DNA of 64,000 nucleotides from Bacteroidales bacterium (GTDB lineage Bacteria > Bacteroidota > Bacteroidia > Bacteroidales > VadinHA17), in the NCBI GenBank assembly GCA_009877105.1, contig WXFD01000024.1, forward strand, positions 8,811 through 72,810, read 5' to 3'. Under the pieces are notes generated by a model. That model ran no database searches. It was not told where the DNA came from and saw only the letters and a list, made by a program, of their open reading frames with translations. Positions 1-64,000 of this stretch are shown in pieces. The position numbers were made by a program, and so were the translations under genes. Numbering within the stretch: position 1 is the first letter of the stretch; each line of letters starts with the position of its first letter.

Positions 1-1197
1 GTGTTGGTTTCGGGCAAATCGCCGGGTACGACATTCTTCCGCAACGTTTCAGCAACGTCCGACAACACCGGGTATGGCATAGTTGTCACCTGGCAATCGC
101 AGGGTACTGATGATTTACGGGGTGTCAGGATTTACAGGAGCGATTCATATGACGGTAAGCCATATGATCTGGTTGCGAACCTTCCACCTTCCGACAGCAG
201 CTACACTGACCGGGAAGTAAAACCTGATCAGACCACTTACTATTATCTCGAGTCTGTAAGTGATGTCGGTGATCCACCCCGGAGGAGTGGTATCGTTTTC
301 GGTTCTGCCCTAGACAGGCTTCAACCGGTATTTCCTTCTGTCAGTCGCGGTGAAGAGGTACCTGGCGGCGTGGCTATAAAGGTGACCTCGGGCGAGCCTA
401 ATCTGGCAGGTGTCCGTATTTATCGCAGTGACGGCATAACTTCTTCGATGTATCCCATCACCGGCATCTTGGAACTGACGGATAATGAGGTGGTTTATAT
501 TGATACCAGCAGCTACCTCAGCGGTGACCAAAGCTACCTCTATGCTGCTACAACAGTAAATACCAGTTCCGTAGAAAGTATTTTTTCAGACACTCTCATC
601 ATTCATCCTTCCATCAGAACTATTCCACCTTCACCTAACCAGCTGACAGCAGCGGAGGAGGATGGCGGAGTCTCATTGGTCTGGGAGGATGTAAAAGTCA
701 GGAACAGGGCCACACGGGGCTATCATGTTTACCGGCGCGAGCTGCCCGGTGGTCAGTTTACAAGCCTGTTGCCGGGCGAGAGTGCAGTGGACATACCATT
801 CTACACTGACAAGACCGTCTTACCCGGGAAAAGCTACGAGTATGCTGTTCAGACAGTTGATGATCTGGGTGGCGTGAGCGAATCCATGGCTGTTATCACG
901 CTAACAGTAAAGGAGTTGTTTCTTCCTGTCCCTCCCGGTGTATGGCTCGGCCAGGCCGCTGGAAAGGTTATCGTGCAATGGGCGGAGTCAACCGGTGACA
1001 TTGGCCTTAAGACAAACCTCTACCGTTACCGGCGGGGTGAAAAACCATCGCTCCTGAAGAGCTTCAGTCATGGTGAGCGAAGATACGAGGACGGGATCGT
1101 GAAGAAAGGGGAGTTATGGTTCTATTTCACCACTTTCACCAACGGAGAGGGCAGGGAAGGCGCCCGTTCGCCGGAAGCGGGTATCAGGGTGGAATGA
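1..1197 (+). CDS. Fibronectin type III repeat protein, probably 5'-partial
   Basis: Repeated FN3-like units (VTW...GVRIYRS...YTD...YYY; PPSPNQLTA...LVW...GYHVYRR...YEYAVQTVD); ORF open from the window edge. Confidence 0.75.
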   Translation: MLVSGKSPGTTFFRNVSATSDNTGYGIVVTWQSQGTDDLRGVRIYRSDSYDGKPYDLVANLPPSDSSYTDREVKPDQTTYYYLESVSDVGDPPRRSGIVFGSALDRLQPVFPSVSRGEEVPGGVAIKVTSGEPNLAGVRIYRSDGITSSMYPITGILELTDNEVVYIDTSSYLSGDQSYLYAATTVNTSSVESIFSDTLIIHPSIRTIPPSPNQLTAAEEDGGVSLVWEDVKVRNRATRGYHVYRRELPGGQFTSLLPGESAVDIPFYTDKTVLPGKSYEYAVQTVDDLGGVSESMAVITLTVKELFLPVPPGVWLGQAAGKVIVQWAESTGDIGLKTNLYRYRRGEKPSLLKSFSHGERRYEDGIVKKGELWFYFTTFTNGEGREGARSPEAGIRVE

Positions 1198-1532
1198 CAC
1201 TGCAGTCAGTCAGAATCAAAACAACCCGACAGCGGCAATATCAATAAATCTGGGACTTGTCGAGCCGCAGCCTGCTATACGGAAGAACCGGGAAGGAGGG
1301 GAGTACGGGATTTTAATGTGTGCATCCGTATCAGCAGCACATGGTTTATCATATATAAATTATTGAGTGGCCGGTGTTCCGGGAATACAAAAAAACTGTT
1401 ATTTTGTAGTGCATTTTCACCAGTTATATTGTCTGCGCGGGTAGCCGGGCAGGTTGTATCATTTCGCAGCACGATTTTTGCTCAAACCTTATTCATTATT
1501 AGTATTTCGTAAATCTTTAATTCAATCCGTTT

Positions 1533-2219
1533 ATGAAAAAAATTCTGGTATTCACAGTGCTTATTTGTTTTATGGCTGCCGCACACGGCCAGGAAACCTT
1601 CTTCCCCACAAAAGAAGGAACAGTTTTGGTTTATAAGACGTTTGATAAAAAATCAAAGGAAACAGGTTCCATCAGGTATACCATTGAGAAAGTGAGCATC
1701 AGCGGCAATGATATGGATATTTCCTATCTGGTTGAATCTTCTGACTCCCGTGGAGCCTCTCTTTACAAGGATAAAATCACAATTCAGCAGAGAGACGGCA
1801 GGTTGTACATGGATATGAGCAATATGGTCAACAAGGCTGCTTTCCAGCAGGACGGAGAAATCCCAGCAGAACTTGAGATAACAGGGAATAAAATGGAAAT
1901 TCCGGTCGGTATTCAGCCCGGGCAGACGCTTCCCGATGCTTCAGTGGTCATGGCAATGAAGATGGGATTTGTCAGCATGAAGATGGCCGCCGACATAACA
2001 AACAGGAAAGTGGATGCAATTGAGGATGTTACCGTACCTGCCGGTACTTTTAAATGTTATAAGCTTTCAGGTGATGTCAGTGCCACGGTTATGGGGATGA
2101 ATGTTAAGACCAGTAACCTTGACTGGTATGCGAAGGGCATAGGGCTGATCAGGTCAGAATCCTATGACAAGAGTAACAAGCTGCAGTCCTTCATCCAATT
2201 GACAGAGCTAAGGAAATGA
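1533..2219 (+). CDS. Secreted DUF3108-like/TapB-like protein
   Basis: Signal peptide MKKILVFTVLICFMAAAHG; VTVPAGTFKC and WYAKGIGLIRSE motifs. Confidence 0.6.
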   Translation: MKKILVFTVLICFMAAAHGQETFFPTKEGTVLVYKTFDKKSKETGSIRYTIEKVSISGNDMDISYLVESSDSRGASLYKDKITIQQRDGRLYMDMSNMVNKAAFQQDGEIPAELEITGNKMEIPVGIQPGQTLPDASVVMAMKMGFVSMKMAADITNRKVDAIEDVTVPAGTFKCYKLSGDVSATVMGMNVKTSNLDWYAKGIGLIRSESYDKSNKLQSFIQLTELRK

Positions 2220-2222
2220 ATA

Positions 2223-5180
2223 TCAGGGTTTGTCTGTGATAGAATCATAAACTGCCTGCAGGATATTGGTCCTGATATTGTTTTCAGATATTTTGTTGTT
2301 GTTTCGTGTCGGATAGACCCGGTTGGCAAGAAAAACATAACTTATTTCATGAACCGGGTCTATCCAGACAAAGGGACCGGTATATCCCGAGTGTCCGAAG
2401 CTTTCGGGTGATGCTCCCCTGGTGGGATAAGTTTCTTCCTGCGGAAGTTCTGCATTATTCAGGAAAGGTTTGTCAAATCCCAGTCCTCTCCTGTTATCGT
2501 TTTCCGGGAATTGCACCCTCGTATACTCCCTGAGAACATCTTCTGCTATTATCTGTTCTCCTCCGTACCGTCCCATTCTCCTGAATAGTTCCATCAGCTT
2601 CATCAGGTCGCCCGCCGTGGCAAATAACCCGGCATGCCCCGATATCCCGCCCTGAAGCGATGCTGCTTCATCATGAACAGTTCCCAGCAGCTGCTGTTTC
2701 CTGAAGACAGAGTCATATTCAGTTGGAATAATCCTCTCAGGCGGATATTTCAGATACGGATTGAACACGATATCATAGGCCCCAAGCTTATGGTAAATAT
2801 TCTTTTCAACAAACTCATTCCATTTTTCCCCGGTAAGATGTTCAATGATCTGCGGAGAAATAATAAATGTCAGGTCAGAGTATACATACTTTTTTTCTCC
2901 CAGCGGGCTCTTTTTTATTTCTGCGAACATTTTGTGCCTGAAATTTTCATTTATATAAAGGTTATCGGCAACCTTAAGCGGGAATCTTGAAGAATACTCA
3001 TGCCTTATTATGCTCCTTTTATATGTTGAATCGTCTTTCATGGTCTCTTTCCAGAAAAGAATAAAAGGGGTCAGTCCTGCCTGATGTGCCAGGAGCTCCT
3101 TCATGGTCAGGTTTTCCTTGTTCGATCCCCTGAAAAACGGCAGATATTCCCCCAGGGTTTTTTCGGGGGAGAACTGGCCCCGGGTATCAAGTAACATCAG
3201 TCCGGCAAGTGTTGATGATATTTTCGTTACAGAAGCCAGGTCGAAAAGATTATCCTCCATTACGGGTGTCCTGTTCTCATATGTATGATACCCATAAGTT
3301 TTGTGGAATATGACTATTCCCTTTCTGGCGACCATCACCTCGCAGCCGGGGTAGGCCCTGATTGTTAAGCCTGAAGTGGCGATTGAATCGATCCTGGCTG
3401 TCAGTAATTCAGATGATACGCCTGCGTTTTCAGGGAGGCCGTATGCTGTGCGCAGGTTACCGGGTGTCGCCAGCCCAAAGCCTGCGGGCCATTTTGCGTT
3501 TATTGTGACCGGCAGATGTCCCTTTCCGGAAATACCCCCGTAGATAAGCTGGGCCGAAAGGTCTTCCGCAATGCTGTTCTCCTGGTAAGCGAGTATTAAT
3601 CCCGCCGATTTTTGAAGGGCTTCCAGTCTGTCAAGTGCATATGGGTTCCCGAAGTATACAAAGATGGTTTTTGCGCCGTTGACAAGCTTTTCGAGGAAAG
3701 GATTGAGATCGCGGCTGATTCCGAAATTATTGCCGGGTCTTTGATCCGTATTGTATATTCCTGCTATAACAAGATCATATTCTGACAGGCGGCTAATCAG
3801 CTCCTCTGACTGTTCATGATTGGAAGGGTCTGCCGTAAATGCATCGGCTGGATGATAATTCATGAGTCTTGCCTGAAAGGCTGATGTTTTATTCCTGTTT
3901 ATTGCCAGTGTTGCAACCCTGATTTTGTCGAGGTTTTTCACCGGAATCAGTTGTTCTTCGTTATTCAGCACTGTGAGGGAACTGGCATAAAGCTCCCTGA
4001 TAAGGGCTTTGGCGGAAGGATCTGACAGATCGTGTGTGAGGTTTTCTGCCGGTATCTCCCGGAATTTGCCAAGGCCGGCCCAATACTTGGCTGCAAGGAT
4101 CTTCCTGCATTTATTGTCGATATCTCCCCTTGTCATTTCCTTCTTTTCAATAAGTTTCATGGTTTCACTTATTGCAGCCTGAACATCGGTTACGAATTCG
4201 ATCACGTCGTTTCCGGCTGCAAGTGCTTTTGCATCTGCCAGTCCGTTGCTGAAGTAGTTTGTAACCCCCTTCATGTTCATCGCATCGGTAATGACCAGGC
4301 CCCTGAAATTCATCCGTGTTTTTAAAAGGTCGGTTACAATGGGGCGCGACAGTGATGAAGGCAATCCGGGTCTTGGGTCGAGTGCGGGAAGGTTAAGATG
4401 TGCGGTCATGATACAGCCTGCGCCTTCGTTGATGAGGCTCAGGAAAGGGAACAGCTCGATGCTCTCGAGCCTTGTCATGGAATGTGGTATGACCGGCAGG
4501 TCGAGATGAGAGTCGGTTTTTGTATCGCCGTGACCCGGAAAGTGCTTGATGCATGCCAGCACCCCGTTGTCCTGCATTCCTTTCATATACATCATCGACT
4601 TCGAAGTCACATTCACTTTTTCCTCGCCAAACGACCGGTAGTTTATCACCGGGTTGAGCGGATTGTTATTTATGTCGGCCACGGGAGCCAGGTTTACATG
4701 CACACCCATTCTCTTCATCTGCCTGGCAACGGCTTCACCCATCCTGTAAATAAGCAGATCATTTCCAGTAGCGCCCAGAGTCATCTGATAGGGAAATTTA
4801 TCAACATTGTTGAGCCGCATTCCCAGACCCCATTCAGCATCCATTGCAATAAAAAGAGGAACAGCGGAAACACCCTGGTAATAGTTCGTCAGTGCGGCCT
4901 GCTTTTCAGGAGTGCCCTGGAAAAATACAATACCGCCAATCCCGTATTTTTTGATAGTTTCGGTTATTTCAACTTCATGTGCCACATCCCTGTTTGAATA
5001 TCCTGCTACCCAGATGCATTGCGCTATCCGTTGTTCCAGGGTCAGTCCTTTCATAACGGAGTCGACCCAGGGGTGATTCAGATACCTCAGAAAAGGAGGT
5101 TCCTTCGTTTGCGCCGGTGACGAAAGGGTACAGAACATTAAGCTGATTGCGAACAGAGATCTGATTATTGTCTTTTTCAT
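2223..5180 (-). CDS. Secreted GH3 beta-N-acetylglucosaminidase (NagZ-type) fused to a C-terminal beta-lactamase-fold serine hydrolase (AmiE-like)
   Basis: Signal peptide; KHFPGHGDTKTDSH NagZ signature; ITDAM nucleophile; C-terminal SVTK (SxxK), YSD and GHSG motifs. Confidence 0.9.
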   Translation of the reverse strand: MKKTIIRSLFAISLMFCTLSSPAQTKEPPFLRYLNHPWVDSVMKGLTLEQRIAQCIWVAGYSNRDVAHEVEITETIKKYGIGGIVFFQGTPEKQAALTNYYQGVSAVPLFIAMDAEWGLGMRLNNVDKFPYQMTLGATGNDLLIYRMGEAVARQMKRMGVHVNLAPVADINNNPLNPVINYRSFGEEKVNVTSKSMMYMKGMQDNGVLACIKHFPGHGDTKTDSHLDLPVIPHSMTRLESIELFPFLSLINEGAGCIMTAHLNLPALDPRPGLPSSLSRPIVTDLLKTRMNFRGLVITDAMNMKGVTNYFSNGLADAKALAAGNDVIEFVTDVQAAISETMKLIEKKEMTRGDIDNKCRKILAAKYWAGLGKFREIPAENLTHDLSDPSAKALIRELYASSLTVLNNEEQLIPVKNLDKIRVATLAINRNKTSAFQARLMNYHPADAFTADPSNHEQSEELISRLSEYDLVIAGIYNTDQRPGNNFGISRDLNPFLEKLVNGAKTIFVYFGNPYALDRLEALQKSAGLILAYQENSIAEDLSAQLIYGGISGKGHLPVTINAKWPAGFGLATPGNLRTAYGLPENAGVSSELLTARIDSIATSGLTIRAYPGCEVMVARKGIVIFHKTYGYHTYENRTPVMEDNLFDLASVTKISSTLAGLMLLDTRGQFSPEKTLGEYLPFFRGSNKENLTMKELLAHQAGLTPFILFWKETMKDDSTYKRSIIRHEYSSRFPLKVADNLYINENFRHKMFAEIKKSPLGEKKYVYSDLTFIISPQIIEHLTGEKWNEFVEKNIYHKLGAYDIVFNPYLKYPPERIIPTEYDSVFRKQQLLGTVHDEAASLQGGISGHAGLFATAGDLMKLMELFRRMGRYGGEQIIAEDVLREYTRVQFPENDNRRGLGFDKPFLNNAELPQEETYPTRGASPESFGHSGYTGPFVWIDPVHEISYVFLANRVYPTRNNNKISENNIRTNILQAVYDSITDKP

Positions 5181-5227
5181 GGAGTTTGAAACTTATACTG
5201 ATCGTGGATAATTATTATAAATGAACT

Positions 5228-5235
5228 CAAATGTA
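5228..5235 (-). promoter_or_regulatory. Bacteroidota -7 promoter element (TACATTTG) for the GH3 fusion gene
   Basis: Matches TAnnTTTG, 47 nt upstream of the start codon. Confidence 0.6.
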
Positions 5236-5372
5236 CAAATTTTTATCACCCCTGCCACAGGACAAGGGACTGATTGCCCCGGGCGGGAAAAACGTAAATA
5301 AATTCAGACAATCCATTGCATGAGCGGTCAAATTATTAAATTGCAGGGGTTATTTGCAGTTGTATTTCAGAA

Positions 5373-6482
5373 ATGGCAAAGGCAGGAAGACTGATATCCC
5401 TGGATATATTCAGGGGAATTACCATAGCTTTCATGATCATAGTAAACAATCCGGGCAGCTGGAATTATGTTTATCCTCCGCTTAAGCATGCGGAGTGGCA
5501 CGGATGCACTCCAACAGATCTTGTATACCCTTTTTTCCTTTTTATTGTGGGTGTTTCCATCTGGTTTTCGATGAAAAAATATGGTCATGAACTGAACGGA
5601 CCTTCCGTTTTCAGGATATTCAGACGCACTCTTGCCATTTTTGCACTGGGCCTGTTCCTTGCAATATTCCCCTATTTCTCCAGGGATTACTCTACACTCA
5701 GGATAATGGGAGTGCTCCAGAGGATTGCCCTTGCCTATGGATTCGCTGCCCTGATCTGCCTGTCCGTGAACAGGAAATATCTCTGGATCGTTACTGCTGT
5801 CATACTGTTGCTTTACTGGGGGGTCCTTTATTTCTTCGGAAGTTCCGACCCGTACAGTCTTGAAGGCAATTTTGCGATCAAGGTCGATGAGGCTGTCCTT
5901 GGAAAGAGCCATATGTACAGGGGCTACGGGATACCTTTCGAACCTGAGGGCCTGTTGAGCACCATTCCTTCGATCTGTACAGTGATAATTGGGTTTTATG
6001 CCGGTGAGCTTGCAGGGAAAGGACAGGGGGGTACCAAAACGGTGTTGAAACTGCTGCTTATCGGTGTATCCCTTACCGGACTGGGGCTGCTGTGGAACGA
6101 ATTCTTTCCCTTCAACAAGCCGCTTTGGACCAGCTCATATGTTCTCTACTCTTCCGGTATCGCAATGGCCTGCCTGGCTGTTGTGTATTATTTAGCCGAT
6201 GTTCTCAAATGGCAAAAATGGGGTTCATTTTTCAAGGTTTTCGGAACCAACGCTCTTTTTGCATTTTTCATGTCAGGAATTTGGACGAAGCTGATACTTT
6301 ATGTAATTAAAATACCCTCGGGAAACAATACTACAAACCTGTATAACTGGACTTATGAGAAAATTTTCGTACCTGTTGCCGGCAATATGAATGGCAGCCT
6401 GCTTTTCGCCATGACCCAGATGCTTCTTATATGGTTCCTGACACTGTTTCTCTACAGGAAGAAAATATTCATCAGGGTTTAA
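5373..6482 (+). CDS. NagX / heparan-alpha-glucosaminide N-acetyltransferase-like membrane protein
   Basis: RLISLDIFRG, HAEWHG, DLVYPFFLF, GVLQRIA, PEGLLS and NKPLWTSSY motifs; many TM segments. Confidence 0.88.
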   Translation: MAKAGRLISLDIFRGITIAFMIIVNNPGSWNYVYPPLKHAEWHGCTPTDLVYPFFLFIVGVSIWFSMKKYGHELNGPSVFRIFRRTLAIFALGLFLAIFPYFSRDYSTLRIMGVLQRIALAYGFAALICLSVNRKYLWIVTAVILLLYWGVLYFFGSSDPYSLEGNFAIKVDEAVLGKSHMYRGYGIPFEPEGLLSTIPSICTVIIGFYAGELAGKGQGGTKTVLKLLLIGVSLTGLGLLWNEFFPFNKPLWTSSYVLYSSGIAMACLAVVYYLADVLKWQKWGSFFKVFGTNALFAFFMSGIWTKLILYVIKIPSGNNTTNLYNWTYEKIFVPVAGNMNGSLLFAMTQMLLIWFLTLFLYRKKIFIRV

Positions 6483-6520
6483 TTATCCAGCCTGAATACA
6501 AAACTGATAATATTTAAAAA

Positions 6521-7567
6521 ATGGAAGATAATGAGATAATAGGGATAGTTTCTGCCGGATACGAAAAGTTGTTCGGGGCAACCATCTTGAAAGCGGACCC
6601 TCTGCCCAGGTCAGGTTCCGACAGGAGGTATTTCAGGATAGAAACACCGGGAAAAAGTGTTATTGGTACATATAACGCCAACAGGGAAGAAAACGAGGCC
6701 TTTATTGGCTTCTCCGGTCATTTCAGGCAGAAATCTTTACCCGTGCCCGAGATTTTCGGGTATCTTCCCGATGAATATGTTTATTTCCAGCAGGATCTTG
6801 GTGATGACAATCTGTATACATGGCTTCATAAAAAGGCGCCGGAATCGTTGTTTGACGATGAAACCATGACCCTTTACCGTAAAATACTCGATAAGCTCAT
6901 TCTTTTTCAGACCCGGGGGATAGAAGGGCTTGATCTGGAACTATGCTATCCACACAAAAGTTTCGACCGGCAATCGATGATGTGGGACATGAATTATTTT
7001 AAGTATATGTTTCTGAAGCTTCTTGCTGTTCCGTTCAACGAGCGCCGCCTGGAACATGATTTTGATACTCTTGCCGATTACCTGCTTGAAACCGGCCAGG
7101 ATTATTTTCTCTACCGCGATTTTCAGACGGCGAATGTAATGGTTATTGAGGGCGAACCGTGGTTTATCGATTACCAGGGAGGAAGGAAAGGCGCACCGCA
7201 ATATGACGTGGCTTCCCTGTTGTATGATGCAAAAATCCCGATGCCCGACAGCAGCCGCATTGAGCTTCTTGAATATTATATAGGCCGGTTCTGTTCAGGA
7301 TCGGAGGAAGAAAAATACAGGTTCAGGGGACACTACAGCGGCTTCAGCATGATACGCCTTATGCAGGCTCTCGGCGCTTTCGGGTTCAGGGGATTGTATG
7401 AACAAAAACCTACTTTCACCGACAGTATTGTTCCGGGCGTGGGTATCCTGAACCGGATCATCAGTCATGCCGAGGAACATATCAGGCTCCCTGAACTGTT
7501 TGGAACGATCCGGGCCATACCCGGCTCGGGATTATTTAAAAAACTTGCAGAAGCAAGAAAATCATGA
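6521..7567 (+). CDS. APH-family phosphotransferase, AmgK-like anomeric MurNAc/GlcNAc kinase
   Basis: SGSDRRYFR, QDLGD, YRDFQTANVM, IDYQG and YDVASLL motifs; directly upstream of a MurU-like gene. Confidence 0.8.
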   Translation: MEDNEIIGIVSAGYEKLFGATILKADPLPRSGSDRRYFRIETPGKSVIGTYNANREENEAFIGFSGHFRQKSLPVPEIFGYLPDEYVYFQQDLGDDNLYTWLHKKAPESLFDDETMTLYRKILDKLILFQTRGIEGLDLELCYPHKSFDRQSMMWDMNYFKYMFLKLLAVPFNERRLEHDFDTLADYLLETGQDYFLYRDFQTANVMVIEGEPWFIDYQGGRKGAPQYDVASLLYDAKIPMPDSSRIELLEYYIGRFCSGSEEEKYRFRGHYSGFSMIRLMQALGAFGFRGLYEQKPTFTDSIVPGVGILNRIISHAEEHIRLPELFGTIRAIPGSGLFKKLAEARKS

Positions 7568-7574
7568 CCTGCGG

Positions 7575-8291
7575 ATGAAAGCAATGATAATGGCCGCCGG
7601 AAAAGGAACACGGCTCGGGAGGATAACGCAAACCATTCCCAAAGTTCTTGTTGACATAAACGGTAAGAGCCTTCTTCAGAGGGCCGTGGAAACCTGTTCA
7701 CGGTTTGGGTTTGATGATATTATAATAAACGTTCATTACCTGGCCGATCAGGTGGAGGAAGAGATTCAGCGGCTGCGAAGACTTGGGTTCAGATTGTCGG
7801 TTTCTGATGAAAGGGAGAGGCTCCTTGAAAACGGGGGAGGCTTGTTCAAGGCCAGGGATTTTTTCGATAATGATCCTTTCCTTGTATACAATGCCGATAT
7901 CGTGACCGATCTCGATCTCTCTGCACTTCTACGTTACCACCGGGAAAAGAATGGACTTGCAACACTTGCCGTGCGAAAGCGAGAAGGCAGCAGATTTTTC
8001 CTTGTTAACGGCGATGGAATGCTTAAAGGGTGGTGCAATAATGCCACGGGAGAAAAGATACTGGCCGGCGATCCCGGTTCCGCTCCCCTGACCGAAATCG
8101 GCTTCTCATCAATTCAGATCCTTGATCCCGTAATATTCAGTTATATGACCGAGGGGATCTATACCGTAGTCGATCTCTATCTTAAACTGGCACCATTGCA
8201 CAATATTTTTACTTACAGGCACGATTCCGGCTACTGGTTCAATGTAGGCACCCCTGAGAACCTTGAAAAGGTCAGGGAATATCTGGCCTAG
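7575..8291 (+). CDS. Nucleotidyltransferase, MurU-like
   Basis: MKAMIMAAGKGTRL...PKVLV; LLENGGGL; NADI. Start moved from the ORF-track 7467 to ATG 7575. Confidence 0.82.
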   Translation: MKAMIMAAGKGTRLGRITQTIPKVLVDINGKSLLQRAVETCSRFGFDDIIINVHYLADQVEEEIQRLRRLGFRLSVSDERERLLENGGGLFKARDFFDNDPFLVYNADIVTDLDLSALLRYHREKNGLATLAVRKREGSRFFLVNGDGMLKGWCNNATGEKILAGDPGSAPLTEIGFSSIQILDPVIFSYMTEGIYTVVDLYLKLAPLHNIFTYRHDSGYWFNVGTPENLEKVREYLA

Positions 8292-9733
8292 AGCCTCCAG
8301 AACGATTTTGAGAACAATACAAATACAGTGATTATTTCAAGCCTACCTATGATCATCAGGAAGCTCAGGATCAGTTTGACCGGGGATGAAAAAACTCCGT
8401 AATGGAACATGGGCCCGGCTGATCCGAAGCCCGGGCCGGCGTTTCCGAGGGATGTGGCCACGGCGCTTCCTGCAGTTATGAGGTCAATGTTAAGGATTAC
8501 AAGAAGGATTGTGCCAATAATAAAGATGAATACATAAAGTGTTATAAACGAAAGCATTGAAATATTTGCAGTGTCGGAAAGGGGCTTGTTATTGAGTTTT
8601 ATCTGCGTGATGACATTGGGATGGATCAGTTTTGTCATCACATTTCTTATGTTCTTTATAACCACAAGGTGCCTTGCCATTTTTATGCTCCCGGTAGTCG
8701 ATCCGGTACTTGCCCCGGCAAACAGGAGTATAAATAGTATCACGTGTCCTGCCGGGGGCCACAGCAGATAATCGGTGGTGATGTATCCTGTTGTGGTAAT
8801 TATTGAGATGACCTGGAAAAAGCCTTCCCTGAACGCGGGTTCGATTGATCTGGTTGTGTTGGCGACCAGGACTGACATTGCCAGTGTTCCAAAAAACAGT
8901 ACAGTTAGAATATAGAACCACATCTCTTCATCCTGCCTGACTTTCCTGAAGTTGAGCTTCACCAGGTAATAGAAAACCACGAAACTTATGCCCGATAGGA
9001 ACATAAAGATCATAACAATATACTGGCTGTAGGCTGAATATCCTGAAAGGCTTGTGTTTTTGGTTGAAAAACCACCTGTTGCCACGGAACCGAAAGTATG
9101 GCAAATGCTGTCGAACAGGTTCATTTCGCCCAGGCATAAAAGCAGTGTCTCGGTAATAGTCAGACCAAGATAAACGTACAGCAGCCTTAGTCCCACACCC
9201 TGGGTCCGCGGATGGATTTTGCTTTTTAGCGATGATTCCAGATTCATCAGTTGCCCTCCTGTCATCCCGAGCGACGGCATTATGATTATTACCAGCATGA
9301 TTATACCCAGTCCGCCAATCCAGTGTGTAAAGCTTCTCCAGAACAGTATCGAGTAAGGCAGGCCTTCGACATTGGCCACGGCAGTTGATCCCGTAGTTGT
9401 AAAACCCGAAGCGGATTCAAAGAATGCTGCGGGAAAATCATGTATGGCGCCGCTCAGAAGGTACGGAAGGGTACCGAATGATGTCAGGAATATCCATGCA
9501 AGGGTCACTGAAAGAAAGCCTTCCCTCGTCGATATCTTTTCCATCTTTCTTTTTCCTGATAACATGAAGAGTCCTTCTGCCGCGACGATGGATATGAGTG
9601 CTGAGAATATGAACGGACCCGGATTTTCCTTGTAAATGAATGCAACCGGAAGACAGCATAGAAATGCAATTGATTCTATCCGAAGTATGTTCCCAAGGAT
9701 CCGAAGGACCGACGAAGGATTGACAAGTTTCAT
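8288..9733 (-). CDS. trkH: Trk potassium uptake membrane protein
   Basis: Four pore loops (SGFTTTGS, ATGGFS, TTTGY, LGNAGPG); IGRLE near the C-terminus. Confidence 0.93.
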   Translation of the reverse strand: MKLVNPSSVLRILGNILRIESIAFLCCLPVAFIYKENPGPFIFSALISIVAAEGLFMLSGKRKMEKISTREGFLSVTLAWIFLTSFGTLPYLLSGAIHDFPAAFFESASGFTTTGSTAVANVEGLPYSILFWRSFTHWIGGLGIIMLVIIIMPSLGMTGGQLMNLESSLKSKIHPRTQGVGLRLLYVYLGLTITETLLLCLGEMNLFDSICHTFGSVATGGFSTKNTSLSGYSAYSQYIVMIFMFLSGISFVVFYYLVKLNFRKVRQDEEMWFYILTVLFFGTLAMSVLVANTTRSIEPAFREGFFQVISIITTTGYITTDYLLWPPAGHVILFILLFAGASTGSTTGSIKMARHLVVIKNIRNVMTKLIHPNVITQIKLNNKPLSDTANISMLSFITLYVFIFIIGTILLVILNIDLITAGSAVATSLGNAGPGFGSAGPMFHYGVFSSPVKLILSFLMIIGRLEIITVFVLFSKSFWRL

Positions 9734-9853
9734 TTGTGGAAGAAATCAGGGATAAATATAGTCAGAAATAGGATTCAAAGGGAATCCGGTTAATGCGGAA
9801 TTCTCCGAATAAAAGGGATGTGCCTGTTGTTTCGCGATATGGCATATAAATTA

Positions 9854-9861
9854 TATCTTTG
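9854..9861 (+). promoter_or_regulatory. -7 promoter element (TATCTTTG) for the carboxyspermidine operon
   Basis: Exact TAnnTTTG, 25 nt before ATG 9887. Confidence 0.65.
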
Positions 9862-9886
9862 GATCAGACATAAAAACACTGTGCAA

Positions 9887-11080
9887 ATGGGAAAAGTAAT
9901 GGTTATAGGAGCAGGCGGCGTTGCCTCTGTGGCTGTTCAGAAAATGGCTTCTCTCCCGGATGTATTCACTGAGATACTGCTGGCAAGCCGTACAAAATCA
10001 AAATGCGATGCAATTAAGGCCAGAACCGGCAGTAAAAGGATAAGTACCGAACAGATTGATGCCGACAACGTTCCTGAATTAAGAAAGCTTATCAAAGGCT
10101 TCGGCCCCGATATCGTTGTAAATCTGGCGCTTCCCTACCAGGACCTGCATATCATGGATGCCTGCCTTGCCGAAGGAGTATCGTATCTTGACACCGCAAA
10201 CTATGAACCCCCTGAGGAGGCCAGGTTTGAATACAGCTGGCAGTGGGCTTATCACGACAGGTACAAGAATGCCGGATTAACAGCAATACTGGGCTGCGGA
10301 TTCGATCCGGGGGTAACCTCGGTATTTACTGCCTACGCGGCCCGGCACCACTTTGATGAACTTCATTATCTCGATATTGTTGATTGCAATGCCGGCGACC
10401 ATGGCAAACCCTTTGCAACCAATTTCAATCCCGAGATCAATATTCGCGAGGTTACCCAGAAAGGCAAATACTGGGAGAACGGAAAATGGATCTACACCAA
10501 GCCTCACGAGATCAGGAAGGTGTTAACCTATCCCGACATAGGTCCCAGGGACTCCTATCTGATCTATCATGAGGAGCTCGAATCGCTCGTTAAAAATTTT
10601 CCCACCTTGAAACGTGCCAGGTTCTGGATGACGTTCGGACAGGAATATCTTACACATCTTCGTGTTATTCAGAATATTGGCATGGCCGGAATAGAGCCGG
10701 TGATGTTTGATGGACGCGAGATAATACCCATTCAATTCCTTAAAGCCGTACTACCTGATCCGGGGGAGCTGGGCGAGGATTACAAGGGCTGGACATCAAT
10801 AGGCTGCAGGATCAGGGGAACCAAAGACGGCAGGGAAAAAACATATTATGTTTATAATAACTGCAGTCATGAAGCAGCATACAGAGAGACCGGAGCACAG
10901 GCTGTCAGCTATACCACCGGTGTGCCGGCAGCAATAGGTACAATGATGTACCTGGGCGGAATCTGGAAGAAGCCCGGTGTATTCAATGTTGAAGAGTTTG
11001 ATCCCGATCCCTTTATGGAGCAGCTTAACAGGCTTGGATTACCATGGGTTGAGCTTCATGATACGGACCTTGAACTTTAA
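9887..11080 (+). CDS. Carboxy(nor)spermidine dehydrogenase (saccharopine dehydrogenase family)
   Basis: IGAGGV Rossmann motif; YLDTANYEP, GCGFDPG and ATNFNPEINIRE; adjacent to nspC. Start moved to ATG 9887. Confidence 0.92.
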   Translation: MGKVMVIGAGGVASVAVQKMASLPDVFTEILLASRTKSKCDAIKARTGSKRISTEQIDADNVPELRKLIKGFGPDIVVNLALPYQDLHIMDACLAEGVSYLDTANYEPPEEARFEYSWQWAYHDRYKNAGLTAILGCGFDPGVTSVFTAYAARHHFDELHYLDIVDCNAGDHGKPFATNFNPEINIREVTQKGKYWENGKWIYTKPHEIRKVLTYPDIGPRDSYLIYHEELESLVKNFPTLKRARFWMTFGQEYLTHLRVIQNIGMAGIEPVMFDGREIIPIQFLKAVLPDPGELGEDYKGWTSIGCRIRGTKDGREKTYYVYNNCSHEAAYRETGAQAVSYTTGVPAAIGTMMYLGGIWKKPGVFNVEEFDPDPFMEQLNRLGLPWVELHDTDLEL

Positions 11081-11097
11081 CCCCCGGGGGTCATTGT

Positions 11098-12240
11098 ATG
11101 CCTGTGGATTATTCAAGGATACCGTCTCCGTGCTATGTAATAGACGAAGAGAGACTCAGGAAGAACCTCCGGCTCATCCGGCAGGTTTCTGATGATTCCG
11201 GAGCAGAAATCATTCTGGCATTCAAGGGATTTGCAATGTGGGGAGTATTCCCGGTTGTAAGGGAGTACATCCGGGGAGCATCAGCAAGTTCACTCAGCGA
11301 GGCAAGACTCTGTATGGAGGAAATGGGCAGCCTTGCCCATACTTACTCACCGGTTTACAAGGAGAGTGAATTCGAACATATACTGGGATTCAGCTCCCAT
11401 GTTACTTTCAATTCCCTGGCACAATACGACAAATATGCAGGTTTCCTGGACGGATATCCCCGGAAAGTGTCGGCAGGCTTGCGGATAAACCCGGAATTAC
11501 CCCTGACCGGTTATGATATTTACAATCCATGCTCACCTGGTTCACGCATGGGAATCATTGCCGAAGATTTGATCCGGCACGGGCTTCCGGATGGTATCGA
11601 AGGACTTCATTTTCACGTACTTTTTGAAGCAGATTCCTATGCCCTTGAAAAAGTTCTGAATACCATTGAAGAGAAATTCGGTAACTTCCTGCCACGGCTC
11701 AAATGGATTAATATGGGCGGCGGTCACCTGATGACACGGACCGGGTACGACACGGCCCACCTCGTAAAGTTGCTAACCGATTTCAGGCAAAGGTATGGGG
11801 TACATATCATTCTTGAACCGGGAAGCGCATTTGCCTGGGAAACCGGAGAACTTGTGGCGACGGTTGAAGATATAGTTGAGAATCATGGAATTAAGACTGC
11901 CATCCTGGATGTCTCTTTTACCGCTCATATGCCCGATTGTCTCGAGATGCCCTACAAGCCCGGAATACTGGGTGCAGGTGATCCTGAACCTGGAAAACCC
12001 GTATACAGGCTGGGCGGCAATTCATGCCTTTCGGGTGATGTGATGGGAGACTGGTCGTTTGAGAAGCCCCTGCGGCCGGGTGACAGGGTAATATTCCTCG
12101 ACATGATCCATTATACCATGGTCAAGACAACAACCTTCAACGGGGTACAGCATCCGTCTATCGGAATTTGGACTGCTGATAACAGCTTCCGGCTGTTACG
12201 TCAGTTCGGATATGAGGATTACAAGGGAAGGTTAAGCTGA
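11098..12240 (+). CDS. nspC: Carboxy(nor)spermidine decarboxylase
   Basis: LAFKGF PLP lysine; NMGGGH, EPG, HMPD, GNSCLSGD and HYTMVKTTTFNG motifs. Confidence 0.95.
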   Translation: MPVDYSRIPSPCYVIDEERLRKNLRLIRQVSDDSGAEIILAFKGFAMWGVFPVVREYIRGASASSLSEARLCMEEMGSLAHTYSPVYKESEFEHILGFSSHVTFNSLAQYDKYAGFLDGYPRKVSAGLRINPELPLTGYDIYNPCSPGSRMGIIAEDLIRHGLPDGIEGLHFHVLFEADSYALEKVLNTIEEKFGNFLPRLKWINMGGGHLMTRTGYDTAHLVKLLTDFRQRYGVHIILEPGSAFAWETGELVATVEDIVENHGIKTAILDVSFTAHMPDCLEMPYKPGILGAGDPEPGKPVYRLGGNSCLSGDVMGDWSFEKPLRPGDRVIFLDMIHYTMVKTTTFNGVQHPSIGIWTADNSFRLLRQFGYEDYKGRLS

Positions 12241-12256
12241 CAGGCAGGCTTACCTT

Positions 12257-13456
12257 TTAACCGTCAATTGCCCCCGATCCGATAAGCTCATCGCCGTCAT
12301 ACCATGCTGCAAACTGCCCTGCAGTAATGCCCCGCTGCAATCTGTCGAAAATGATGTGAATATCATTATTTCTCCTGTACAACCTGGCTTTCTGGAGCGG
12401 CTGCCTGTATCTTATTCTGACCATGTATAAACGAGACTCATTTTCATTCAGCTCAAGATCCTTTCGAATCCAGTGTACATCGTCCCGTCTGATCCTCAAC
12501 CCTTTCCGGTAAAGCCCGGGATGAGCCTCGCCTTCTCCCACGAATACAATGTTGTTTAAAGTGTCTGTACCGATGACGAAAAGCGGCTCTTTTGATCCGC
12601 CTATATTCAATCCCTTCCGCTGCCCGATGGTGAAGAAGTGAGCTCCTTCATGCACCCCCGCGACAGAACCCGTTTCAGGGCTGTAAACCGGGGGCGTGGT
12701 ATTCATCAGGAGTAGGCTGTCATCAAGCTCGGGGCCGGGAATTCCCCTGAGCCACCGGGTAATGCATTTTTCGGCCGGGATCCTGATAACTTCACCTTTC
12801 TCTGATTTGAGTTTTTGTTTCAGAAAGGTTGGCAGGTGAACCTTACCGATGAAGCAGATGCCCTGTGAATCTTTTCTCCGGGCTGTAGGAAGCTTAAGTT
12901 CATCAGCTATTTCACGTACCCGGGGTTTTGTCATTTCGCCTATGGGGAACAGCGCCTTGGCCAGCTGCTTCTGGCTGACCTGGCATAGAAAATAACTCTG
13001 GTCCTTGTTGTTGTCCATGCCCGACAGCAGGCGGAATATGATTTTGCCATCCCTTTTAATGGCATCCTTGCGGCAATAGTGCCCGGTTGCCATGTAATCA
13101 GCACCTGTTTTCAGAGCCTCCCGGGCAAAGGAATCGAATTTGATTTCCCTGTTGCAGAGTACATCGGGATTGGGTGTTCTTCCTTTTTCATACTCGCTGA
13201 ACATGTAGTCGGCCACCCGTTTTCTGTACGATTCACTCAGATCGATAAAACGAAATGGAATTTTCAGCTTCTTTGCCACCATTTCAGCGAACATAAGATC
13301 ATCTTCCCAGTGACAGTCACTTTTCAGCAAACCGGTGGTATCATTCCAGTTTCTCATGAAAAGGGCCTCAACTTCATAGCCTTCATTTTTCAGAACCCAG
13401 GCGGCAACACTGGAGTCAACACCTCCCGACAATCCGATGACAACCTTTTTTTTCAC
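12257..13456 (-). CDS. mnmA: tRNA U34 2-thiouridylase
   Basis: SGGVDS, TPNPDVLCNREIKF, KDQSYFL and DSQGICFIG; GTG start. Confidence 0.97.
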   Translation of the reverse strand: MKKKVVIGLSGGVDSSVAAWVLKNEGYEVEALFMRNWNDTTGLLKSDCHWEDDLMFAEMVAKKLKIPFRFIDLSESYRKRVADYMFSEYEKGRTPNPDVLCNREIKFDSFAREALKTGADYMATGHYCRKDAIKRDGKIIFRLLSGMDNNKDQSYFLCQVSQKQLAKALFPIGEMTKPRVREIADELKLPTARRKDSQGICFIGKVHLPTFLKQKLKSEKGEVIRIPAEKCITRWLRGIPGPELDDSLLLMNTTPPVYSPETGSVAGVHEGAHFFTIGQRKGLNIGGSKEPLFVIGTDTLNNIVFVGEGEAHPGLYRKGLRIRRDDVHWIRKDLELNENESRLYMVRIRYRQPLQKARLYRRNNDIHIIFDRLQRGITAGQFAAWYDGDELIGSGAIDG

Positions 13457-13460
13457 CAGG

Positions 13461-13497
13461 CAAAGGTAGTTAAAAGGCTTTAAAATTGATACCTTTA
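13461..13497. promoter_or_regulatory. Back-to-back -7 elements for mnmA (TACCTTTG, minus, 13461-13468) and addA (TACCTTTA, plus, 13490-13497)
   Basis: Two inverted TACCTTT copies in a 48-bp divergent intergenic region. Confidence 0.6.
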
Positions 13498-13504
13498 TCC
13501 GGTT

Positions 13505-16500
13505 ATGGGAGAAGGGACATTAACAATTTACAGTGCATCCGCCGGTTCGGGAAAGACATTCCGGCTTGCGTCCAGTTATCTTGCTGCCCTTTTCAGATCA
13601 AAATACCAATACCGCAGGATACTGGCTGTGACCTTTACCAATAAGGCCACAGCTGAAATGAAGGGAAGAATCCTCGATCAGCTTGACAGGCTTGCATCGG
13701 GCAGGGATTCGGAATATCTCGGGGATCTTGTTGCAGCCACGGGCAAATCAGAGCAAGACCTCAGGGCGGCTGCAAAGGAGATCCTTTCGTCAATTCTTCA
13801 CGATTATTCGCGTTTCTCGGTTTCTACAATAGACGCCTTTTTCCAGAAAGTTATCCGAGCATTTGCCAGGGAGTGCGGTCTTAATTCGGCATTCAGCCTT
13901 GAAATTGATCACAGCCTCATTCTGACAACCGCAGTTGATGAAATGATAGCTTCAACCGCGAAAGACCGGAATCTCAGGAACTGGCTCATGAGATACATCC
14001 TTTCAAATATTGATGAAGAGAAAAGCTGGAACATTAAGGATTCGATTATTAGGCTTTCGGAAGAACTGTTCAGGGAAAAGTTCAGGATACTCTCCTCGGG
14101 TGAGATCGGCAATCTGAAGGATAAGAATTTCCTGCTCAGGTATATCGAAAAACTAAGTACATTGAGGTCATCCTTTGAAAAAAGAATGATCTCCTTCGGG
14201 AAAAAGGCGGAACAGATCTTTTCAGAATTTGGACTAACTGATGATATGTTCTATAATAAGAGCAGGGGAGTACCGGGATTTATCAGGGATCTGTCAAAAG
14301 GCAGGATTGTCAGACCTGGCGAGAAGGTAAGGGCTGCCCTCGGAAATCCGCCGCGATGGGCCACGGGTAATCCGCATCCCCATCTGCTAAGTGCTGTGAC
14401 CGGAGGCCTTGAAAGTGTTCTTAAAGAAGCAGTCAGACTCTTTGATGAAACGATTACAGATTACAACACTGCTGGTTCCATCCTTCAGAATTTTTATGCA
14501 CTGGGTATACTTTCCGACGTTCTCGCCAAGGTCCATGAAGTTGTTTCAGGCGAGAACATGTTCCTGCTGTCTGATGCCGGGGAACTTCTAAGTCTCATAA
14601 CCGGGAATGATCAGACCCCGTTCATTTATGAAAAGATAGGATCACGTTATGAGAACTTCATGATTGATGAGTTCCAGGACACTTCAGTTCTTCAGTGGAA
14701 CAATTTCCGGCACCTTATTGAAAACAGCATGTCGGAAGGCAACGACAATATGGTTGTGGGTGACGTCAAACAATCCATATACAGGTTCAGGAACAGCGAT
14801 TGGAAGATCCTGGGAGATATGCTTGAAAAGAAGACAGATAACAATAGAATTAAAAGCATACCACTTGGGAGGAATTACAGGAGCAGATCGAACATCATAT
14901 CTTTCAATAATTCCTTTTTTTCAGTATTGCCCGTGTTGCTCGACCGGGTTTTTTCCGAAAGTCCCGGTGACACAAGCTTTGTAAAGTTGTATGCGGAAGC
15001 TGTCCAGTCAGACCCGGGCCGTTCAACAGGTGGTTACGTCAGGATTGAGTTCATAGGGGACGATGCGGAAGGAGAACAGATGACCGATACAGAGGGTCGT
15101 ATTAACAAGGATACAGGGAAAAAACAGGGCAATGACTGGAAAGCAAAAGTACTTAAGAAAATTCCGGGTATTATTGAAACAATCCTTGATAAAGGTTATA
15201 ACGCTTCCGATGTCGGGATACTTGTAAGGGATGGCCGTGAGGGTGCGGAAGTAATGAAGACACTGCTCGGATACTCCGGCAGCCTGCAGGAAAGCCCGGG
15301 GCAGCATCGGTTCAAGGTTGTTTCAAACGATTCCCTGGTCTTTTCAGGATCGAACGTGATAACATTCATTATTTCTGCTCTAAAGGTGATAGTCAATCCC
15401 GAGGACCAGATAAGCAGGGCCCTGATGACAAGATATTACCTTTTTGCAAAGGAAGTACCCGGTGCTGATCGGATCAACCTGTTCAGGGAAGATCTCATAA
15501 GCGGATCAGCAGGGTATTTGCCGGATGGTTATGAACTGTTTCTTGAAGAAGCGGGAAAGATGACTCTTTACGACGCTGCTGAGGCAATAATTGACTTTTT
15601 TGGTGTCGGGGACTATTCATGGAACGTATCCTACCTTGTTTCCTTCATGGATATTGTACTCGAGTATTCGAGGACAAGGAATACCGATTTCAGGTCGTTC
15701 ATAGAATGGTGGGAATCCGGCGGCGAGTCAAAGTCACTGTCTCTTCCGTCAGGTATGGATGCAGTCAGGGTGCTGACCATACATAAATCGAAAGGACTGG
15801 AATTCCCGGTTGTAATTCTTCCTTTTCTTTCATGGAACCTCGATCACCGTCCTTCAAGGCGCCCTGTGATCTGGGCCCGGCCCGGCCGGCCTCCTTTCAA
15901 TGACATCGGAATCGTTCCACTGAAATACAGCAAGGATTTATCGGAAACGATTTTTAACGTTGAATACCATGAGGAACGTTTTAATTCATTCCTTGATAAC
16001 CTTAACCTGCTCTATGTTGCAATGACCAGGGCTATTGATGCATTATACGGATTTGTTCCGCTTAATCCGGTGTCATCCGGCGGAATTGCCTCATATATCA
16101 GGGAAGCGATGCAATGTGATTTGAACCCGGCAGGGTTGTCGGGTATTGTTATGAGCAAAATGTCCGACAACGAGGGGAGGGTATTTGAACTGGGTGAAGT
16201 ACCACTGAATCAGGAACATGGCAGGGAAGCCGGCAGATCAATAACCCTGACTTCCTACCATTCGGGAAAAAGGCCGCAATCCCTGAGACTAAAACTTCAT
16301 GCCGGGAATTATTTTGTAACGGATGGCGAACGGCTCAGGGAAATGACGAACTATGGATTGATCATGCATGAGGTTTTTGCAGGGATATCATGCAGGGAAG
16401 ATATTCCGGAGGCGGTTGCCGGTATGGTGCTTGAGGGAAAAATTACGGAAAATGAAGCCGGGGCGCTTGTTGAGCGATTACAGGATCTCGTATCGGATCC

Positions 16501-16762
16501 GGCAGTATCATCCTGGTTCGATCCCGGGAATACTCTTATGAAAGAGGCGGAAATACTGCTTCCTTCAGGCAGTATAAAAAGACCCGACAGAATTATCCTG
16601 AGAAACGGGAATGCTACGATTGTTGATTTTAAGTTTGGTGAAAAGGATCCTAAGCATGCAGAGCAAATCAGCCTGTATCGTAATTTACTTGTAATGATGG
16701 GCTATCGGAATACTGATGCCTACATCTGGTATGTTGATGCAAATCTCATAGAAAAAGCCTGA
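13505..16762 (+). CDS. addA: UvrD-family helicase/nuclease, AddA/RecB-like
   Basis: ASAGSGKT, TFTNKA, IDEFQDTS, VGDVKQSIYRFR, TIHKSKGLEF and YVAMTRA; C-terminal PD-(D/E)XK domain (RPDR...VDFK). Confidence 0.88.
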   Translation: MGEGTLTIYSASAGSGKTFRLASSYLAALFRSKYQYRRILAVTFTNKATAEMKGRILDQLDRLASGRDSEYLGDLVAATGKSEQDLRAAAKEILSSILHDYSRFSVSTIDAFFQKVIRAFARECGLNSAFSLEIDHSLILTTAVDEMIASTAKDRNLRNWLMRYILSNIDEEKSWNIKDSIIRLSEELFREKFRILSSGEIGNLKDKNFLLRYIEKLSTLRSSFEKRMISFGKKAEQIFSEFGLTDDMFYNKSRGVPGFIRDLSKGRIVRPGEKVRAALGNPPRWATGNPHPHLLSAVTGGLESVLKEAVRLFDETITDYNTAGSILQNFYALGILSDVLAKVHEVVSGENMFLLSDAGELLSLITGNDQTPFIYEKIGSRYENFMIDEFQDTSVLQWNNFRHLIENSMSEGNDNMVVGDVKQSIYRFRNSDWKILGDMLEKKTDNNRIKSIPLGRNYRSRSNIISFNNSFFSVLPVLLDRVFSESPGDTSFVKLYAEAVQSDPGRSTGGYVRIEFIGDDAEGEQMTDTEGRINKDTGKKQGNDWKAKVLKKIPGIIETILDKGYNASDVGILVRDGREGAEVMKTLLGYSGSLQESPGQHRFKVVSNDSLVFSGSNVITFIISALKVIVNPEDQISRALMTRYYLFAKEVPGADRINLFREDLISGSAGYLPDGYELFLEEAGKMTLYDAAEAIIDFFGVGDYSWNVSYLVSFMDIVLEYSRTRNTDFRSFIEWWESGGESKSLSLPSGMDAVRVLTIHKSKGLEFPVVILPFLSWNLDHRPSRRPVIWARPGRPPFNDIGIVPLKYSKDLSETIFNVEYHEERFNSFLDNLNLLYVAMTRAIDALYGFVPLNPVSSGGIASYIREAMQCDLNPAGLSGIVMSKMSDNEGRVFELGEVPLNQEHGREAGRSITLTSYHSGKRPQSLRLKLHAGNYFVTDGERLREMTNYGLIMHEVFAGISCREDIPEAVAGMVLEGKITENEAGALVERLQDLVSDPAVSSWFDPGNTLMKEAEILLPSGSIKRPDRIILRNGNATIVDFKFGEKDPKHAEQISLYRNLLVMMGYRNTDAYIWYVDANLIEKA

Positions 16763-17736
16763 TGCGGGAGAAAAACAAAGAAAGCAGGATATATCTCTGG
16801 GGGCATGAACGGCGGTTCAATGCATACTCAAACTATTTCAGGCAGCTGTATGGCACCAGGGTACAGAAAGTATCGGTTGATGCGGGATTCACCTGTCCGA
16901 ACAGGGACGGGAAAAAAGGTACGGGCGGATGCACGTACTGCGATAATCAGGCATTTAATCCATCTTATTGTGATCCTGTGAAATCAATAACACAACAGAT
17001 AAAGGAAGGCATAGAATTCCACAAATGGAGGTATCGCAGGGCAGTATCATATCTGACATATTTCCAGTCATACACGAATACATATGCCCCGCTGGAACAT
17101 CTCAGGAAGCTGTTCATGGAAGCCCTGGACTATCCGGGTGTGATCGGTCTGACAATCGGGACCAGGCCCGATTGCATCGGAAAGGAAAAGCTGGAATACC
17201 TGGGGGAACTGTCAAAAGATCACTATATTACAGTTGAATATGGAATAGAATCATGCTATAACAGGACCCTGGAAAGGATCAACAGGGGCCATAGTTTTGA
17301 AGAAGCTGTCGAAATCCTTAAGCAGACCGCGGAATATGGCATCCCTGCAGGAGCCCATTTCATATTTGGACTGCCCGGGGAGACTGTTGAAGATATGCTG
17401 TCCATGGCTGAGATAATTTCCTCCCTGCCCCTCAGAACAGTGAAGTTCCATCAGCTGCAGATACTGAAGAACACCCGGATGGAGAAGGAATACAGGAACA
17501 AGATACAGGATTTTCATATTTTCACCCTGGAGGAGTATATAAACTTCATTGTGAAATTCCTGGAGATGCTGAATCCGGCAATAGTAGTGGAACGCTTCAC
17601 TGGAGAAGTTCCGCCGCGTTTCAGGGTTAATGAAGGCTTTGGCAATTACCGGTCTGAACAGATCCTTATCCTCGTGGAAAGACGGCTTGAAGAACTTGAC
17701 ACCTGGCAGGGGCGACTCTGCAAAACGATGAACTGA
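16762..17736 (+). CDS. TIGR01212-family radical SAM protein (YhcC/YtqA-like)
   Basis: GFTCPNRDG...GGCTYC (CX11CX2C); YFQSYTNTY, GTRPDC and INRGH. Confidence 0.92.
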   Translation: MREKNKESRIYLWGHERRFNAYSNYFRQLYGTRVQKVSVDAGFTCPNRDGKKGTGGCTYCDNQAFNPSYCDPVKSITQQIKEGIEFHKWRYRRAVSYLTYFQSYTNTYAPLEHLRKLFMEALDYPGVIGLTIGTRPDCIGKEKLEYLGELSKDHYITVEYGIESCYNRTLERINRGHSFEEAVEILKQTAEYGIPAGAHFIFGLPGETVEDMLSMAEIISSLPLRTVKFHQLQILKNTRMEKEYRNKIQDFHIFTLEEYINFIVKFLEMLNPAIVVERFTGEVPPRFRVNEGFGNYRSEQILILVERRLEELDTWQGRLCKTMN

Positions 17737-17763
17737 TCAATGATGTTTTATCCTGAATAATAG

Positions 17764-20664
17764 ATGGAATACTTTCTGGAACGCATTGCAAGGATATTGA
17801 CCGACGGTTTCGTTGACCGGCTCGATACACAGTGCATTGTGTTCCCCAGCAGGAGGGCAGGTTTGTTTTTCATGAAGTATCTTGCCGACAGGGTTGATAA
17901 ACCCGTCTGGGCCCCGTCGGTAATGACAATAAATGATCTATTCCGTTTATTCTCCCCACTCAGGCTTGCGGATAATGAAGTCCTTCTTTTTGAGCTTTAC
18001 AAGGCATTCCGGTCAGTCAGAAAAACGACAGAAACTTTTGATGATTTTTATTACTGGGGAGGCATGCTGCTGAACGATTTTGACGATATTGACAAATACC
18101 TGGCAGATCCGGCTTCAATATTTCGAAATGTCCGTGATCTTAAAATGATCGATCGTCAGTTCGGCGGCCTTAGTCAGCACCAGGCTGAGGTAGTGCAAAA
18201 ATTCTGGGTGAACTTTGAACCCGGTAAACCAACACCCGAGAAAAAACAGTTTGAAGAAACCTGGTATATACTGAACGATCTTTACAATGCATTCAGGGAG
18301 GCTCTCAGACAGAAAAGGCTTGCATATGAGGGTATGATATTCAGGGATGCCATTGAAAGGAAAGGGTGGCAGAATCCAAAGGCACTCCGGTGGGACAAAA
18401 TTCATTTTGCAGGATTCAATGCGCTGAATGAGTGTGAAAAGACACTGATGAGCAGTCTGAAAAATAACGGAAAAGCCAGGTTCTACTGGGATTATGATAA
18501 TTCATACCTCGGTTCGAAGGATGTGAATTCAGCGGGATATTTTCTCAGAGAAAACATCCTGTCCTTTGGCAACGATATGCCGGCCGACTGGAGCTATGAT
18601 ACGCTTCTCACGGATAAATCGGGTACTGTAAGACGGACCGTGATTGAAACATCATCCGACGTTGCACAGGTTAAACTGGTTTCCCGTCTCACTGCCGAAA
18701 CGGATGATCCGGAACAGGGCTCTGATCATCAGACTGCAATTGTCCTTGCTGATGAAAATCTGCTGATTCCACTGTTATCGAGCCTTCCTGAAAAGAGGGA
18801 TCATGTGAATGTAACCATGGGGTACCCTATGAGGGAGACGCCGGTTTATCAGCTTGCAAAGAGCCTTCTCGATTTACAGTCCAATGCCAGGGAGAAAGAC
18901 GGCCGTGTCAGCTTTCATCATTCAGACGTAATGAAGGTGTTGGAAAACAGTCTTGTGTCACCGCTGATCGGAAAGGAGGGGAAGTTACTGGCCAGGGAGG
19001 TTGCGAACGGCAATTCTGAATATATACCTTCTGATTATTTTGGTTCATCGGGATTTACCAGGATTATATTTGAAAAACAGGATGATCCTCCGATGCTGGC
19101 GGAATATCTCAGAAAGATATTTTTCTTTATCGCCAGGGAAGATACTGAGGAAATGTCGGACCAGCCCGGAACATTCATGACAAAAAAAATAAGGAATGAA
19201 TTTATTTACAGGGCAGTGCTTTCGATTAACCGGATGAAGACGCTCACGGGTGATCCTGAAGTGAATTTTACGGTGAGAACCTTTGCGGCCATGCTTGAAA
19301 GGATTCTCCGAGCCCAGTCGGTACCGTTCATCGGTGAACCGCTTAAAGGGATCCAGATAATGGGACTGCTTGAGACCCGAACCCTTGATTTCCGGAACAT
19401 TATAATTCTTTCAGTTAATGAAGGAGTTCTGCCATCTCTTACAACTGCATCCTCATTCATTCCGTTCAGCTTGCGCGAGGCATTCGGCCTGCCCTCGATC
19501 AATCACCAGGAATCGGTTTATGCATACCATTTTTACAGGCTTCTTCACAGGGCCCGGAATGTGACATTTATTTACAATTCCGGCTCAGAAGGTTTGAGGA
19601 GCGGAGAAATAAGCAGGTTTATTCTGCAGATGAAGTACGGATCTGTTGTAGCACAGCCTGACCATCTGAGCCTGAATCTTGAAATAAAGAATCCTGCATC
19701 CCCCGGGGAATTCCTGGAAAGAACGGAGACAATGAACCTGAAACTAATGTCGAGGTTCAGCGGTAACGCCGGCGCGAAGATCATTTCCCCCTCGGCAATA
19801 AACGTCTGGCTCGGATGCAGGATGAAGTTCTGGTACCGTTATGTGAATGATATAAGGGAACCGGTGAAGCAGAAGGGAGAAATAGATCCGGCAACATTGG
19901 GAAGTATTTTTCATGATGTTGCCAAAAGACTTTATATGCCCTACCTTGGACAAACAATCGAAGCTTCGGGTTTTGAAGCTCTTGGGAAGAACAGGGAATA
20001 TCTGGGCATATTGATAGATACCGCTGTCAGGGAGCACTTTCCGGATAACAGCGATTCCTATTCAGCGCTTAATGAGCTGATCTCTGAAAATGTACTTATG
20101 ACCTACATTTCAAGAATCCTGGAAACTGACAGGAAATATGCTCCTGTCAGGATCATTGCCCTGGAAAAACCTGTTCAGTTCAGGATTGGATCACCAGCAG
20201 AAAAAAGAGAAGCCGGGTTCCTGGTAGGCGGTATTATTGACAGGATAGACAGTACCGGGGGAACAACAAGAATAGTCGATTACAAGACCGGTTCGGTGGC
20301 TGATCATATAAAAGCTATAGGGGAGCTTTTCGAGGATGACAGGAAAAGGGACATTGACTGCTGGCTGCAGGCATTGTTGTACTGCGAAGGGTACATTTCA
20401 GGAAGTTCCGATCCCGTCGTCGCACCTGCAATCTACAAGATCAGAAGAATTCCCGGGGACAGGCCGGCTGAGATGCTGAGCATAAAAGTGCCGGGAACAG
20501 ATGAGGTTGTAGTCGGGGATTATAATATGATAAGGGATGAATATCTTGATGGACTGCAAAAAACAATAAAGGCCATGTTCGATATTGACGAACCATTTTA
20601 CATGACCCGTGATTGGGTGGGGAAATGTTCCTACTGTGAATACAGGAGGCTATGTAAAAGATAA
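17764..20664 (+). CDS. addB: AddB-like PD-(D/E)XK nuclease subunit
   Basis: VFPSRRA, QIMGLLETR, SPSAI...C, GIIDRID...IVDYKTG; C-terminal CSYCEYRRLC Fe-S ligands. Confidence 0.82.
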   Translation: MEYFLERIARILTDGFVDRLDTQCIVFPSRRAGLFFMKYLADRVDKPVWAPSVMTINDLFRLFSPLRLADNEVLLFELYKAFRSVRKTTETFDDFYYWGGMLLNDFDDIDKYLADPASIFRNVRDLKMIDRQFGGLSQHQAEVVQKFWVNFEPGKPTPEKKQFEETWYILNDLYNAFREALRQKRLAYEGMIFRDAIERKGWQNPKALRWDKIHFAGFNALNECEKTLMSSLKNNGKARFYWDYDNSYLGSKDVNSAGYFLRENILSFGNDMPADWSYDTLLTDKSGTVRRTVIETSSDVAQVKLVSRLTAETDDPEQGSDHQTAIVLADENLLIPLLSSLPEKRDHVNVTMGYPMRETPVYQLAKSLLDLQSNAREKDGRVSFHHSDVMKVLENSLVSPLIGKEGKLLAREVANGNSEYIPSDYFGSSGFTRIIFEKQDDPPMLAEYLRKIFFFIAREDTEEMSDQPGTFMTKKIRNEFIYRAVLSINRMKTLTGDPEVNFTVRTFAAMLERILRAQSVPFIGEPLKGIQIMGLLETRTLDFRNIIILSVNEGVLPSLTTASSFIPFSLREAFGLPSINHQESVYAYHFYRLLHRARNVTFIYNSGSEGLRSGEISRFILQMKYGSVVAQPDHLSLNLEIKNPASPGEFLERTETMNLKLMSRFSGNAGAKIISPSAINVWLGCRMKFWYRYVNDIREPVKQKGEIDPATLGSIFHDVAKRLYMPYLGQTIEASGFEALGKNREYLGILIDTAVREHFPDNSDSYSALNELISENVLMTYISRILETDRKYAPVRIIALEKPVQFRIGSPAEKREAGFLVGGIIDRIDSTGGTTRIVDYKTGSVADHIKAIGELFEDDRKRDIDCWLQALLYCEGYISGSSDPVVAPAIYKIRRIPGDRPAEMLSIKVPGTDEVVVGDYNMIRDEYLDGLQKTIKAMFDIDEPFYMTRDWVGKCSYCEYRRLCKR

Positions 20665-20682
20665 CTGTAACCGGGGCGGATA

Positions 20683-21168
20683 TCACTCCATTTCACGCTG
20701 AAGTGCAGCCATCCGTATTGCGGTTACTGCAGCTTCATCGCCCTTGTTGCCATGCTTTCCCCCCGACCTTTCTTCTGCCTGTTCCAGGTTCAGGGTTGTC
20801 AGGACGCCAAAAATAAAAGGTATGTTGTAATCAAGATTCAACTGTGTGATCCCGTGGGTTACACCCTGGCAGATGTATGTGAAATGAGGTGTTTCACCCT
20901 GTATGACACATCCGAGGCAGATGATTGCATCCAGATCCTCATATTCGGCAAGGAATTGAGCTCCCAGCGTAAGCTCAAAGCTTCCGGGTACATGCTTTAC
21001 GATTATATTGCTTTCGGAAGCCCCGTGCTTTTTTAATGTTTCCACTGCTCCCTTCAGCAACGAACCGGTAATCTGATGGTTCCAGTCCGATACAACAATG
21101 CCAAACCTCATTTTTCCGGCATCGGGCACCGATCCGGGAGCATATTCGGAAAGGTTTGCCGTGGCCAT
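20683..21168 (-). CDS. ribH: 6,7-dimethyl-8-ribityllumazine synthase
   Basis: [23 protein letters not shown] and GNKG. Confidence 0.97.
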
Positions 21169-21857
21169 TATTCAGAAAGTATTTTTACCCTTGCAATGTA
21201 TTTGTCGATTGTTGTGCCTTCGGTACTTTCAGGATATTCATCCTTGATCCTCTGATATATCTGCAATGCTTTGGAATAATTGTTCTCCATTTCGTAAAGT
21301 TCGGCAGCTTTCATCAGAAAAACGGGTGTATTGAAGGAATTATCAGCATATTCAGCAGCCTCAAGATACTTTGACAGGCCTTTTTTTGTATCGCCCAGCT
21401 CAACATAGGCATCGCCGATGGCTCCAATGGCAAGCGACCCGATAACTTTATCCTTCTTTGAATATTTTCCCAGGTAATCGATTGCTTCCTCATAATGCCC
21501 GAGATGAAGAAAACAGATCCCGGCACAGTACCGTGCAAGATTCCCTGCCTTGGTGTACTTGTAATCATTGGCAATATCGATGAATCCAAGATAGTTGCCA
21601 TCTCCGTTCAGTGCAAGATTCAAAGAATCCGATTCCAGATATCTCTGGGCCTGGTACATTTGTACCTGTGCCTCGTCATTCCGGTTGTTGAGATAGAGTT
21701 TTCCAAGCCAGATCAATCCCACCAGCAGGACAATCACACCCAGACCTGCCAGCAATGCCTTGTAATTACTTTCAAGAAATTGTTCGGTCTTGGTCAATGT
21801 CTCCTCAACATTCTTCAGGCCCTGCGGATTTTCGCCTTTTTTCTTGCCTTTTGCCAT
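21168..21857 (-). CDS. Membrane-anchored TPR protein
   Basis: One N-terminal TM helix followed by TPR-like helices; 1-nt overlap with ribH. Confidence 0.85.
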
Positions 21858-21895
21858 AACAGTTTATCCTTAAAACACTTAAAATTTTAACTCCG

Positions 21896-21903
21896 CAAAA
21901 GTA
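21896..21903 (-). promoter_or_regulatory. -7 promoter element (TACTTTTG) for TPR-ribH
   Basis: Exact TAnnTTTG followed by C. Confidence 0.65.
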
Positions 21904-22240
21904 GTTCTTTTAAAATTATTATGAAAAAATTAATTAAAAATTCAATGAGATAGGGATTCGATAATAATATATTGAATATCAAATATATGAATCGGATCTG
22001 CCCGAGAAATGATTTCAGCAGGTTTCATGCCGGAATAGATAATGAACCCGGAATACATAAAATCAATCTGGAAAAGTACACGCAGGCAGCCACTGATAAT
22101 TGGCTGACCAATCACTGGAGGCAGCATTAGGCCTGATTCCACTGTTCCGAAAATATTCCTGCTGATTTGCGCATATTTATATTTTCCGTCGCCGCGGCTA
22201 AAATGGTCAGCCGGATGTACCGGCCAGGCCATCTTTAGGT

Positions 22241-22248
22241 TATATTTG
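22241..22248 (+). promoter_or_regulatory. -7 promoter element (TATATTTG) for recF-dciA
   Basis: Exact TAnnTTTG followed by C, about 115 nt upstream of recF. Confidence 0.55.
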
Positions 22249-22364
22249 CAATCTGATACAGTTATGTTTTTGAATCAGGGAAGCAAATAAAACAATCGGC
22301 TTATTGCCTCACGAAACATGATTGTGGCTCTGAATATTTTAATTCAAAGGAAGGAACGGTATTT

Positions 22365-23510
22365 ATGTATATTAAAAGGCTGACCCTTACCAATTTCAAG
22401 AATTATGCCCAGGCGGATCTCGAGTTCTCCCCGAGGATCAATTGTTTTGTCGGCAACAATGGTGTCGGCAAGACGAATATCCTCGATGCCATACATTATC
22501 TTTCCCTTACAAAAAGTTTTTTCAACAATATCGACAGCGTAAGCATCAGGCATGGTGACGATTTCTTTCTTCTTCAGGGAATTTTCAGAAGGGGCGGGGA
22601 TGAGGACAATATCGTCTGTTCCTTTCACAGGCAGAAACAAAAGGTTTTAAGGCGGAACAGCAGGGAATATCAGCGGTTATCTGATCATGTAGGCCGATAT
22701 CCGGTCGTAATGATCTCACCCGCTGATAGTTCACTGATCAATGAAGGGAGTGAGGAACGGAGGAAGTTCATGAACAAGATAATAAGCCAGTACAATCCGG
22801 GTTACCTTGACTCCGTTCTCAACTATAACAAGGCACTTCAGCAGAGGAACAAACTTCTCAGGGATTTCGCGGGAAGATCAGATTTCGATACCGAGATGCT
22901 TGATGTGTGGGACGTACAGCTGATGAAATACGGGGAGCATATTTTTGGAGAGAGAAAGCTTCTTATGGAAGAACTTGGCCCTGTTTTCCAGGAGTATTAT
23001 TCCATGATCTCAGGAAATAAGGAAAGAGTACGGCTGATTTACAATTCGCACCTCATTAAGGGTGATTTTGGGGAGACCCTGAAGCTTGCGCTGAAGAAGG
23101 ATTTGTTGCTTGAATATACGACAACGGGGATCCATAAGGATGAGCTTGTATTTGAAATGAATGGTTATCCCGTTCGCACCCTTGGCTCACAGGGTCAGCA
23201 GAAATCATTCCTGACGGCCCTTAAACTGGCAAAGTTTGATTATATTAAAAGAAAAGCAGGATTTGCCCCGATCCTTTTGCTTGATGATATTTTCGACAAA
23301 TTCGATGCCGGCCGGGTGACCAGTATAATAAAACTGGTCGGCAATCACAGATTCGGACAGATCTTTATCACGGACACACATCAGGACAGGCTCGAGGTTA
23401 TTCTGAATGAGACCGGGATAGAATACAGGCTTTTCAGGATCGGCGAATCGGGAATAGGAGAGATACTGCAGAATGGTGAAAACGGAAATATGACTGATGA
23501 GGCGGAGTAA
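22365..23510 (+). CDS. recF: DNA replication/repair protein RecF
   Basis: NFKNY, GNNGVGKTN, GSQGQQK and LLLDDIFDKFD. Confidence 0.96.
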   Translation: MYIKRLTLTNFKNYAQADLEFSPRINCFVGNNGVGKTNILDAIHYLSLTKSFFNNIDSVSIRHGDDFFLLQGIFRRGGDEDNIVCSFHRQKQKVLRRNSREYQRLSDHVGRYPVVMISPADSSLINEGSEERRKFMNKIISQYNPGYLDSVLNYNKALQQRNKLLRDFAGRSDFDTEMLDVWDVQLMKYGEHIFGERKLLMEELGPVFQEYYSMISGNKERVRLIYNSHLIKGDFGETLKLALKKDLLLEYTTTGIHKDELVFEMNGYPVRTLGSQGQQKSFLTALKLAKFDYIKRKAGFAPILLLDDIFDKFDAGRVTSIIKLVGNHRFGQIFITDTHQDRLEVILNETGIEYRLFRIGESGIGEILQNGENGNMTDEAE

Positions 23511-23787
23511 AACGATATCGCTGGCCGATGCCATGAAGGATTATCTGCGTGAAATGAAACTGGAGGACAAGCTGCGTGAGATCAGTCTTGTCAATTCCTG
23601 GGAGGAGGTAGTTGGAAGGGCCATATCGTCAAGAACATTAAAAATATACATTAAGGATGGCGTTTTGTATGTACATCTCAGCTCGTCGGTTGCCAGAAAT
23701 GAACTTATGATGCTGAGGGAGGAACTGATGGACAAGCTGAATCAGAAAGCCGGATCAGAAGTTATCACCCGGATTGTATTCAGGTGA
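23497..23787 (+). CDS. DUF721 / DciA-family protein
   Basis: WEEVVG...I...GVLYV...SS pattern; overlaps the end of recF, the usual context for this family. Confidence 0.85.
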   Translation: MRRSKTISLADAMKDYLREMKLEDKLREISLVNSWEEVVGRAISSRTLKIYIKDGVLYVHLSSSVARNELMMLREELMDKLNQKAGSEVITRIVFR

Positions 23788-23807
23788 GGGTAAACGATAA
23801 TTATCCT

Positions 23808-25379
23808 TCACTTTGTTTTTTTGACTTCCGGTTCCAGGTAAAGTCCCTTTCTTGAAAGCAGGTGGTCGAGATTTGCAAGCCCGTATACTACTACCGCCAT
23901 AACCACCGAAGTGTGTTCCTGGTATTCTGCAATACTCTTGTCATAAGTATCTTTTTCAGTGTGCCATATTTCCATGTAGCTGAAATCGTAACCCTTGGTA
24001 TCGGGGGTGTCGAACGACAGTGTCGGGACCCCGTTCATGGCAAAATAGGCATGATCGGAGCTGCCGGCAGTTGCCGGTCTCGGCCGGGGAGGATTGGTGT
24101 TTTTGGTGAGGGTGAAAGGGAAATCAGGATTGATCCTGTTCAATGGCCTGCACACTTTTTCGAAATCCTCATACATGGCTTCGGGGACTTCCAGGCCTGA
24201 TGCCACTGTCGGACCGCCGTCGCGGTTGAAATAGTTTGATATTTTCGGAAGTTTGTCCTTGTTTGACTCCACCCAGTGTTTTGACCCGAGAAGCCCGAAC
24301 TCCTCTCCAGCCCACAGGCATGCAAGTATAGTTCTTTTGGGTTTGCCCCCGGCTGCCATTATCAGCCTGGCGGCCTCCATGACCGGAGTTGCACCCGACC
24401 CGTCATCAACTCCGCCCGTTGCAACGTCAAAAGCATCCAGGTGGCCTCCCATCATAACATATTCATCGGGATAACGCGTGCCCCTGATGATCCCGATCAC
24501 ATTATGGAACCTGACCGGGCCAGGTTTAAAATGATTGCGGATGTCGAACTCAAGGAGGAAGTAGCGTCGTTCCCCGGCCATTTTTTCGATGATGGCATAT
24601 TGCTGCTCATCAAGCTTTATGTCACAAACTGTCGGCAGGTTGTCAAAGGTCATTTTATTCAGGTTTTTCCTGTCGTAGAGAGCCCTTATCGGAACAGCCG
24701 ACGACTGGATTATGCCGAGTATCCCTGCTTCGCGCATCTCGCGGTAGAAAAGAGCGGGTTCTTCCTTAAGCTGATGTAGTTCCCTGGCTGGCTTTCCGCG
24801 ATTCGCAAAATTCCAGAACATGATTTCACGGTTAATCTTTCCGATGGAGTCATTGTATGCTATTATCCCTGCCCGGACAGAATCTGCTTTTGCGGAATAG
24901 TCCACGGGCCAGCCGTCGTTTTTGCCGCCTATCAGTACCCAGGCCCCTTTGAGGGCGCCCTTCATCCTTTCAAATTCTTCACGGTTCCTGGGCTCGATAA
25001 GTACATGCCCCCGCTGAACTCCTTTTGTTCCGGAGGTATATGATGGCGTGGCAAAATGAAGTGTCATGCCGTTCTCCGCAAGCAGCCTTCCGAACCAGGG
25101 CCCCCGATTAAAGCCTACAGGAACACTTCCAGCTTCATCCAGAATCACTTCCATACCCCACTTCTTAAATTCCGAAGCACACCAAAGGGCTGCGTTTTCA
25201 TAGGCATCGGAGCCGACTAGCCTGCCTCCGAACCGGTTTGTTATAATATCAAGGTGATGCATGGTCCGGTTATCTGTTCTGCCCAGTTCAATGATCCTGT
25301 CGATTTCCTTTGATTGCTGTGAATTTACATTCAAGGCAATCACTGTGGTGACCCATATGAAAAAAAGTTTCTTAATCAT
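23808..25379 (-). CDS. Secreted M28 metallopeptidase (carboxypeptidase Q-like)
   Basis: GGHLDAFD, DDGSG, GEEFGLLGS, SSDH and WHT; signal peptide from ATG 25379. Confidence 0.88.
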   Translation of the reverse strand: MIKKLFFIWVTTVIALNVNSQQSKEIDRIIELGRTDNRTMHHLDIITNRFGGRLVGSDAYENAALWCASEFKKWGMEVILDEAGSVPVGFNRGPWFGRLLAENGMTLHFATPSYTSGTKGVQRGHVLIEPRNREEFERMKGALKGAWVLIGGKNDGWPVDYSAKADSVRAGIIAYNDSIGKINREIMFWNFANRGKPARELHQLKEEPALFYREMREAGILGIIQSSAVPIRALYDRKNLNKMTFDNLPTVCDIKLDEQQYAIIEKMAGERRYFLLEFDIRNHFKPGPVRFHNVIGIIRGTRYPDEYVMMGGHLDAFDVATGGVDDGSGATPVMEAARLIMAAGGKPKRTILACLWAGEEFGLLGSKHWVESNKDKLPKISNYFNRDGGPTVASGLEVPEAMYEDFEKVCRPLNRINPDFPFTLTKNTNPPRPRPATAGSSDHAYFAMNGVPTLSFDTPDTKGYDFSYMEIWHTEKDTYDKSIAEYQEHTSVVMAVVVYGLANLDHLLSRKGLYLEPEVKKTK

Positions 25380-25826
25380 TCTGCCGTGTTTTTTAAATGC
25401 AAGCCACAATTCTACTAATTATATTTAAAAAATATATCACCTCCGTTTATCAAAAGATAAAATAGAAGCAAAAATATCAACGCTTTTGCCCTATTGACAT
25501 CCGGGGTTGGGAATTAAACAATTGTTTCAATGTTTCTTTGTAAAAGATCATATTGAGCTGTTTAAATGACAATAATAAACCATATTAAATCAGCCTGTTA
25601 CGACTTATTCCTCCTGTGCATTCCCTCTGTGCGGCAAGGGAAATGAATATTGGGACTGAAAGCTCCGGTCAATTTCGTTTATGTACGACAAAAACTGCGG
25701 ATACCCGGCAATCACATGTCTACAAATGGAATAAAACGAAGATTTACAGGGGGGTCCCGGATCAATCACAATGGTGACAATGCTGAGGAATAGCTGCCAA
25801 TAACCTGAGCTGATGAATTATTGTTT

Positions 25827-26288
25827 TCAGATATAGGCAATGCAATCCATCTGGATCAGGTGGTCTGCGGGAGGCAGACCGTTGGGGACTGCTACGGTTG
25901 TCCTGGCCGGGGGATTCTTTCCGAACCGTCCCTTGTATACTTCATTCATCCCGTTATAGTCATCCATGGTTTCCAGGAATACGGTTACCTTAAGCACCTT
26001 CTCCATCGAAGAGCCCGCCTTGATGAGTTCGCCTTCAATCATTTTGAGGACATTGTCGGTGTGTACCTTTATGTCACCTTCAAGCCGTTTTCCATGACCT
26101 GAAACAAATACAAGATTACCGTACCTGGTAAAAGGTGAAAACAAAGGCTGATCCTGGAAATTTACCGCTTCCGCAGTTACCTTTTCCATGCCTTCCCCTG
26201 ATCCTGCCCTTGCTGTCAGGCTTGCTCCGGATGCACCTATAAATGCAGCGAATAATTTTTTGAGTACTGATCTTCTTTCTGTTTTCAT
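25827..26288 (-). CDS. RidA/YjgF-family protein with Tat signal peptide
   Basis: ERRSVLKK...ARA signal; LVFVSG, VLKVTVFL, MNEVY and PARTTV. Confidence 0.88.
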   Translation of the reverse strand: MKTERRSVLKKLFAAFIGASGASLTARAGSGEGMEKVTAEAVNFQDQPLFSPFTRYGNLVFVSGHGKRLEGDIKVHTDNVLKMIEGELIKAGSSMEKVLKVTVFLETMDDYNGMNEVYKGRFGKNPPARTTVAVPNGLPPADHLIQMDCIAYI

Positions 26289-26340
26289 ACTGTAGGTTTA
26301 TTTGAAATCACTGTGTCAGGTCAAATTATGATTGCTCCCG

Positions 26341-26348
26341 CAAAGCTA
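26341..26348 (-). promoter_or_regulatory. -7 promoter element (TAGCTTTG) for the Rid gene
   Basis: Exact TAnnTTTG followed by C. Confidence 0.6.
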
Positions 26349-26784
26349 AAATATGGGAATAAAACCATTTCTGCAAACAACTCACTCCTACGAAGTTTGG
26401 TTTATAAGATTCTCACCGGGAATTTCGCATCTTCAGGCAACTTACAGAAATTTACCATGTTAAACCGCCTTAAAGGCATATAACCGGGATTATTATTTAA
26501 ATTATTTTCCCATACATACGTTGTTATTCTCCGGATCACATTGGAGTGATGATGTTACCGTCAGAATTTTAATCCTCATGCACTTAAAGATAAGCCGAAT
26601 ATTATTGATCTGAATTCAGCAAGTTATTCAGGCCGGGGAAAAGAACCTTTCAGACCGTGTGATTACGACAGGGCTGTTGGAATTAATGTGTCATGATGTC
26701 AGTAATAATGAGTAAATTTCCAGGCAATATCAGAATGACACGTTTATGCTGTATTGGGGACAGGTTATTCTGAGTGTCATGTCA

Positions 26785-26811
26785 GGTTGCATATGGTTGC
26801 ACTTGTTTGCA
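26785..26811 (+). repeat. Three direct repeats of G(G/T)TTGCA at an exact 10-bp period
   Basis: ggttgca-tat-ggttgca-ctt-gtttgca, read directly. Confidence 0.7.
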
Positions 26812-26868
26812 TCATTTCAGCAAATCCGGCATAAAGTTATTTCTTGTGGAAAGTTATAAATATCAGGT

Positions 26869-28221
26869 ATGAAAACGACTGATTATTCGAGGCGTGAATT
26901 TTTAGCCAAAAGCTCATTAGGCGGGCTCGGCTTGCTGACCGCTGCAAACACATCCGGCTGCAGGCGCGACTTTGAAAGATCCTCCATGACCGTAGGCCAA
27001 CGGGCAAAGATAGACACTCTGGGAGGAATGACTCTCGAACAGCTGCGGGATCAGTACAGGGCCGAACTGTTTGACAATTTTATTCCCAACATGGACCGGT
27101 ACGCGATTGATCATGAATACGGAGGAGTAATGTGTTCGATGGATATCCGCACGGGCGAACTGGAAAACATGAATAAAACCGCATGGTACGTTGGCAGGGG
27201 ATTGTGGGTATATTCATACATGTACAATAATCTTGAAAAGAATGCCCGCTTCCTGGAGATTGCAGCCAGATCAAAGGATCTGCTCCTGAAAATTCAACCC
27301 GCTGACGGCAGTTTCTGGACCGAAAGTTTTACCCGTGAAGGTGTGCCTCTTTCCGGGCCGGGGGACATATATGGCAGTTTGTTTGTTGCGGAAGGCCTGT
27401 CGGAATATGCTGAGGCATCGGGGGAGAAACAATACAGGATCATGGCAAAGAAGATCATTTTTGATTGTGTCAGGCGTTACGATCAGCCTGACTATTCCTA
27501 CAGTATAGGCAGTTACCTGAAAAATTCACCTGCAATTCAGGGACCGAGAATATTGGGTCATTGGATGATCCTTCTGAGCCTGTCTACACAGATGCTCATG
27601 CATGAGCCTGATGAAGATCTTGAAAATCTTGCTGCACGATGCGTCGATGCAATCCTGAATCATCATGTCAACAAGGAATATGGACTTACGAACGAGGTTC
27701 TGAACCATGATTTCAGCCTGCCGGATAACGCATATGCACAACATTCAATTACCGGGCATGGTCTGGAAACCCTTGCCTTTGTCATGTTCGAGGCAGGCCG
27801 TCGCAGGGACGGGAAACTGTTTCGGTCTGCGGAAAAAGTTTTCAGGAAAATTGTAGATGTCTGCACCGATCACGTCTATGGCGGATATTTCCATACCTTG
27901 CAGCAGGTGGATAACAACATCTGGAGCACGGAAAAATCACTCTGGTGCCAGCAGGAAGTCATCAACGGTACTCTGTTTATGATTGAACACACCGGTGATG
28001 AATGGGCAATCGGACATTTTGAAAGGACAAATCCATATATTTTTGATAAATATTATAATCCGGCCCATAAATTCTGGCATTTCGGCGGTGACCGGAAGAT
28101 GGCATATCGCAATGTGACCCTTATGGAACACTACCATCATGCCCGGCAGTTTATCCGCGGTCTGCTTACATTTGAACGTCTCATTGAAAGGGGAGGCAGG
28201 ATATCAGGTTTGTTTGCCTGA
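26869..28221 (+). CDS. AGE-family (N-acylglucosamine 2-epimerase superfamily) epimerase/isomerase with Tat lipoprotein signal
   Basis: SRREFL...SGC N-terminus; DHEYGG, KTAWYVGR, GHGLE, KSLWCQQE and YHHAR. Confidence 0.85.
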   Translation: MKTTDYSRREFLAKSSLGGLGLLTAANTSGCRRDFERSSMTVGQRAKIDTLGGMTLEQLRDQYRAELFDNFIPNMDRYAIDHEYGGVMCSMDIRTGELENMNKTAWYVGRGLWVYSYMYNNLEKNARFLEIAARSKDLLLKIQPADGSFWTESFTREGVPLSGPGDIYGSLFVAEGLSEYAEASGEKQYRIMAKKIIFDCVRRYDQPDYSYSIGSYLKNSPAIQGPRILGHWMILLSLSTQMLMHEPDEDLENLAARCVDAILNHHVNKEYGLTNEVLNHDFSLPDNAYAQHSITGHGLETLAFVMFEAGRRRDGKLFRSAEKVFRKIVDVCTDHVYGGYFHTLQQVDNNIWSTEKSLWCQQEVINGTLFMIEHTGDEWAIGHFERTNPYIFDKYYNPAHKFWHFGGDRKMAYRNVTLMEHYHHARQFIRGLLTFERLIERGGRISGLFA

Positions 28222-28466
28222 GAATTACCCTTTGGTGGGTCTGTGTCAGCAGCCTGGAAGGCCATGTTTTTTCGTGTGCTTAATGATTCCGGAAGGATAG
28301 GTATGACAGAGGATTGAAACAAGGGTTCCTTCCTGATCAACCTAAAAAATGACAATCGTCTGCATCCATAATTCGGTATGATGCATGATCATCCGATAAA
28401 TCAGTTATTTTTAAGCCCTGAACCATAATTTTGATTTACTGGATGAATTTAATCACTGCTGAAAAG

Positions 28467-30122
28467 ATGAAGAAATACCTTGTTATCTTTTTTCTGATCT
28501 CAGCCTTATCAGGCTGCAAGACCTGGAACAGGAGCTTTAAGGCCGCCTTGCAGACCATCACTGCCGATGACATGAAGAAACACATTTCGGTACTTGCCTC
28601 GGATGAATTCCTTGGCAGGGCCCCGTCCACCGAGGGCGAAACAAAGACTATCAGTTACCTGGCCGAACAATTCAGGCAGATCGGACTTCAGCCTGCTGCC
28701 AGGGGCAGCTACTTCCAGGAAGTTCCCCTGGTCAAGCTAACGGCTGACCATGACATGAAACTCGTCATAACAGGGGGGAAGAATATGGTCAGACTGAAAT
28801 ACAGCGACGATTTTATCGGGAACACCCCGCAGAGGAAGGATCATATCAGGATTGACAATTCTGACATGATTTTTGTCGGATACGGGATTAATTCCACGGA
28901 GTATGGATGGAACGATTATGAAGGCCTTGATGTGAAAGGAAAAACGGTGGTATTGCTTATTAATGATCCGGGATATGTCACTTCCGACAGCAGTCTTTTC
29001 AACGGCAGGGCGATGACATATTATGGACGCTGGACATATAAATACGAGGAAGCTGCGCGGCAGGGAGCCGAAGCAGTAATTATCATCCACGAAACAGGTG
29101 CCGCCGCTTACCCCTGGGGTGTGGTTCAGAACAGCTGGAGTGGCCCTGAATTCTGCCTCGAAGATGATGAATTGGCTTCATCCGGCCTGCAGTTCAAAGG
29201 CTGGATCACAAATGAATCGGCAAGGAAAATATTCGGATCTGCCGGCCTTGATTTTGACCGTTTGACAAAATCCGCATCCACCAGGGGCTTCAAGCCTGTT
29301 GATATGAAACTGAAACTATCCCTGGAGCTGAGAAACAGGACTGAATATACCCGGTCAAACAATGTCGCTGCCGTCTGGCCGGGCAGCAGGAGGCCGGATG
29401 AATACATCATCTACACTGCTCACTGGGATCATTTTGGTGTAAACAACGCTTTTAAGGGCGATTCCATACTGAACGGTGCGGTTGACAACGCAACCGGAAC
29501 AGCATCTCTGCTGGTGATGGCAAAGGCATTCACATTGCTTCACCCGGTGCAGGACCGGTCAGTTCTGTTCCTCTCGGTTACCTGCGAGGAACAGGGATTG
29601 CTCGGAAGTGATTACTATGCAAGAAACCCGCTTTTCCCTCCTGGGAAAACGATCGGGGTGATAAACATTGACGGCCTGAACATCTTTGGAAGGACGAAGG
29701 ACATGAATATTACCGGTTACGGCTTCAGTGGACTGGACGATTATGCAATTGCAGTCCTGGGAAAATATGGCCGTTATGCTACTCCTGATCCCACCCCTGA
29801 GAAAGGCAGTTATTTCCGATCCGATCATTTTAGTTTTGCAAAGGTGGGAATTCCTTCATTGAACCTTTCGTCGGGGGTCGACAATGTTGAGCATGGCAGG
29901 GAATGGGGACTGGCCCAGAACGAAAAATGGACCATGGATAATTATCACAAGCCTTCTGATAATTACGAGCCAGACAAATGGGATTTCAGCGGGATGATTG
30001 AAGATACACGTGTATATTTTGAGATTGGCTATGATCTCAGCAACACTGATGACTTCCCGGAGTGGAAGCCGGGAATCCCGTACAAGTCACTCAGGGATAT
30101 GATGATGCAGAAGCAGAACTGA
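28467..30122 (+). CDS. M28 aminopeptidase lipoprotein with PA domain
   Basis: LSGC lipobox; YYGRWTYKYEEA, TAHWDHFG, NGAVDNATG, EEQGLLGS, RSDHF and YHKPSD. Confidence 0.9.
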   Translation: MKKYLVIFFLISALSGCKTWNRSFKAALQTITADDMKKHISVLASDEFLGRAPSTEGETKTISYLAEQFRQIGLQPAARGSYFQEVPLVKLTADHDMKLVITGGKNMVRLKYSDDFIGNTPQRKDHIRIDNSDMIFVGYGINSTEYGWNDYEGLDVKGKTVVLLINDPGYVTSDSSLFNGRAMTYYGRWTYKYEEAARQGAEAVIIIHETGAAAYPWGVVQNSWSGPEFCLEDDELASSGLQFKGWITNESARKIFGSAGLDFDRLTKSASTRGFKPVDMKLKLSLELRNRTEYTRSNNVAAVWPGSRRPDEYIIYTAHWDHFGVNNAFKGDSILNGAVDNATGTASLLVMAKAFTLLHPVQDRSVLFLSVTCEEQGLLGSDYYARNPLFPPGKTIGVINIDGLNIFGRTKDMNITGYGFSGLDDYAIAVLGKYGRYATPDPTPEKGSYFRSDHFSFAKVGIPSLNLSSGVDNVEHGREWGLAQNEKWTMDNYHKPSDNYEPDKWDFSGMIEDTRVYFEIGYDLSNTDDFPEWKPGIPYKSLRDMMMQKQN

Positions 30123-30226
30123 TGCATATGAGAATACAGGGCCGGTAATCAGGGTATTCCGGTAATTAAATCCCTTTCTTTCCGTAGATTCTTGTTTGTT
30201 AACGTGAAAAAGATGTTCTATAGTTA

Positions 30227-31684
30227 ATGAAGTCGGCTGATCTGGTTTTTTCATTTCAGAGAGCGGTAATCATGTGCAACGGAAAGCTCCTTGCAGGCGA
30301 TCTGAGCTTTGATGTGCACCGCGGTGAAAGCTGGTGGGTTTGCGGGGCCAACGGAACTGGAAAAACCACCTTACTCGAGATCATTGCCGGGAAGCAGCGG
30401 CTGGCCGGGGGTGAAATGATCCTGCCGGAAAATGTTACCGTTTCGGAATTCTATTCATCGGTTGCCATTGTCAGGAGGGACTTTTCATTGTATCAATGGT
30501 TTACCGGTTCGGCCAGTTTTTACCAGCAACGCTATTTTTCCCCGGGAGTTGAAGAGACTCCCGGGGTTTTGGACTTGATTCATGAGAAAACAGGGTTTTC
30601 AAAAGAAGATATTTGTTCAGCCGCTCATGAATTTGGTTTTGGTTCGCTGCTTGACAGACGCATTGTTTCATTGTCGACAGGAGAAGGACGGAGAATCTTG
30701 CTGTTAATGTTATGGCTGAGCGGCAAAAAGGTTATTTGCATCGATGATCCTTACGAAGGCCTGGATCCTGAAGGTAAGCAACTTGTTACGGATACCCTTC
30801 ATTCCCTGGTTAAAAAGAAGGCAGCTGTCCTGGTAACTGGTACAGATACCAGTCCGCCAGACTTTGTAAGTCACGTTTTATATCTCCGGAATCAGCGGGT
30901 TGGATATGCGGGGGAGGCGGAGCTTTTTAATTTGCGGAACGCTGATTCTCCGCAGCCTTATAAGCCGCCCGGACTGAAAAGATATGTTCCTGACAATTTC
31001 AATCGTGCGTTTATGACAATGGCTGAAATGAAAAATATTACCATCAGGTATGGCAGCAACATTGTCCAGGAAAATTTCTCATGGAGAATCAGAAGGGGTG
31101 AAAAATGGTTGCTTTCAGGCCCCAACGGATCGGGAAAAACTACGCTGATGAGTCTTATCTATGCTGATAATCCCATGGCTTATGCCTATGATCTCGTTCT
31201 TTTTGACAGAAAGAGGGGAACGGGGGAAACCATATGGGAAATTAAGGAACCCATTGGATACTTCTCATCGGAACTCCAGAATTTTTTTCCGCGTCATCTG
31301 ACGCTTCATGAATCAGTTTTAACCGGATACAGCAACCATCTTCTGGTTAGGAATGATCTTACACCGGAACATTACCGGCAAGCCGACGGATTGATTGAGG
31401 CAGCCGGTTTGTCGGCTTTGAGGATGGTGCCTATGTATCGCCTTTCATTCAGTCAGTGCCGTCTTGCACTGGTTTGCCGGGCGCTGGTAAAACTTCCCCC
31501 TGTGGTTATCCTCGATGAACCCTGCCAGGGTCTTGACCGGACTGCGGCACAGACTGTCAACTGCCTGGTGGACAATGTTTGCAGCGGAGAACTCAACACC
31601 CTGATCTATGTAACCCACAGAATTGAATTTGTTCCCGGAATAATCAATAAGCATTTGCGCCTTGTTAAATACAGTCAGGAATAA
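30227..31684 (+). CDS. Duplicated ABC ATPase, ModF-like
   Basis: Two Walker A motifs (GANGTGKT, GPNGSGKT); LSTGE; GTGETIWEIK; LDEPCQGLD. Confidence 0.82.
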   Translation: MKSADLVFSFQRAVIMCNGKLLAGDLSFDVHRGESWWVCGANGTGKTTLLEIIAGKQRLAGGEMILPENVTVSEFYSSVAIVRRDFSLYQWFTGSASFYQQRYFSPGVEETPGVLDLIHEKTGFSKEDICSAAHEFGFGSLLDRRIVSLSTGEGRRILLLMLWLSGKKVICIDDPYEGLDPEGKQLVTDTLHSLVKKKAAVLVTGTDTSPPDFVSHVLYLRNQRVGYAGEAELFNLRNADSPQPYKPPGLKRYVPDNFNRAFMTMAEMKNITIRYGSNIVQENFSWRIRRGEKWLLSGPNGSGKTTLMSLIYADNPMAYAYDLVLFDRKRGTGETIWEIKEPIGYFSSELQNFFPRHLTLHESVLTGYSNHLLVRNDLTPEHYRQADGLIEAAGLSALRMVPMYRLSFSQCRLALVCRALVKLPPVVILDEPCQGLDRTAAQTVNCLVDNVCSGELNTLIYVTHRIEFVPGIINKHLRLVKYSQE

Positions 31685-31757
31685 GTTAATCATTTCTCAT
31701 CGGAACGTTTGGCCGTTACGTTTTCTATCACTGCAAATACCGGCCGGGCCCTGAAGC

Positions 31758-31777
31758 ACTGTTAATTAATTAACAGT
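31758..31777. repeat. Perfect 20-bp palindrome ACTGTTAATTAATTAACAGT between convergent genes
   Basis: Equals its own reverse complement. Confidence 0.85.
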
Positions 31778-31802
31778 ATGCGGATTGTTTTGATTCCTGG
31801 CT

Positions 31803-32369
31803 TCAGGGCAATTTGCTGAGTTTGTTAATTGCGCTTATCCGGGGCTGGGCGGGAGGTATCACTTCGGGATATCCGAGAGCCAGGATCCCTGCGATTTTTC
31901 CCTCTTCCGGGATCCCGAATAATGACCGGGCCTGAGGTGTGCTTCCGAATGAGAGCCATACGCCGGCTATCTGTTTTTCCCATGCAGCAAGGAGAATGTT
32001 CTGGATAGCAGCTGCAGCCGACATCGGAAAGTCATATCTGTCGAGATCGGTAAGTGCGGGAGCACAGGTTACTGCCAGTATAACCGGTGCATCGCCGAAG
32101 TTCATGGAGAAATTGCGGATAACCTGCTTGCGCTCTTCAGGTAAGTCGGGATTAAGCAACGGCCCTGACTCCATGGCCTTCCTGTATGCCACTGCCAGTT
32201 TGCCACGCGTTTCCGGGCCTGCAAGGATGAATTCCCATGGCTGATTGTTCCCATGCGATGGCGCCCAGGTACCGGCTTCAAGAATATCCAGCAACGTTTC
32301 GTCTGATATAGCTTTGGAGTTGAATCTGCGCACTGTCCTCCTGTTAAGGATTGCTTCTTTAAGTTCCAT
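31803..32369 (-). CDS. Nitroreductase family protein
   Basis: RRTVRRF, APSHGNNQPW, AIQNILLAA and ALGYP. Confidence 0.92.
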   Translation of the reverse strand: MELKEAILNRRTVRRFNSKAISDETLLDILEAGTWAPSHGNNQPWEFILAGPETRGKLAVAYRKAMESGPLLNPDLPEERKQVIRNFSMNFGDAPVILAVTCAPALTDLDRYDFPMSAAAAIQNILLAAWEKQIAGVWLSFGSTPQARSLFGIPEEGKIAGILALGYPEVIPPAQPRISAINKLSKLP

Positions 32370-32455
32370 TGTTTCCTTTGAAATTATTTGATTGGTTATA
32401 TCGGGATCATTGATCTTGTCGGGAAAAACCGATGCCTCTTTTCATTTTGCAAGGT

Positions 32456-32836
32456 CTATAGGGTCTGGGTAATCGTATCGGGCTGTATTTCGAACATGGC
32501 CCTGGCCCATGGAAACCTTTGCTTCAATTCGTTGTATTCATCGCCTTCCGAGATAAAAGCCAGTGTACCGTGGATGAGGAATCCTGTCCCCTTGGAATGG
32601 AATCCCTGAACCTCCCTGCTTCCGAGGGTCATTACGATCTTATTGTTTTTTCGGACAATAGCTTCTGTAGTTCTCATGCCGCCGGCCGGACCGATAATTT
32701 TTCCGCCGGTGGTAACCTTCAGGTAACTGTTCCATGTATTTACCATATGGATGCCGTTATCGTCAAGCATTGCAATGGCTACAACCCCCTCATGCTTCAG
32801 TACCTCCAGCAGCTTCTCAGGTATCAGGGTTTTCAT
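32456..32836 (-). CDS. Split-barrel FMN-binding protein (PNPOx-like)
   Basis: EGVVAI, HMVNTWNSY, TLGSREV, GTGF and terminal QTL, as in the Desulfovibrio FMN-binding protein. Confidence 0.88.
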   Translation of the reverse strand: MKTLIPEKLLEVLKHEGVVAIAMLDDNGIHMVNTWNSYLKVTTGGKIIGPAGGMRTTEAIVRKNNKIVMTLGSREVQGFHSKGTGFLIHGTLAFISEGDEYNELKQRFPWARAMFEIQPDTITQTL

Positions 32837-33039
32837 GTATGAAGTATGTGTGAAAAATTAAAAATACAATGAATTTTATGTCACATTATTCCTGAAGTTG
32901 TTTTTATCATAAACTTGCTGCGACATGAGAGCTCCCGCAATATTGGATTTCGTTTTTATTAATTGACCATTACTGCTGTTTTCCTGTTTTTAATCAAATG
33001 ATTTTATGTATGTTTATATCAAACTAACCTTATACTGAA

Positions 33040-35406
33040 ATGAAAAAACCGTTCCAGAAACATGCAACAAGTCTTTTCATGGCTTTGATATTGATGCTCT
33101 TTGGTTTTCCGGCTGTTTCCCAGTTAAATGAAGCTTCCCCCGGAGCAGCGCCGTATAAAAATCCTTCAGTGCCTGTCATGCTGAGGGTGGAGGATCTTCT
33201 TTCCCGCATGACACTCGCGGAGAAGATCGGGCAGTTAAATATGCCTTGTGTATATGAATCTGCTCTGGGAAATGATATTGAATCCCGGACCGTTAACTGT
33301 AAAACGCTTGCTGAGGGTACTTTTCAGGACTATCTCGGTCCCATAGGAGGTTTTTTCACCCTGGCGAACACGATATTGCATGAAGGCACACTTCAGCAGG
33401 CAAATTTCTTCAATGAGCTTCAGAAGATAGCGGTTGAAAAAACACGGCTTGGCATTCCGCTCCTGCAGACAGAAGAGGGAACACACGGGCTGATGTGTTC
33501 GGGAGGAACCATCTTTCCTGAGGGACTGGCAATTGGCAGTACCTGGAACATGGATCTGGTCAGCAGGATGTATACGGTAGCAGCCTGTGAGGCAAGGTCT
33601 GTGGGGATTCACCAGTTGTTCACCCTGGTTGTTGAACCCAACAGGGATCCAAGGCTTGGCCGGAATCAGGAAGGATTCAGTGAAGATCCGTTTTTCTGTT
33701 CACGTATGGCCGAGACAATAGTCAATGCAGTGCAGGGAACAGATGTAAGCGCAAATGACAAGGTCGTGGCCGGCCTGTGTCATTATCCGGGCCAGAGTCA
33801 GCCAAACAGCGGAATGGAAAGAGGAGCGATGGAGATTTCGGAAAGGCAGTTGCGGGAAGTTTTTCTTCCTCCATGGATCGCCGGGGTAAAAAAAGCCGGA
33901 GCTCTTGGAGTGATGGCCACTTACCCGGCAGTTGACGGGATCCCGACCCATGCATCTGAATTCCTGCTGACAAAGATACTCAGAAATGAGCTAGGGTTTA
34001 AAGGATTGGTACTGAGCGAAGGAGGCGGACTTAACACACTGTTGTACACGGGTGTTGCCGAGAACGATCAGCAGGCCGGTGAACTAGCGCTCAGGGCGGG
34101 ACTTGACGTTGGAATTTCATTCGAAGACGGTTATCTTAAACCGCTGATCGACGCCGTTAAGGAAGGGAGAGTGTCAATGGAGCTGATTGACAGATCTGTA
34201 AGACGGGTACTTGAACTTAAGTTCAGGCTTGGGTTATTCGACAAACCTTATGTTGATCCTCAAAGGGCTTTGGATGTTACCCATACCAAAGAAAGCCGTG
34301 AACTTGCCCTTGATGCTGCCCGGGAAGGAATTGTTCTCCTGAAGAATGAGAAAAACCTTCTGCCTGTCAGAAAGAATATCAGGAAAGTAGCGGTCATCGG
34401 ACCCAATGCCGACAATGAAAGAAATCAGCTTGGTGATTACGCGGCACATGTTATTCTCCAGGAGATAACAACGGTACTAGACGGAATAAGATCAATGGTG
34501 TCTCCCGGAACTGTTGTCGAGTATGTAAAAGGATGTGATGTTACCGGTAATAAAGTGAATGAACTGGCACGGGCCCGCAGAGCTGCCTCCGGTGCCGACC
34601 TGGCTGTTGTTGTTCTGGGAGAAAATGAATGGCAGGCCCCTGACAAGACCGGTACCTCAGGGGAGGGATATGATGTGGCCAGCCTCGATCTGACAGGGCT
34701 GCAGGAAGATCTTCTGAGAGCCGTGCACTCATCCGGAACTCCGGTTGTACTGGTACTCATTAACGGCAGGCCGCTTTCCGTCCGCTGGGCAGCGGAAAAC
34801 ATCCCGGCCATTATTGAGGCCTGGATCCCCGGTGAAGCGGGTGGGACAGCTGTTGCAGAGATCATTTTCGGCGACTGCAATCCCAGCGGTAAACTGGCGG
34901 TCACCATACCCAGGCATGTCGGGCAGATACCCTTCTATTACAATTATATGCCCGAAAAGCTTTACTGGATGGAAAAAGGATGGGGAAAAGCCTATGCCGA
35001 CATGCCTGCAACACCATTATGGGAATTCGGATTTGGATTGAGCTATACTACATTCATGTACAGCAACCTGAAAATTAACCCTGAAGTTACCGGGATCTTT
35101 GGTGAAGTGAAAGTGAGCCTGGATGTGGAAAACACCGGCAAGAGGGCGGGCAGGGAAACGGTGCAGCTGTATGTCAGGGACAGGCATGCATCTGTTACAG
35201 TACCTGTGAAGGAACTGAAGGGATTCGAGAAGATAAGCCTTGCACCGGGTGAAAAAAAGACAGTTGAATTCAGGCTTACCCATGATGACCTGGCTTTGTA
35301 TAACAGGAACATGGAGTTTGTTACCGAACCCGGAATATTCGAGGTCATGGCTGGCAGCTCCTCAGCCGATATCAGACTGAAAGGAAAGTTTGAGCTGAAA
35401 AACTAG
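33040..35406 (+). CDS. Secreted GH3 glycoside hydrolase (BglX/xylosidase-like architecture) with atypical active-site motifs
   Basis: RVEDLLSRMTLAEKIGQL, EEGTHG, RDPRLGR, IVLLKN, NPSGKL, FGFGLSYT; C-terminal Fn3-like ELKGFEKI. Confidence 0.9.
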   Translation: MKKPFQKHATSLFMALILMLFGFPAVSQLNEASPGAAPYKNPSVPVMLRVEDLLSRMTLAEKIGQLNMPCVYESALGNDIESRTVNCKTLAEGTFQDYLGPIGGFFTLANTILHEGTLQQANFFNELQKIAVEKTRLGIPLLQTEEGTHGLMCSGGTIFPEGLAIGSTWNMDLVSRMYTVAACEARSVGIHQLFTLVVEPNRDPRLGRNQEGFSEDPFFCSRMAETIVNAVQGTDVSANDKVVAGLCHYPGQSQPNSGMERGAMEISERQLREVFLPPWIAGVKKAGALGVMATYPAVDGIPTHASEFLLTKILRNELGFKGLVLSEGGGLNTLLYTGVAENDQQAGELALRAGLDVGISFEDGYLKPLIDAVKEGRVSMELIDRSVRRVLELKFRLGLFDKPYVDPQRALDVTHTKESRELALDAAREGIVLLKNEKNLLPVRKNIRKVAVIGPNADNERNQLGDYAAHVILQEITTVLDGIRSMVSPGTVVEYVKGCDVTGNKVNELARARRAASGADLAVVVLGENEWQAPDKTGTSGEGYDVASLDLTGLQEDLLRAVHSSGTPVVLVLINGRPLSVRWAAENIPAIIEAWIPGEAGGTAVAEIIFGDCNPSGKLAVTIPRHVGQIPFYYNYMPEKLYWMEKGWGKAYADMPATPLWEFGFGLSYTTFMYSNLKINPEVTGIFGEVKVSLDVENTGKRAGRETVQLYVRDRHASVTVPVKELKGFEKISLAPGEKKTVEFRLTHDDLALYNRNMEFVTEPGIFEVMAGSSSADIRLKGKFELKN

Positions 35407-35437
35407 GTAATCATCGGGAATGAGGAATACTGCATAT

Positions 35438-37186
35438 TCATTCTGCTGAATAGCTGTTTCCCTGTATTTTTACTGACTTTACCAGGGCTTTACCCGAAAT
35501 GAAACTGTAATTTGTTCCCATGTGTTCAAGGGTGACATCACTGCCATTGATCTCCAGTGTAATCTGATTGCTTCCGTCCCTGTGAACAATGAGATCTGCA
35601 AGCAGAAGAGCTTTTTCAATGCCGTCGCCCCTCTGGAAATTCCAGACTTCATCGGGAAGGGCAAGCCTTTTTTCATCATATATTGATTCATTTTCAAGAT
35701 CCATGAGAATCCCGTAAACCTCATTCAAGTCCTTCTCCTCAAGATCCTTGAAACATACCGGGTTTCTTTCAATGGCTGCCTTGATGAACGGTACCCAGTC
35801 AATCATGTCCATCTGCCGGTAAACATAAAGCGAAAGCAGCGCTGTTTCCGAAATGCCTGCCATATCATTGATCTTTTTTAAGATGCTTTCGCGTGTGTCA
35901 TCAATTCCAATCTCTGGTTCGAGGCTTTTTCTGAATGACTTGGCCGGATCGGGCAGCCTCGGATCGGTAACAATAAAAACCCTGAGGTCTGAAAACATTT
36001 CGTCAAGCAGCGAACTGGGCACTGAGCCGGCCAGCTTCTCAAATTCCTTAATGAATTCATCAATGCTTATGCTCTTGTTCTCCTGGAAGATTTTTTCCAC
36101 ATTGTTCAGGAGAATTTTTCCGTTTATGGGACTCAGATGAAATTCATCGCCTTCTATCTCATTTACAAGCTGCTCACGTGTTTCTTTTGTTAAATTGTGT
36201 TTGCTTGTGTGTTCATATTCGAACATCTTTTCAAGACTTATGTATAAGTGCTTCCCTGAACAGTCGCAATAATACTGGAAAAGAGATTTGTACCTGGGCT
36301 TGAACCGAAGGAAATTAATGAATATTGTGTCAGTCAGCTCAGTGCGAAGGAAACTTTTAAGTTTTGTGCTGAAAGTTTCGTAATCTTTTCTGCTTATTGT
36401 CGCCTCATTGTAAATAATGTGAATGAATCCTGTTATATGGGTGACCATTGTGATTTTTTCATTTTCCAGGGCACGTCTGGCTTTCTGTGACAATGAGGTC
36501 CCGTTAAACCACATGTTCTTTGTAACAATTCTCCTGTTGTTTGTGATAAGCCCTTCCTTTTCAGTGACGAAATTCTGAGAATGCAGGGGAGTTGCTATAA
36601 GGAATATTTTTTCCAGCGGGATCCTGCCGACAATAAACAATGCTGCCGCATAAAGCGACGATAGTGAAACACATTCCCCCGCTCCGGTGGTAAACCCGTC
36701 CTTGTACCTGAATGCGGTCATTGCTTCCACCGTTTCGGTCTTCCAGTACGGAATTACTTCCGAATCATATTTATCCAGCCCGAAGTGCTTCCTGATATCA
36801 ATATCGAAATAATACTTATCCCCCTCGTATCCGAATAGTGCATTTGATTGTTTCATGATCTCAAGGTCAAAGAAATCACTGAACCGGGACATTTCCCTGG
36901 TTTTTGTAGTGAGTCCCCAGGTTGACAGATCGAGATTGAAAACATAATTGTCAATAATAAACTGTTTTATCCGGTTCACCTTGTAATTGAAACTTTTTGA
37001 TTCAATATTGCTGAACCATGGATCATCCCTCCATTTCCAGATAACCGGCGACATGATATTGGCGATTACAAGCGGAAAAAAGAGTTCCGGAAAAATAAAA
37101 ATCTCCATATCGGAGAGTGTAAATGCCGAAGAATATTTTTCAAGCTTTTTAATTTCTGTAACGGATGGATTATTATCAGGCACCAT
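35438..37186 (-). CDS. Hypothetical protein with two transglutaminase-like motifs
   Basis: 582-aa ORF with no signal peptide; GAGECVSL...PLHSQNF...ITNN and a second PDEVWNFQRGDGIEKA motif. Confidence 0.7.
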   Translation of the reverse strand: MVPDNNPSVTEIKKLEKYSSAFTLSDMEIFIFPELFFPLVIANIMSPVIWKWRDDPWFSNIESKSFNYKVNRIKQFIIDNYVFNLDLSTWGLTTKTREMSRFSDFFDLEIMKQSNALFGYEGDKYYFDIDIRKHFGLDKYDSEVIPYWKTETVEAMTAFRYKDGFTTGAGECVSLSSLYAAALFIVGRIPLEKIFLIATPLHSQNFVTEKEGLITNNRRIVTKNMWFNGTSLSQKARRALENEKITMVTHITGFIHIIYNEATISRKDYETFSTKLKSFLRTELTDTIFINFLRFKPRYKSLFQYYCDCSGKHLYISLEKMFEYEHTSKHNLTKETREQLVNEIEGDEFHLSPINGKILLNNVEKIFQENKSISIDEFIKEFEKLAGSVPSSLLDEMFSDLRVFIVTDPRLPDPAKSFRKSLEPEIGIDDTRESILKKINDMAGISETALLSLYVYRQMDMIDWVPFIKAAIERNPVCFKDLEEKDLNEVYGILMDLENESIYDEKRLALPDEVWNFQRGDGIEKALLLADLIVHRDGSNQITLEINGSDVTLEHMGTNYSFISGKALVKSVKIQGNSYSAE

Positions 37187-37295
37187 AATAAAATGATCAA
37201 ATCAGGAATCTTGACATTAAAATAACAATCGTTTTCCCGGAATGTTTTGGAAAAATATATGAACGGAAGTACAGGACAGAACGGAGCCCGTGAAT

Positions 37296-37718
37296 TTAAA
37301 GGCATCTTTCGGCTTCCGAAAAGAAGAAGTTGGATTCACGGAGGGCATTTTCATCACTGTCTGAGCCATGAACTGCATTCATCTGCACTGAGGATGCAAA
37401 TCTTTTCCTGACGGTTCCCGGCTCAGCTTTTGCCGGATCTGTTGCTCCGATCAGCTTCCTGAATTTATCAACCGCATTTTCCTGCCTGAGTATCATGACA
37501 ATCACAGGTCCGCTTATCATGAATTCCACAAGATCGTTATAAAATGGCCTGTCCTTATGTATGGCATAGAAGCTCTTGGCCTGCTCCCTGGTCATCCTCA
37601 GAAGCTTAAGTGCAACTATTTCAAAGCCTGCTTCATGAATCATTGCCAGGATCGGGCCCGTGTTTCCGCTGCCGAATGCATCGGGTTTAATTATTGAGAA
37701 TGTGATTTCGCCGTTCAT
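37296..37718 (-). CDS. ndk: Nucleoside diphosphate kinase
   Basis: TFSIIKPDA, FMISGP and NAVHGSDS. Confidence 0.97.
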   Translation of the reverse strand: MNGEITFSIIKPDAFGSGNTGPILAMIHEAGFEIVALKLLRMTREQAKSFYAIHKDRPFYNDLVEFMISGPVIVMILRQENAVDKFRKLIGATDPAKAEPGTVRKRFASSVQMNAVHGSDSDENALRESNFFFSEAERCL

Positions 37719-37767
37719 TGCTGTTATTTATAGAGTCTTTCAAGTCAACTGTCATAAGGAAATTTCC

Positions 37768-37775
37768 TATCTTTG
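37768..37775 (+). promoter_or_regulatory. -7 promoter element (TATCTTTG) for nrnA-FKBP
   Basis: Exact TAnnTTTG, 16 nt before the ATG. Confidence 0.65.
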
Positions 37776-37791
37776 ACAACTTGTCAAAAAA

Positions 37792-38829
37792 ATGGAAAAA
37801 GTGATTGATCCGGCCAAATATACAAAAGAATTATCGAAACTGATTGCATCGTCTGACAACATACTTATTATCTGCCACATTAATCCTGACGGAGATGCAA
37901 TTGGCTCACAGCTTGCATTGTTCCACTATCTTACATCAAAAGGCAGGCATGTTGACATGATCTCTCCAAATAATCTTCAGGAGTTTCTGAAATGGATGCC
38001 GGGAGCTGACCAGATAAGGATATTCATAAGACAGAGAGCTGAATGTATAGCCCTGATCAAACAGGCCGATCTGATTATTATGACTGATTTCAGCCATCCG
38101 GGCAGGCTGGGTGAGGCAGAAAAATACGTCATCAGCTCAGGGGCAAAAAAGGTAATTATTGACCATCATCTTGATCCGGCTGATTTTACTGATCTCACGA
38201 TATCTGACCCATCCAAATGTGCTACGACCGAACTGGTTTATGAACTGATTACCCTGATGGACGGGGTACCATATACGGATAATAAATTTTCCGAATGCAT
38301 TTATGTCGGGATCATTTCCGACACGGGAAATTTTGATCATGGTGCATTGACGGGCAGGACCTTCAGGATCGTTGCTGACCTTCTGGATAACGGCATCAAC
38401 AGGGAGAAGATGATTAATGTTGTTTTCAACAATTATTCGGCTGACCGTATGCGCCTCATGGGACTTGCGCTGAATAAGCGCATGGTGATCATTCCCGAAT
38501 TAAAGACGGCATATATCTACCTTACCCGTCGTGATCTGACCGACTTCAATCATGTCAAGGGCGATACTGAAGGATTTGTGAATCTTCCTCTTTCAATCAG
38601 GGATATAGTATTCTCTGTTCTTTTCATTGAAAAGGAAAATCACGTGAAAATTTCCTTCCGCTCAAAAGGGAATTTCCCGGTAAATAAATTTGCTTCAGAG
38701 TATTTCTCCGGCGGCGGACACATGAATGCCTCCGGCGGAGAATATTACGAGAATCTTGATAATACTATCGCTTATTTCCTCCGTATCCTGAACGACAATG
38801 CCGCCCTGATAAAAAATGCAACCGTTTAA
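37792..38829 (+). CDS. nrnA: DHH/DHHA1 phosphoesterase (bifunctional oligoribonuclease/pAp phosphatase)
   Basis: HINPDGDAIGS, IDHH, DTGNF, SFRS and GGGHMNASG. Confidence 0.9.
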   Translation: MEKVIDPAKYTKELSKLIASSDNILIICHINPDGDAIGSQLALFHYLTSKGRHVDMISPNNLQEFLKWMPGADQIRIFIRQRAECIALIKQADLIIMTDFSHPGRLGEAEKYVISSGAKKVIIDHHLDPADFTDLTISDPSKCATTELVYELITLMDGVPYTDNKFSECIYVGIISDTGNFDHGALTGRTFRIVADLLDNGINREKMINVVFNNYSADRMRLMGLALNKRMVIIPELKTAYIYLTRRDLTDFNHVKGDTEGFVNLPLSIRDIVFSVLFIEKENHVKISFRSKGNFPVNKFASEYFSGGGHMNASGGEYYENLDNTIAYFLRILNDNAALIKNATV

Positions 38830-39349
38830 ATATTACCGGATCTGTATCTTCACTTTTTTTCTGTCAGTCCTGCTCATCTCCTGCAGGGGCAGGAACGAGG
38901 CAGAAAGAGTTGTGAGCGGGCCGGGAAAGAACGACATGACGGAACTGAACCGTTATTTCGTCCAGAAAGACAGGGAAATTATTGAAAATTACATTGAAAG
39001 GAAAGGCCTCGGTATGCAGGAATCCCCTACGGGTCTCTGGTATTTTTTAAGAAAGGAGGGAAGGGGAAATCTGATATCTGACAATAAAAAGGTAAGGATC
39101 GCATACGAATGTTCCCTCCTGGATGGTACAAAATGTTATTCATCAGATGATTCGGGGCCGAAAGAGATTGTCCTTGGGAAAACCGGCATCGAGCAGGGAC
39201 TTTATGAAGGTCTTAAAATGCTGAGGCCTGGGGCAGAAGCCATATTTATTATCCCTCCGTTTCTTGGTCACGGACTGATAGGGGATGGGCGGAAAATCCC
39301 ACCGCGCGCCGTAATTGTTTATGAAGTTAAGGTGCTTTCAGTTGAATAG
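38816..39349 (+). CDS. FKBP-type peptidyl-prolyl isomerase lipoprotein (GldI-like)
   Basis: LISC lipobox; SPTGLWY, LLDG, GLYEGL and IPPFLGHG...IPP. Confidence 0.85.
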   Translation: MQPFKYYRICIFTFFLSVLLISCRGRNEAERVVSGPGKNDMTELNRYFVQKDREIIENYIERKGLGMQESPTGLWYFLRKEGRGNLISDNKKVRIAYECSLLDGTKCYSSDDSGPKEIVLGKTGIEQGLYEGLKMLRPGAEAIFIIPPFLGHGLIGDGRKIPPRAVIVYEVKVLSVE

Positions 39350-39471
39350 ATGTGTATTTTATTCATTTGTAGCCTGAAATAGTTTCCGGCAGCTGCAGCT
39401 CGACACTCTGGTCTGTTAATGATTTCACACTGCCGGAGGACCATTGAATCGATAAATCAGGACCGGAACTT

Positions 39472-40170
39472 TTACTGAAGAATAAAGATAGAGGGATGAT
39501 TCTTAATGTCCGGAATATTTTTCCTCCATTCACCGATAGTCTTTGTTTTTATGCTTTCCGAATGCAGGGATATATCGCTTGCAATACAAAGCTTCCTGTC
39601 AGAGCTGCAAACATCCAGCAGGGATTCCAGGATTTTCTGGTTTCTGTAAGGTGTCTCCATGAAGATTTGGGCCTGACCGCTGCGTGATTTTGTTTCAAGT
39701 TCACGGATTTTTGCGATCCTTTCTTTATCCCTGACCGGCAAATAACCGTGAAACGCAAAATTCTGCCCATTCAGTCCCGACGCCATTAAAGCCATGGTGA
39801 TGCTTGATGGGCCTGAAAGGGGAATTACCCTTATCTTTTTCTGATGAGCCAGTGATACCACCCGGGCCCCGGGATCAGCTATTCCCGGCATACCAGCCTC
39901 ACTCATGAGCCCGGCATCCCTGCCGTCAATGACAGGATCGAGGCACCGGATAATATCCGGTTCGGGTGTGTGCTCATTAAGTTCGACGAACAATGTATCG
40001 CCGATCGGGAATTCAGTGTCGATCAGCCTCAGAAATCTTCTGGCGGTCCTGACGTTCTCAACAATGAAAACCCTAAGGGATCTGGTAATTCCGATTACTT
40101 TGTCAGGTATGAGTAACCTGTAATCATCACTTCCCAGAGTGACCGGGATCATATATATTTTTCCTGGCAC
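39472..40170 (-). CDS. Tetrapyrrole-methylase-fold SAM methyltransferase (RsmI-like)
   Basis: SEAGMPGIADPG, GPSS, FHGYLP and FMETPYRN; GTG start. Confidence 0.88.
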   Translation of the reverse strand: MPGKIYMIPVTLGSDDYRLLIPDKVIGITRSLRVFIVENVRTARRFLRLIDTEFPIGDTLFVELNEHTPEPDIIRCLDPVIDGRDAGLMSEAGMPGIADPGARVVSLAHQKKIRVIPLSGPSSITMALMASGLNGQNFAFHGYLPVRDKERIAKIRELETKSRSGQAQIFMETPYRNQKILESLLDVCSSDRKLCIASDISLHSESIKTKTIGEWRKNIPDIKNHPSIFILQ

Positions 40171-40634
40171 AGCAGAGCTTTTGGAATGTAAATTTAAGGA
40201 TTATGACGTAATGACCCGCTTAAATAATTTTATTCCGGTTTCGTCTGTTGCGCCATTTCAGGTAATACCTTCCATTCAGTTGTATTGTACCCGGATGGAT
40301 CTGTCTTCCCGACATGATGTTTCCCTGAGACGACTTTAATTATCTGGTATTCAGTAATTTTTCTGAAGTATTCGTATAATACACCTATGGATAAAACCAG
40401 CGATTGGAATGAAATCCTGGAAATGAACAACTTTCCGATATGACTGCCGCGCCCGATATTAATTGAGCATTCCATTCATGCAACGGATGGAGATGCTTTA
40501 CCCAGACCGCTTTCATCCCGTTATGTTCCTGGCTTTCCGGCTCTGCAGGAAAACTGATCGGGTAAGAAAAGATATCCGGGAAAGCGGTCTGTTTCAAATT
40601 TACAGGACTTATTGCCTGTTAGGGAATTTTAATA

Positions 40635-40642
40635 TAGGTTTG
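40635..40642 (+). promoter_or_regulatory. -7 promoter element (TAGGTTTG) for the MBL hydrolase
   Basis: Exact TAnnTTTG followed by C, 18 nt before GTG 40661. Confidence 0.6.
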
Positions 40643-40660
40643 CCTTCAAATTCGTTACCT

Positions 40661-41428
40661 GTGAAAATTACATTTCTAGGAACCGGAACTTCCCAGGGTG
40701 TTCCGGTCATTGCTTGTGAATGTGATACTTGTACATCGGATGATATTCATGATAAACGGCTGCGCACATCGATACTTGTTGAGAAAGACGAGACCTGCAT
40801 TGTGATTGATGCCGGCCCTGATTTCAGGCAGCAGATGCTGCGTGAAAATGTAAAGAAACTCGATGCGATACTTCTTACTCATGAACACAAGGATCATATT
40901 GCAGGTATGGATGATGTAAGGGCTTATAATTACAGAAGCCGTGATGCAATTGATATTTACGCGGAAGAGAGGGTGCAGAAGGCTGTCAGGAAGGAATATT
41001 CCTATGTTTTTGCCGAGTATCAATATCCGGGAATTCCGAAGATGCGGCTCAACCTTATTCCTGAATATGGATTTGAGGTGGGTTCCATTGGTGTCCTGCC
41101 TCTCAGGGTTTATCATTATCGGCTGCCGGTTTACGGGTTCCGCATAGGCAATTTTGCATATATTACTGATGCAAATTATGTTCCGGAAGAAACGAAGGAA
41201 AAGATTTTTGGGGTCAAATACCTGGTAATAAATGCACTGCGAAAAGAAAAACATATCTCGCATTTCAGCCTTCGCGAAGCAATCGATTTTATAAGGCAGA
41301 TATCACCGAGAAAGGCATTCATTACCCATATCGGTCATCAGATGGGACGTCATGATGAGGTATCCGCCGGGCTGCCGGCAGGAATCATGCTTGCTTATGA
41401 CGGACTCAGGCTGGTATGTGATGAATAA
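40661..41428 (+). CDS. Metallo-beta-lactamase-fold hydrolase (PhnP-like phosphodiesterase)
   Basis: FLGTGTSQGVP...CECDTC; THEHKDH; AYITD. Start moved to GTG 40661. Confidence 0.9.
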   Translation: MKITFLGTGTSQGVPVIACECDTCTSDDIHDKRLRTSILVEKDETCIVIDAGPDFRQQMLRENVKKLDAILLTHEHKDHIAGMDDVRAYNYRSRDAIDIYAEERVQKAVRKEYSYVFAEYQYPGIPKMRLNLIPEYGFEVGSIGVLPLRVYHYRLPVYGFRIGNFAYITDANYVPEETKEKIFGVKYLVINALRKEKHISHFSLREAIDFIRQISPRKAFITHIGHQMGRHDEVSAGLPAGIMLAYDGLRLVCDE

Positions 41429-41441
41429 TTGCTTAAGTCCC

Positions 41442-41654
41442 CTATTTTCTTCTGAAGTTCTTGTTAAGCTTTTTCTGGTACGACGGGGAATAATAATACC
41501 TGTTTCTTCCCATCGGAGTGGTACTGGCCTCCTGGGTGGTCATCTTTTTGGAATGGGCCGGAGCCCTTCTCGCAGGCATACATCCCGTATCGGCTAACAA
41601 AATAAGCAGCATGGCCGGCAATATTAGTGTGATTATTTTCTTGAATGCTGACAT
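41442..41654 (-). CDS. Small basic putative lipoprotein (70 aa)
   Basis: MSAFKK plus hydrophobic stretch plus TGC lipobox-like site; fills an otherwise empty gap. Confidence 0.55.
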   Translation of the reverse strand: MSAFKKIITLILPAMLLILLADTGCMPARRAPAHSKKMTTQEASTTPMGRNRYYYSPSYQKKLNKNFRRK

Positions 41655-41812
41655 CTTTTGTAATGTCTGTCGGTTTGTACGGAGCTTTTTAACCAATGAA
41701 TTCTGCATGTAACTGCGGCACTTGCGAATTCCTTAACTTAAAAACTTTTTTTTAGTGACTGCGATATTATAACTTGCATAAAAATCAACCGGTTATTATC
41801 ATTAGTTTTCCT

Positions 41813-44614
41813 ATGATCCCTTTCGTATTAAAGATCAGATATTTACTACTTTTTTTCATCTGCCTTATTCCTGTTTCCCTGAACTCCCAGAAACTTGAAA
41901 AGGTTAATATCTCAACCGTTTCAGGCCTCTGTATAGACAGTATTACATTAACTGACAACAATAATCTTGTAATTAAACGGAAAAAACCTTTTTTAAGTTT
42001 CCAGATTGATCAAAAAAACTATAACACAGGAACGCAGGGCGTTATTGCTGAAGATTCCGTTATTCACGTGAGAACAGAGAATAAGGTCGGCCTGAGATTT
42101 AAACCATTGCCGGGGAATTTTCAGGTATGGGACTGCGAATTTGAAAATATATCCAGTGACACGGTTACCATAAGCAATGTATTGCCATTTGAAATTGACG
42201 ATGAGTCAGTCAGTATTACCGGTTACGGGACAGACGAACTGGCACGGGCCTGCCTCTTCCGGCCGGGATGCCGGCCTCTGAGGATCATTCTGCCCGACAA
42301 TGCATGGGAGCTGGGCTATACATCGTTCGGTATTGATGACGAATATTCGGTATGCAGCATGACACGGCGCAGAAATATTACCGGAGGGATCAGGCTCAGG
42401 TACGCCACAAAACTGCCTCCGGGAGCCAAAGTTCAGTACAGGATTTATTTTGAGGCTTTCAAGGGTACCTGGCAGGATGGATTGTCAGTAATGTTCAGGG
42501 AAAAATACCTGTATGACACTGAGAACTTCGACAATTCCCTTTATGAAAGACCGGATCTGAAGTGGATAAGGGAATCCTATCTGGTCGTTCTTCAAATGGC
42601 CTGGGACAGGGAATTCTTTGACAGGATCAGCGGTAAATATACTTACCCTGATGTTTTGAGAAACGGCATGAGTCGTTTTGGTCATATTGATGTATTTGGA
42701 ATCTGGCCAACATGGCCACGATTAGGTCTTGATCAGAGGAATCAATGGGATCTTTACAGGGACCTGCCGGGAGGGATTGCCCAGCTCAGAAATTTTGTCC
42801 GCTTGTCACATCAGAGCGGTACCAGGTTTTTCATTGCATATAATCCCTGGGATCTTAGCACACGGAAGGAAGATCATTTGAGAGGATTGGCACGAGTACT
42901 GAAGGAGACCGAAGCCGATGGCGTGGTGCTTGATACAAGGAGCAGCTCAAGTGCCGAACTTCAGTTGGCTGCCGACAGCGTGGGGAGAGGTATTGTTATG
43001 TACTCAGAGGGCATGGCTGTGCCTCGCGACATGCAGGGGATCATTTCCGGACGGGTCCATAATGCAATCTTTCTCAGCCCTGAACTAAATCTTAATAAGT
43101 TCATTAAACCCGATTTTTCAATTTTCAGGGTGTGTGATGTGGGGGAAGACATCCTCCACAGGGAAATTGCCATAGCTTTCTTTAACGGCTACGGAACTGA
43201 ACTTAACATGTACAGGCCCGGAGGCAGGGACGAAAATTACAATGATGATCTTGATTTCCTTGCCAAAACGACATTTATCCTGAGGCAGAATAATGATGCC
43301 TTCCTGGATAAGAACTGGATCCCTCTTATTGGATCAGTAGAAGACAACGTTTACATAAACCAGTGGCATTCCGGCCGGAAGAAGATTTTTACGGTCTTGA
43401 ATATGAACAGTAATGGAGTTAGAGACAGGATCCTGTGGATCGATGCTGACAGCGGCCTGCATTATGTTTCATTGTGGGATCATGAAAATCTTACCCCTGA
43501 ACTGGTTGACGGCAAGTTGTGCCTGCCGGTGAATGCTGACGGATGGCAGGCATCATACAACGGAACCAGGAGAGAGGGCTCGGTTGATTGTATTGCGGCA
43601 TTTCCCGTTATACTGAATTCCAGCCTTGAAGGTGATCGGATAAGGATTAGCAGCAATTCACCCGGGAAGCTGGTAGTTTGGAAGGGTTCTCCCGCGTATG
43701 GAGGAGAATCGAGGGAATTCAGCCTGAAGAGCGATACCACACTGAGTGTAAAGGATATGTTTGGATATTATGAAGGTAAGATCGTTATCCAGCTTCTCAG
43801 CGAAAAGATCCTCATGGATGAAAATATTATAAGGATCAAAGGCGGGCAGCCCTGGCTTATCAGCAAGGTTACAAGGACACCCAGGATGACAGAATACGAC
43901 CGGAACATGGTGCTTGTGCCCGGAACCGATTTCGCTTACTCAGTATCAGCATATGATAATTTCATTCCTTATCCTGCAACCGGCAATTATACCCATAAGA
44001 TCGACAGTTTTCTTATCGACAGATTTCCTGTAACCAATGAACAGTATTACGAGTTTATTTCTGCCTCGGGATACAGGCCTGCTGATACCACAAGGTACCT
44101 GAGACATTGGGAATATGGCATTTATAAGCCCGGCACGGAAAAATATCCGGTTGTATACGTGGGTTATGACGATATCAGGGCATATGCAAAATGGGCAGGG
44201 AAAAGACTGCCTACGGAGGCTGAATGGCAGCTTGCTGCCCAGGGTCAGGACAAAAGGCTCTGGCCATGGGGTAATGAGTTTCATGCGACTTTCTGTAATA
44301 ATGCATTCGGAAAATCAACTCCGGTCGACGCTTTTTCAAAGGGAGCCAGCCCGTATGGGGTAATGGATCTTGTAGGAAATGTATGGCAGGTTACAAATGA
44401 TATGTACTTCAACGGGTCCTATTATTTTCTCGTAATCAGGGGAGGAAGTTATTTCCGTCCCGATTCCAGCAGATGGTATATCCAGGGAGGCCCCCAGCCC
44501 CTCGACCGGACCCAGATCATGCTGCTGATATCACCTGGGTTTGACAGAAGCGCAACCGTAGGCTTCAGATGCGTGAAGGATATTGATCCGGATAATTATA
44601 AGGGAAAAAAGTAG
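41813..44614 (+). CDS. Secreted multidomain protein with C-terminal FGE-sulfatase (SUMF1-like) domain
   Basis: PVTNEQY, PVVYV, KRLPTEAEW, GNVWQ, RGGSY and GFRC; signal-like N-terminus; large unassigned N-terminal region. Confidence 0.82.
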   Translation: MIPFVLKIRYLLLFFICLIPVSLNSQKLEKVNISTVSGLCIDSITLTDNNNLVIKRKKPFLSFQIDQKNYNTGTQGVIAEDSVIHVRTENKVGLRFKPLPGNFQVWDCEFENISSDTVTISNVLPFEIDDESVSITGYGTDELARACLFRPGCRPLRIILPDNAWELGYTSFGIDDEYSVCSMTRRRNITGGIRLRYATKLPPGAKVQYRIYFEAFKGTWQDGLSVMFREKYLYDTENFDNSLYERPDLKWIRESYLVVLQMAWDREFFDRISGKYTYPDVLRNGMSRFGHIDVFGIWPTWPRLGLDQRNQWDLYRDLPGGIAQLRNFVRLSHQSGTRFFIAYNPWDLSTRKEDHLRGLARVLKETEADGVVLDTRSSSSAELQLAADSVGRGIVMYSEGMAVPRDMQGIISGRVHNAIFLSPELNLNKFIKPDFSIFRVCDVGEDILHREIAIAFFNGYGTELNMYRPGGRDENYNDDLDFLAKTTFILRQNNDAFLDKNWIPLIGSVEDNVYINQWHSGRKKIFTVLNMNSNGVRDRILWIDADSGLHYVSLWDHENLTPELVDGKLCLPVNADGWQASYNGTRREGSVDCIAAFPVILNSSLEGDRIRISSNSPGKLVVWKGSPAYGGESREFSLKSDTTLSVKDMFGYYEGKIVIQLLSEKILMDENIIRIKGGQPWLISKVTRTPRMTEYDRNMVLVPGTDFAYSVSAYDNFIPYPATGNYTHKIDSFLIDRFPVTNEQYYEFISASGYRPADTTRYLRHWEYGIYKPGTEKYPVVYVGYDDIRAYAKWAGKRLPTEAEWQLAAQGQDKRLWPWGNEFHATFCNNAFGKSTPVDAFSKGASPYGVMDLVGNVWQVTNDMYFNGSYYFLVIRGGSYFRPDSSRWYIQGGPQPLDRTQIMLLISPGFDRSATVGFRCVKDIDPDNYKGKK

Positions 44615-44698
44615 TTTGCCAGACAGAAAAATCCGCTAAATACCAATCATCGGACTGAATTACAGATATCAGCCTGGGACTGAACGGTTTCAGGTTGT

Positions 44699-45865
44699 TT
44701 ACCAGGATATTCTTCCTGCACCATCCGAAATTTCAGGCTGATAAAAATCGGGGACGAGACCTGTGATCTCCTGGTATACTGATTTCAATCCGGAAATGAA
44801 TCCGGGAACATGTTCCTTTTCCACCAGGCTTACGGTGCATCCTCCAAAACCTGCGCCGGTCATGCGGGTTCCTGTAACACCCGGCAGCTTTCTGCCTTCA
44901 TAAACAAGAGTATCCAGTTCATTGCCCGTCACCTCGTAATCATCCTTAAGCGAATCGTGCGACTGGTTCATCAGTTCTCCGAATCGCCGTATGTTATTCT
45001 CTTTTAGAACCTTCACTGCTTCCAGCACCCTGCCGTTTTCGCTTATGACATGCCTGGCTCTTTTCAGAATGACAGGATCTTTGATGAATTCTTCAAGAAA
45101 ACCTGTGTCATCAGTGTTCAGTTCACTCAGGTTTTTAATCGGACGGAAGGACTGAAGCAATTCAACTGCCTTTTCGCATTCAGACCTTCTTTCATTGTAT
45201 TTTGAATCGGTTAGCCCGCGTCTCTTATTGGTATTTGTTATTATAAGCGCATTGTTACCCAGATTGACAGGTACATTTTCATAGTCGAGGGTATCACAGT
45301 TGAGGAATATTGCATGATCCTTTTTACCGAAACCCACGGCAAACTGATCCATGATTCCGCAATTCATTCCGACAAATTCATTTTCGGCCTTCTGGCTCAG
45401 GATCACCAGGTCGAGTGTTTTCAGTCCCGCACTGTAAATGTCGTTGAGTGCAGTTGCTGTGACCATTTCGATCGAGGCTGATGAGGACAAACCAGCTCCG
45501 TTGGGAACATCGCCGTAAAAAAGCATTTCCAGGCCACCTACGCTGATCTTTCTTTTCAAAAACTCACTGATCACCCCGAGCGGATAGTTACTCCATTTAT
45601 TTCCACGCTTTGAGAGATTGTTGGCCAACTGAACCTCATCGTCATCATCGAAGTTGAGTGTGCTGAATCTGAGTGTTTTATCCTTTACAGTACGTATTGC
45701 AAGGTATGTTCCGAAATTGAGGGCGCAGGGAAAAACGAAGCCTCCGTTATAGTCGGTATGTTCACCGATAAGGTTTACCCTTCCGGGAGAGAAAAAAAGA
45801 ACAGGCTTTTCATTCCTGTTCCCGTATTTTTCAAAAAACTTCTCAGTAAAAGACAATATGTCCAT
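44699..45865 (-). CDS. galK: Galactokinase
   Basis: PGRVNLIGEHTDYNGG, PNGAGLSSSA, CGIMDQF and RMTGAGFGGC. Confidence 0.95.
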   Translation of the reverse strand: MDILSFTEKFFEKYGNRNEKPVLFFSPGRVNLIGEHTDYNGGFVFPCALNFGTYLAIRTVKDKTLRFSTLNFDDDDEVQLANNLSKRGNKWSNYPLGVISEFLKRKISVGGLEMLFYGDVPNGAGLSSSASIEMVTATALNDIYSAGLKTLDLVILSQKAENEFVGMNCGIMDQFAVGFGKKDHAIFLNCDTLDYENVPVNLGNNALIITNTNKRRGLTDSKYNERRSECEKAVELLQSFRPIKNLSELNTDDTGFLEEFIKDPVILKRARHVISENGRVLEAVKVLKENNIRRFGELMNQSHDSLKDDYEVTGNELDTLVYEGRKLPGVTGTRMTGAGFGGCTVSLVEKEHVPGFISGLKSVYQEITGLVPDFYQPEISDGAGRISW

Positions 45866-45867
45866 AA

Positions 45868-47298
45868 TTATACTTTTAGTTTCTTTTCAATCTCATTTAT
45901 CTGGTTTCTGAAATGTTTATCGGTGTCAATTAGATTATTGACGGTTTTGCATGCGTGCAGGACGGTTGCATGATCCTTCCCTCCGATATGTGAACCAATG
46001 CTGGCAAGCGATGCTTTTGTAAGGTTTTTTGAGAAATACATTGATACCTGTCTGGCCTGTACGATCTCTCTTTTCCTGGTTTTGCCCTGGATCAGTTCTA
46101 TTGGGATCTTATAATAGTCGCAAACTATTTTCTGGATGTATTCGATTGTAATTTCACGGCGTGAAGTACTTACAAGCTTCTCAACCATCTGCCGTGCAAG
46201 ATCAAGGGTTATCTCCTTCCTGTTCAGGGTTGATTGTGCATACAGTGATATCAATACTGCTTCAAGTTCCCTTATATTGTTGGTGATATTTTCGGCAAGG
46301 TATTCGAAAATCTCCTCTGGCAGTTCAATTCCGTCATTATATGCCTTCTTTTTGAGAATTGCCAGCCTTGTATCATAATCCGGGCGCTGAAGATCAGCCT
46401 GAAGCCCCCATTTGAACCTGGACAACAGTCTTTGTTCCATTCCCTGGAGTTCAACGGGCGGACGGTCACAGGTAAGGATCAGCTGCTTTCCCGACTGGTG
46501 GATATGATTGAATATGTGAAAGAACATATCCTGGGTTTTTTCCTTCCCGGCAAATTCATGAACGTCATCCAGTATCAGTACGTCAATCATCTGGTAAAAA
46601 TGAAGGAAGTCATTTTTATTGTTGTTCCTGACTGATTCTACAAACTGGGTTTGGAACTTGTTGGCATTTACATAAAGCACAACCTTGTCGGGATGTTTTT
46701 CCTTCACCAGAATACCGATTGCCTGTGCAAGGTGCGTTTTGCCAAGCCCTGAATCACCGTAGATCATCAGCGGATTGAAAGCAGTGCCGCCAGGATTATT
46801 GCCTACTGCGATCCCTGCCGATCTGGCAAGCCTGTTACATTCACCCTCAACGAAATTATTGAAATTGTAATCCGGATTGAGCCTGGGGTCGAAATGGACC
46901 TTTTTGATGCCCGGTATCACAAACGGATTTCTGATTGAAGGCTGGGTGACATCAAAGGGAACCTGTACAGGCTTGTTCTTGAGGTCGGTTTTGTTTCTCG
47001 ACGGATATTTCACCGTATACGGCTTTCCGTCGGAATAATTTGCATTCTCAAGCACTACGTTGTACTCGAGTTTTGCATCGGACCCAATCTCGCGTCTCAG
47101 GGTTTTTCTCAGGATGTCGATATACTGTTCTTCAAGATATTCATAGAAAAAAGGACTTGGAACCTGAATGGTAAGGACATTGTTTTCAAGTTTCAGGGGA
47201 ATTATTGGATCAAACCATGTTTTAAAACTGACGGATGGAATAATATCCTTTATTATCTGCAGACAATTATTCCAAACATCAATGTGCGATTTATTCAT
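45868..47298 (-). CDS. dnaA: Chromosomal replication initiator DnaA
   Basis: YGDSGLGKTHL, LILDDV, RLLSRFKWGL and GGKDHATVLHAC; likely start ATG 47298. Confidence 0.98.
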   Translation of the reverse strand: MNKSHIDVWNNCLQIIKDIIPSVSFKTWFDPIIPLKLENNVLTIQVPSPFFYEYLEEQYIDILRKTLRREIGSDAKLEYNVVLENANYSDGKPYTVKYPSRNKTDLKNKPVQVPFDVTQPSIRNPFVIPGIKKVHFDPRLNPDYNFNNFVEGECNRLARSAGIAVGNNPGGTAFNPLMIYGDSGLGKTHLAQAIGILVKEKHPDKVVLYVNANKFQTQFVESVRNNNKNDFLHFYQMIDVLILDDVHEFAGKEKTQDMFFHIFNHIHQSGKQLILTCDRPPVELQGMEQRLLSRFKWGLQADLQRPDYDTRLAILKKKAYNDGIELPEEIFEYLAENITNNIRELEAVLISLYAQSTLNRKEITLDLARQMVEKLVSTSRREITIEYIQKIVCDYYKIPIELIQGKTRKREIVQARQVSMYFSKNLTKASLASIGSHIGGKDHATVLHACKTVNNLIDTDKHFRNQINEIEKKLKV

Positions 47299-47645
47299 GG
47301 AGGCATTTTCGTTGAAAGGTTCCAAAATAGGAAAAATCAGGAGGCAAGATTTACAAAAAAAATGTCAAAAAAAAATTTATTTTCACTTGATAAATTCAAA
47401 AAAAGTATATGGTTTTAACCATCAGTAACTTAAAGAAAAAAATATTTCTGCTTATTATATATATCTGTATATCAATATGTTACGATCAGGTTGTTTTGTT
47501 TGCCCATGTGTCACAATTCCTTAGGTGTTCTGATCGGTTTTTATGCAATTTTAATATGCAAAGCCGGGGTGATTTTTCAATCGGTCAGTCAGGAAATTTT
47601 TAGATCAAGATAACCCTTTTTTATAAGAAATAAAAATGTTTCAGG

Positions 47646-48578
47646 TCAGTTTTTCCTGCCAAACATTGAGAAATGAACATACCTGCGGGGATTTGATTTT
47701 AAATCCTGCAAAAGGAGGTCAAGGCTTGCAAGACTCCTGTTGAGATTTATATACAGGGAATCATTGGTCATCAGTTGTCCGGCCGTACCTTTTCCATCGG
47801 TGAGACTTTCCACCAGTACAGTCAGTTTTCCAAGGCTGCTCCTGAGGTTGTTCACTGTTGAATACAGGTCAGCTGCCACGAGGGTATCGGTCACAGATTC
47901 AAGGTTTTCAAATGTCCTGCTAAGTCTTGTTGTATTCTCGGCCAGCATTTCCGTCAGCTTTTTGATATTTTCGAGTGAGGCTCCCAGATCAGCTTTCTCA
48001 ATTCCATCGGCCGTATTTCTCAGGCTGGCGATTCCGGCATTGACGTTATTTCTGAATTCCGGGGTCATTATATCATTTATGGATCCCAGGGTTGTATCCA
48101 AGCTTTGAATAACAGATTCTGCCTTGTTTTTCAGCGGAATGATTTCATTTTCCAATCTGGTGATTACAGATTCGACAAGCCGGCCGGGTATGGTGTCATT
48201 ACTCGAGTAGAAACCGGGTCCGTTTCCGAAAACCAGCTGTACTTTCATTCCTGCGATTAGGGATGCAGTGGTTATCTCGGCAACACTATTCACAGGCAGC
48301 CTGAATCCCTTGTCGACCGACAGGACCACCAGAAGCTTTCCGCTTACCGGATTGAGAAACCTGATTGCCTGCACTATTCCCACCTTGTATCCGTTAACTT
48401 CGACAGGACTTGATTCAACAAGCCCTGCTATCTTGTCATATACAACATAGTACCGTGCCTTGTTACTGAGGATCTCCTTGCCCTTCAGGAAATTGTAAAG
48501 CCATATGAAAACAATTATTGTCAGAAAGACGGTTATTCCTACTTTAACTTCGTTTGTTAGTTTTTTCATGTGTTTCAT
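47646..48578 (-). CDS. MlaD/MCE family protein
   Basis: KVG plus TM helix; GL..SSPV.VNG..VG MCE motif; GKGTAG and NPRRYV at the C-terminus. Confidence 0.9.
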   Translation of the reverse strand: MKHMKKLTNEVKVGITVFLTIIVFIWLYNFLKGKEILSNKARYYVVYDKIAGLVESSPVEVNGYKVGIVQAIRFLNPVSGKLLVVLSVDKGFRLPVNSVAEITTASLIAGMKVQLVFGNGPGFYSSNDTIPGRLVESVITRLENEIIPLKNKAESVIQSLDTTLGSINDIMTPEFRNNVNAGIASLRNTADGIEKADLGASLENIKKLTEMLAENTTRLSRTFENLESVTDTLVAADLYSTVNNLRSSLGKLTVLVESLTDGKGTAGQLMTNDSLYINLNRSLASLDLLLQDLKSNPRRYVHFSMFGRKN

Positions 48579-49742
48579 TTATTTTTGCTGAGTAAGCCTT
48601 TTTGCATCCTCCAAAGGTAGTATTTTGTCGCCTTGCAATGCAATCACAAATGCATCCGGTATAATTGCCCTGATCTTTTTCCAGTACTCAACAGTTTCCT
48701 TGTAATCGAAAAAACTTCCCGTTGCATATTTATAGCGGTTATCGATAAATATCTCCTTTATATCTCCAAGACCCTTGAAATTATCAGGGATAATTTCTAT
48801 TCTCTTTGTGGAAGATGCTATCTGAACCGAAAACGTCACAGGATCCGATATGTTGTCGACTGTCTGTTCTTTTGCCGTATCTGCAGGTTGGATTTCAATT
48901 AATTTCATATCCTGCGAAACGATGGTTTTCTTTTCTATCTCATTGATGTAGGAACGGCAGGCCCTGAAAATGGCTGAAGCGATATAATCCTGTCCGGTTT
49001 TGGAAGTCAGGAATTTCTCTTCCTCCGGATTTGTAAGAAATCCGGTTTCTATGAGTACACTTGGCATGGTTGTCATATACAGTACCAGAAATCCGGCCTG
49101 CTTAACACCCAGATCATTTCTTCCGGCCCTGTTCCGGAACTGATTCTGGATATCTGAGGCAAGCCATGTGCTTTGCTCCTTGAATGTATTCTGCATCACC
49201 GTGAACATAATATATGATTCAGGAGATTTCGGATCAAAGCCCTCATATTTTGTTGTAAAATCATCTTCCCACTGAATTACTTCATTTTCCTTCATTGCAA
49301 CTGCCAGGTTCTGTTCATCCCTGGCCGGTCCCATTATCCACGTTTCGGTCCCCTGGATAGTTTTTTTCGCTATTGAATTTGCATGAACGGATATGAACAG
49401 GTCGGCCTTGTTTTTATTTGCAAAATCAGCTCTTTCAATCAAACCCACAAATACATCATCTTTCCTTGTATAGAGAACCTTCACATTACTGAGGTTTTTC
49501 TCAAGGTATTCCCCTGCTTTAAGGGCAATTGCCAGGTTGATATTCTTTTCCTTTGCGAATGAACCCAGCGCTCCGGGATCCTTGCCGCCATGGCCCGGAT
49601 CAATGACTATAACCCATGTTTTTCCCTGGCCCCGGATCTCATTGATACCGGGCAATGTTACGAAAAGAATCAGGAATAAAATCAAGCGGAACGGAATGAT
49701 GGGGTTACTGTGGTATTTGCCGTTTATAATATCGGTATGCAT
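48579..49742 (-). CDS. N-acetylmuramoyl-L-alanine amidase (Amidase_3)
   Basis: IDPGHGGKDPG, EKNINL, FISVHAN and PSVLIETGF. Confidence 0.93.
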   Translation of the reverse strand: MHTDIINGKYHSNPIIPFRLILFLILFVTLPGINEIRGQGKTWVIVIDPGHGGKDPGALGSFAKEKNINLAIALKAGEYLEKNLSNVKVLYTRKDDVFVGLIERADFANKNKADLFISVHANSIAKKTIQGTETWIMGPARDEQNLAVAMKENEVIQWEDDFTTKYEGFDPKSPESYIMFTVMQNTFKEQSTWLASDIQNQFRNRAGRNDLGVKQAGFLVLYMTTMPSVLIETGFLTNPEEEKFLTSKTGQDYIASAIFRACRSYINEIEKKTIVSQDMKLIEIQPADTAKEQTVDNISDPVTFSVQIASSTKRIEIIPDNFKGLGDIKEIFIDNRYKYATGSFFDYKETVEYWKKIRAIIPDAFVIALQGDKILPLEDAKRLTQQK

Positions 49743-49822
49743 GTATTGTTCATGTTTTTTTAGTTAGTTTTGTTCCCGACATCCCGAAGTCGCACAAAAA
49801 CTATACAAAAATAGTACTTAAG

Positions 49823-52468
49823 TTGTATTTTTTTAAAGAAATCCGGTTTCTTCTGGTGTTCCTGGTGATGATGCGTTGTTACCTGTCTTTTTCCCAGGAG
49901 CACGTCATTAGATCCGATTCAATCATAACTCCGCCCGACACACTGATTCCCCGTACTGTCTTTCCGAATCTCAGGCACGTCTCTCCCGACGCGATTGACA
50001 AACAGGTAAATTATACTTCCGCAGGGATCAAGAGAAATGATCTTGAAAAAAAAACGGCAACATTGATTGATCAGGCTGTTGTTACCTATGGCAATATTGA
50101 GATCAAGGCCGATTCCATTGTGTTTGATATGGTAACCAATACTGTTTTCGCCTCGGGGATAAGAGATTCGACGGGAGCGGTTCATGGCAGTCCGGTTTTC
50201 AGGGAGGGAGCGCAGGAATACCAATCCGACTCCCTGATCTATAACTTCGTTACCCGAAAAGCCATAGCCTACAATATTGTCACCAAGCAGCAGGACGGGT
50301 TGCTGCACAGCTCAATGACGAAACTGCTTGATGATGGTACTTCCAATATATCCAGGAGCACCTATTCAACATGCGACGCCGATCATCCGCATTTCTACAT
50401 CAATCTTCCGAAAGCCAAGGTATATCCGGGCAAGAAGATAATTTCCGGCCCTGGAAATCTTGTGCTTGAAGGGATACCCCTGCCCCTGGCCATACCTTTT
50501 GGCTTCTTTCCGATTCAAAAAAAAAGGGCCGCATCGGGAATCCTTATACCAAGGGTGGGGCAGGAGCAGCAGAGGGGTTATAACCTTACCGAAGGAGGCT
50601 ACTATTTTGCAATCAGCAATTACTATGATCTGGCAGTCAAGGGGAGCATATACACAAACGGAACATGGATACTGACGGCTGAATCGAATTACAATAAGCT
50701 GTATAAATACAACGGGCGGTTTTCATTCAGTTACGCCAACAATGTCTCGGGGCATAAAGGATTACCTGATTACACCAGGGTAACCAACTACAAGATAGGT
50801 TGGTCATACAATCAGAATCCCAAGGCAAGGCCCGGTTCAAGATTCTCTGCCAGCGTCAATATGAGTTCAAGCGGGTACGATAAAACCAACAGTTATTCGG
50901 TGGCGGAGCATGTATCAACGCAACGTCAGTCAAGTATCAGCTATTCAAAAGTGTGGGAAGGATCACCCTTCAATTTCTCGGCGAGCATGAATCACAGTCA
51001 GAATGTACGAAATAAGACCGTGAGCCTTAATCTCCCCAAGATCAACTTTAACATGAGCAGGATTTATCCTCTCAAGGGCAAAAGCCCTGGTCCCAAAAAA
51101 TGGTATCAGGAGCTTCAGTTTCAGTACTCTGCCGCGCTTGATAACCAGATCGGCACATATGACAGCCTGCTGTTTACGAAACATGTATGGAACAATATGC
51201 GCAGCGGGTTCAGGCACGAAGCTCCTCTGAGCCTTCAGTTGCGCCCTTTCAGGAACTTCTCGATATCTCCGCAGGTAACATACCGGGGTGTGCTATATAC
51301 CCAGAAGTATGAGAAAAGATGGGTTCCTGATTATTTCAATCCCGATCTGAACAGGAGGATGCCAATGGTTGTTACGGATACCTCACGGGGTTTTTTTTAC
51401 GGACATGCAATCAATCCTTCAATATCTGCAAGCTTCAATCCGCAGATCTACGGTACCTTCATGTTCCGGCCTGAATCGAGGGTGCAGGCTATACGACATG
51501 TTATGAAACCAGGCATTAGTTATAGCTACATTCCTGTGTTCAAGGGTCTGAGCAGCGACATGTACAGGAGCGTTCAGAGGGATACGCTCGGCCATTTTAC
51601 TGAATACTCAATATTTGGTGATAATATTTTCGGGACACCTTCACTTGGAAAGCGGAGCAGCTCAATATCCTTCAGCCTTGTGAATATTGTTGAGGCAAAG
51701 GTTTTTGCACGCAACGACACTACCGGCAAGCCTGAAAAGGTCAAGATCATTGACAATTTCAGCATAAATACCTCTTACAACATTTTTGCCGATTCGATGA
51801 AATGGTCGCCGGTAGCTATGGCAATGCGGACAACCCTTTTCAATAATCTGGGAGTGTCTGCCAATGCAAACTTTTCATTATATGGTATTAATGAGAAGGG
51901 ACAGCCCACGGCCGATTTCGCCCTGAAACAGAATCATAAGCTCATGCGTTTTACAGGATTCAATGCGAGCCTGGATTTTGATCTTGGAGAGCTCCTCAGG
52001 GGCGATAAGAAGGGCAAACAGGGTTCAACCCGCCAGCAGGCGGGCCAGAGGGGAGCGACGGCCATGGACAGGTCTCCCGGAGGCGGCAGAACCGACACCG
52101 GGGAGAGCCTGTATGACGAATGGGGTTATGCTATTTTTGACGTGCCATGGTCGATGAGGGTTCACTACAATCTGAGTTACCAGAAACCATCGCTGAAATC
52201 AATGCTCAGTCAGACCCTGTCGGTCAGCGGTAATGTTACCCTTACAAAAAAGACAGCAATTACCTACACCAGCGGATATGATCTGAAAGAAAGGAAAATA
52301 ACAATGACCAACATAGGTATTACCCGCGACCTGCATTGCTGGACCATGAGCTTTAACTGGGTGCCAAACGGTACCCTGAAGATGTGGAATTTTACGATCA
52401 GGGTCAAGTCATCTGTTCTTGCAGACCTGAAATATGAACGCCGGAAGGATTTTCACGATGAATATTGA
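49823..52468 (+). CDS. Putative LPS-assembly outer-membrane protein (Bacteroidota LptD-like)
   Basis: OstA-like N-terminus (IKADSIVFD; YSTCD..HPHF), beta-strand-rich body and RDLHCW; TTG start uncertain. Confidence 0.82.
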   Translation: MYFFKEIRFLLVFLVMMRCYLSFSQEHVIRSDSIITPPDTLIPRTVFPNLRHVSPDAIDKQVNYTSAGIKRNDLEKKTATLIDQAVVTYGNIEIKADSIVFDMVTNTVFASGIRDSTGAVHGSPVFREGAQEYQSDSLIYNFVTRKAIAYNIVTKQQDGLLHSSMTKLLDDGTSNISRSTYSTCDADHPHFYINLPKAKVYPGKKIISGPGNLVLEGIPLPLAIPFGFFPIQKKRAASGILIPRVGQEQQRGYNLTEGGYYFAISNYYDLAVKGSIYTNGTWILTAESNYNKLYKYNGRFSFSYANNVSGHKGLPDYTRVTNYKIGWSYNQNPKARPGSRFSASVNMSSSGYDKTNSYSVAEHVSTQRQSSISYSKVWEGSPFNFSASMNHSQNVRNKTVSLNLPKINFNMSRIYPLKGKSPGPKKWYQELQFQYSAALDNQIGTYDSLLFTKHVWNNMRSGFRHEAPLSLQLRPFRNFSISPQVTYRGVLYTQKYEKRWVPDYFNPDLNRRMPMVVTDTSRGFFYGHAINPSISASFNPQIYGTFMFRPESRVQAIRHVMKPGISYSYIPVFKGLSSDMYRSVQRDTLGHFTEYSIFGDNIFGTPSLGKRSSSISFSLVNIVEAKVFARNDTTGKPEKVKIIDNFSINTSYNIFADSMKWSPVAMAMRTTLFNNLGVSANANFSLYGINEKGQPTADFALKQNHKLMRFTGFNASLDFDLGELLRGDKKGKQGSTRQQAGQRGATAMDRSPGGGRTDTGESLYDEWGYAIFDVPWSMRVHYNLSYQKPSLKSMLSQTLSVSGNVTLTKKTAITYTSGYDLKERKITMTNIGITRDLHCWTMSFNWVPNGTLKMWNFTIRVKSSVLADLKYERRKDFHDEY

Positions 52469-52537
52469 AGATTCTGAAATCCAAACCTCAGGATGACTAT
52501 GAGGAGTTGTATCCGGTAACAGAATGATATTGCCTGT

Positions 52538-52984
52538 TTACTCGGCAATAATTTCAAATTCGACATCCACCTTCACATCCCTGTGAAGTTTCACCCTGGC
52601 TTTATAGGTGCCGACTTCCTTGATCTGCTCCTCAGAAAGAACAATGCTTTTCCGATCAATGTCGAAGCCTTTTTCTTTCAGGGCCTCAGCAATCTGGATA
52701 GTATTGACAGATCCGAATATTTTTCCTGTCGAGCTGGTTTTAGCTCCGACAACAAGCCTGACATCGGCCAGCCTGGTTGCCAGTTCCTGGGCAGCTGCTT
52801 TTATTTTTTCTTCCTTGTGTGCCCTCTGCTTCATATTCTCGGCATGCATTTTTTTTGCCGACGGGGTGGCGGCAATAGCAAGTCCTTTAGGAATAAGATA
52901 ATTGCTTCCGTATCCGTTCTTCACATTAACAATATCGTCCTTTTGTCCGAGCTTGTTTACATCCTGTAACAATATAATCTCCAT
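52538..52984 (-). CDS. rplI: 50S ribosomal protein L9
   Basis: VKNGYGSNYLIP and GKIFGSV. Confidence 0.97.
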   Translation of the reverse strand: MEIILLQDVNKLGQKDDIVNVKNGYGSNYLIPKGLAIAATPSAKKMHAENMKQRAHKEEKIKAAAQELATRLADVRLVVGAKTSSTGKIFGSVNTIQIAEALKEKGFDIDRKSIVLSEEQIKEVGTYKARVKLHRDVKVDVEFEIIAE

Positions 52985-52996
52985 ACTATATCCTCC

Positions 52997-53266
52997 CTAT
53001 TTTAAAAGATCAGTAACATACGGAAGCAGGGCGATGTGACGAGCCCTTTTCACGGCCTTGGCCACCTTCCTCTGGAATTTGAGGGATGTGCCGGTGATAC
53101 GTCGCGGCAGGATCTTACCCTGATCATTGAGAAACTTTTTAAGGAATTCGGGATCCTTATAATCAATATAGCGGATCCTGTTTTTCTTAAAACGGCAATA
53201 TTTCTTTTTCTTAACCTCTACCGTAGGAGGAGTCAAATATCTGATTTCCGATTCATTCTGTGCCAT
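52997..53266 (-). CDS. rpsR: 30S ribosomal protein S18
   Basis: [15 protein letters not shown] and [11 protein letters not shown]. Confidence 0.98.
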
Positions 53267-53269
53267 TTC

Positions 53270-53623
53270 TTATTCCTCATTCATTAAAACTGATTCTTTT
53301 TGTTTTCTCTTTTTTTCAGCATATTCAACTGCGTATTTCTCCATTCTGAATGTGAGAAACCGGATGATCCTTTCATCTCTTCTGTACTGGATTTCCAGTT
53401 TCTCGATCAGATCGCCGGCTCCCTTGAATTCAATGAGATAGTAAAAGCCTGTCGACTTTTTCTGAATGGGATAGGCCAGTTTCTTAAGGCCCCAGTTCTC
53501 TTCATGAACGATCTCACCTCCATTCTCGGTGATGATCTTCTTGAATTTCTGTACCGCTTCCTTCATCTGGTTTTCAGACAAAACGGGAGTTGCAATGAAA
53601 ACGGTTTCGTACTGATTCAACAT
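53270..53623 (-). CDS. rpsF: 30S ribosomal protein S6
   Basis: [16 protein letters not shown] and IIRFL. Confidence 0.97.
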
Positions 53624-53660
53624 AGTCTTTGTTTGTAATTAATTTTATGATTTTGGCTCG

Positions 53661-53668
53661 CAAAGTTA
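53661..53668 (-). promoter_or_regulatory. -7 promoter element (TAACTTTG) for rpsF-rpsR-rplI
   Basis: Exact TAnnTTTG followed by C. Confidence 0.7.
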
Positions 53669-53795
53669 ATTTAATATTTTTTAATTAAAAAGCTTCCTGG
53701 CCCAAAAAATGGAAAAGACGAAATCGCAGATTTGCCGGCAGTTACTGCACGGAATCTAATTTCGGTCAGCCATTAGTCAGCTTTTGCTTTTTCAT

Positions 53796-53803
53796 TATAT
53801 TTG
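53796..53803 (+). promoter_or_regulatory. -7 promoter element (TATATTTG) for dnaX
   Basis: Exact TAnnTTTG, 40 nt before ATG 53844. Confidence 0.65.
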
Positions 53804-53843
53804 TAAATTACATTCAGAAATTAAGAGAGGAAGCAGGTTATTT

Positions 53844-55613
53844 ATGGAAAATTTCATTGTATCTGCGAGAAAATACCGCCCTTCAACTTTCGATATGGTT
53901 GTTGGTCAGACATCAATTACCAATACCCTGAAAAGTGCCATCAGGAACAAGCATCTGACCCAGGCCTATCTTTTTTGCGGGCCCCGGGGAGTGGGAAAAA
54001 CGACCTGTGCCAGGATCTTTGCCAAAACCATTAACTGCAGCAATATTACCAGCAATATTGAAGCCTGTGATCAGTGTGAATCGTGCCTTTCATTCAACTC
54101 AATGCGGTCATTCAATATCCATGAGCTGGATGCCGCTTCGAATAACAAGGCAGACGATATCCGGAGCCTTACCGACCAGGTAAGGATTCCCCCCCAGATA
54201 GGCAGATACAGCATCTATATTATAGATGAAGTGCATATGCTCTCCCAGTCGGCTTTCAACGCTTTTTTGAAAACCCTTGAAGAACCGCCCGCCCATGCAA
54301 TATTCATCCTGGCAACCACTGAAAAACATAAAATCATCCCGACCATTCTGTCGAGATGTCAGATTTTTGATTTCAACAGGATAAAAATTGAAGACATTGT
54401 CGGCCGGCTGATGTATGTCGCGAACAATGAAGGAATTGTTGCGGAGGAGGAAGCCCTGCATGTCATAGCCCAGAAGGCCGACGGGGCATTAAGGGACGCC
54501 CTTTCAATATTTGACCAGATAGTGAGCCTGAGCGGAAAAAAAATTACTTACAGGGATGTGCTGGAAAACCTGAATGTCCTTGATTCCGAGTATTATTTTA
54601 AAATAATTGATGCGGCCCTTCGTAGTGATATTTCATCTGTTTTGCTGACTTTCAATGAAATACTTGAAAAGGGATTTGATGCAAGTAACTTTCTGTCCGG
54701 CCTGAACAGCCATCTCCGCAATCTCCTGATAAGCCGTGATGAGGTTACATTATCCCTTCTTGAAACCACTCCGGCAATACGGCAAAGATATTCCAGGCAG
54801 ATGAAATCGTGTACGGAAGAATTTCTTTTCAAAGCACTGGATGCCGGAAGCAATGCTGATATATCGTTCAGGGCAAGCAAGAACCCTCGTTTCCATGTCG
54901 AATTGTTCCTGATCCTTTTGTGCCGGCTGAATAATGAGTCTGCGCCGGGGCTTTCCGAAAAAAAAAACTCTGATCTGATTCCGGAAGAGAGTAAAAAGGA
55001 AGATGACTTCCGGCTTCCCTCAAGATCAGAGATCATCCGGGAATCAGAAATCACTGCTCCAGGACAACCGGGAAAGCATGAAGCTGCCAGAACCATCAAC
55101 CGTATCGGGGATCCTGAACGACCTTCCAAATCGTTCTCAATAAAAGATATTATTTCTGACGGAAAAAATCAGCCGGAAAATAATGAAAAAGCAGCAGACG
55201 GTGTATCCGGTTCTCATCTGCCCGCCTCCGGGCAGACGACGGCCCCTGAACCATTTACCGTTGAAGCATTTGAAAAAGCATGGAATGACTTTATGGATGA
55301 GCTGAAAGGTGAGGGCACCAGGATAATCAGCATGTTTAAATCAATCAGGACTGAAGTTGACAATGACCACATAATCCGTCTCCATCTCGACAATGCTGCT
55401 CAGAAGGATCTTTTTGTCCAGAATTACAAGCAAAAATTGTTGAAATTCCTGTCAGACCGGTTTGATGCCGGTGATATTGATATTGAAAGCGTGGTGGACG
55501 CGTCGGAGTCAAATGAAATTCTTTATTCTGATGAACAGAAATATAATTACCTTGTTTCAAAATATCCCCAGCTTAAGGAAATAAAAAAAGCATTCAATCT
55601 TGATCTGACATAA
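53844..55613 (+). CDS. dnaX: DNA polymerase III subunit gamma/tau
   Basis: ARKYRP, GPRGVGKTT, ELDAASN, IIDEVHML, TLEEPP and SRC; start ATG 53844. Confidence 0.97.
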   Translation: MENFIVSARKYRPSTFDMVVGQTSITNTLKSAIRNKHLTQAYLFCGPRGVGKTTCARIFAKTINCSNITSNIEACDQCESCLSFNSMRSFNIHELDAASNNKADDIRSLTDQVRIPPQIGRYSIYIIDEVHMLSQSAFNAFLKTLEEPPAHAIFILATTEKHKIIPTILSRCQIFDFNRIKIEDIVGRLMYVANNEGIVAEEEALHVIAQKADGALRDALSIFDQIVSLSGKKITYRDVLENLNVLDSEYYFKIIDAALRSDISSVLLTFNEILEKGFDASNFLSGLNSHLRNLLISRDEVTLSLLETTPAIRQRYSRQMKSCTEEFLFKALDAGSNADISFRASKNPRFHVELFLILLCRLNNESAPGLSEKKNSDLIPEESKKEDDFRLPSRSEIIRESEITAPGQPGKHEAARTINRIGDPERPSKSFSIKDIISDGKNQPENNEKAADGVSGSHLPASGQTTAPEPFTVEAFEKAWNDFMDELKGEGTRIISMFKSIRTEVDNDHIIRLHLDNAAQKDLFVQNYKQKLLKFLSDRFDAGDIDIESVVDASESNEILYSDEQKYNYLVSKYPQLKEIKKAFNLDLT

Positions 55614-55692
55614 CATTTGCCCCTCATTCAATTTTCCGGCCGGTTACCCGTTTATTTACTGAGAAGTCCAAAAGAACATCAGGGTTACGGTA

Positions 55693-56460
55693 TTGGGAAA
55701 TATTAATTCAAATAAAAAAAGGACCTTTGCTGCGAACAGTCATGCCGGAAAAAGTCTCAAGCTTGATACAAATGGTATGATTGCAGGGGGGATTGTTCAT
55801 GATTTCAATAATTTACTGACCACCATTTCGGGATACGCGGATATGATACATGATGAACTCCCGGGTGGGACTGAACTATTTGAGAAAGTTCTCAGATTGC
55901 GTGCGGCTGTATCCAGGGCAAGCATGCTTTCCCGGCAGCTTCTTCAGACAGGCGACGTCAGTTCGGGTGAGAAATCTAAGGTCAGTTTAAATGAGATCCT
56001 GTTTGAAACCCTGGATCTTTTGAAGAATCAGGCAGCCGTAAATATCAGATTCAGATCTGATATTCCGGATGAACCCGTTTATGTGTATGCTGCTCAGAAC
56101 CAGCTGTTCAGGATATTTTTAAATCTTTTCACTAATGCGATCCAGTCAATGAATGACAGGGGCGGGCTTCTGCATGTCAGAGTTTCCCGGATTCCGGCGG
56201 TAAAGATCAAGCCTCCAGTAAGGATTCCTGGGATCAGTGCTTTTACTCTCATCACTGTAAGAGATACCGGATCGGGGATTGACCCGGAAGTGAGGAAACG
56301 GATCTTCGAACCTAACTTCTCAGGCCGGCATGACATATCGTCTGCAGGACTGGGCTTGTCGGTGGTACATGATATTATCCGGGATCTGGATGGGGAAATC
56401 AGGGTGGCAAGCAAAACCGGTACCGGAACAATATTCCGGATTTATCTGCCCATTCCATAA
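55693..56460 (+). CDS. Histidine kinase catalytic core (HisKA + HATPase) with no sensor domain
   Basis: AGGIVHDFNNLL H-box; NLFTNA N-box; DTGSG G1; GLGL G2. TTG start uncertain. Confidence 0.78.
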   Translation: MGNINSNKKRTFAANSHAGKSLKLDTNGMIAGGIVHDFNNLLTTISGYADMIHDELPGGTELFEKVLRLRAAVSRASMLSRQLLQTGDVSSGEKSKVSLNEILFETLDLLKNQAAVNIRFRSDIPDEPVYVYAAQNQLFRIFLNLFTNAIQSMNDRGGLLHVRVSRIPAVKIKPPVRIPGISAFTLITVRDTGSGIDPEVRKRIFEPNFSGRHDISSAGLGLSVVHDIIRDLDGEIRVASKTGTGTIFRIYLPIP

Positions 56461-56601
56461 ATCATTCCGGCAAACCGGAAAAAATCAGGAAGATTTTAAT
56501 ATTTTTGAATTATTGCTGACCTTTCGTCAGGACCGGTTTTTTAATTTGATTTTGCAGGCAGGAATGATTGTTTATGTTTTTACCCTGAATAGTATCTGCT
56601 G

Positions 56602-56985
56602 ATGTCAGTTATATTGTTAGTTGAAGATGACCTGGAGCTCCGGACCATGCTCAGGACGGCACTGACCCGTAAAGACTATACGGTTATTGAGGCCGGCAAT
56701 GGCAGGGAAGCGTTGCTTAAATTCAAGCCGGACGTAACTGATCTGGTGATTACCGACCTGATAATGCCTGATGAGGACGGATTGAAGGTTATTATGAAAA
56801 TCAGGGAAAAAAAGCCAGGGATAAAGGTAATTGCAATTTCAGGAGGAGGTAAGGCAGGACCGGGCAGCTATCTGAACCTTGCCAGTGCACTGGGTGCCGA
56901 TAAGGTTTTCTCAAAACCGTTCTCCGTTGCAGATCTGATTATTGAAATTGAGAATCTTTTGTCGGAAGCCGAACAACAATCCTAG
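56602..56985 (+). CDS. Single-domain response regulator
   Basis: VEDD, ITDLIMP, ISG and KPF receiver motifs; no output domain. Confidence 0.92.
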   Translation: MSVILLVEDDLELRTMLRTALTRKDYTVIEAGNGREALLKFKPDVTDLVITDLIMPDEDGLKVIMKIREKKPGIKVIAISGGGKAGPGSYLNLASALGADKVFSKPFSVADLIIEIENLLSEAEQQS

Positions 56986-57024
56986 TTGATCTGTTAATTA
57001 GAAACCAAATAAAACCACAGTACC

Positions 57025-57537
57025 ATGTTAAAAAAGAAAATAGAAGATATTTGCAATCGTCAGGTTGAACGGGAAGGATATTCCTCAAATCTGTATCTTG
57101 CCATGGCCAGCTGGGCTGAGACAAGTGGCTTTGCAGGCATTGCCGAGTGGCTTTATGCTCAGGCTGATGAAGAGCGGGGGCACATGATGAAGTTCATAAA
57201 ATACATTAATGAAAGGGGAGGCAAGGCAATTATCCCTGCTTTCAAAAAGCCGGAAACTGAGTATACCGGTGTGGAAGACATGTTCAAACAAGTTCTGAAA
57301 CACGAAGAATTCATTACTGCGAGCATTAATGAAATTGTTGAGCTGACACTTGCGGAGAAGGACTATAATACGAATAATTTCCTGCAATGGTTTGTTACCG
57401 AACAGGTAGAGGAGGAATCATCAGTAATGACCATCCTTGACAAACTGCGCCTGATCGGAAAGCACAACATGTATCAGTTTGACAGGGATATCATGCGTTT
57501 GAGAACTTCGGCATCTGATGAAGCCGAAACTACATGA
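57025..57537 (+). CDS. ftnA: Non-heme ferritin
   Basis: E..SSNLYLAMASW, EERGHMMKF, HE and FLQWFVTEQVEEE. Confidence 0.92.
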   Translation: MLKKKIEDICNRQVEREGYSSNLYLAMASWAETSGFAGIAEWLYAQADEERGHMMKFIKYINERGGKAIIPAFKKPETEYTGVEDMFKQVLKHEEFITASINEIVELTLAEKDYNTNNFLQWFVTEQVEEESSVMTILDKLRLIGKHNMYQFDRDIMRLRTSASDEAETT

Positions 57538-59993
57538 GACCGCACCTGTTGGCAATCTTACTGTGTTTCTTATGTCCTCCTGTTGCAAGGAGTCAGGACT
57601 TTATTTATAGCAAGCCGGTTACACGGATTTGTTATGCCGGTGACAAGGTTACTAAAAGATATGTCCCCCCGCCAAAGGAATTCTTATACAAAACCGGGGC
57701 CAAGGGGGGCGGAAAAATAAATGTTGTTTATTCCGGTTTTACCCGCGAGGCACGGGGTGCGATGGAATATGCCGTTGCAATACTGGAATCAGTGCTTCCT
57801 CCTGACCTTGATATGACTGTTAAGGCCTCCTGGCGAAAAGTTTCTTCCAGCGGGGTGCTCGGGCATGCATCAATTACTGCTTTTGCCCGCGGCTGGGGAA
57901 TAGGCGCCTATATACCAGAAGCATATTATCCGGTTGCAGTTGCAGAAAAAATAGCCGGAAGAAAGCTCAAAGAACCGTATGAGGCTGATGTTGAGCTAAT
58001 TCTTAACAGCAGTGTCAGCTGGTACTATGGTACTGATGGCAAAACACCCGCAACAAAATATGACCTGGTTACGGCGATTATCCATGAATTATGTCATGGC
58101 CTTGGATTTTTCGACAGTATGAATGTGGATAATAATATGGGGTGGTATGGCCTTGGCTCCCTTCCTGTAATTTATGATATGTTCGTGGAGAATCAGGACG
58201 GCAGGCGACTTACGGACACAATGTGGTTTGCACAAAACTCAAAGGAACTTTCAGGGGAACTTGTTGGGGGAAAGCTGTATTTTAACGGTCCGCTGACCAG
58301 AAGTGCCCTGGGCGGCAGCAGGGCAAAGCTTTACAGTCCGCCAGTCTGGGATCCTGGTTCAAGCGTTTCTCATCTCGATGAGCTGGAAACATCGGCGGAA
58401 AACGCCCTCATGACACCTTTTATCGACAAGGGTGAGGCAATTCATGACCCCGGAAAACTGACATTAGCCATACTTGGAGATTTGGGGTGGATCAACACCA
58501 GGATAATACCCCGGAAGATCATGGATACAGAAGATCACCTTACGGGGATTGATATTGTTGTACAGATAAAATCTGATACCACTTACAACAGGGATAATGT
58601 GGGACTGGTCTATTCATTCGACGGTTTCAATACCTTCGATACGTTGAATATGATCCCTTACAGGTTAACGAATTCTTTTTCCAGGACAGTTGACATACCA
58701 TATTACAATGCCAGGCTTGTCTATTATTTTTATGCAGTTGACAGCTTTTCAAGAATCTTCAGATCACCGGCTGCAGGAAAGGAGAATCCTTATAGTGTAT
58801 TTATTGGCACGGATACTGTTAAGCCCGTGATAACACATGAAAAAACAGATTATTTTTTTGAAAAAACGGATTCCATACCCTTTACAGCCGTGGTAACCGA
58901 TAATATTGGCATCGATACGGTATACATCGAATACAGGATTAACGGCGGAACAACTTTTTACTCAGGCCTGAAAGCAAGGCCGGATGATAAATACAGTAAC
59001 ACTCTCGGTTTCCCTCACGGATTTCTTAAAGGCGGCGATTCCTTAAGCTATCGCCTGGTGGCAATCGACAAGGCAGCTGGTCGCAATTCCACGATTTTGC
59101 CGCAGGCAGGCTTCTTCAATATCAGCATAGAGGCGCTTGCACCGGCCGTAAGAAATTATTCCACTGATTTTTCAGATGCATCCGATAGTTTCTTCAGTTC
59201 AGGATTTGAAATCACAACACCCCTGAATTTCAGCAGTCCGGGTCTTCACTCCGAGCATCCTTATAAAAGTCCCGACGAGGATAATGGCAGCCTCGATTTC
59301 AGCTCTGTACTGAGGCATCCCGTCATATTTGATTCGGCAGGAATGATAATAACATTCAGGGAATTGGTACTGGTCGAACCGGGAGAAGAAGGTTCCGTTT
59401 TTGGATTCTCTGATTTCTATGATTATGTGGTCGTGGAAGGTTCAAAAGATTATGGAAGGAGCTGGTTCACTCTGGCCGATGGTTACGACAGCAGGATAAA
59501 TTCGTCCTGGTTGAATGCATATAATAGCTCAACAGATGGCAATAACTCAACTTTCGTGGGTGAAGAATCGATGATGATGGAGAGAAAGATTTACACGAAA
59601 ACTAATCAAAGAATTACCGGCGGGGATTCCGTCCTGATCAGATTCAGGCTCCATGCCGATCCTTATGCCCGAGGGTGGGGATGGGCAATAGATGATCTTT
59701 CCATAGGACCGCTGCCGGTTGACGAAGAAAAACCCGAAAAATCGGAAGAATTCAGGGTCTATCCTAATCCGGGCAGCGGCCAGTTTACCCTCACTACTGA
59801 CAGCAGGATTAAAATGGATTACCCCTATGAAGTTAAAATTTTCAATATTGCGGGGAGGATTGTTTTTAGTACGAGGGTATATGAAGAGGGACCGATTCAG
59901 TTAAATCTCCCCGACAAAATACCGGGCCTGTATTTTATAGTGATAAGCAGCAACTCAGTCCATAAGACGATAAAATACTCCCTTATCCGTTAA
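57534..59993 (+). CDS. T9SS-secreted zinc metalloprotease
   Basis: Signal peptide; HELCHGLGF, SSVSHLD and LMTP; C-terminal VYPNP...GLYFI...K type-A sorting domain. Confidence 0.82.
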   Translation: MRPHLLAILLCFLCPPVARSQDFIYSKPVTRICYAGDKVTKRYVPPPKEFLYKTGAKGGGKINVVYSGFTREARGAMEYAVAILESVLPPDLDMTVKASWRKVSSSGVLGHASITAFARGWGIGAYIPEAYYPVAVAEKIAGRKLKEPYEADVELILNSSVSWYYGTDGKTPATKYDLVTAIIHELCHGLGFFDSMNVDNNMGWYGLGSLPVIYDMFVENQDGRRLTDTMWFAQNSKELSGELVGGKLYFNGPLTRSALGGSRAKLYSPPVWDPGSSVSHLDELETSAENALMTPFIDKGEAIHDPGKLTLAILGDLGWINTRIIPRKIMDTEDHLTGIDIVVQIKSDTTYNRDNVGLVYSFDGFNTFDTLNMIPYRLTNSFSRTVDIPYYNARLVYYFYAVDSFSRIFRSPAAGKENPYSVFIGTDTVKPVITHEKTDYFFEKTDSIPFTAVVTDNIGIDTVYIEYRINGGTTFYSGLKARPDDKYSNTLGFPHGFLKGGDSLSYRLVAIDKAAGRNSTILPQAGFFNISIEALAPAVRNYSTDFSDASDSFFSSGFEITTPLNFSSPGLHSEHPYKSPDEDNGSLDFSSVLRHPVIFDSAGMIITFRELVLVEPGEEGSVFGFSDFYDYVVVEGSKDYGRSWFTLADGYDSRINSSWLNAYNSSTDGNNSTFVGEESMMMERKIYTKTNQRITGGDSVLIRFRLHADPYARGWGWAIDDLSIGPLPVDEEKPEKSEEFRVYPNPGSGQFTLTTDSRIKMDYPYEVKIFNIAGRIVFSTRVYEEGPIQLNLPDKIPGLYFIVISSNSVHKTIKYSLIR

Positions 59994-60118
59994 TAACTTT
60001 ACATTTCGTCACTATTGTGGAGCATTATCCTGCTTCATTCATTTCCATGACAGGCGAACTAATTCAAAGATCCGGAAATTAAAATGGTACAAATATTGAT
60101 CTGCTATTTTTAAAAAAC

Positions 60119-60126
60119 TAATTTTG
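60119..60126 (+). promoter_or_regulatory. -7 promoter element (TAATTTTG) for secA
   Basis: Exact TAnnTTTG followed by C. Confidence 0.65.
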
Positions 60127-60160
60127 CGTCGTATTTAACGATTGCGTAACACAATTAAAA

Positions 60161-63100
60161 ATGAGTGTAATAAACAAGGTTTTAGGTCTGTTCCTCGGAA
60201 ACAAGTACGAAAGGGACATTAAAGAGATCTCGCCTTATATTGACAAAATTCACCAGGAATTTGAATTGCTTTCAGGGCTCTCAAATGATCAGTTAAGGGA
60301 TCAGACCACCTTACTCAGGGAAGAGATCCGGAAATCAATGGAATCGGACGAGAATGAAATCAGGCTCCTGAAGGAGAAGGCTGAGTCGGAGGAGGATGTT
60401 TACAAGAAAGAAGAATTCTACAATGAGATAGACAAGATTGAAAAGAGTATCAGCGAGAAAGTTGAAAAGAAACTCGATGAGCTTGTTCCCAAAGCTTTTG
60501 CAATTGTCAAGGAGACTGCCCGCCGCTTTAAGGAAAACAGTGTGCTGGAAGTTACTGCCCGTCAATATGACAGGGATCTGGCGGCAACCAGGGATAGTAT
60601 TACCGTCAAGGGAGACAAGGCGTACTGGAAAAACAGATGGATTGCCGGGGGCAATGAGATCGTCTGGGATATGGTGCATTACGATGTGCAGTTGATTGGC
60701 GGGGTTGCCCTTCATCAGGGAAAGATAGCTGAAATGGCCACCGGAGAGGGTAAGACGGTTGTTGCCACTCTGCCCGTTTTTCTTAATGCCCTTGCCGGCA
60801 GAGGCGTGCATATCGTGACCGTAAACGACTATCTTTCAAAGCGCGACTCCGAATGGATGGGCCCGATATATGAGTTTCACGGTCTGACGGTTGATTGTAT
60901 TGACAAACATTTGCCAAATTCGGCCCAAAGGAGGAATGCCTATCATGCCGACATTACATTTGGTACCAACAATGAATTCGGATTTGATTACCTGAGGGAC
61001 AATATGGCAATTAACCCCGAAGATCTCGTGCAGCGCCGTCACCATTATGCCATTGTTGACGAAGTTGACTCGGTTCTTATCGATGACGCACGTACACCTC
61101 TTATTATCTCAGGTCCGACAGCCAAAAGCGACACCAAGCAGTTTGACGAGCTTAAACCAAAGGTTGACAAACTCGTCAGTGCGCAGAAAAAACTGGTAAC
61201 ACAGATACTTGCCGATTCCAAGAGGCTTATTGCAGATAATAACACCGAAGAGGGTGGCAAATTGCTTCTGAGGGCATATAAGGGTTTGCCAAAGAACAAT
61301 GCTCTTATCAAATTCCTGAGTGAAGAGGGCAATAAGACCCTTCTGCAGAAGACTGAGAACTTCTATATGCAGAATAACAGCAAGGAAATGCCTAAAATCA
61401 CGGAAGAACTTTATTTTGTGATTGATGAAAAAGCCAATTCCATTGAGCTGACTGAAAAGGGCCTCGATCTGATATCCACTTCTGTTGAGGATGCTTCATT
61501 TTTTGTGCTTCCGGATGTTGGGTCAAAAATTGCTGATCTGGAGAAATCCGGGCTCAGCGACCGGGAAAAGTTCAGGAAAAAGGACGAACTGCTTCAGGAT
61601 TATGCCGTTAAATCTGAAAGGGTGCATACAATGTCTCAGCTTCTTAAAGCCTGGACCCTGTTTGACCGGGATGTTGAGTATGTTGTTATCGACAATAAGG
61701 TAAAAATTGTCGATGAACAGACGGGAAGGATTCTTGAGGGCCGGCGCTATTCCGACGGCCTTCACCAGGCAATAGAGGCAAAGGAAAATGTTAAAGTGGA
61801 GGAAGCCACCCAGACATATGCAACAATTACCCTGCAGAACTATTTCCGGATGTATCACAAGCTTGCAGGCATGACTGGTACTGCAGAAACTGAAGCCGGT
61901 GAGTTCTGGAATATTTATAAACTTGATGTTGTGGTAATCCCTACCAACCGTCCGGTAATAAGAAACGACCGTGAAGATCTGGTTTACAAGACAAAAAGGG
62001 AGAAGTACAATGCAGTAATTGACGAGATTGTAAGCCTGAATAAACAGGGTCGTCCGGTTCTGGTTGGAACTACCTCCGTTGAAATTTCGGAATTGCTCAG
62101 CAGGATGCTGAAGATGAAGGGGCTGAAGCATAACGTCCTTAATGCCAAGCTTCATCAGCGGGAAGCCGAGATTGTTGCGGAAGCCGGAAAATCGGGAACG
62201 ATAACGATTGCCACCAATATGGCAGGACGTGGAACTGACATTAAACTTACTCCGGAAGTTCGTGCCGCCGGCGGGCTTGCAATTATCGGAACAGAGCGTC
62301 ATGAATCAAGACGTGTTGACCGTCAGCTCAGGGGTCGGTCAGGAAGACAGGGTGATCCCGGATCATCCCAGTTCTTTGTTTCCCTCGAGGATGAGCTTAT
62401 GAGGTTGTTCGGCTCGGAACGTATTGCCGGAATTATGGATAAGCTTGGTTTAAAGGATGGGGAAATGATCCAGCATCCAATGATAACCAGGTCGATAGAA
62501 CGGGCTCAGAAGAAAGTGGAAGAGAATAACTTCGGAATCAGAAAGCGGCTTCTTGAGTACGATGATGTTATGAACTCACAGAGAGAGGTGATCTATAAGA
62601 AAAGGAGGCATGCACTTCTCGGAGAAAGGCTTTCGGTTGATGTTGCGAACATGATGTATGATGTTACTGAAAACCTTGTGGATACATACCATAGAGAAGG
62701 TGACTTTGAAAACTTCGATTTTGATCTCATACGTTCATTCTCGATGGATTCGCCAGTTCCCCAGCAGGATTATTTAAAAAGCAGTTCAGAACAGGTCACT
62801 GAGAAAGTCTATGAAAAAGTCCTTGATACTTACAAAAGGAAGGTTGAAATGATTTCACAGCAAGCCTATCCGGTAATCAGGGATGTTTATGAAAGGATGT
62901 CGCATGCATATGAAAATGTTGTTGTTCCTATTTCTGACGGATACAGGGTGTTCCAGGTGGTGACCCATCTCAAAACAACTGCTGAAACGGAAGGGCGGGA
63001 ACTGGCCCGGGCATATGAAAAAACCGTTGTACTGGCAACTATTGACGATGCCTGGAAAGAACACCTGAGAGAAATGGATGAACTTAAGCAGTCGGTGCAG

Positions 63101-63481
63101 AATGCCACCTATGAACAGAAGGATCCCCTGCTTATTTACAAGTTCGAATCATTTGAGCTTTTTAAGACAATGATTGCCAAGGTAAATAAGGATGTTGTGA
63201 GTACTCTCATGAAAGGTCATATTCCCACCCAGGATCCTGAGCAGGTAAAGGAAGCCCAGCGCAGGCGGCAGGTGGACATGAGCAAGCTGAGGACGTCAAA
63301 AAGCGACTTCTCGCAATACAGCAGCACGGGAGGAAGCGGCCAGGATAAAAATCAGAAGGTTGAACCTGTTCGTGTTGAGAAAAAAGTAGGCCGCAATGAT
63401 CCATGTCCTTGCGGAAGCGGAAAAAAGTACAAACAATGTCACGGAAGCCAGCAGCCTGTATCCCAGGGTTTAAGGGTATAA
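60161..63481 (+). CDS. secA: Protein translocase subunit SecA
   Basis: [36 protein letters not shown]; [17 protein letters not shown]. Confidence 0.99.
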
Positions 63482-63487
63482 GATCAA

Positions 63488-64000
63488 TCACTGTTTGTTA
63501 AAGTCCTCAACTGCCTTCTGGATCCTGCTCATCAGCGGCCTGCTGACAGGAACCAGCGGAAGCCTCAGGACGTTGTGCGAAAGGTTAAGGGTACTCAGCA
63601 TTGCCTTTATCCCCGATGGATTTCCTTCGGCAAAGCAAAGATCGATCAGTTCAACCAAACGGAAATGATGTTCCCTTGCAGTTCTGAAATTACTTTTCAG
63701 GGCGTGACCGATCATTTCACTGCATTGCGACGGGAAAGCATTGGCAAGAACCGATATTACACCCGATCCTCCCAGTGAAATAATGGGAATTGAAAGCATA
63801 TCATCGCCCGAAAGCAGGACAAAATTCTCCGGTTTCCCCTTGATTATTTTAGTTACCAGCGACATATCGCCTGACGACTCCTTTATCCCTGCTATGTTTT
63901 CGCATTCGTGAGCCAGCTCGAGACATGTTTCAGCTGACATGCTGCAACTGGTCCTGCCGGGGACATTATAAAGTATAACCGGAACAGGGCTGCATGCGGC
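63488..64000 (-). CDS. dapA: 4-hydroxy-tetrahydrodipicolinate synthase, 5'-partial
   Basis: Frame open to the window edge: ILYNVPGRT...GIKESSG, LSGDD, GVISV, NP..IK and RLPL. Confidence 0.93.
   Translation of the reverse strand, partial: AACSPVPVILYNVPGRTSCSMSAETCLELAHECENIAGIKESSGDMSLVTKIIKGKPENFVLLSGDDMLSIPIISLGGSGVISVLANAFPSQCSEMIGHALKSNFRTAREHHFRLVELIDLCFAEGNPSGIKAMLSTLNLSHNVLRLPLVPVSRPLMSRIQKAVEDFNKQ

Follow-up and report, generated by a model that had tools for sequence, protein, structure and literature searches.

The gene at 33040..35406 of the window (the whole stretch of 64,000 nucleotides that was analysed) encodes a GH3 protein with Glu instead of Asp at the nucleophile position and Cys instead of Lys in the Lys-His pair, and these replacements are common to a whole clade of homologs. 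The protein is probably a Sec-exported and functional member of this distinct clade, which we call Glu-type GH3. GH3 is among the largest glycosidase families, and its Asp nucleophile is regarded as invariant. The reading that we favour, with somewhat less than even confidence, is that of an active periplasmic exo-glycosidase in which Glu327 would serve as the nucleophile and whose substrate might be a cationic, de-N-acylated amino sugar.

The first-pass annotation had reported the motifs GLVLSEGGG, LCHYPG, RDPRLGR and MATYP in a full-length and intact open reading frame. All four motifs were present in the translation, and the frame was indeed open over 788 aa with three Pfam domains. MATYP had been taken as a deviation from MxxYN. 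It is visible but is the weakest of the four, since N is a 52% consensus in Asp-type relatives. The features of the gene are given below. Counts refer to a comparison set of sequences of at least 650 aa, of which 125 have Glu (the clade) and 133 have Asp (Asp-type relatives) at the nucleophile column.

33040..35406, plus strand: open reading frame of the Glu-type GH3, 788 aa, stop codon counted in the coordinates
33040..33123, plus strand: probable Sec signal peptide, residues 1-28 (MKKPFQKH...FPAVSQ), read by eye; the lipoprotein Cys is absent
33211..34218, plus strand: GH3 N-terminal (beta/alpha)8 domain, residues 58-393; PF00933 (Glyco_hydro_3), 4.8e-58, 197.5 bits (cut-off 27)
33475..33477, plus strand: Glu146, the Asp/Glu position of subsite -1, equivalent to Asp91 of Lin1840
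33520..33522, plus strand: Glu161, clade-specific, 125/125; Asp-type relatives most often have Gln here
33634..33636, plus strand: Glu199, clade-specific, 125/125; Asp in 104/133 Asp-type relatives; directly past strand 192-197
33643..33663, plus strand: RDPRLGR, residues 202-208; Arg202 and Arg205 retained, Leu206 in place of the Trp of RDPRWGR
33778..33783, plus strand: Cys247-His248 (Cys247 = TGT, 33778-33780), replacing the Lys-His of KH(F/Y)
33817..33819, plus strand: Glu260, clade-specific, 124/125; Asn in 93/133 and Asp in 33/133 Asp-type relatives
34018..34023, plus strand: Glu327 (GAA, 34018-34020) in the nucleophile position, followed by Gly328, which takes the place of the canonical Trp/Tyr of the +1 platform
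34123..34125, plus strand: Glu362, clade-specific, 123/125; directly past strand 357-359
34330..35046, plus strand: GH3 C-terminal (alpha/beta) sandwich domain, residues 431-669; PF01915 (Glyco_hydro_3_C), 1.5e-57, 195.3 bits (cut-off 31)
34663..34665, plus strand: Glu542, the acid/base position, equivalent to Glu517 of the T. maritima enzyme
35155..35364, plus strand: Fn3-like domain, residues 706-775; PF14310, 2.5e-26

Both GH3 domains scored above their cut-offs, and the protein therefore belongs to the GH3 sequence family. Pfam found only GH3 domains in it; by the same search it does not belong to GH2 or GH35, and a CE4 domain is absent. A phmmer search against the PDB returned 90 GH3 sequences at E <= 0.001. 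The AF2 model of the 788-aa protein had a mean pLDDT of 95.0 and a pTM of 0.93, and Foldseek aligned it with solved GH3 enzymes at TM 0.84-0.94. The first 30 residues contained a helix at 8-21 with pLDDT 46-64. In the C-terminal domain, a clade-specific insertion at about 640-650 carries Trp643 and Trp648. The ESM Atlas held generic GH3 clusters only, without a structure record.

The closest relative in the PDB is the GH3 beta-xylosidase of T. maritima (7zb3, 7zdy, 7zeq, 7zgz; inactive mutant 8c7f), with 42% identity and the same three-domain architecture (phmmer E 5e-172, Foldseek TM 0.88-0.94). In the phmmer alignment to 7zb3/8c7f, which had no gap nearby, GLVLSEGGG was paired with GIVVSDYFA, CHYPG with KHFAG, RDPRLGR with RDPRWGR and TSGEGYD with TTGESRD. 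Because 8c7f is titled 'mutant (D281N, E517Q)', Glu327 occupies the nucleophile position and Glu542 the acid/base position. The possibility that another Asp stands at the nucleophile position had been left open in the first pass; aligning the protein with solved GH3 structures revealed none. Counted from the alignment, the changes from the T. maritima enzyme are Asp281 to Glu327, Lys201 to Cys247, Trp162 to Leu206 and Tyr282 to Gly328. The two proteins have in common Glu-Glu at 145/146, both Arg, the His, the Tyr and the acid/base Glu. They differ further in the extra invariant Glu161, Glu199, Glu260 and Glu362 of the window protein and in its insertions at 67-72, 100-124 and 640-650. A search for papers on the T. 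maritima xylosidase structures that map the pocket residue by residue found none.

The same contrast was seen with canonical GH3 enzymes in general, for which Asp is given as the nucleophile (PMC6887791). The canonical Asp in (S/T)D(W/Y) after barrel strand 7 is replaced by Glu327, which aligns to D281, and of the Lys-His pair the His is retained and the Lys is gone. The C-terminal-domain Glu that acts as acid/base in enzymes of the BglX/ExoI type is present as Glu542, aligned to E517. So are the Arg of RDPRWGR and the Asp/Glu after strand 3 (Arg202 in 124/125, Arg205 in 125/125 and Glu146 in 125/125 members). In a solved GH3 glucosidase, subsite -1 is formed by Asp91, Arg149, Lys191, His192, Asp270 and Glu473, and Trp271 of Lin1840 makes subsite +1 (PMC4757417). 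This scheme of Asp/Glu, Arg, Lys, His, Asp and Glu is that of the BglX-type beta-glucosidases (Lin1840 4zo6, BT_3567 5xxl, P. aeruginosa BglX 6r5i, JMB19063 3u48), which share the fold and domain order of the window protein at 33-34% identity and a TM of about 0.85. Two of the six residues are changed in the window protein (Lys to Cys and Asp to Glu), and the +1 Trp has become Gly. Among the 125 clade members, the Arg, the His and the acid/base Glu were retained in 124-125, while the Lys had changed to Cys and the nucleophile to Glu. The Asp91 position was Glu in 125/125 clade members and in 94/133 Asp-type relatives.

The pattern of residues is far beyond chance. With Glu at the nucleophile column, the Lys column was Cys in 124 sequences and Ser in one (n = 125), whereas with Asp it was Lys in 128/133. 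The full residue set was common to all 119 close homologs of at least 650 aa and was found in 57 of 63 GH3 ORFs from 54 related loci, which came from at least four phyla and were all MAGs. Thus the substitutions were not private to this genome, a doubt that had been raised at the outset. A private mutation or a sequencing error was ruled out by the homologs, the related loci and the RNA-library contigs. In the tree, the Glu forms grouped as a single clade (support 1.0). Its sister is a pair of sequences, one of which, P0128, is intermediate in that it combines Ser at the Lys column with Asp at the nucleophile column. The window gene is under purifying selection like its neighbours: dN/dS against the 88%-identical syntenic ortholog was 0.095, compared with 0.078-0.148 for seven neighbouring genes. 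Tandem paralogs, up to four, all retained the residue set. The low dN/dS and the invariant catalytic residues rule out a decaying pseudogene, and the earlier view of a distinct subfamily rather than decay was borne out. A Glu-type gene was held by two of the 151 sampled genomes of the order. Annotation pipelines label the clade members 'beta-glucosidase', and our literature search found no description of a GH3 clade with a Glu nucleophile.

As judged from the aligned residues, the protein is most likely an exo-acting retaining beta-glycosidase, with Glu327 as nucleophile in place of Asp and Glu542 as acid/base. Its -1 pocket appears to have been rebuilt. The cationic Lys that would bind O4 is lost (Cys247), as are the Trp of RDPRWGR and the +1 aromatic residue (Leu206, Gly328). 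In a solved GH3 enzyme, O4 is bound by the Lys and O3 by the His of the KH motif (10.1101/2022.04.25.489410). Glu161, Glu199, Glu260 and Glu362 are each replaced in no more than two of the 125 clade members, and Asp-type relatives seldom have them. Their placement, deduced from positions just after barrel strands, would make the -1 pocket acidic. With the gained carboxylates, the rebuilt pocket could hold a positively charged sugar. A functional analogy is offered by the exo-beta-D-glucosaminidases GlmA (GH35) and CsxA (GH2), where a neutral-to-acidic substitution in subsite -1 gives recognition of a sugar NH3+. In GlmA the amino group of GlcN, as NH3+, is bound through an Asn to Asp change, and the D178N mutant has no activity; Glu394 of CsxA likewise binds NH3+, and a Cys of GlmA hydrogen-bonds O4 (PMC6566704). 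These enzymes differ from GH3 in family and fold, act on a proven substrate and keep the usual nucleophile of their family. Archaeal GlmA works after a deacetylase, which may be compared with the order of CE4 and then Glu-type GH3 proposed here.

According to precomputed domains, an N-terminal PF01522 (CE4 deacetylase) domain is fused to the GH3 in 68 of the 125 clade members. The fused domains belong with CE4 by their motifs, a TFDD-like motif in 65/68 and HxxxH in 67/68; we take Asp-Asp and His-x3-His to be the CE4 catalytic motifs. Their solved relatives were all weak matches (best E 3e-5), acetylxylan esterases among them. It may be noted that CE4 domains are able to remove O-acetyl groups too. 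In the genome of the window, a stand-alone CE4 ortholog, 62% identical, lies on another contig. In PgaB-type fusions, a CE4 N-deacetylase is joined to a glycosidase domain that prefers de-N-acetylated sugar, acting on poly-GlcNAc. The CE4-GH3 fusions resemble PgaB in having both kinds of domain on one polypeptide, although the glycosidase domain of PgaB is of another family.

We surveyed the neighbourhoods of 47 mutually related loci with a full Glu-type ORF; 20 loci at canonical (Lys+Asp-type) GH3 genes, all of one order, served as controls. A DegT aminotransferase gene was found in 17/47 loci, in 14 of them within three genes on the same strand, a ceramidase-like amidase gene in 15/47 and an amino-acid-type (APC) permease in 9/47. 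At least one amine-related feature (DegT, ceramidase-like, APC or CE4 fusion) occurred in 29/47 loci, compared with 0/20 controls, and 18/47 were without any such partner. A Fisher test gave P = 0.0014, a value that overstates independence because the loci are related and the controls come from a single order. The best solved relative of DegT was the free-sugar transaminase KdnA (5k8b, 2e-82; next best 5e-57). Further neighbours were mixed: GH30, sulfatases, SusC/D, GH42 and a TAT-exported Gfo/Idh/MocA oxidoreductase. Methyltransferases of the MttB family and of URO-D-like type also turned up, in too small a number to carry weight, and might point to substrates with N- or O-methyl groups. The first-pass annotation had proposed a new substrate or a new mechanism; it is the substrate side that the CE4 fusions and the amine-handling neighbours indirectly suggest.

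The window gene itself stands alone among housekeeping genes, and the link to a pathway therefore rests on other genomes. Besides housekeeping genes, its neighbours encode a nitroreductase, a PNPOx-like protein and an unknown protein of 582 aa, in a synteny identical to that of the 88% ortholog. With flanks of mainly housekeeping genes, a PUL or operon around the gene was ruled out. Orthologs of three of the partners are scattered through the genome: DegT (78%), CE4 domain (62%) and permease (50%). A promoter and terminator scan of 32300-35900 gave no signal exceeding shuffled expectation. Contigs from four RNA-library runs covered at least 99% of the gene, which does not prove transcription, and those from two of the four runs spanned codons 247 and 327 with no change listed there. 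The depth of these contigs cannot rank expression, and uncovered parts carry no meaning.

From these observations we infer a salvage route, including its order, the cationic substrate and catalysis by Glu327. In the periplasm, the N-acyl group would first be taken off by CE4, fused in about half of the clade and encoded by a separate gene here; the Glu-type GH3 would then cleave the cationic sugar. The freed amino sugar might be imported by the APC permease and lose its amino group in the cytoplasm to the KdnA-like DegT aminotransferase. It is a bolder and rather unlikely proposition that the clade is the first GH3 branch with a Glu nucleophile and supplies the glycosidase for a previously undescribed route of amino-sugar salvage in uncultured bacteria of sludge, soil and sediment; in this version the ceramidase-like amidase would join CE4 in removing N-acyl groups, and the keto sugar left by DegT would be reduced by Gfo/Idh/MocA enzymes. 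If true, a conserved clade that spans several phyla and combines Glu and Cys with an acidified pocket would demonstrate that rebuilding of the GH3 catalytic centre is possible, and hundreds of database entries would probably be misnamed. The gene partners point to catabolism of amine-bearing sugars, for which enzymes have not been described in these bacteria. Such sugars (chitosan-like polymers, de-N-acetylated exopolysaccharides, amino sugars of cell walls and lipopolysaccharides) are a large pool of nitrogen and carbon in sludge, soils and sediments.

It is also conceivable, at a low probability, that the protein is an ordinary beta-xylosidase or beta-glucosidase, in which the conservative Asp to Glu change is offset by Gly328 and the CE4 partner is an acetyl-xylan esterase, the pair de-esterifying and trimming xylo-oligosaccharides. 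The nearest solved structure is a beta-xylosidase, Glu146 is the residue of most near relatives, and acetylxylan esterases were among the weak PDB matches of CE4. The top NCBIfam scores also went to beta-xylosidase and BglX models, but every score was far under its curated cut-off: 557.7 against 1350 for the Flavobacteriia beta-xylosidase (NF041579), 540.2 against 666 for the BglX beta-glucosidase (NF011678) and 521.4 against 1050 for the xylosidase/arabinosidase (NF052329). The O4-binding Lys is missing in 125/125 members, and a neutral sugar would give the four extra invariant carboxylates no role. Xylanase-type families were absent both from the recurrent neighbour clusters scanned with Pfam and from five loci that were scanned at greater length; the genes that come back from locus to locus are DegT, amidase-like and APC, and canonical relatives of the same order lack such neighbours (0/20).

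A somewhat less probable explanation is that the GH3 fold has taken on another chemistry. In its lyase form, 3-keto-glycosides would be supplied by the adjacent TAT-exported Gfo/Idh/MocA enzyme and the longer Glu327 would act as base at C2-H; otherwise the reaction would depend on Cys247-His248 or on a metal coordinated by side chains of Cys, His and Glu. An even bolder variant of our proposal is of this kind, the pocket being no longer that of a hydrolase but a lyase site or a metal/thiol site that works on 3-keto-glycosides. In 6/47 loci, a Gfo/Idh/MocA gene whose product carries a twin-arginine leader was no more than three genes away on the same strand; its best NCBIfam match was the BT_2158_fam glycoside 3-dehydrogenase (1.4e-29, below the cut-off). 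Cys247 persists when each of the clade-specific Cys70, Cys153 and Cys220 varies, so that it is not their obligate partner in a structural disulfide, and a Cys, a His and several Glu might look like a metal site. However, Glu542 and both sugar-pocket Arg are kept just as in hydrolases, and the oxidoreductase is confined to those six loci. The presence of Thr in three paralogs of the loci and of Ser in one distant member at the Cys247 position argues against an essential thiol.

The non-catalytic sugar binder that the first-pass annotation had allowed for, a pseudo-enzyme holding or sensing periplasmic oligosaccharides, would account for the loss of both the canonical Asp and the Lys and for an Asp to Glu change that at a retaining nucleophile usually lowers activity, but it is very improbable and the least likely of all, since the nucleophile column does not drift (Glu in 125/125), the acid/base Glu (124/125), both Arg and the His are retained under a low dN/dS and throughout the tandem paralogs, and the intact motifs of the fused CE4 imply sequential catalysis.

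GH3 N-acetylglucosaminidases of the NagZ type share the N-terminal domain family with the window protein. Their motif KH(F/I)PG(H/L)GX4D(S/T)H has the catalytic His 13 positions past the Lys, whereas the window protein has CHYPG with Glu260 at +13. Both the Lys and the nucleophilic Asp are present in NagZ enzymes, whose acid/base is an Asp-His dyad; that of the Glu-type clade is the C-domain Glu. The GH3 beta-glucuronidase SN243 was rejected as a relative because it is of the NagZ type with Asp415. The other GH3 of the window (2226-5180, minus strand) is a NagZ-type protein fused to a beta-lactamase domain, and it retains KHFPGHGDTKTDSH and GLVITDAM, in agreement with the earlier statement that it keeps the canonical motifs.

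The gene at 33040-35406 (+) had been described in the first-pass annotation as an intact, full-length GH3 gene with a rewritten active site. Its frame was indeed uninterrupted and encoded 788 aa, with three Pfam domains scoring well over their cut-offs (GH3 N-terminal, 58-393; GH3 C-terminal, 431-669; Fn3-like, 706-775), and the four motifs quoted for it (GLVLSEGGG, LCHYPG, RDPRLGR and MATYP) were all found in the protein. Inspected by eye, its first residues (MKKPFQKH...FPAVSQ) resemble a Sec signal peptide that has no lipobox Cys. Glu327 was encoded by GAA (34018-34020) and Cys247 by TGT (33778-33780). A phmmer search of PDB sequences matched 90 GH3 entries. The top match (5e-172) was 7zb3/8c7f, a Thermotoga maritima beta-xylosidase, of which 8c7f is the 'D281N, E517Q' mutant (names via Foldseek). 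GLVLSEGGG lay opposite GIVVSDYFA of this enzyme, CHYPG opposite KHFAG, RDPRLGR opposite RDPRWGR and TSGEGYD opposite TTGESRD, all ungapped locally. Because of this alignment and the residues mutated in 8c7f, Glu327, which aligned with D281, was assigned to the nucleophile position and Glu542 to the acid/base position; the proposed replacement of the nucleophile Asp by Glu thus held. An AlphaFold2 model (94-sequence alignment; mean pLDDT 95.0, pTM 0.93) overlaid solved GH3 enzymes with TM 0.84-0.94 (Foldseek), and neither the PDB sequence search nor Foldseek found a solved structure more than 42% identical to the protein.

The GH3 nucleophile is given as Asp in a review (PMC6887791). According to PMC4757417, subsite -1 of the Listeria GH3 glucosidase Lin1840 comprises Asp91, Arg149, Lys191, His192, Asp270 and Glu473, which superpose across GH3 glucosidases, and Trp271, adjoining the nucleophile, belongs to subsite +1. 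In SN243, another GH3 enzyme, the Lys of the KH motif bonds O4 of the bound sugar and the His bonds O3 (10.1101/2022.04.25.489410). By motif correspondence, our protein retained three of these residues (Arg, His and the acid/base Glu), whereas Lys was replaced by Cys, the nucleophile Asp by Glu, and the +1 Trp/Tyr by Gly. The Asp91 position was also Glu, as in 94 of 133 near relatives. In sequence, the protein belongs to GH3, but its catalytic apparatus lacks two hallmark residues, and so it is a variant within the family.

The replacements were not private to this genome. Of 7,998 candidates scored in a word-indexed search, 7,967 reached E <= 0.001; the top 120 were 66-100% identical to the query, and all 119 of them with at least 650 aa had Glu in the nucleophile column. 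Among the 150 listed 50%-identity representatives from an exhaustive search, this column was Asp in 137, Glu in 11 and Ser in one, and one fragment did not contain it. Sequences of at least 650 aa from both searches were pooled into one alignment of 125 Glu-type proteins (Glu for the nucleophile, typically with Cys for the Lys) and 133 Asp-type proteins. The Lys column was Cys in 124 and Ser in one of the Glu-type proteins vs Lys in 128 of the Asp-type ones; the Trp column of RDPRWGR was Leu in 120 vs Trp in 116. The residue after the nucleophile was Gly in all 125. Similarly, 57 of the 63 GH3 ORFs over 500 aa in the 54 genomic loci found with the window protein were Glu-type, with Cys (52) or Thr (3) in the Lys column or ending before it (2); the other six, at 27-45% identity, comprised five canonical Asp-type ORFs and one too poorly aligned to read. 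The loci came from Bacteroidota (Bacteroidales, Rikenellaceae, Prolixibacteraceae and Cytophagales), Planctomycetota (Phycisphaerae and Sedimentisphaerales), Acidobacteriota and Fidelibacterota, and those of the Glu type were all from MAGs or metagenome assemblies. Among 151 sampled genomes of the window's order, the Glu-type gene occurred in two, its own and a congeneric one; another 22 had matches at 40-44% identity, and the 20 such sites examined all carried Lys and Asp. Because of this rarity within its own order and its presence in four phyla, the clade is patchy inside lineages and yet multi-phylum in spread. The Glu-type proteins were annotated at source as 'beta-glucosidase' or 'glycoside hydrolase family 3 C-terminal domain-containing protein'. 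The main texts of open-access papers and bioRxiv preprints yielded no account of the clade, of a Glu nucleophile in GH3 or of a CE4-GH3 fusion.

For a FastTree phylogeny (LG+gamma, 696 columns, midpoint root), the 125 Glu-type proteins were thinned at 72% identity to 17 sequences, to which we added the full set of 133 Asp-type representatives and the homolog P0241. The Glu-type sequences formed a single clade with support 1.0, which, with their conserved residue set, bears out the proposal of a distinct subfamily. Under the midpoint root, their sister was a pair (support 0.995) comprising P0227, with Lys and Asp, and P0128, which had Ser for Lys, Met for Trp and Glu at 260, together with the Asp-type nucleophile Asp, Asp199 and Gln161. 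From this single lineage, Lys and Trp seem to have been lost earlier than the Asp-to-Glu change.

We compared the two types column by column. Near-invariant Glu-type residues (Asp-type state in brackets) included Glu161 (mostly Gln), Leu196 (Pro), Glu199 (Asp), Leu206 (Trp), Cys247 (Lys), Glu260 (Asn/Asp), Trp279 (Phe) and Glu327 (Asp), as well as Pro250, Pro296, Gly328 and Glu362. Insertions lay at 67-72 (NMPCxY), about 100-124 and 640-650 (Trp643, Trp648). With Glu161 and Glu199 in 125/125, Glu260 in 124/125 and Glu362 in 123/125 Glu-type proteins, and with Cys for Lys, the pocket region has lost one positive charge and gained carboxylates. In the AlphaFold2 model, Glu199 and Glu362 come directly after barrel strands 192-197 and 357-359, respectively, and Glu260, 13 residues beyond Cys247, is in the loop that strand 243-249 leads into. 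Positions just after the strands of (beta/alpha)8 barrels form the active-site lining, from which we infer that Glu199, Glu260 and Glu362 probably line the active site. In the NagZ motif (10.1101/2022.04.25.489410), the catalytic His has the same offset as Glu260. An obligate disulfide between Cys247 and Cys70, Cys153 or Cys220 was rejected, as Cys247 was unchanged where those residues differed.

Decay, against which the first-pass annotation had also argued, was rejected: the gene is under selection and is probably expressed. Compared with the Rikenellaceae MAG locus L001, which has the same gene order and an 88% identical ortholog (all eleven compared genes were 83-91% identical), dN/dS of the gene (Nei-Gojobori) was 0.095 vs 0.078-0.148 for seven neighbours. 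Tandem Glu-type paralogs, up to four per genome (L026, L030), all retained Glu327 and Glu542. Mean pairwise identity was 70% in the clade vs 40% among Asp-type representatives, a biased comparison because the clade set was not reduced to 50% clusters. The exact window sequence was present in activated-sludge and biofilm metagenomes. Four RNA-library runs from four studies had contigs on the gene (99% or more), and in two of the runs these spanned codons 247 and 327 with no change listed at either. This is consistent with transcription but no proof of it, as such libraries can contain DNA.

An N-terminal CE4 deacetylase domain (PF01522) was present in 68 of the 125 Glu-type proteins, those of at least 980 aa. 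The defining CE4 motifs were largely retained (TFDD-like in 65/68, H-x3-H in 67/68). Its solved relatives, all weak (best E 3e-5), included peptidoglycan and chitin deacetylases and acetylxylan esterases. ORFs from the 54 loci were clustered and representatives annotated; neighbours were then counted in those 47 loci in which the Glu-type ORF was full. A single cluster of DegT-family aminotransferases occurred in 17 loci (14 on the same strand within three genes), a protein of about 445 aa with a weak neutral-ceramidase N-domain match in 15, an APC amino-acid-type permease in nine and the CE4-fused GH3 in nine; at least one of these amine-related features was present in 29. Other neighbours were GH30 (7), a Gfo/Idh/MocA oxidoreductase with 'glycoside 3-dehydrogenase' as top NCBIfam match below cut-off (6), SusC (6), sulfatases (5), carbon-nitrogen hydrolase (4), URO-D/MtaA-like (3), GH42 (3) and GNAT (2). 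By eye, signal or twin-arginine leaders were seen on the ceramidase-like proteins and the oxidoreductase but not on most of the full-length DegT proteins. The closest solved relative of DegT by a wide margin was KdnA, the 8-amino-3,8-dideoxy-octulosonate transaminase (5k8b, 2e-82; next 5e-57), whose substrate we take to be a free sugar, not a nucleotide sugar. As a control, regions reaching about 9 kb to either side of 20 Lys+Asp-type GH3 genes were taken from 16 genomes belonging to the window's order; in none of the 20 was there a homolog (E <= 1e-10 over at least half of the query) of DegT or of the ceramidase-like, APC, oxidoreductase, URO-D-like, CN-hydrolase, DUF4832 or CE4 proteins. For DegT, 17/47 vs 0/20 gave Fisher p = 0.0014, a value that exaggerates the difference, given the relatedness of the loci and the origin of all controls in a single order.

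MttB-family (trimethylamine methyltransferase-like) and URO-D/MtaA-like genes adjoined the Glu-type GH3, DegT or stand-alone CE4 (L002:14267-15784 and L017:3629-4939; in the window's own genome, L067:7347-8597 and L073:8382-9608), which hints that the substrate may bear N- or O-methyl groups. At locus L013, an FGE-like domain fused to a NapC/NirT cytochrome was near a Glu-type GH3.

That the clade is a functional, distinct GH3 subfamily we regard as highly probable. Given an invariant carboxylate in the nucleophile column, an invariant acid/base Glu and an otherwise conserved sugar pocket, the simplest reading would be that Glu327 attacks C1 in a retaining exo-glycosidase, and Gly328 might provide room for its extra methylene. 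The sugar in subsite -1 would be a positively charged, de-N-acylated amino sugar, given the loss of Lys to Cys, the added carboxylates, the deacetylase fusion and the link to an aminotransferase, amidases and an amino-acid-type permease. Candidates are GlcN or a 3-, 4- or 6-amino sugar, among which sequence cannot discriminate. There is a precedent for an acidic residue recognising a sugar NH3+. According to PMC6566704, an Asn-to-Asp change relative to beta-galactosidases lets the GH35 exo-glucosaminidase GlmA bind the NH3+ of GlcN (D178N is inactive), Glu394 of the GH2 enzyme CsxA plays the same role, and a Cys hydrogen-bonds O4 in GlmA. As a whole, with its presumed catalysis, substrate and pathway order, the reading of a Glu327-nucleophile exo-glycosidase on a cationic amino sugar is tentative, and we put it just short of an even chance.

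An ordinary xylosidase or glucosidase partnered by an acetyl-xylan esterase would agree with the closest structure, but we consider it unlikely, as it is at odds with the loss of Lys, leaves the extra carboxylates unexplained and fits neither the sub-threshold NCBIfam scores nor the gene neighbours. Slightly less likely again, though attractive, is that the old fold might host different chemistry, either elimination on 3-keto-glycosides supplied by the neighbouring periplasmic oxidoreductase, which was however found at only 6/47 loci, or a metal/thiol site, against which a few members have Thr or Ser for Cys247. A non-catalytic binder, also raised in the first-pass annotation, is improbable, as it clashes with the invariant catalytic carboxylates and with the fusion to an intact enzyme domain.

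In the window, the Glu-type GH3 gene was solitary amid housekeeping genes, and it was the only one in its own assembly (4.0 Mb, 98.9% complete). Orthologs of the partners were present in this genome but dispersed. The DegT ortholog (78% identity) adjoined URO-D-like, Gfo/Idh/MocA, GH5 and TonB receptor genes; a stand-alone CE4, 62% identical to the fused domain, adjoined a second URO-D-like gene and a SusC/SusD pair; and an APC permease was 50% identical. A second amine-sugar-like cluster on contig C43 (about 374-382 kb; L068:2196-14372) had, in a row, an MFS transporter, two Gfo/Idh/MocA genes, GH42, two DegT genes and two ceramidase-like genes. A third ceramidase-like/DegT pair lay next to uronate-catabolism genes on contig C10 (L069). 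Such pairs of a ceramidase-like amidase and a DegT enzyme recur and seem to be undescribed.

A peptidoglycan-recycling-like cluster occupied 1533-8291 of the window and included:

2226-5180, minus strand: fusion of a NagZ-type GH3 and a serine beta-lactamase-fold domain, 985 aa
5373-6479: DUF5009 protein (weak match)
6521-7564: APH-family kinase
7467-8288: NTP-transferase

The last two (6521-8288) resemble the AmgK/MurU pair for MurNAc salvage. Immediately downstream of the GH3 gene and convergent with it, 35441-37186 (-) encoded a 582-aa protein with no Pfam or NCBIfam match; it was 91% identical in the syntenic ortholog, and its dN/dS (0.078) was the lowest among the compared genes. At the window edge, a 398-aa open frame (1-1194, +) had no Pfam match. 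An AddAB-like pair at 13505-20661, a UvrD-like helicase (1085 aa) and a PD-(D/E)XK nuclease protein (966 aa), was separated by a radical-SAM gene (16762-17733). A 946-aa protein (41774-44611, +) had a C-terminal FGE-sulfatase domain (formylglycine-generating enzyme-like) as its sole Pfam match, preceded by about 700 unassigned residues. Since dnaA was found at 45871-47325 (-), the chromosomal origin may be nearby.
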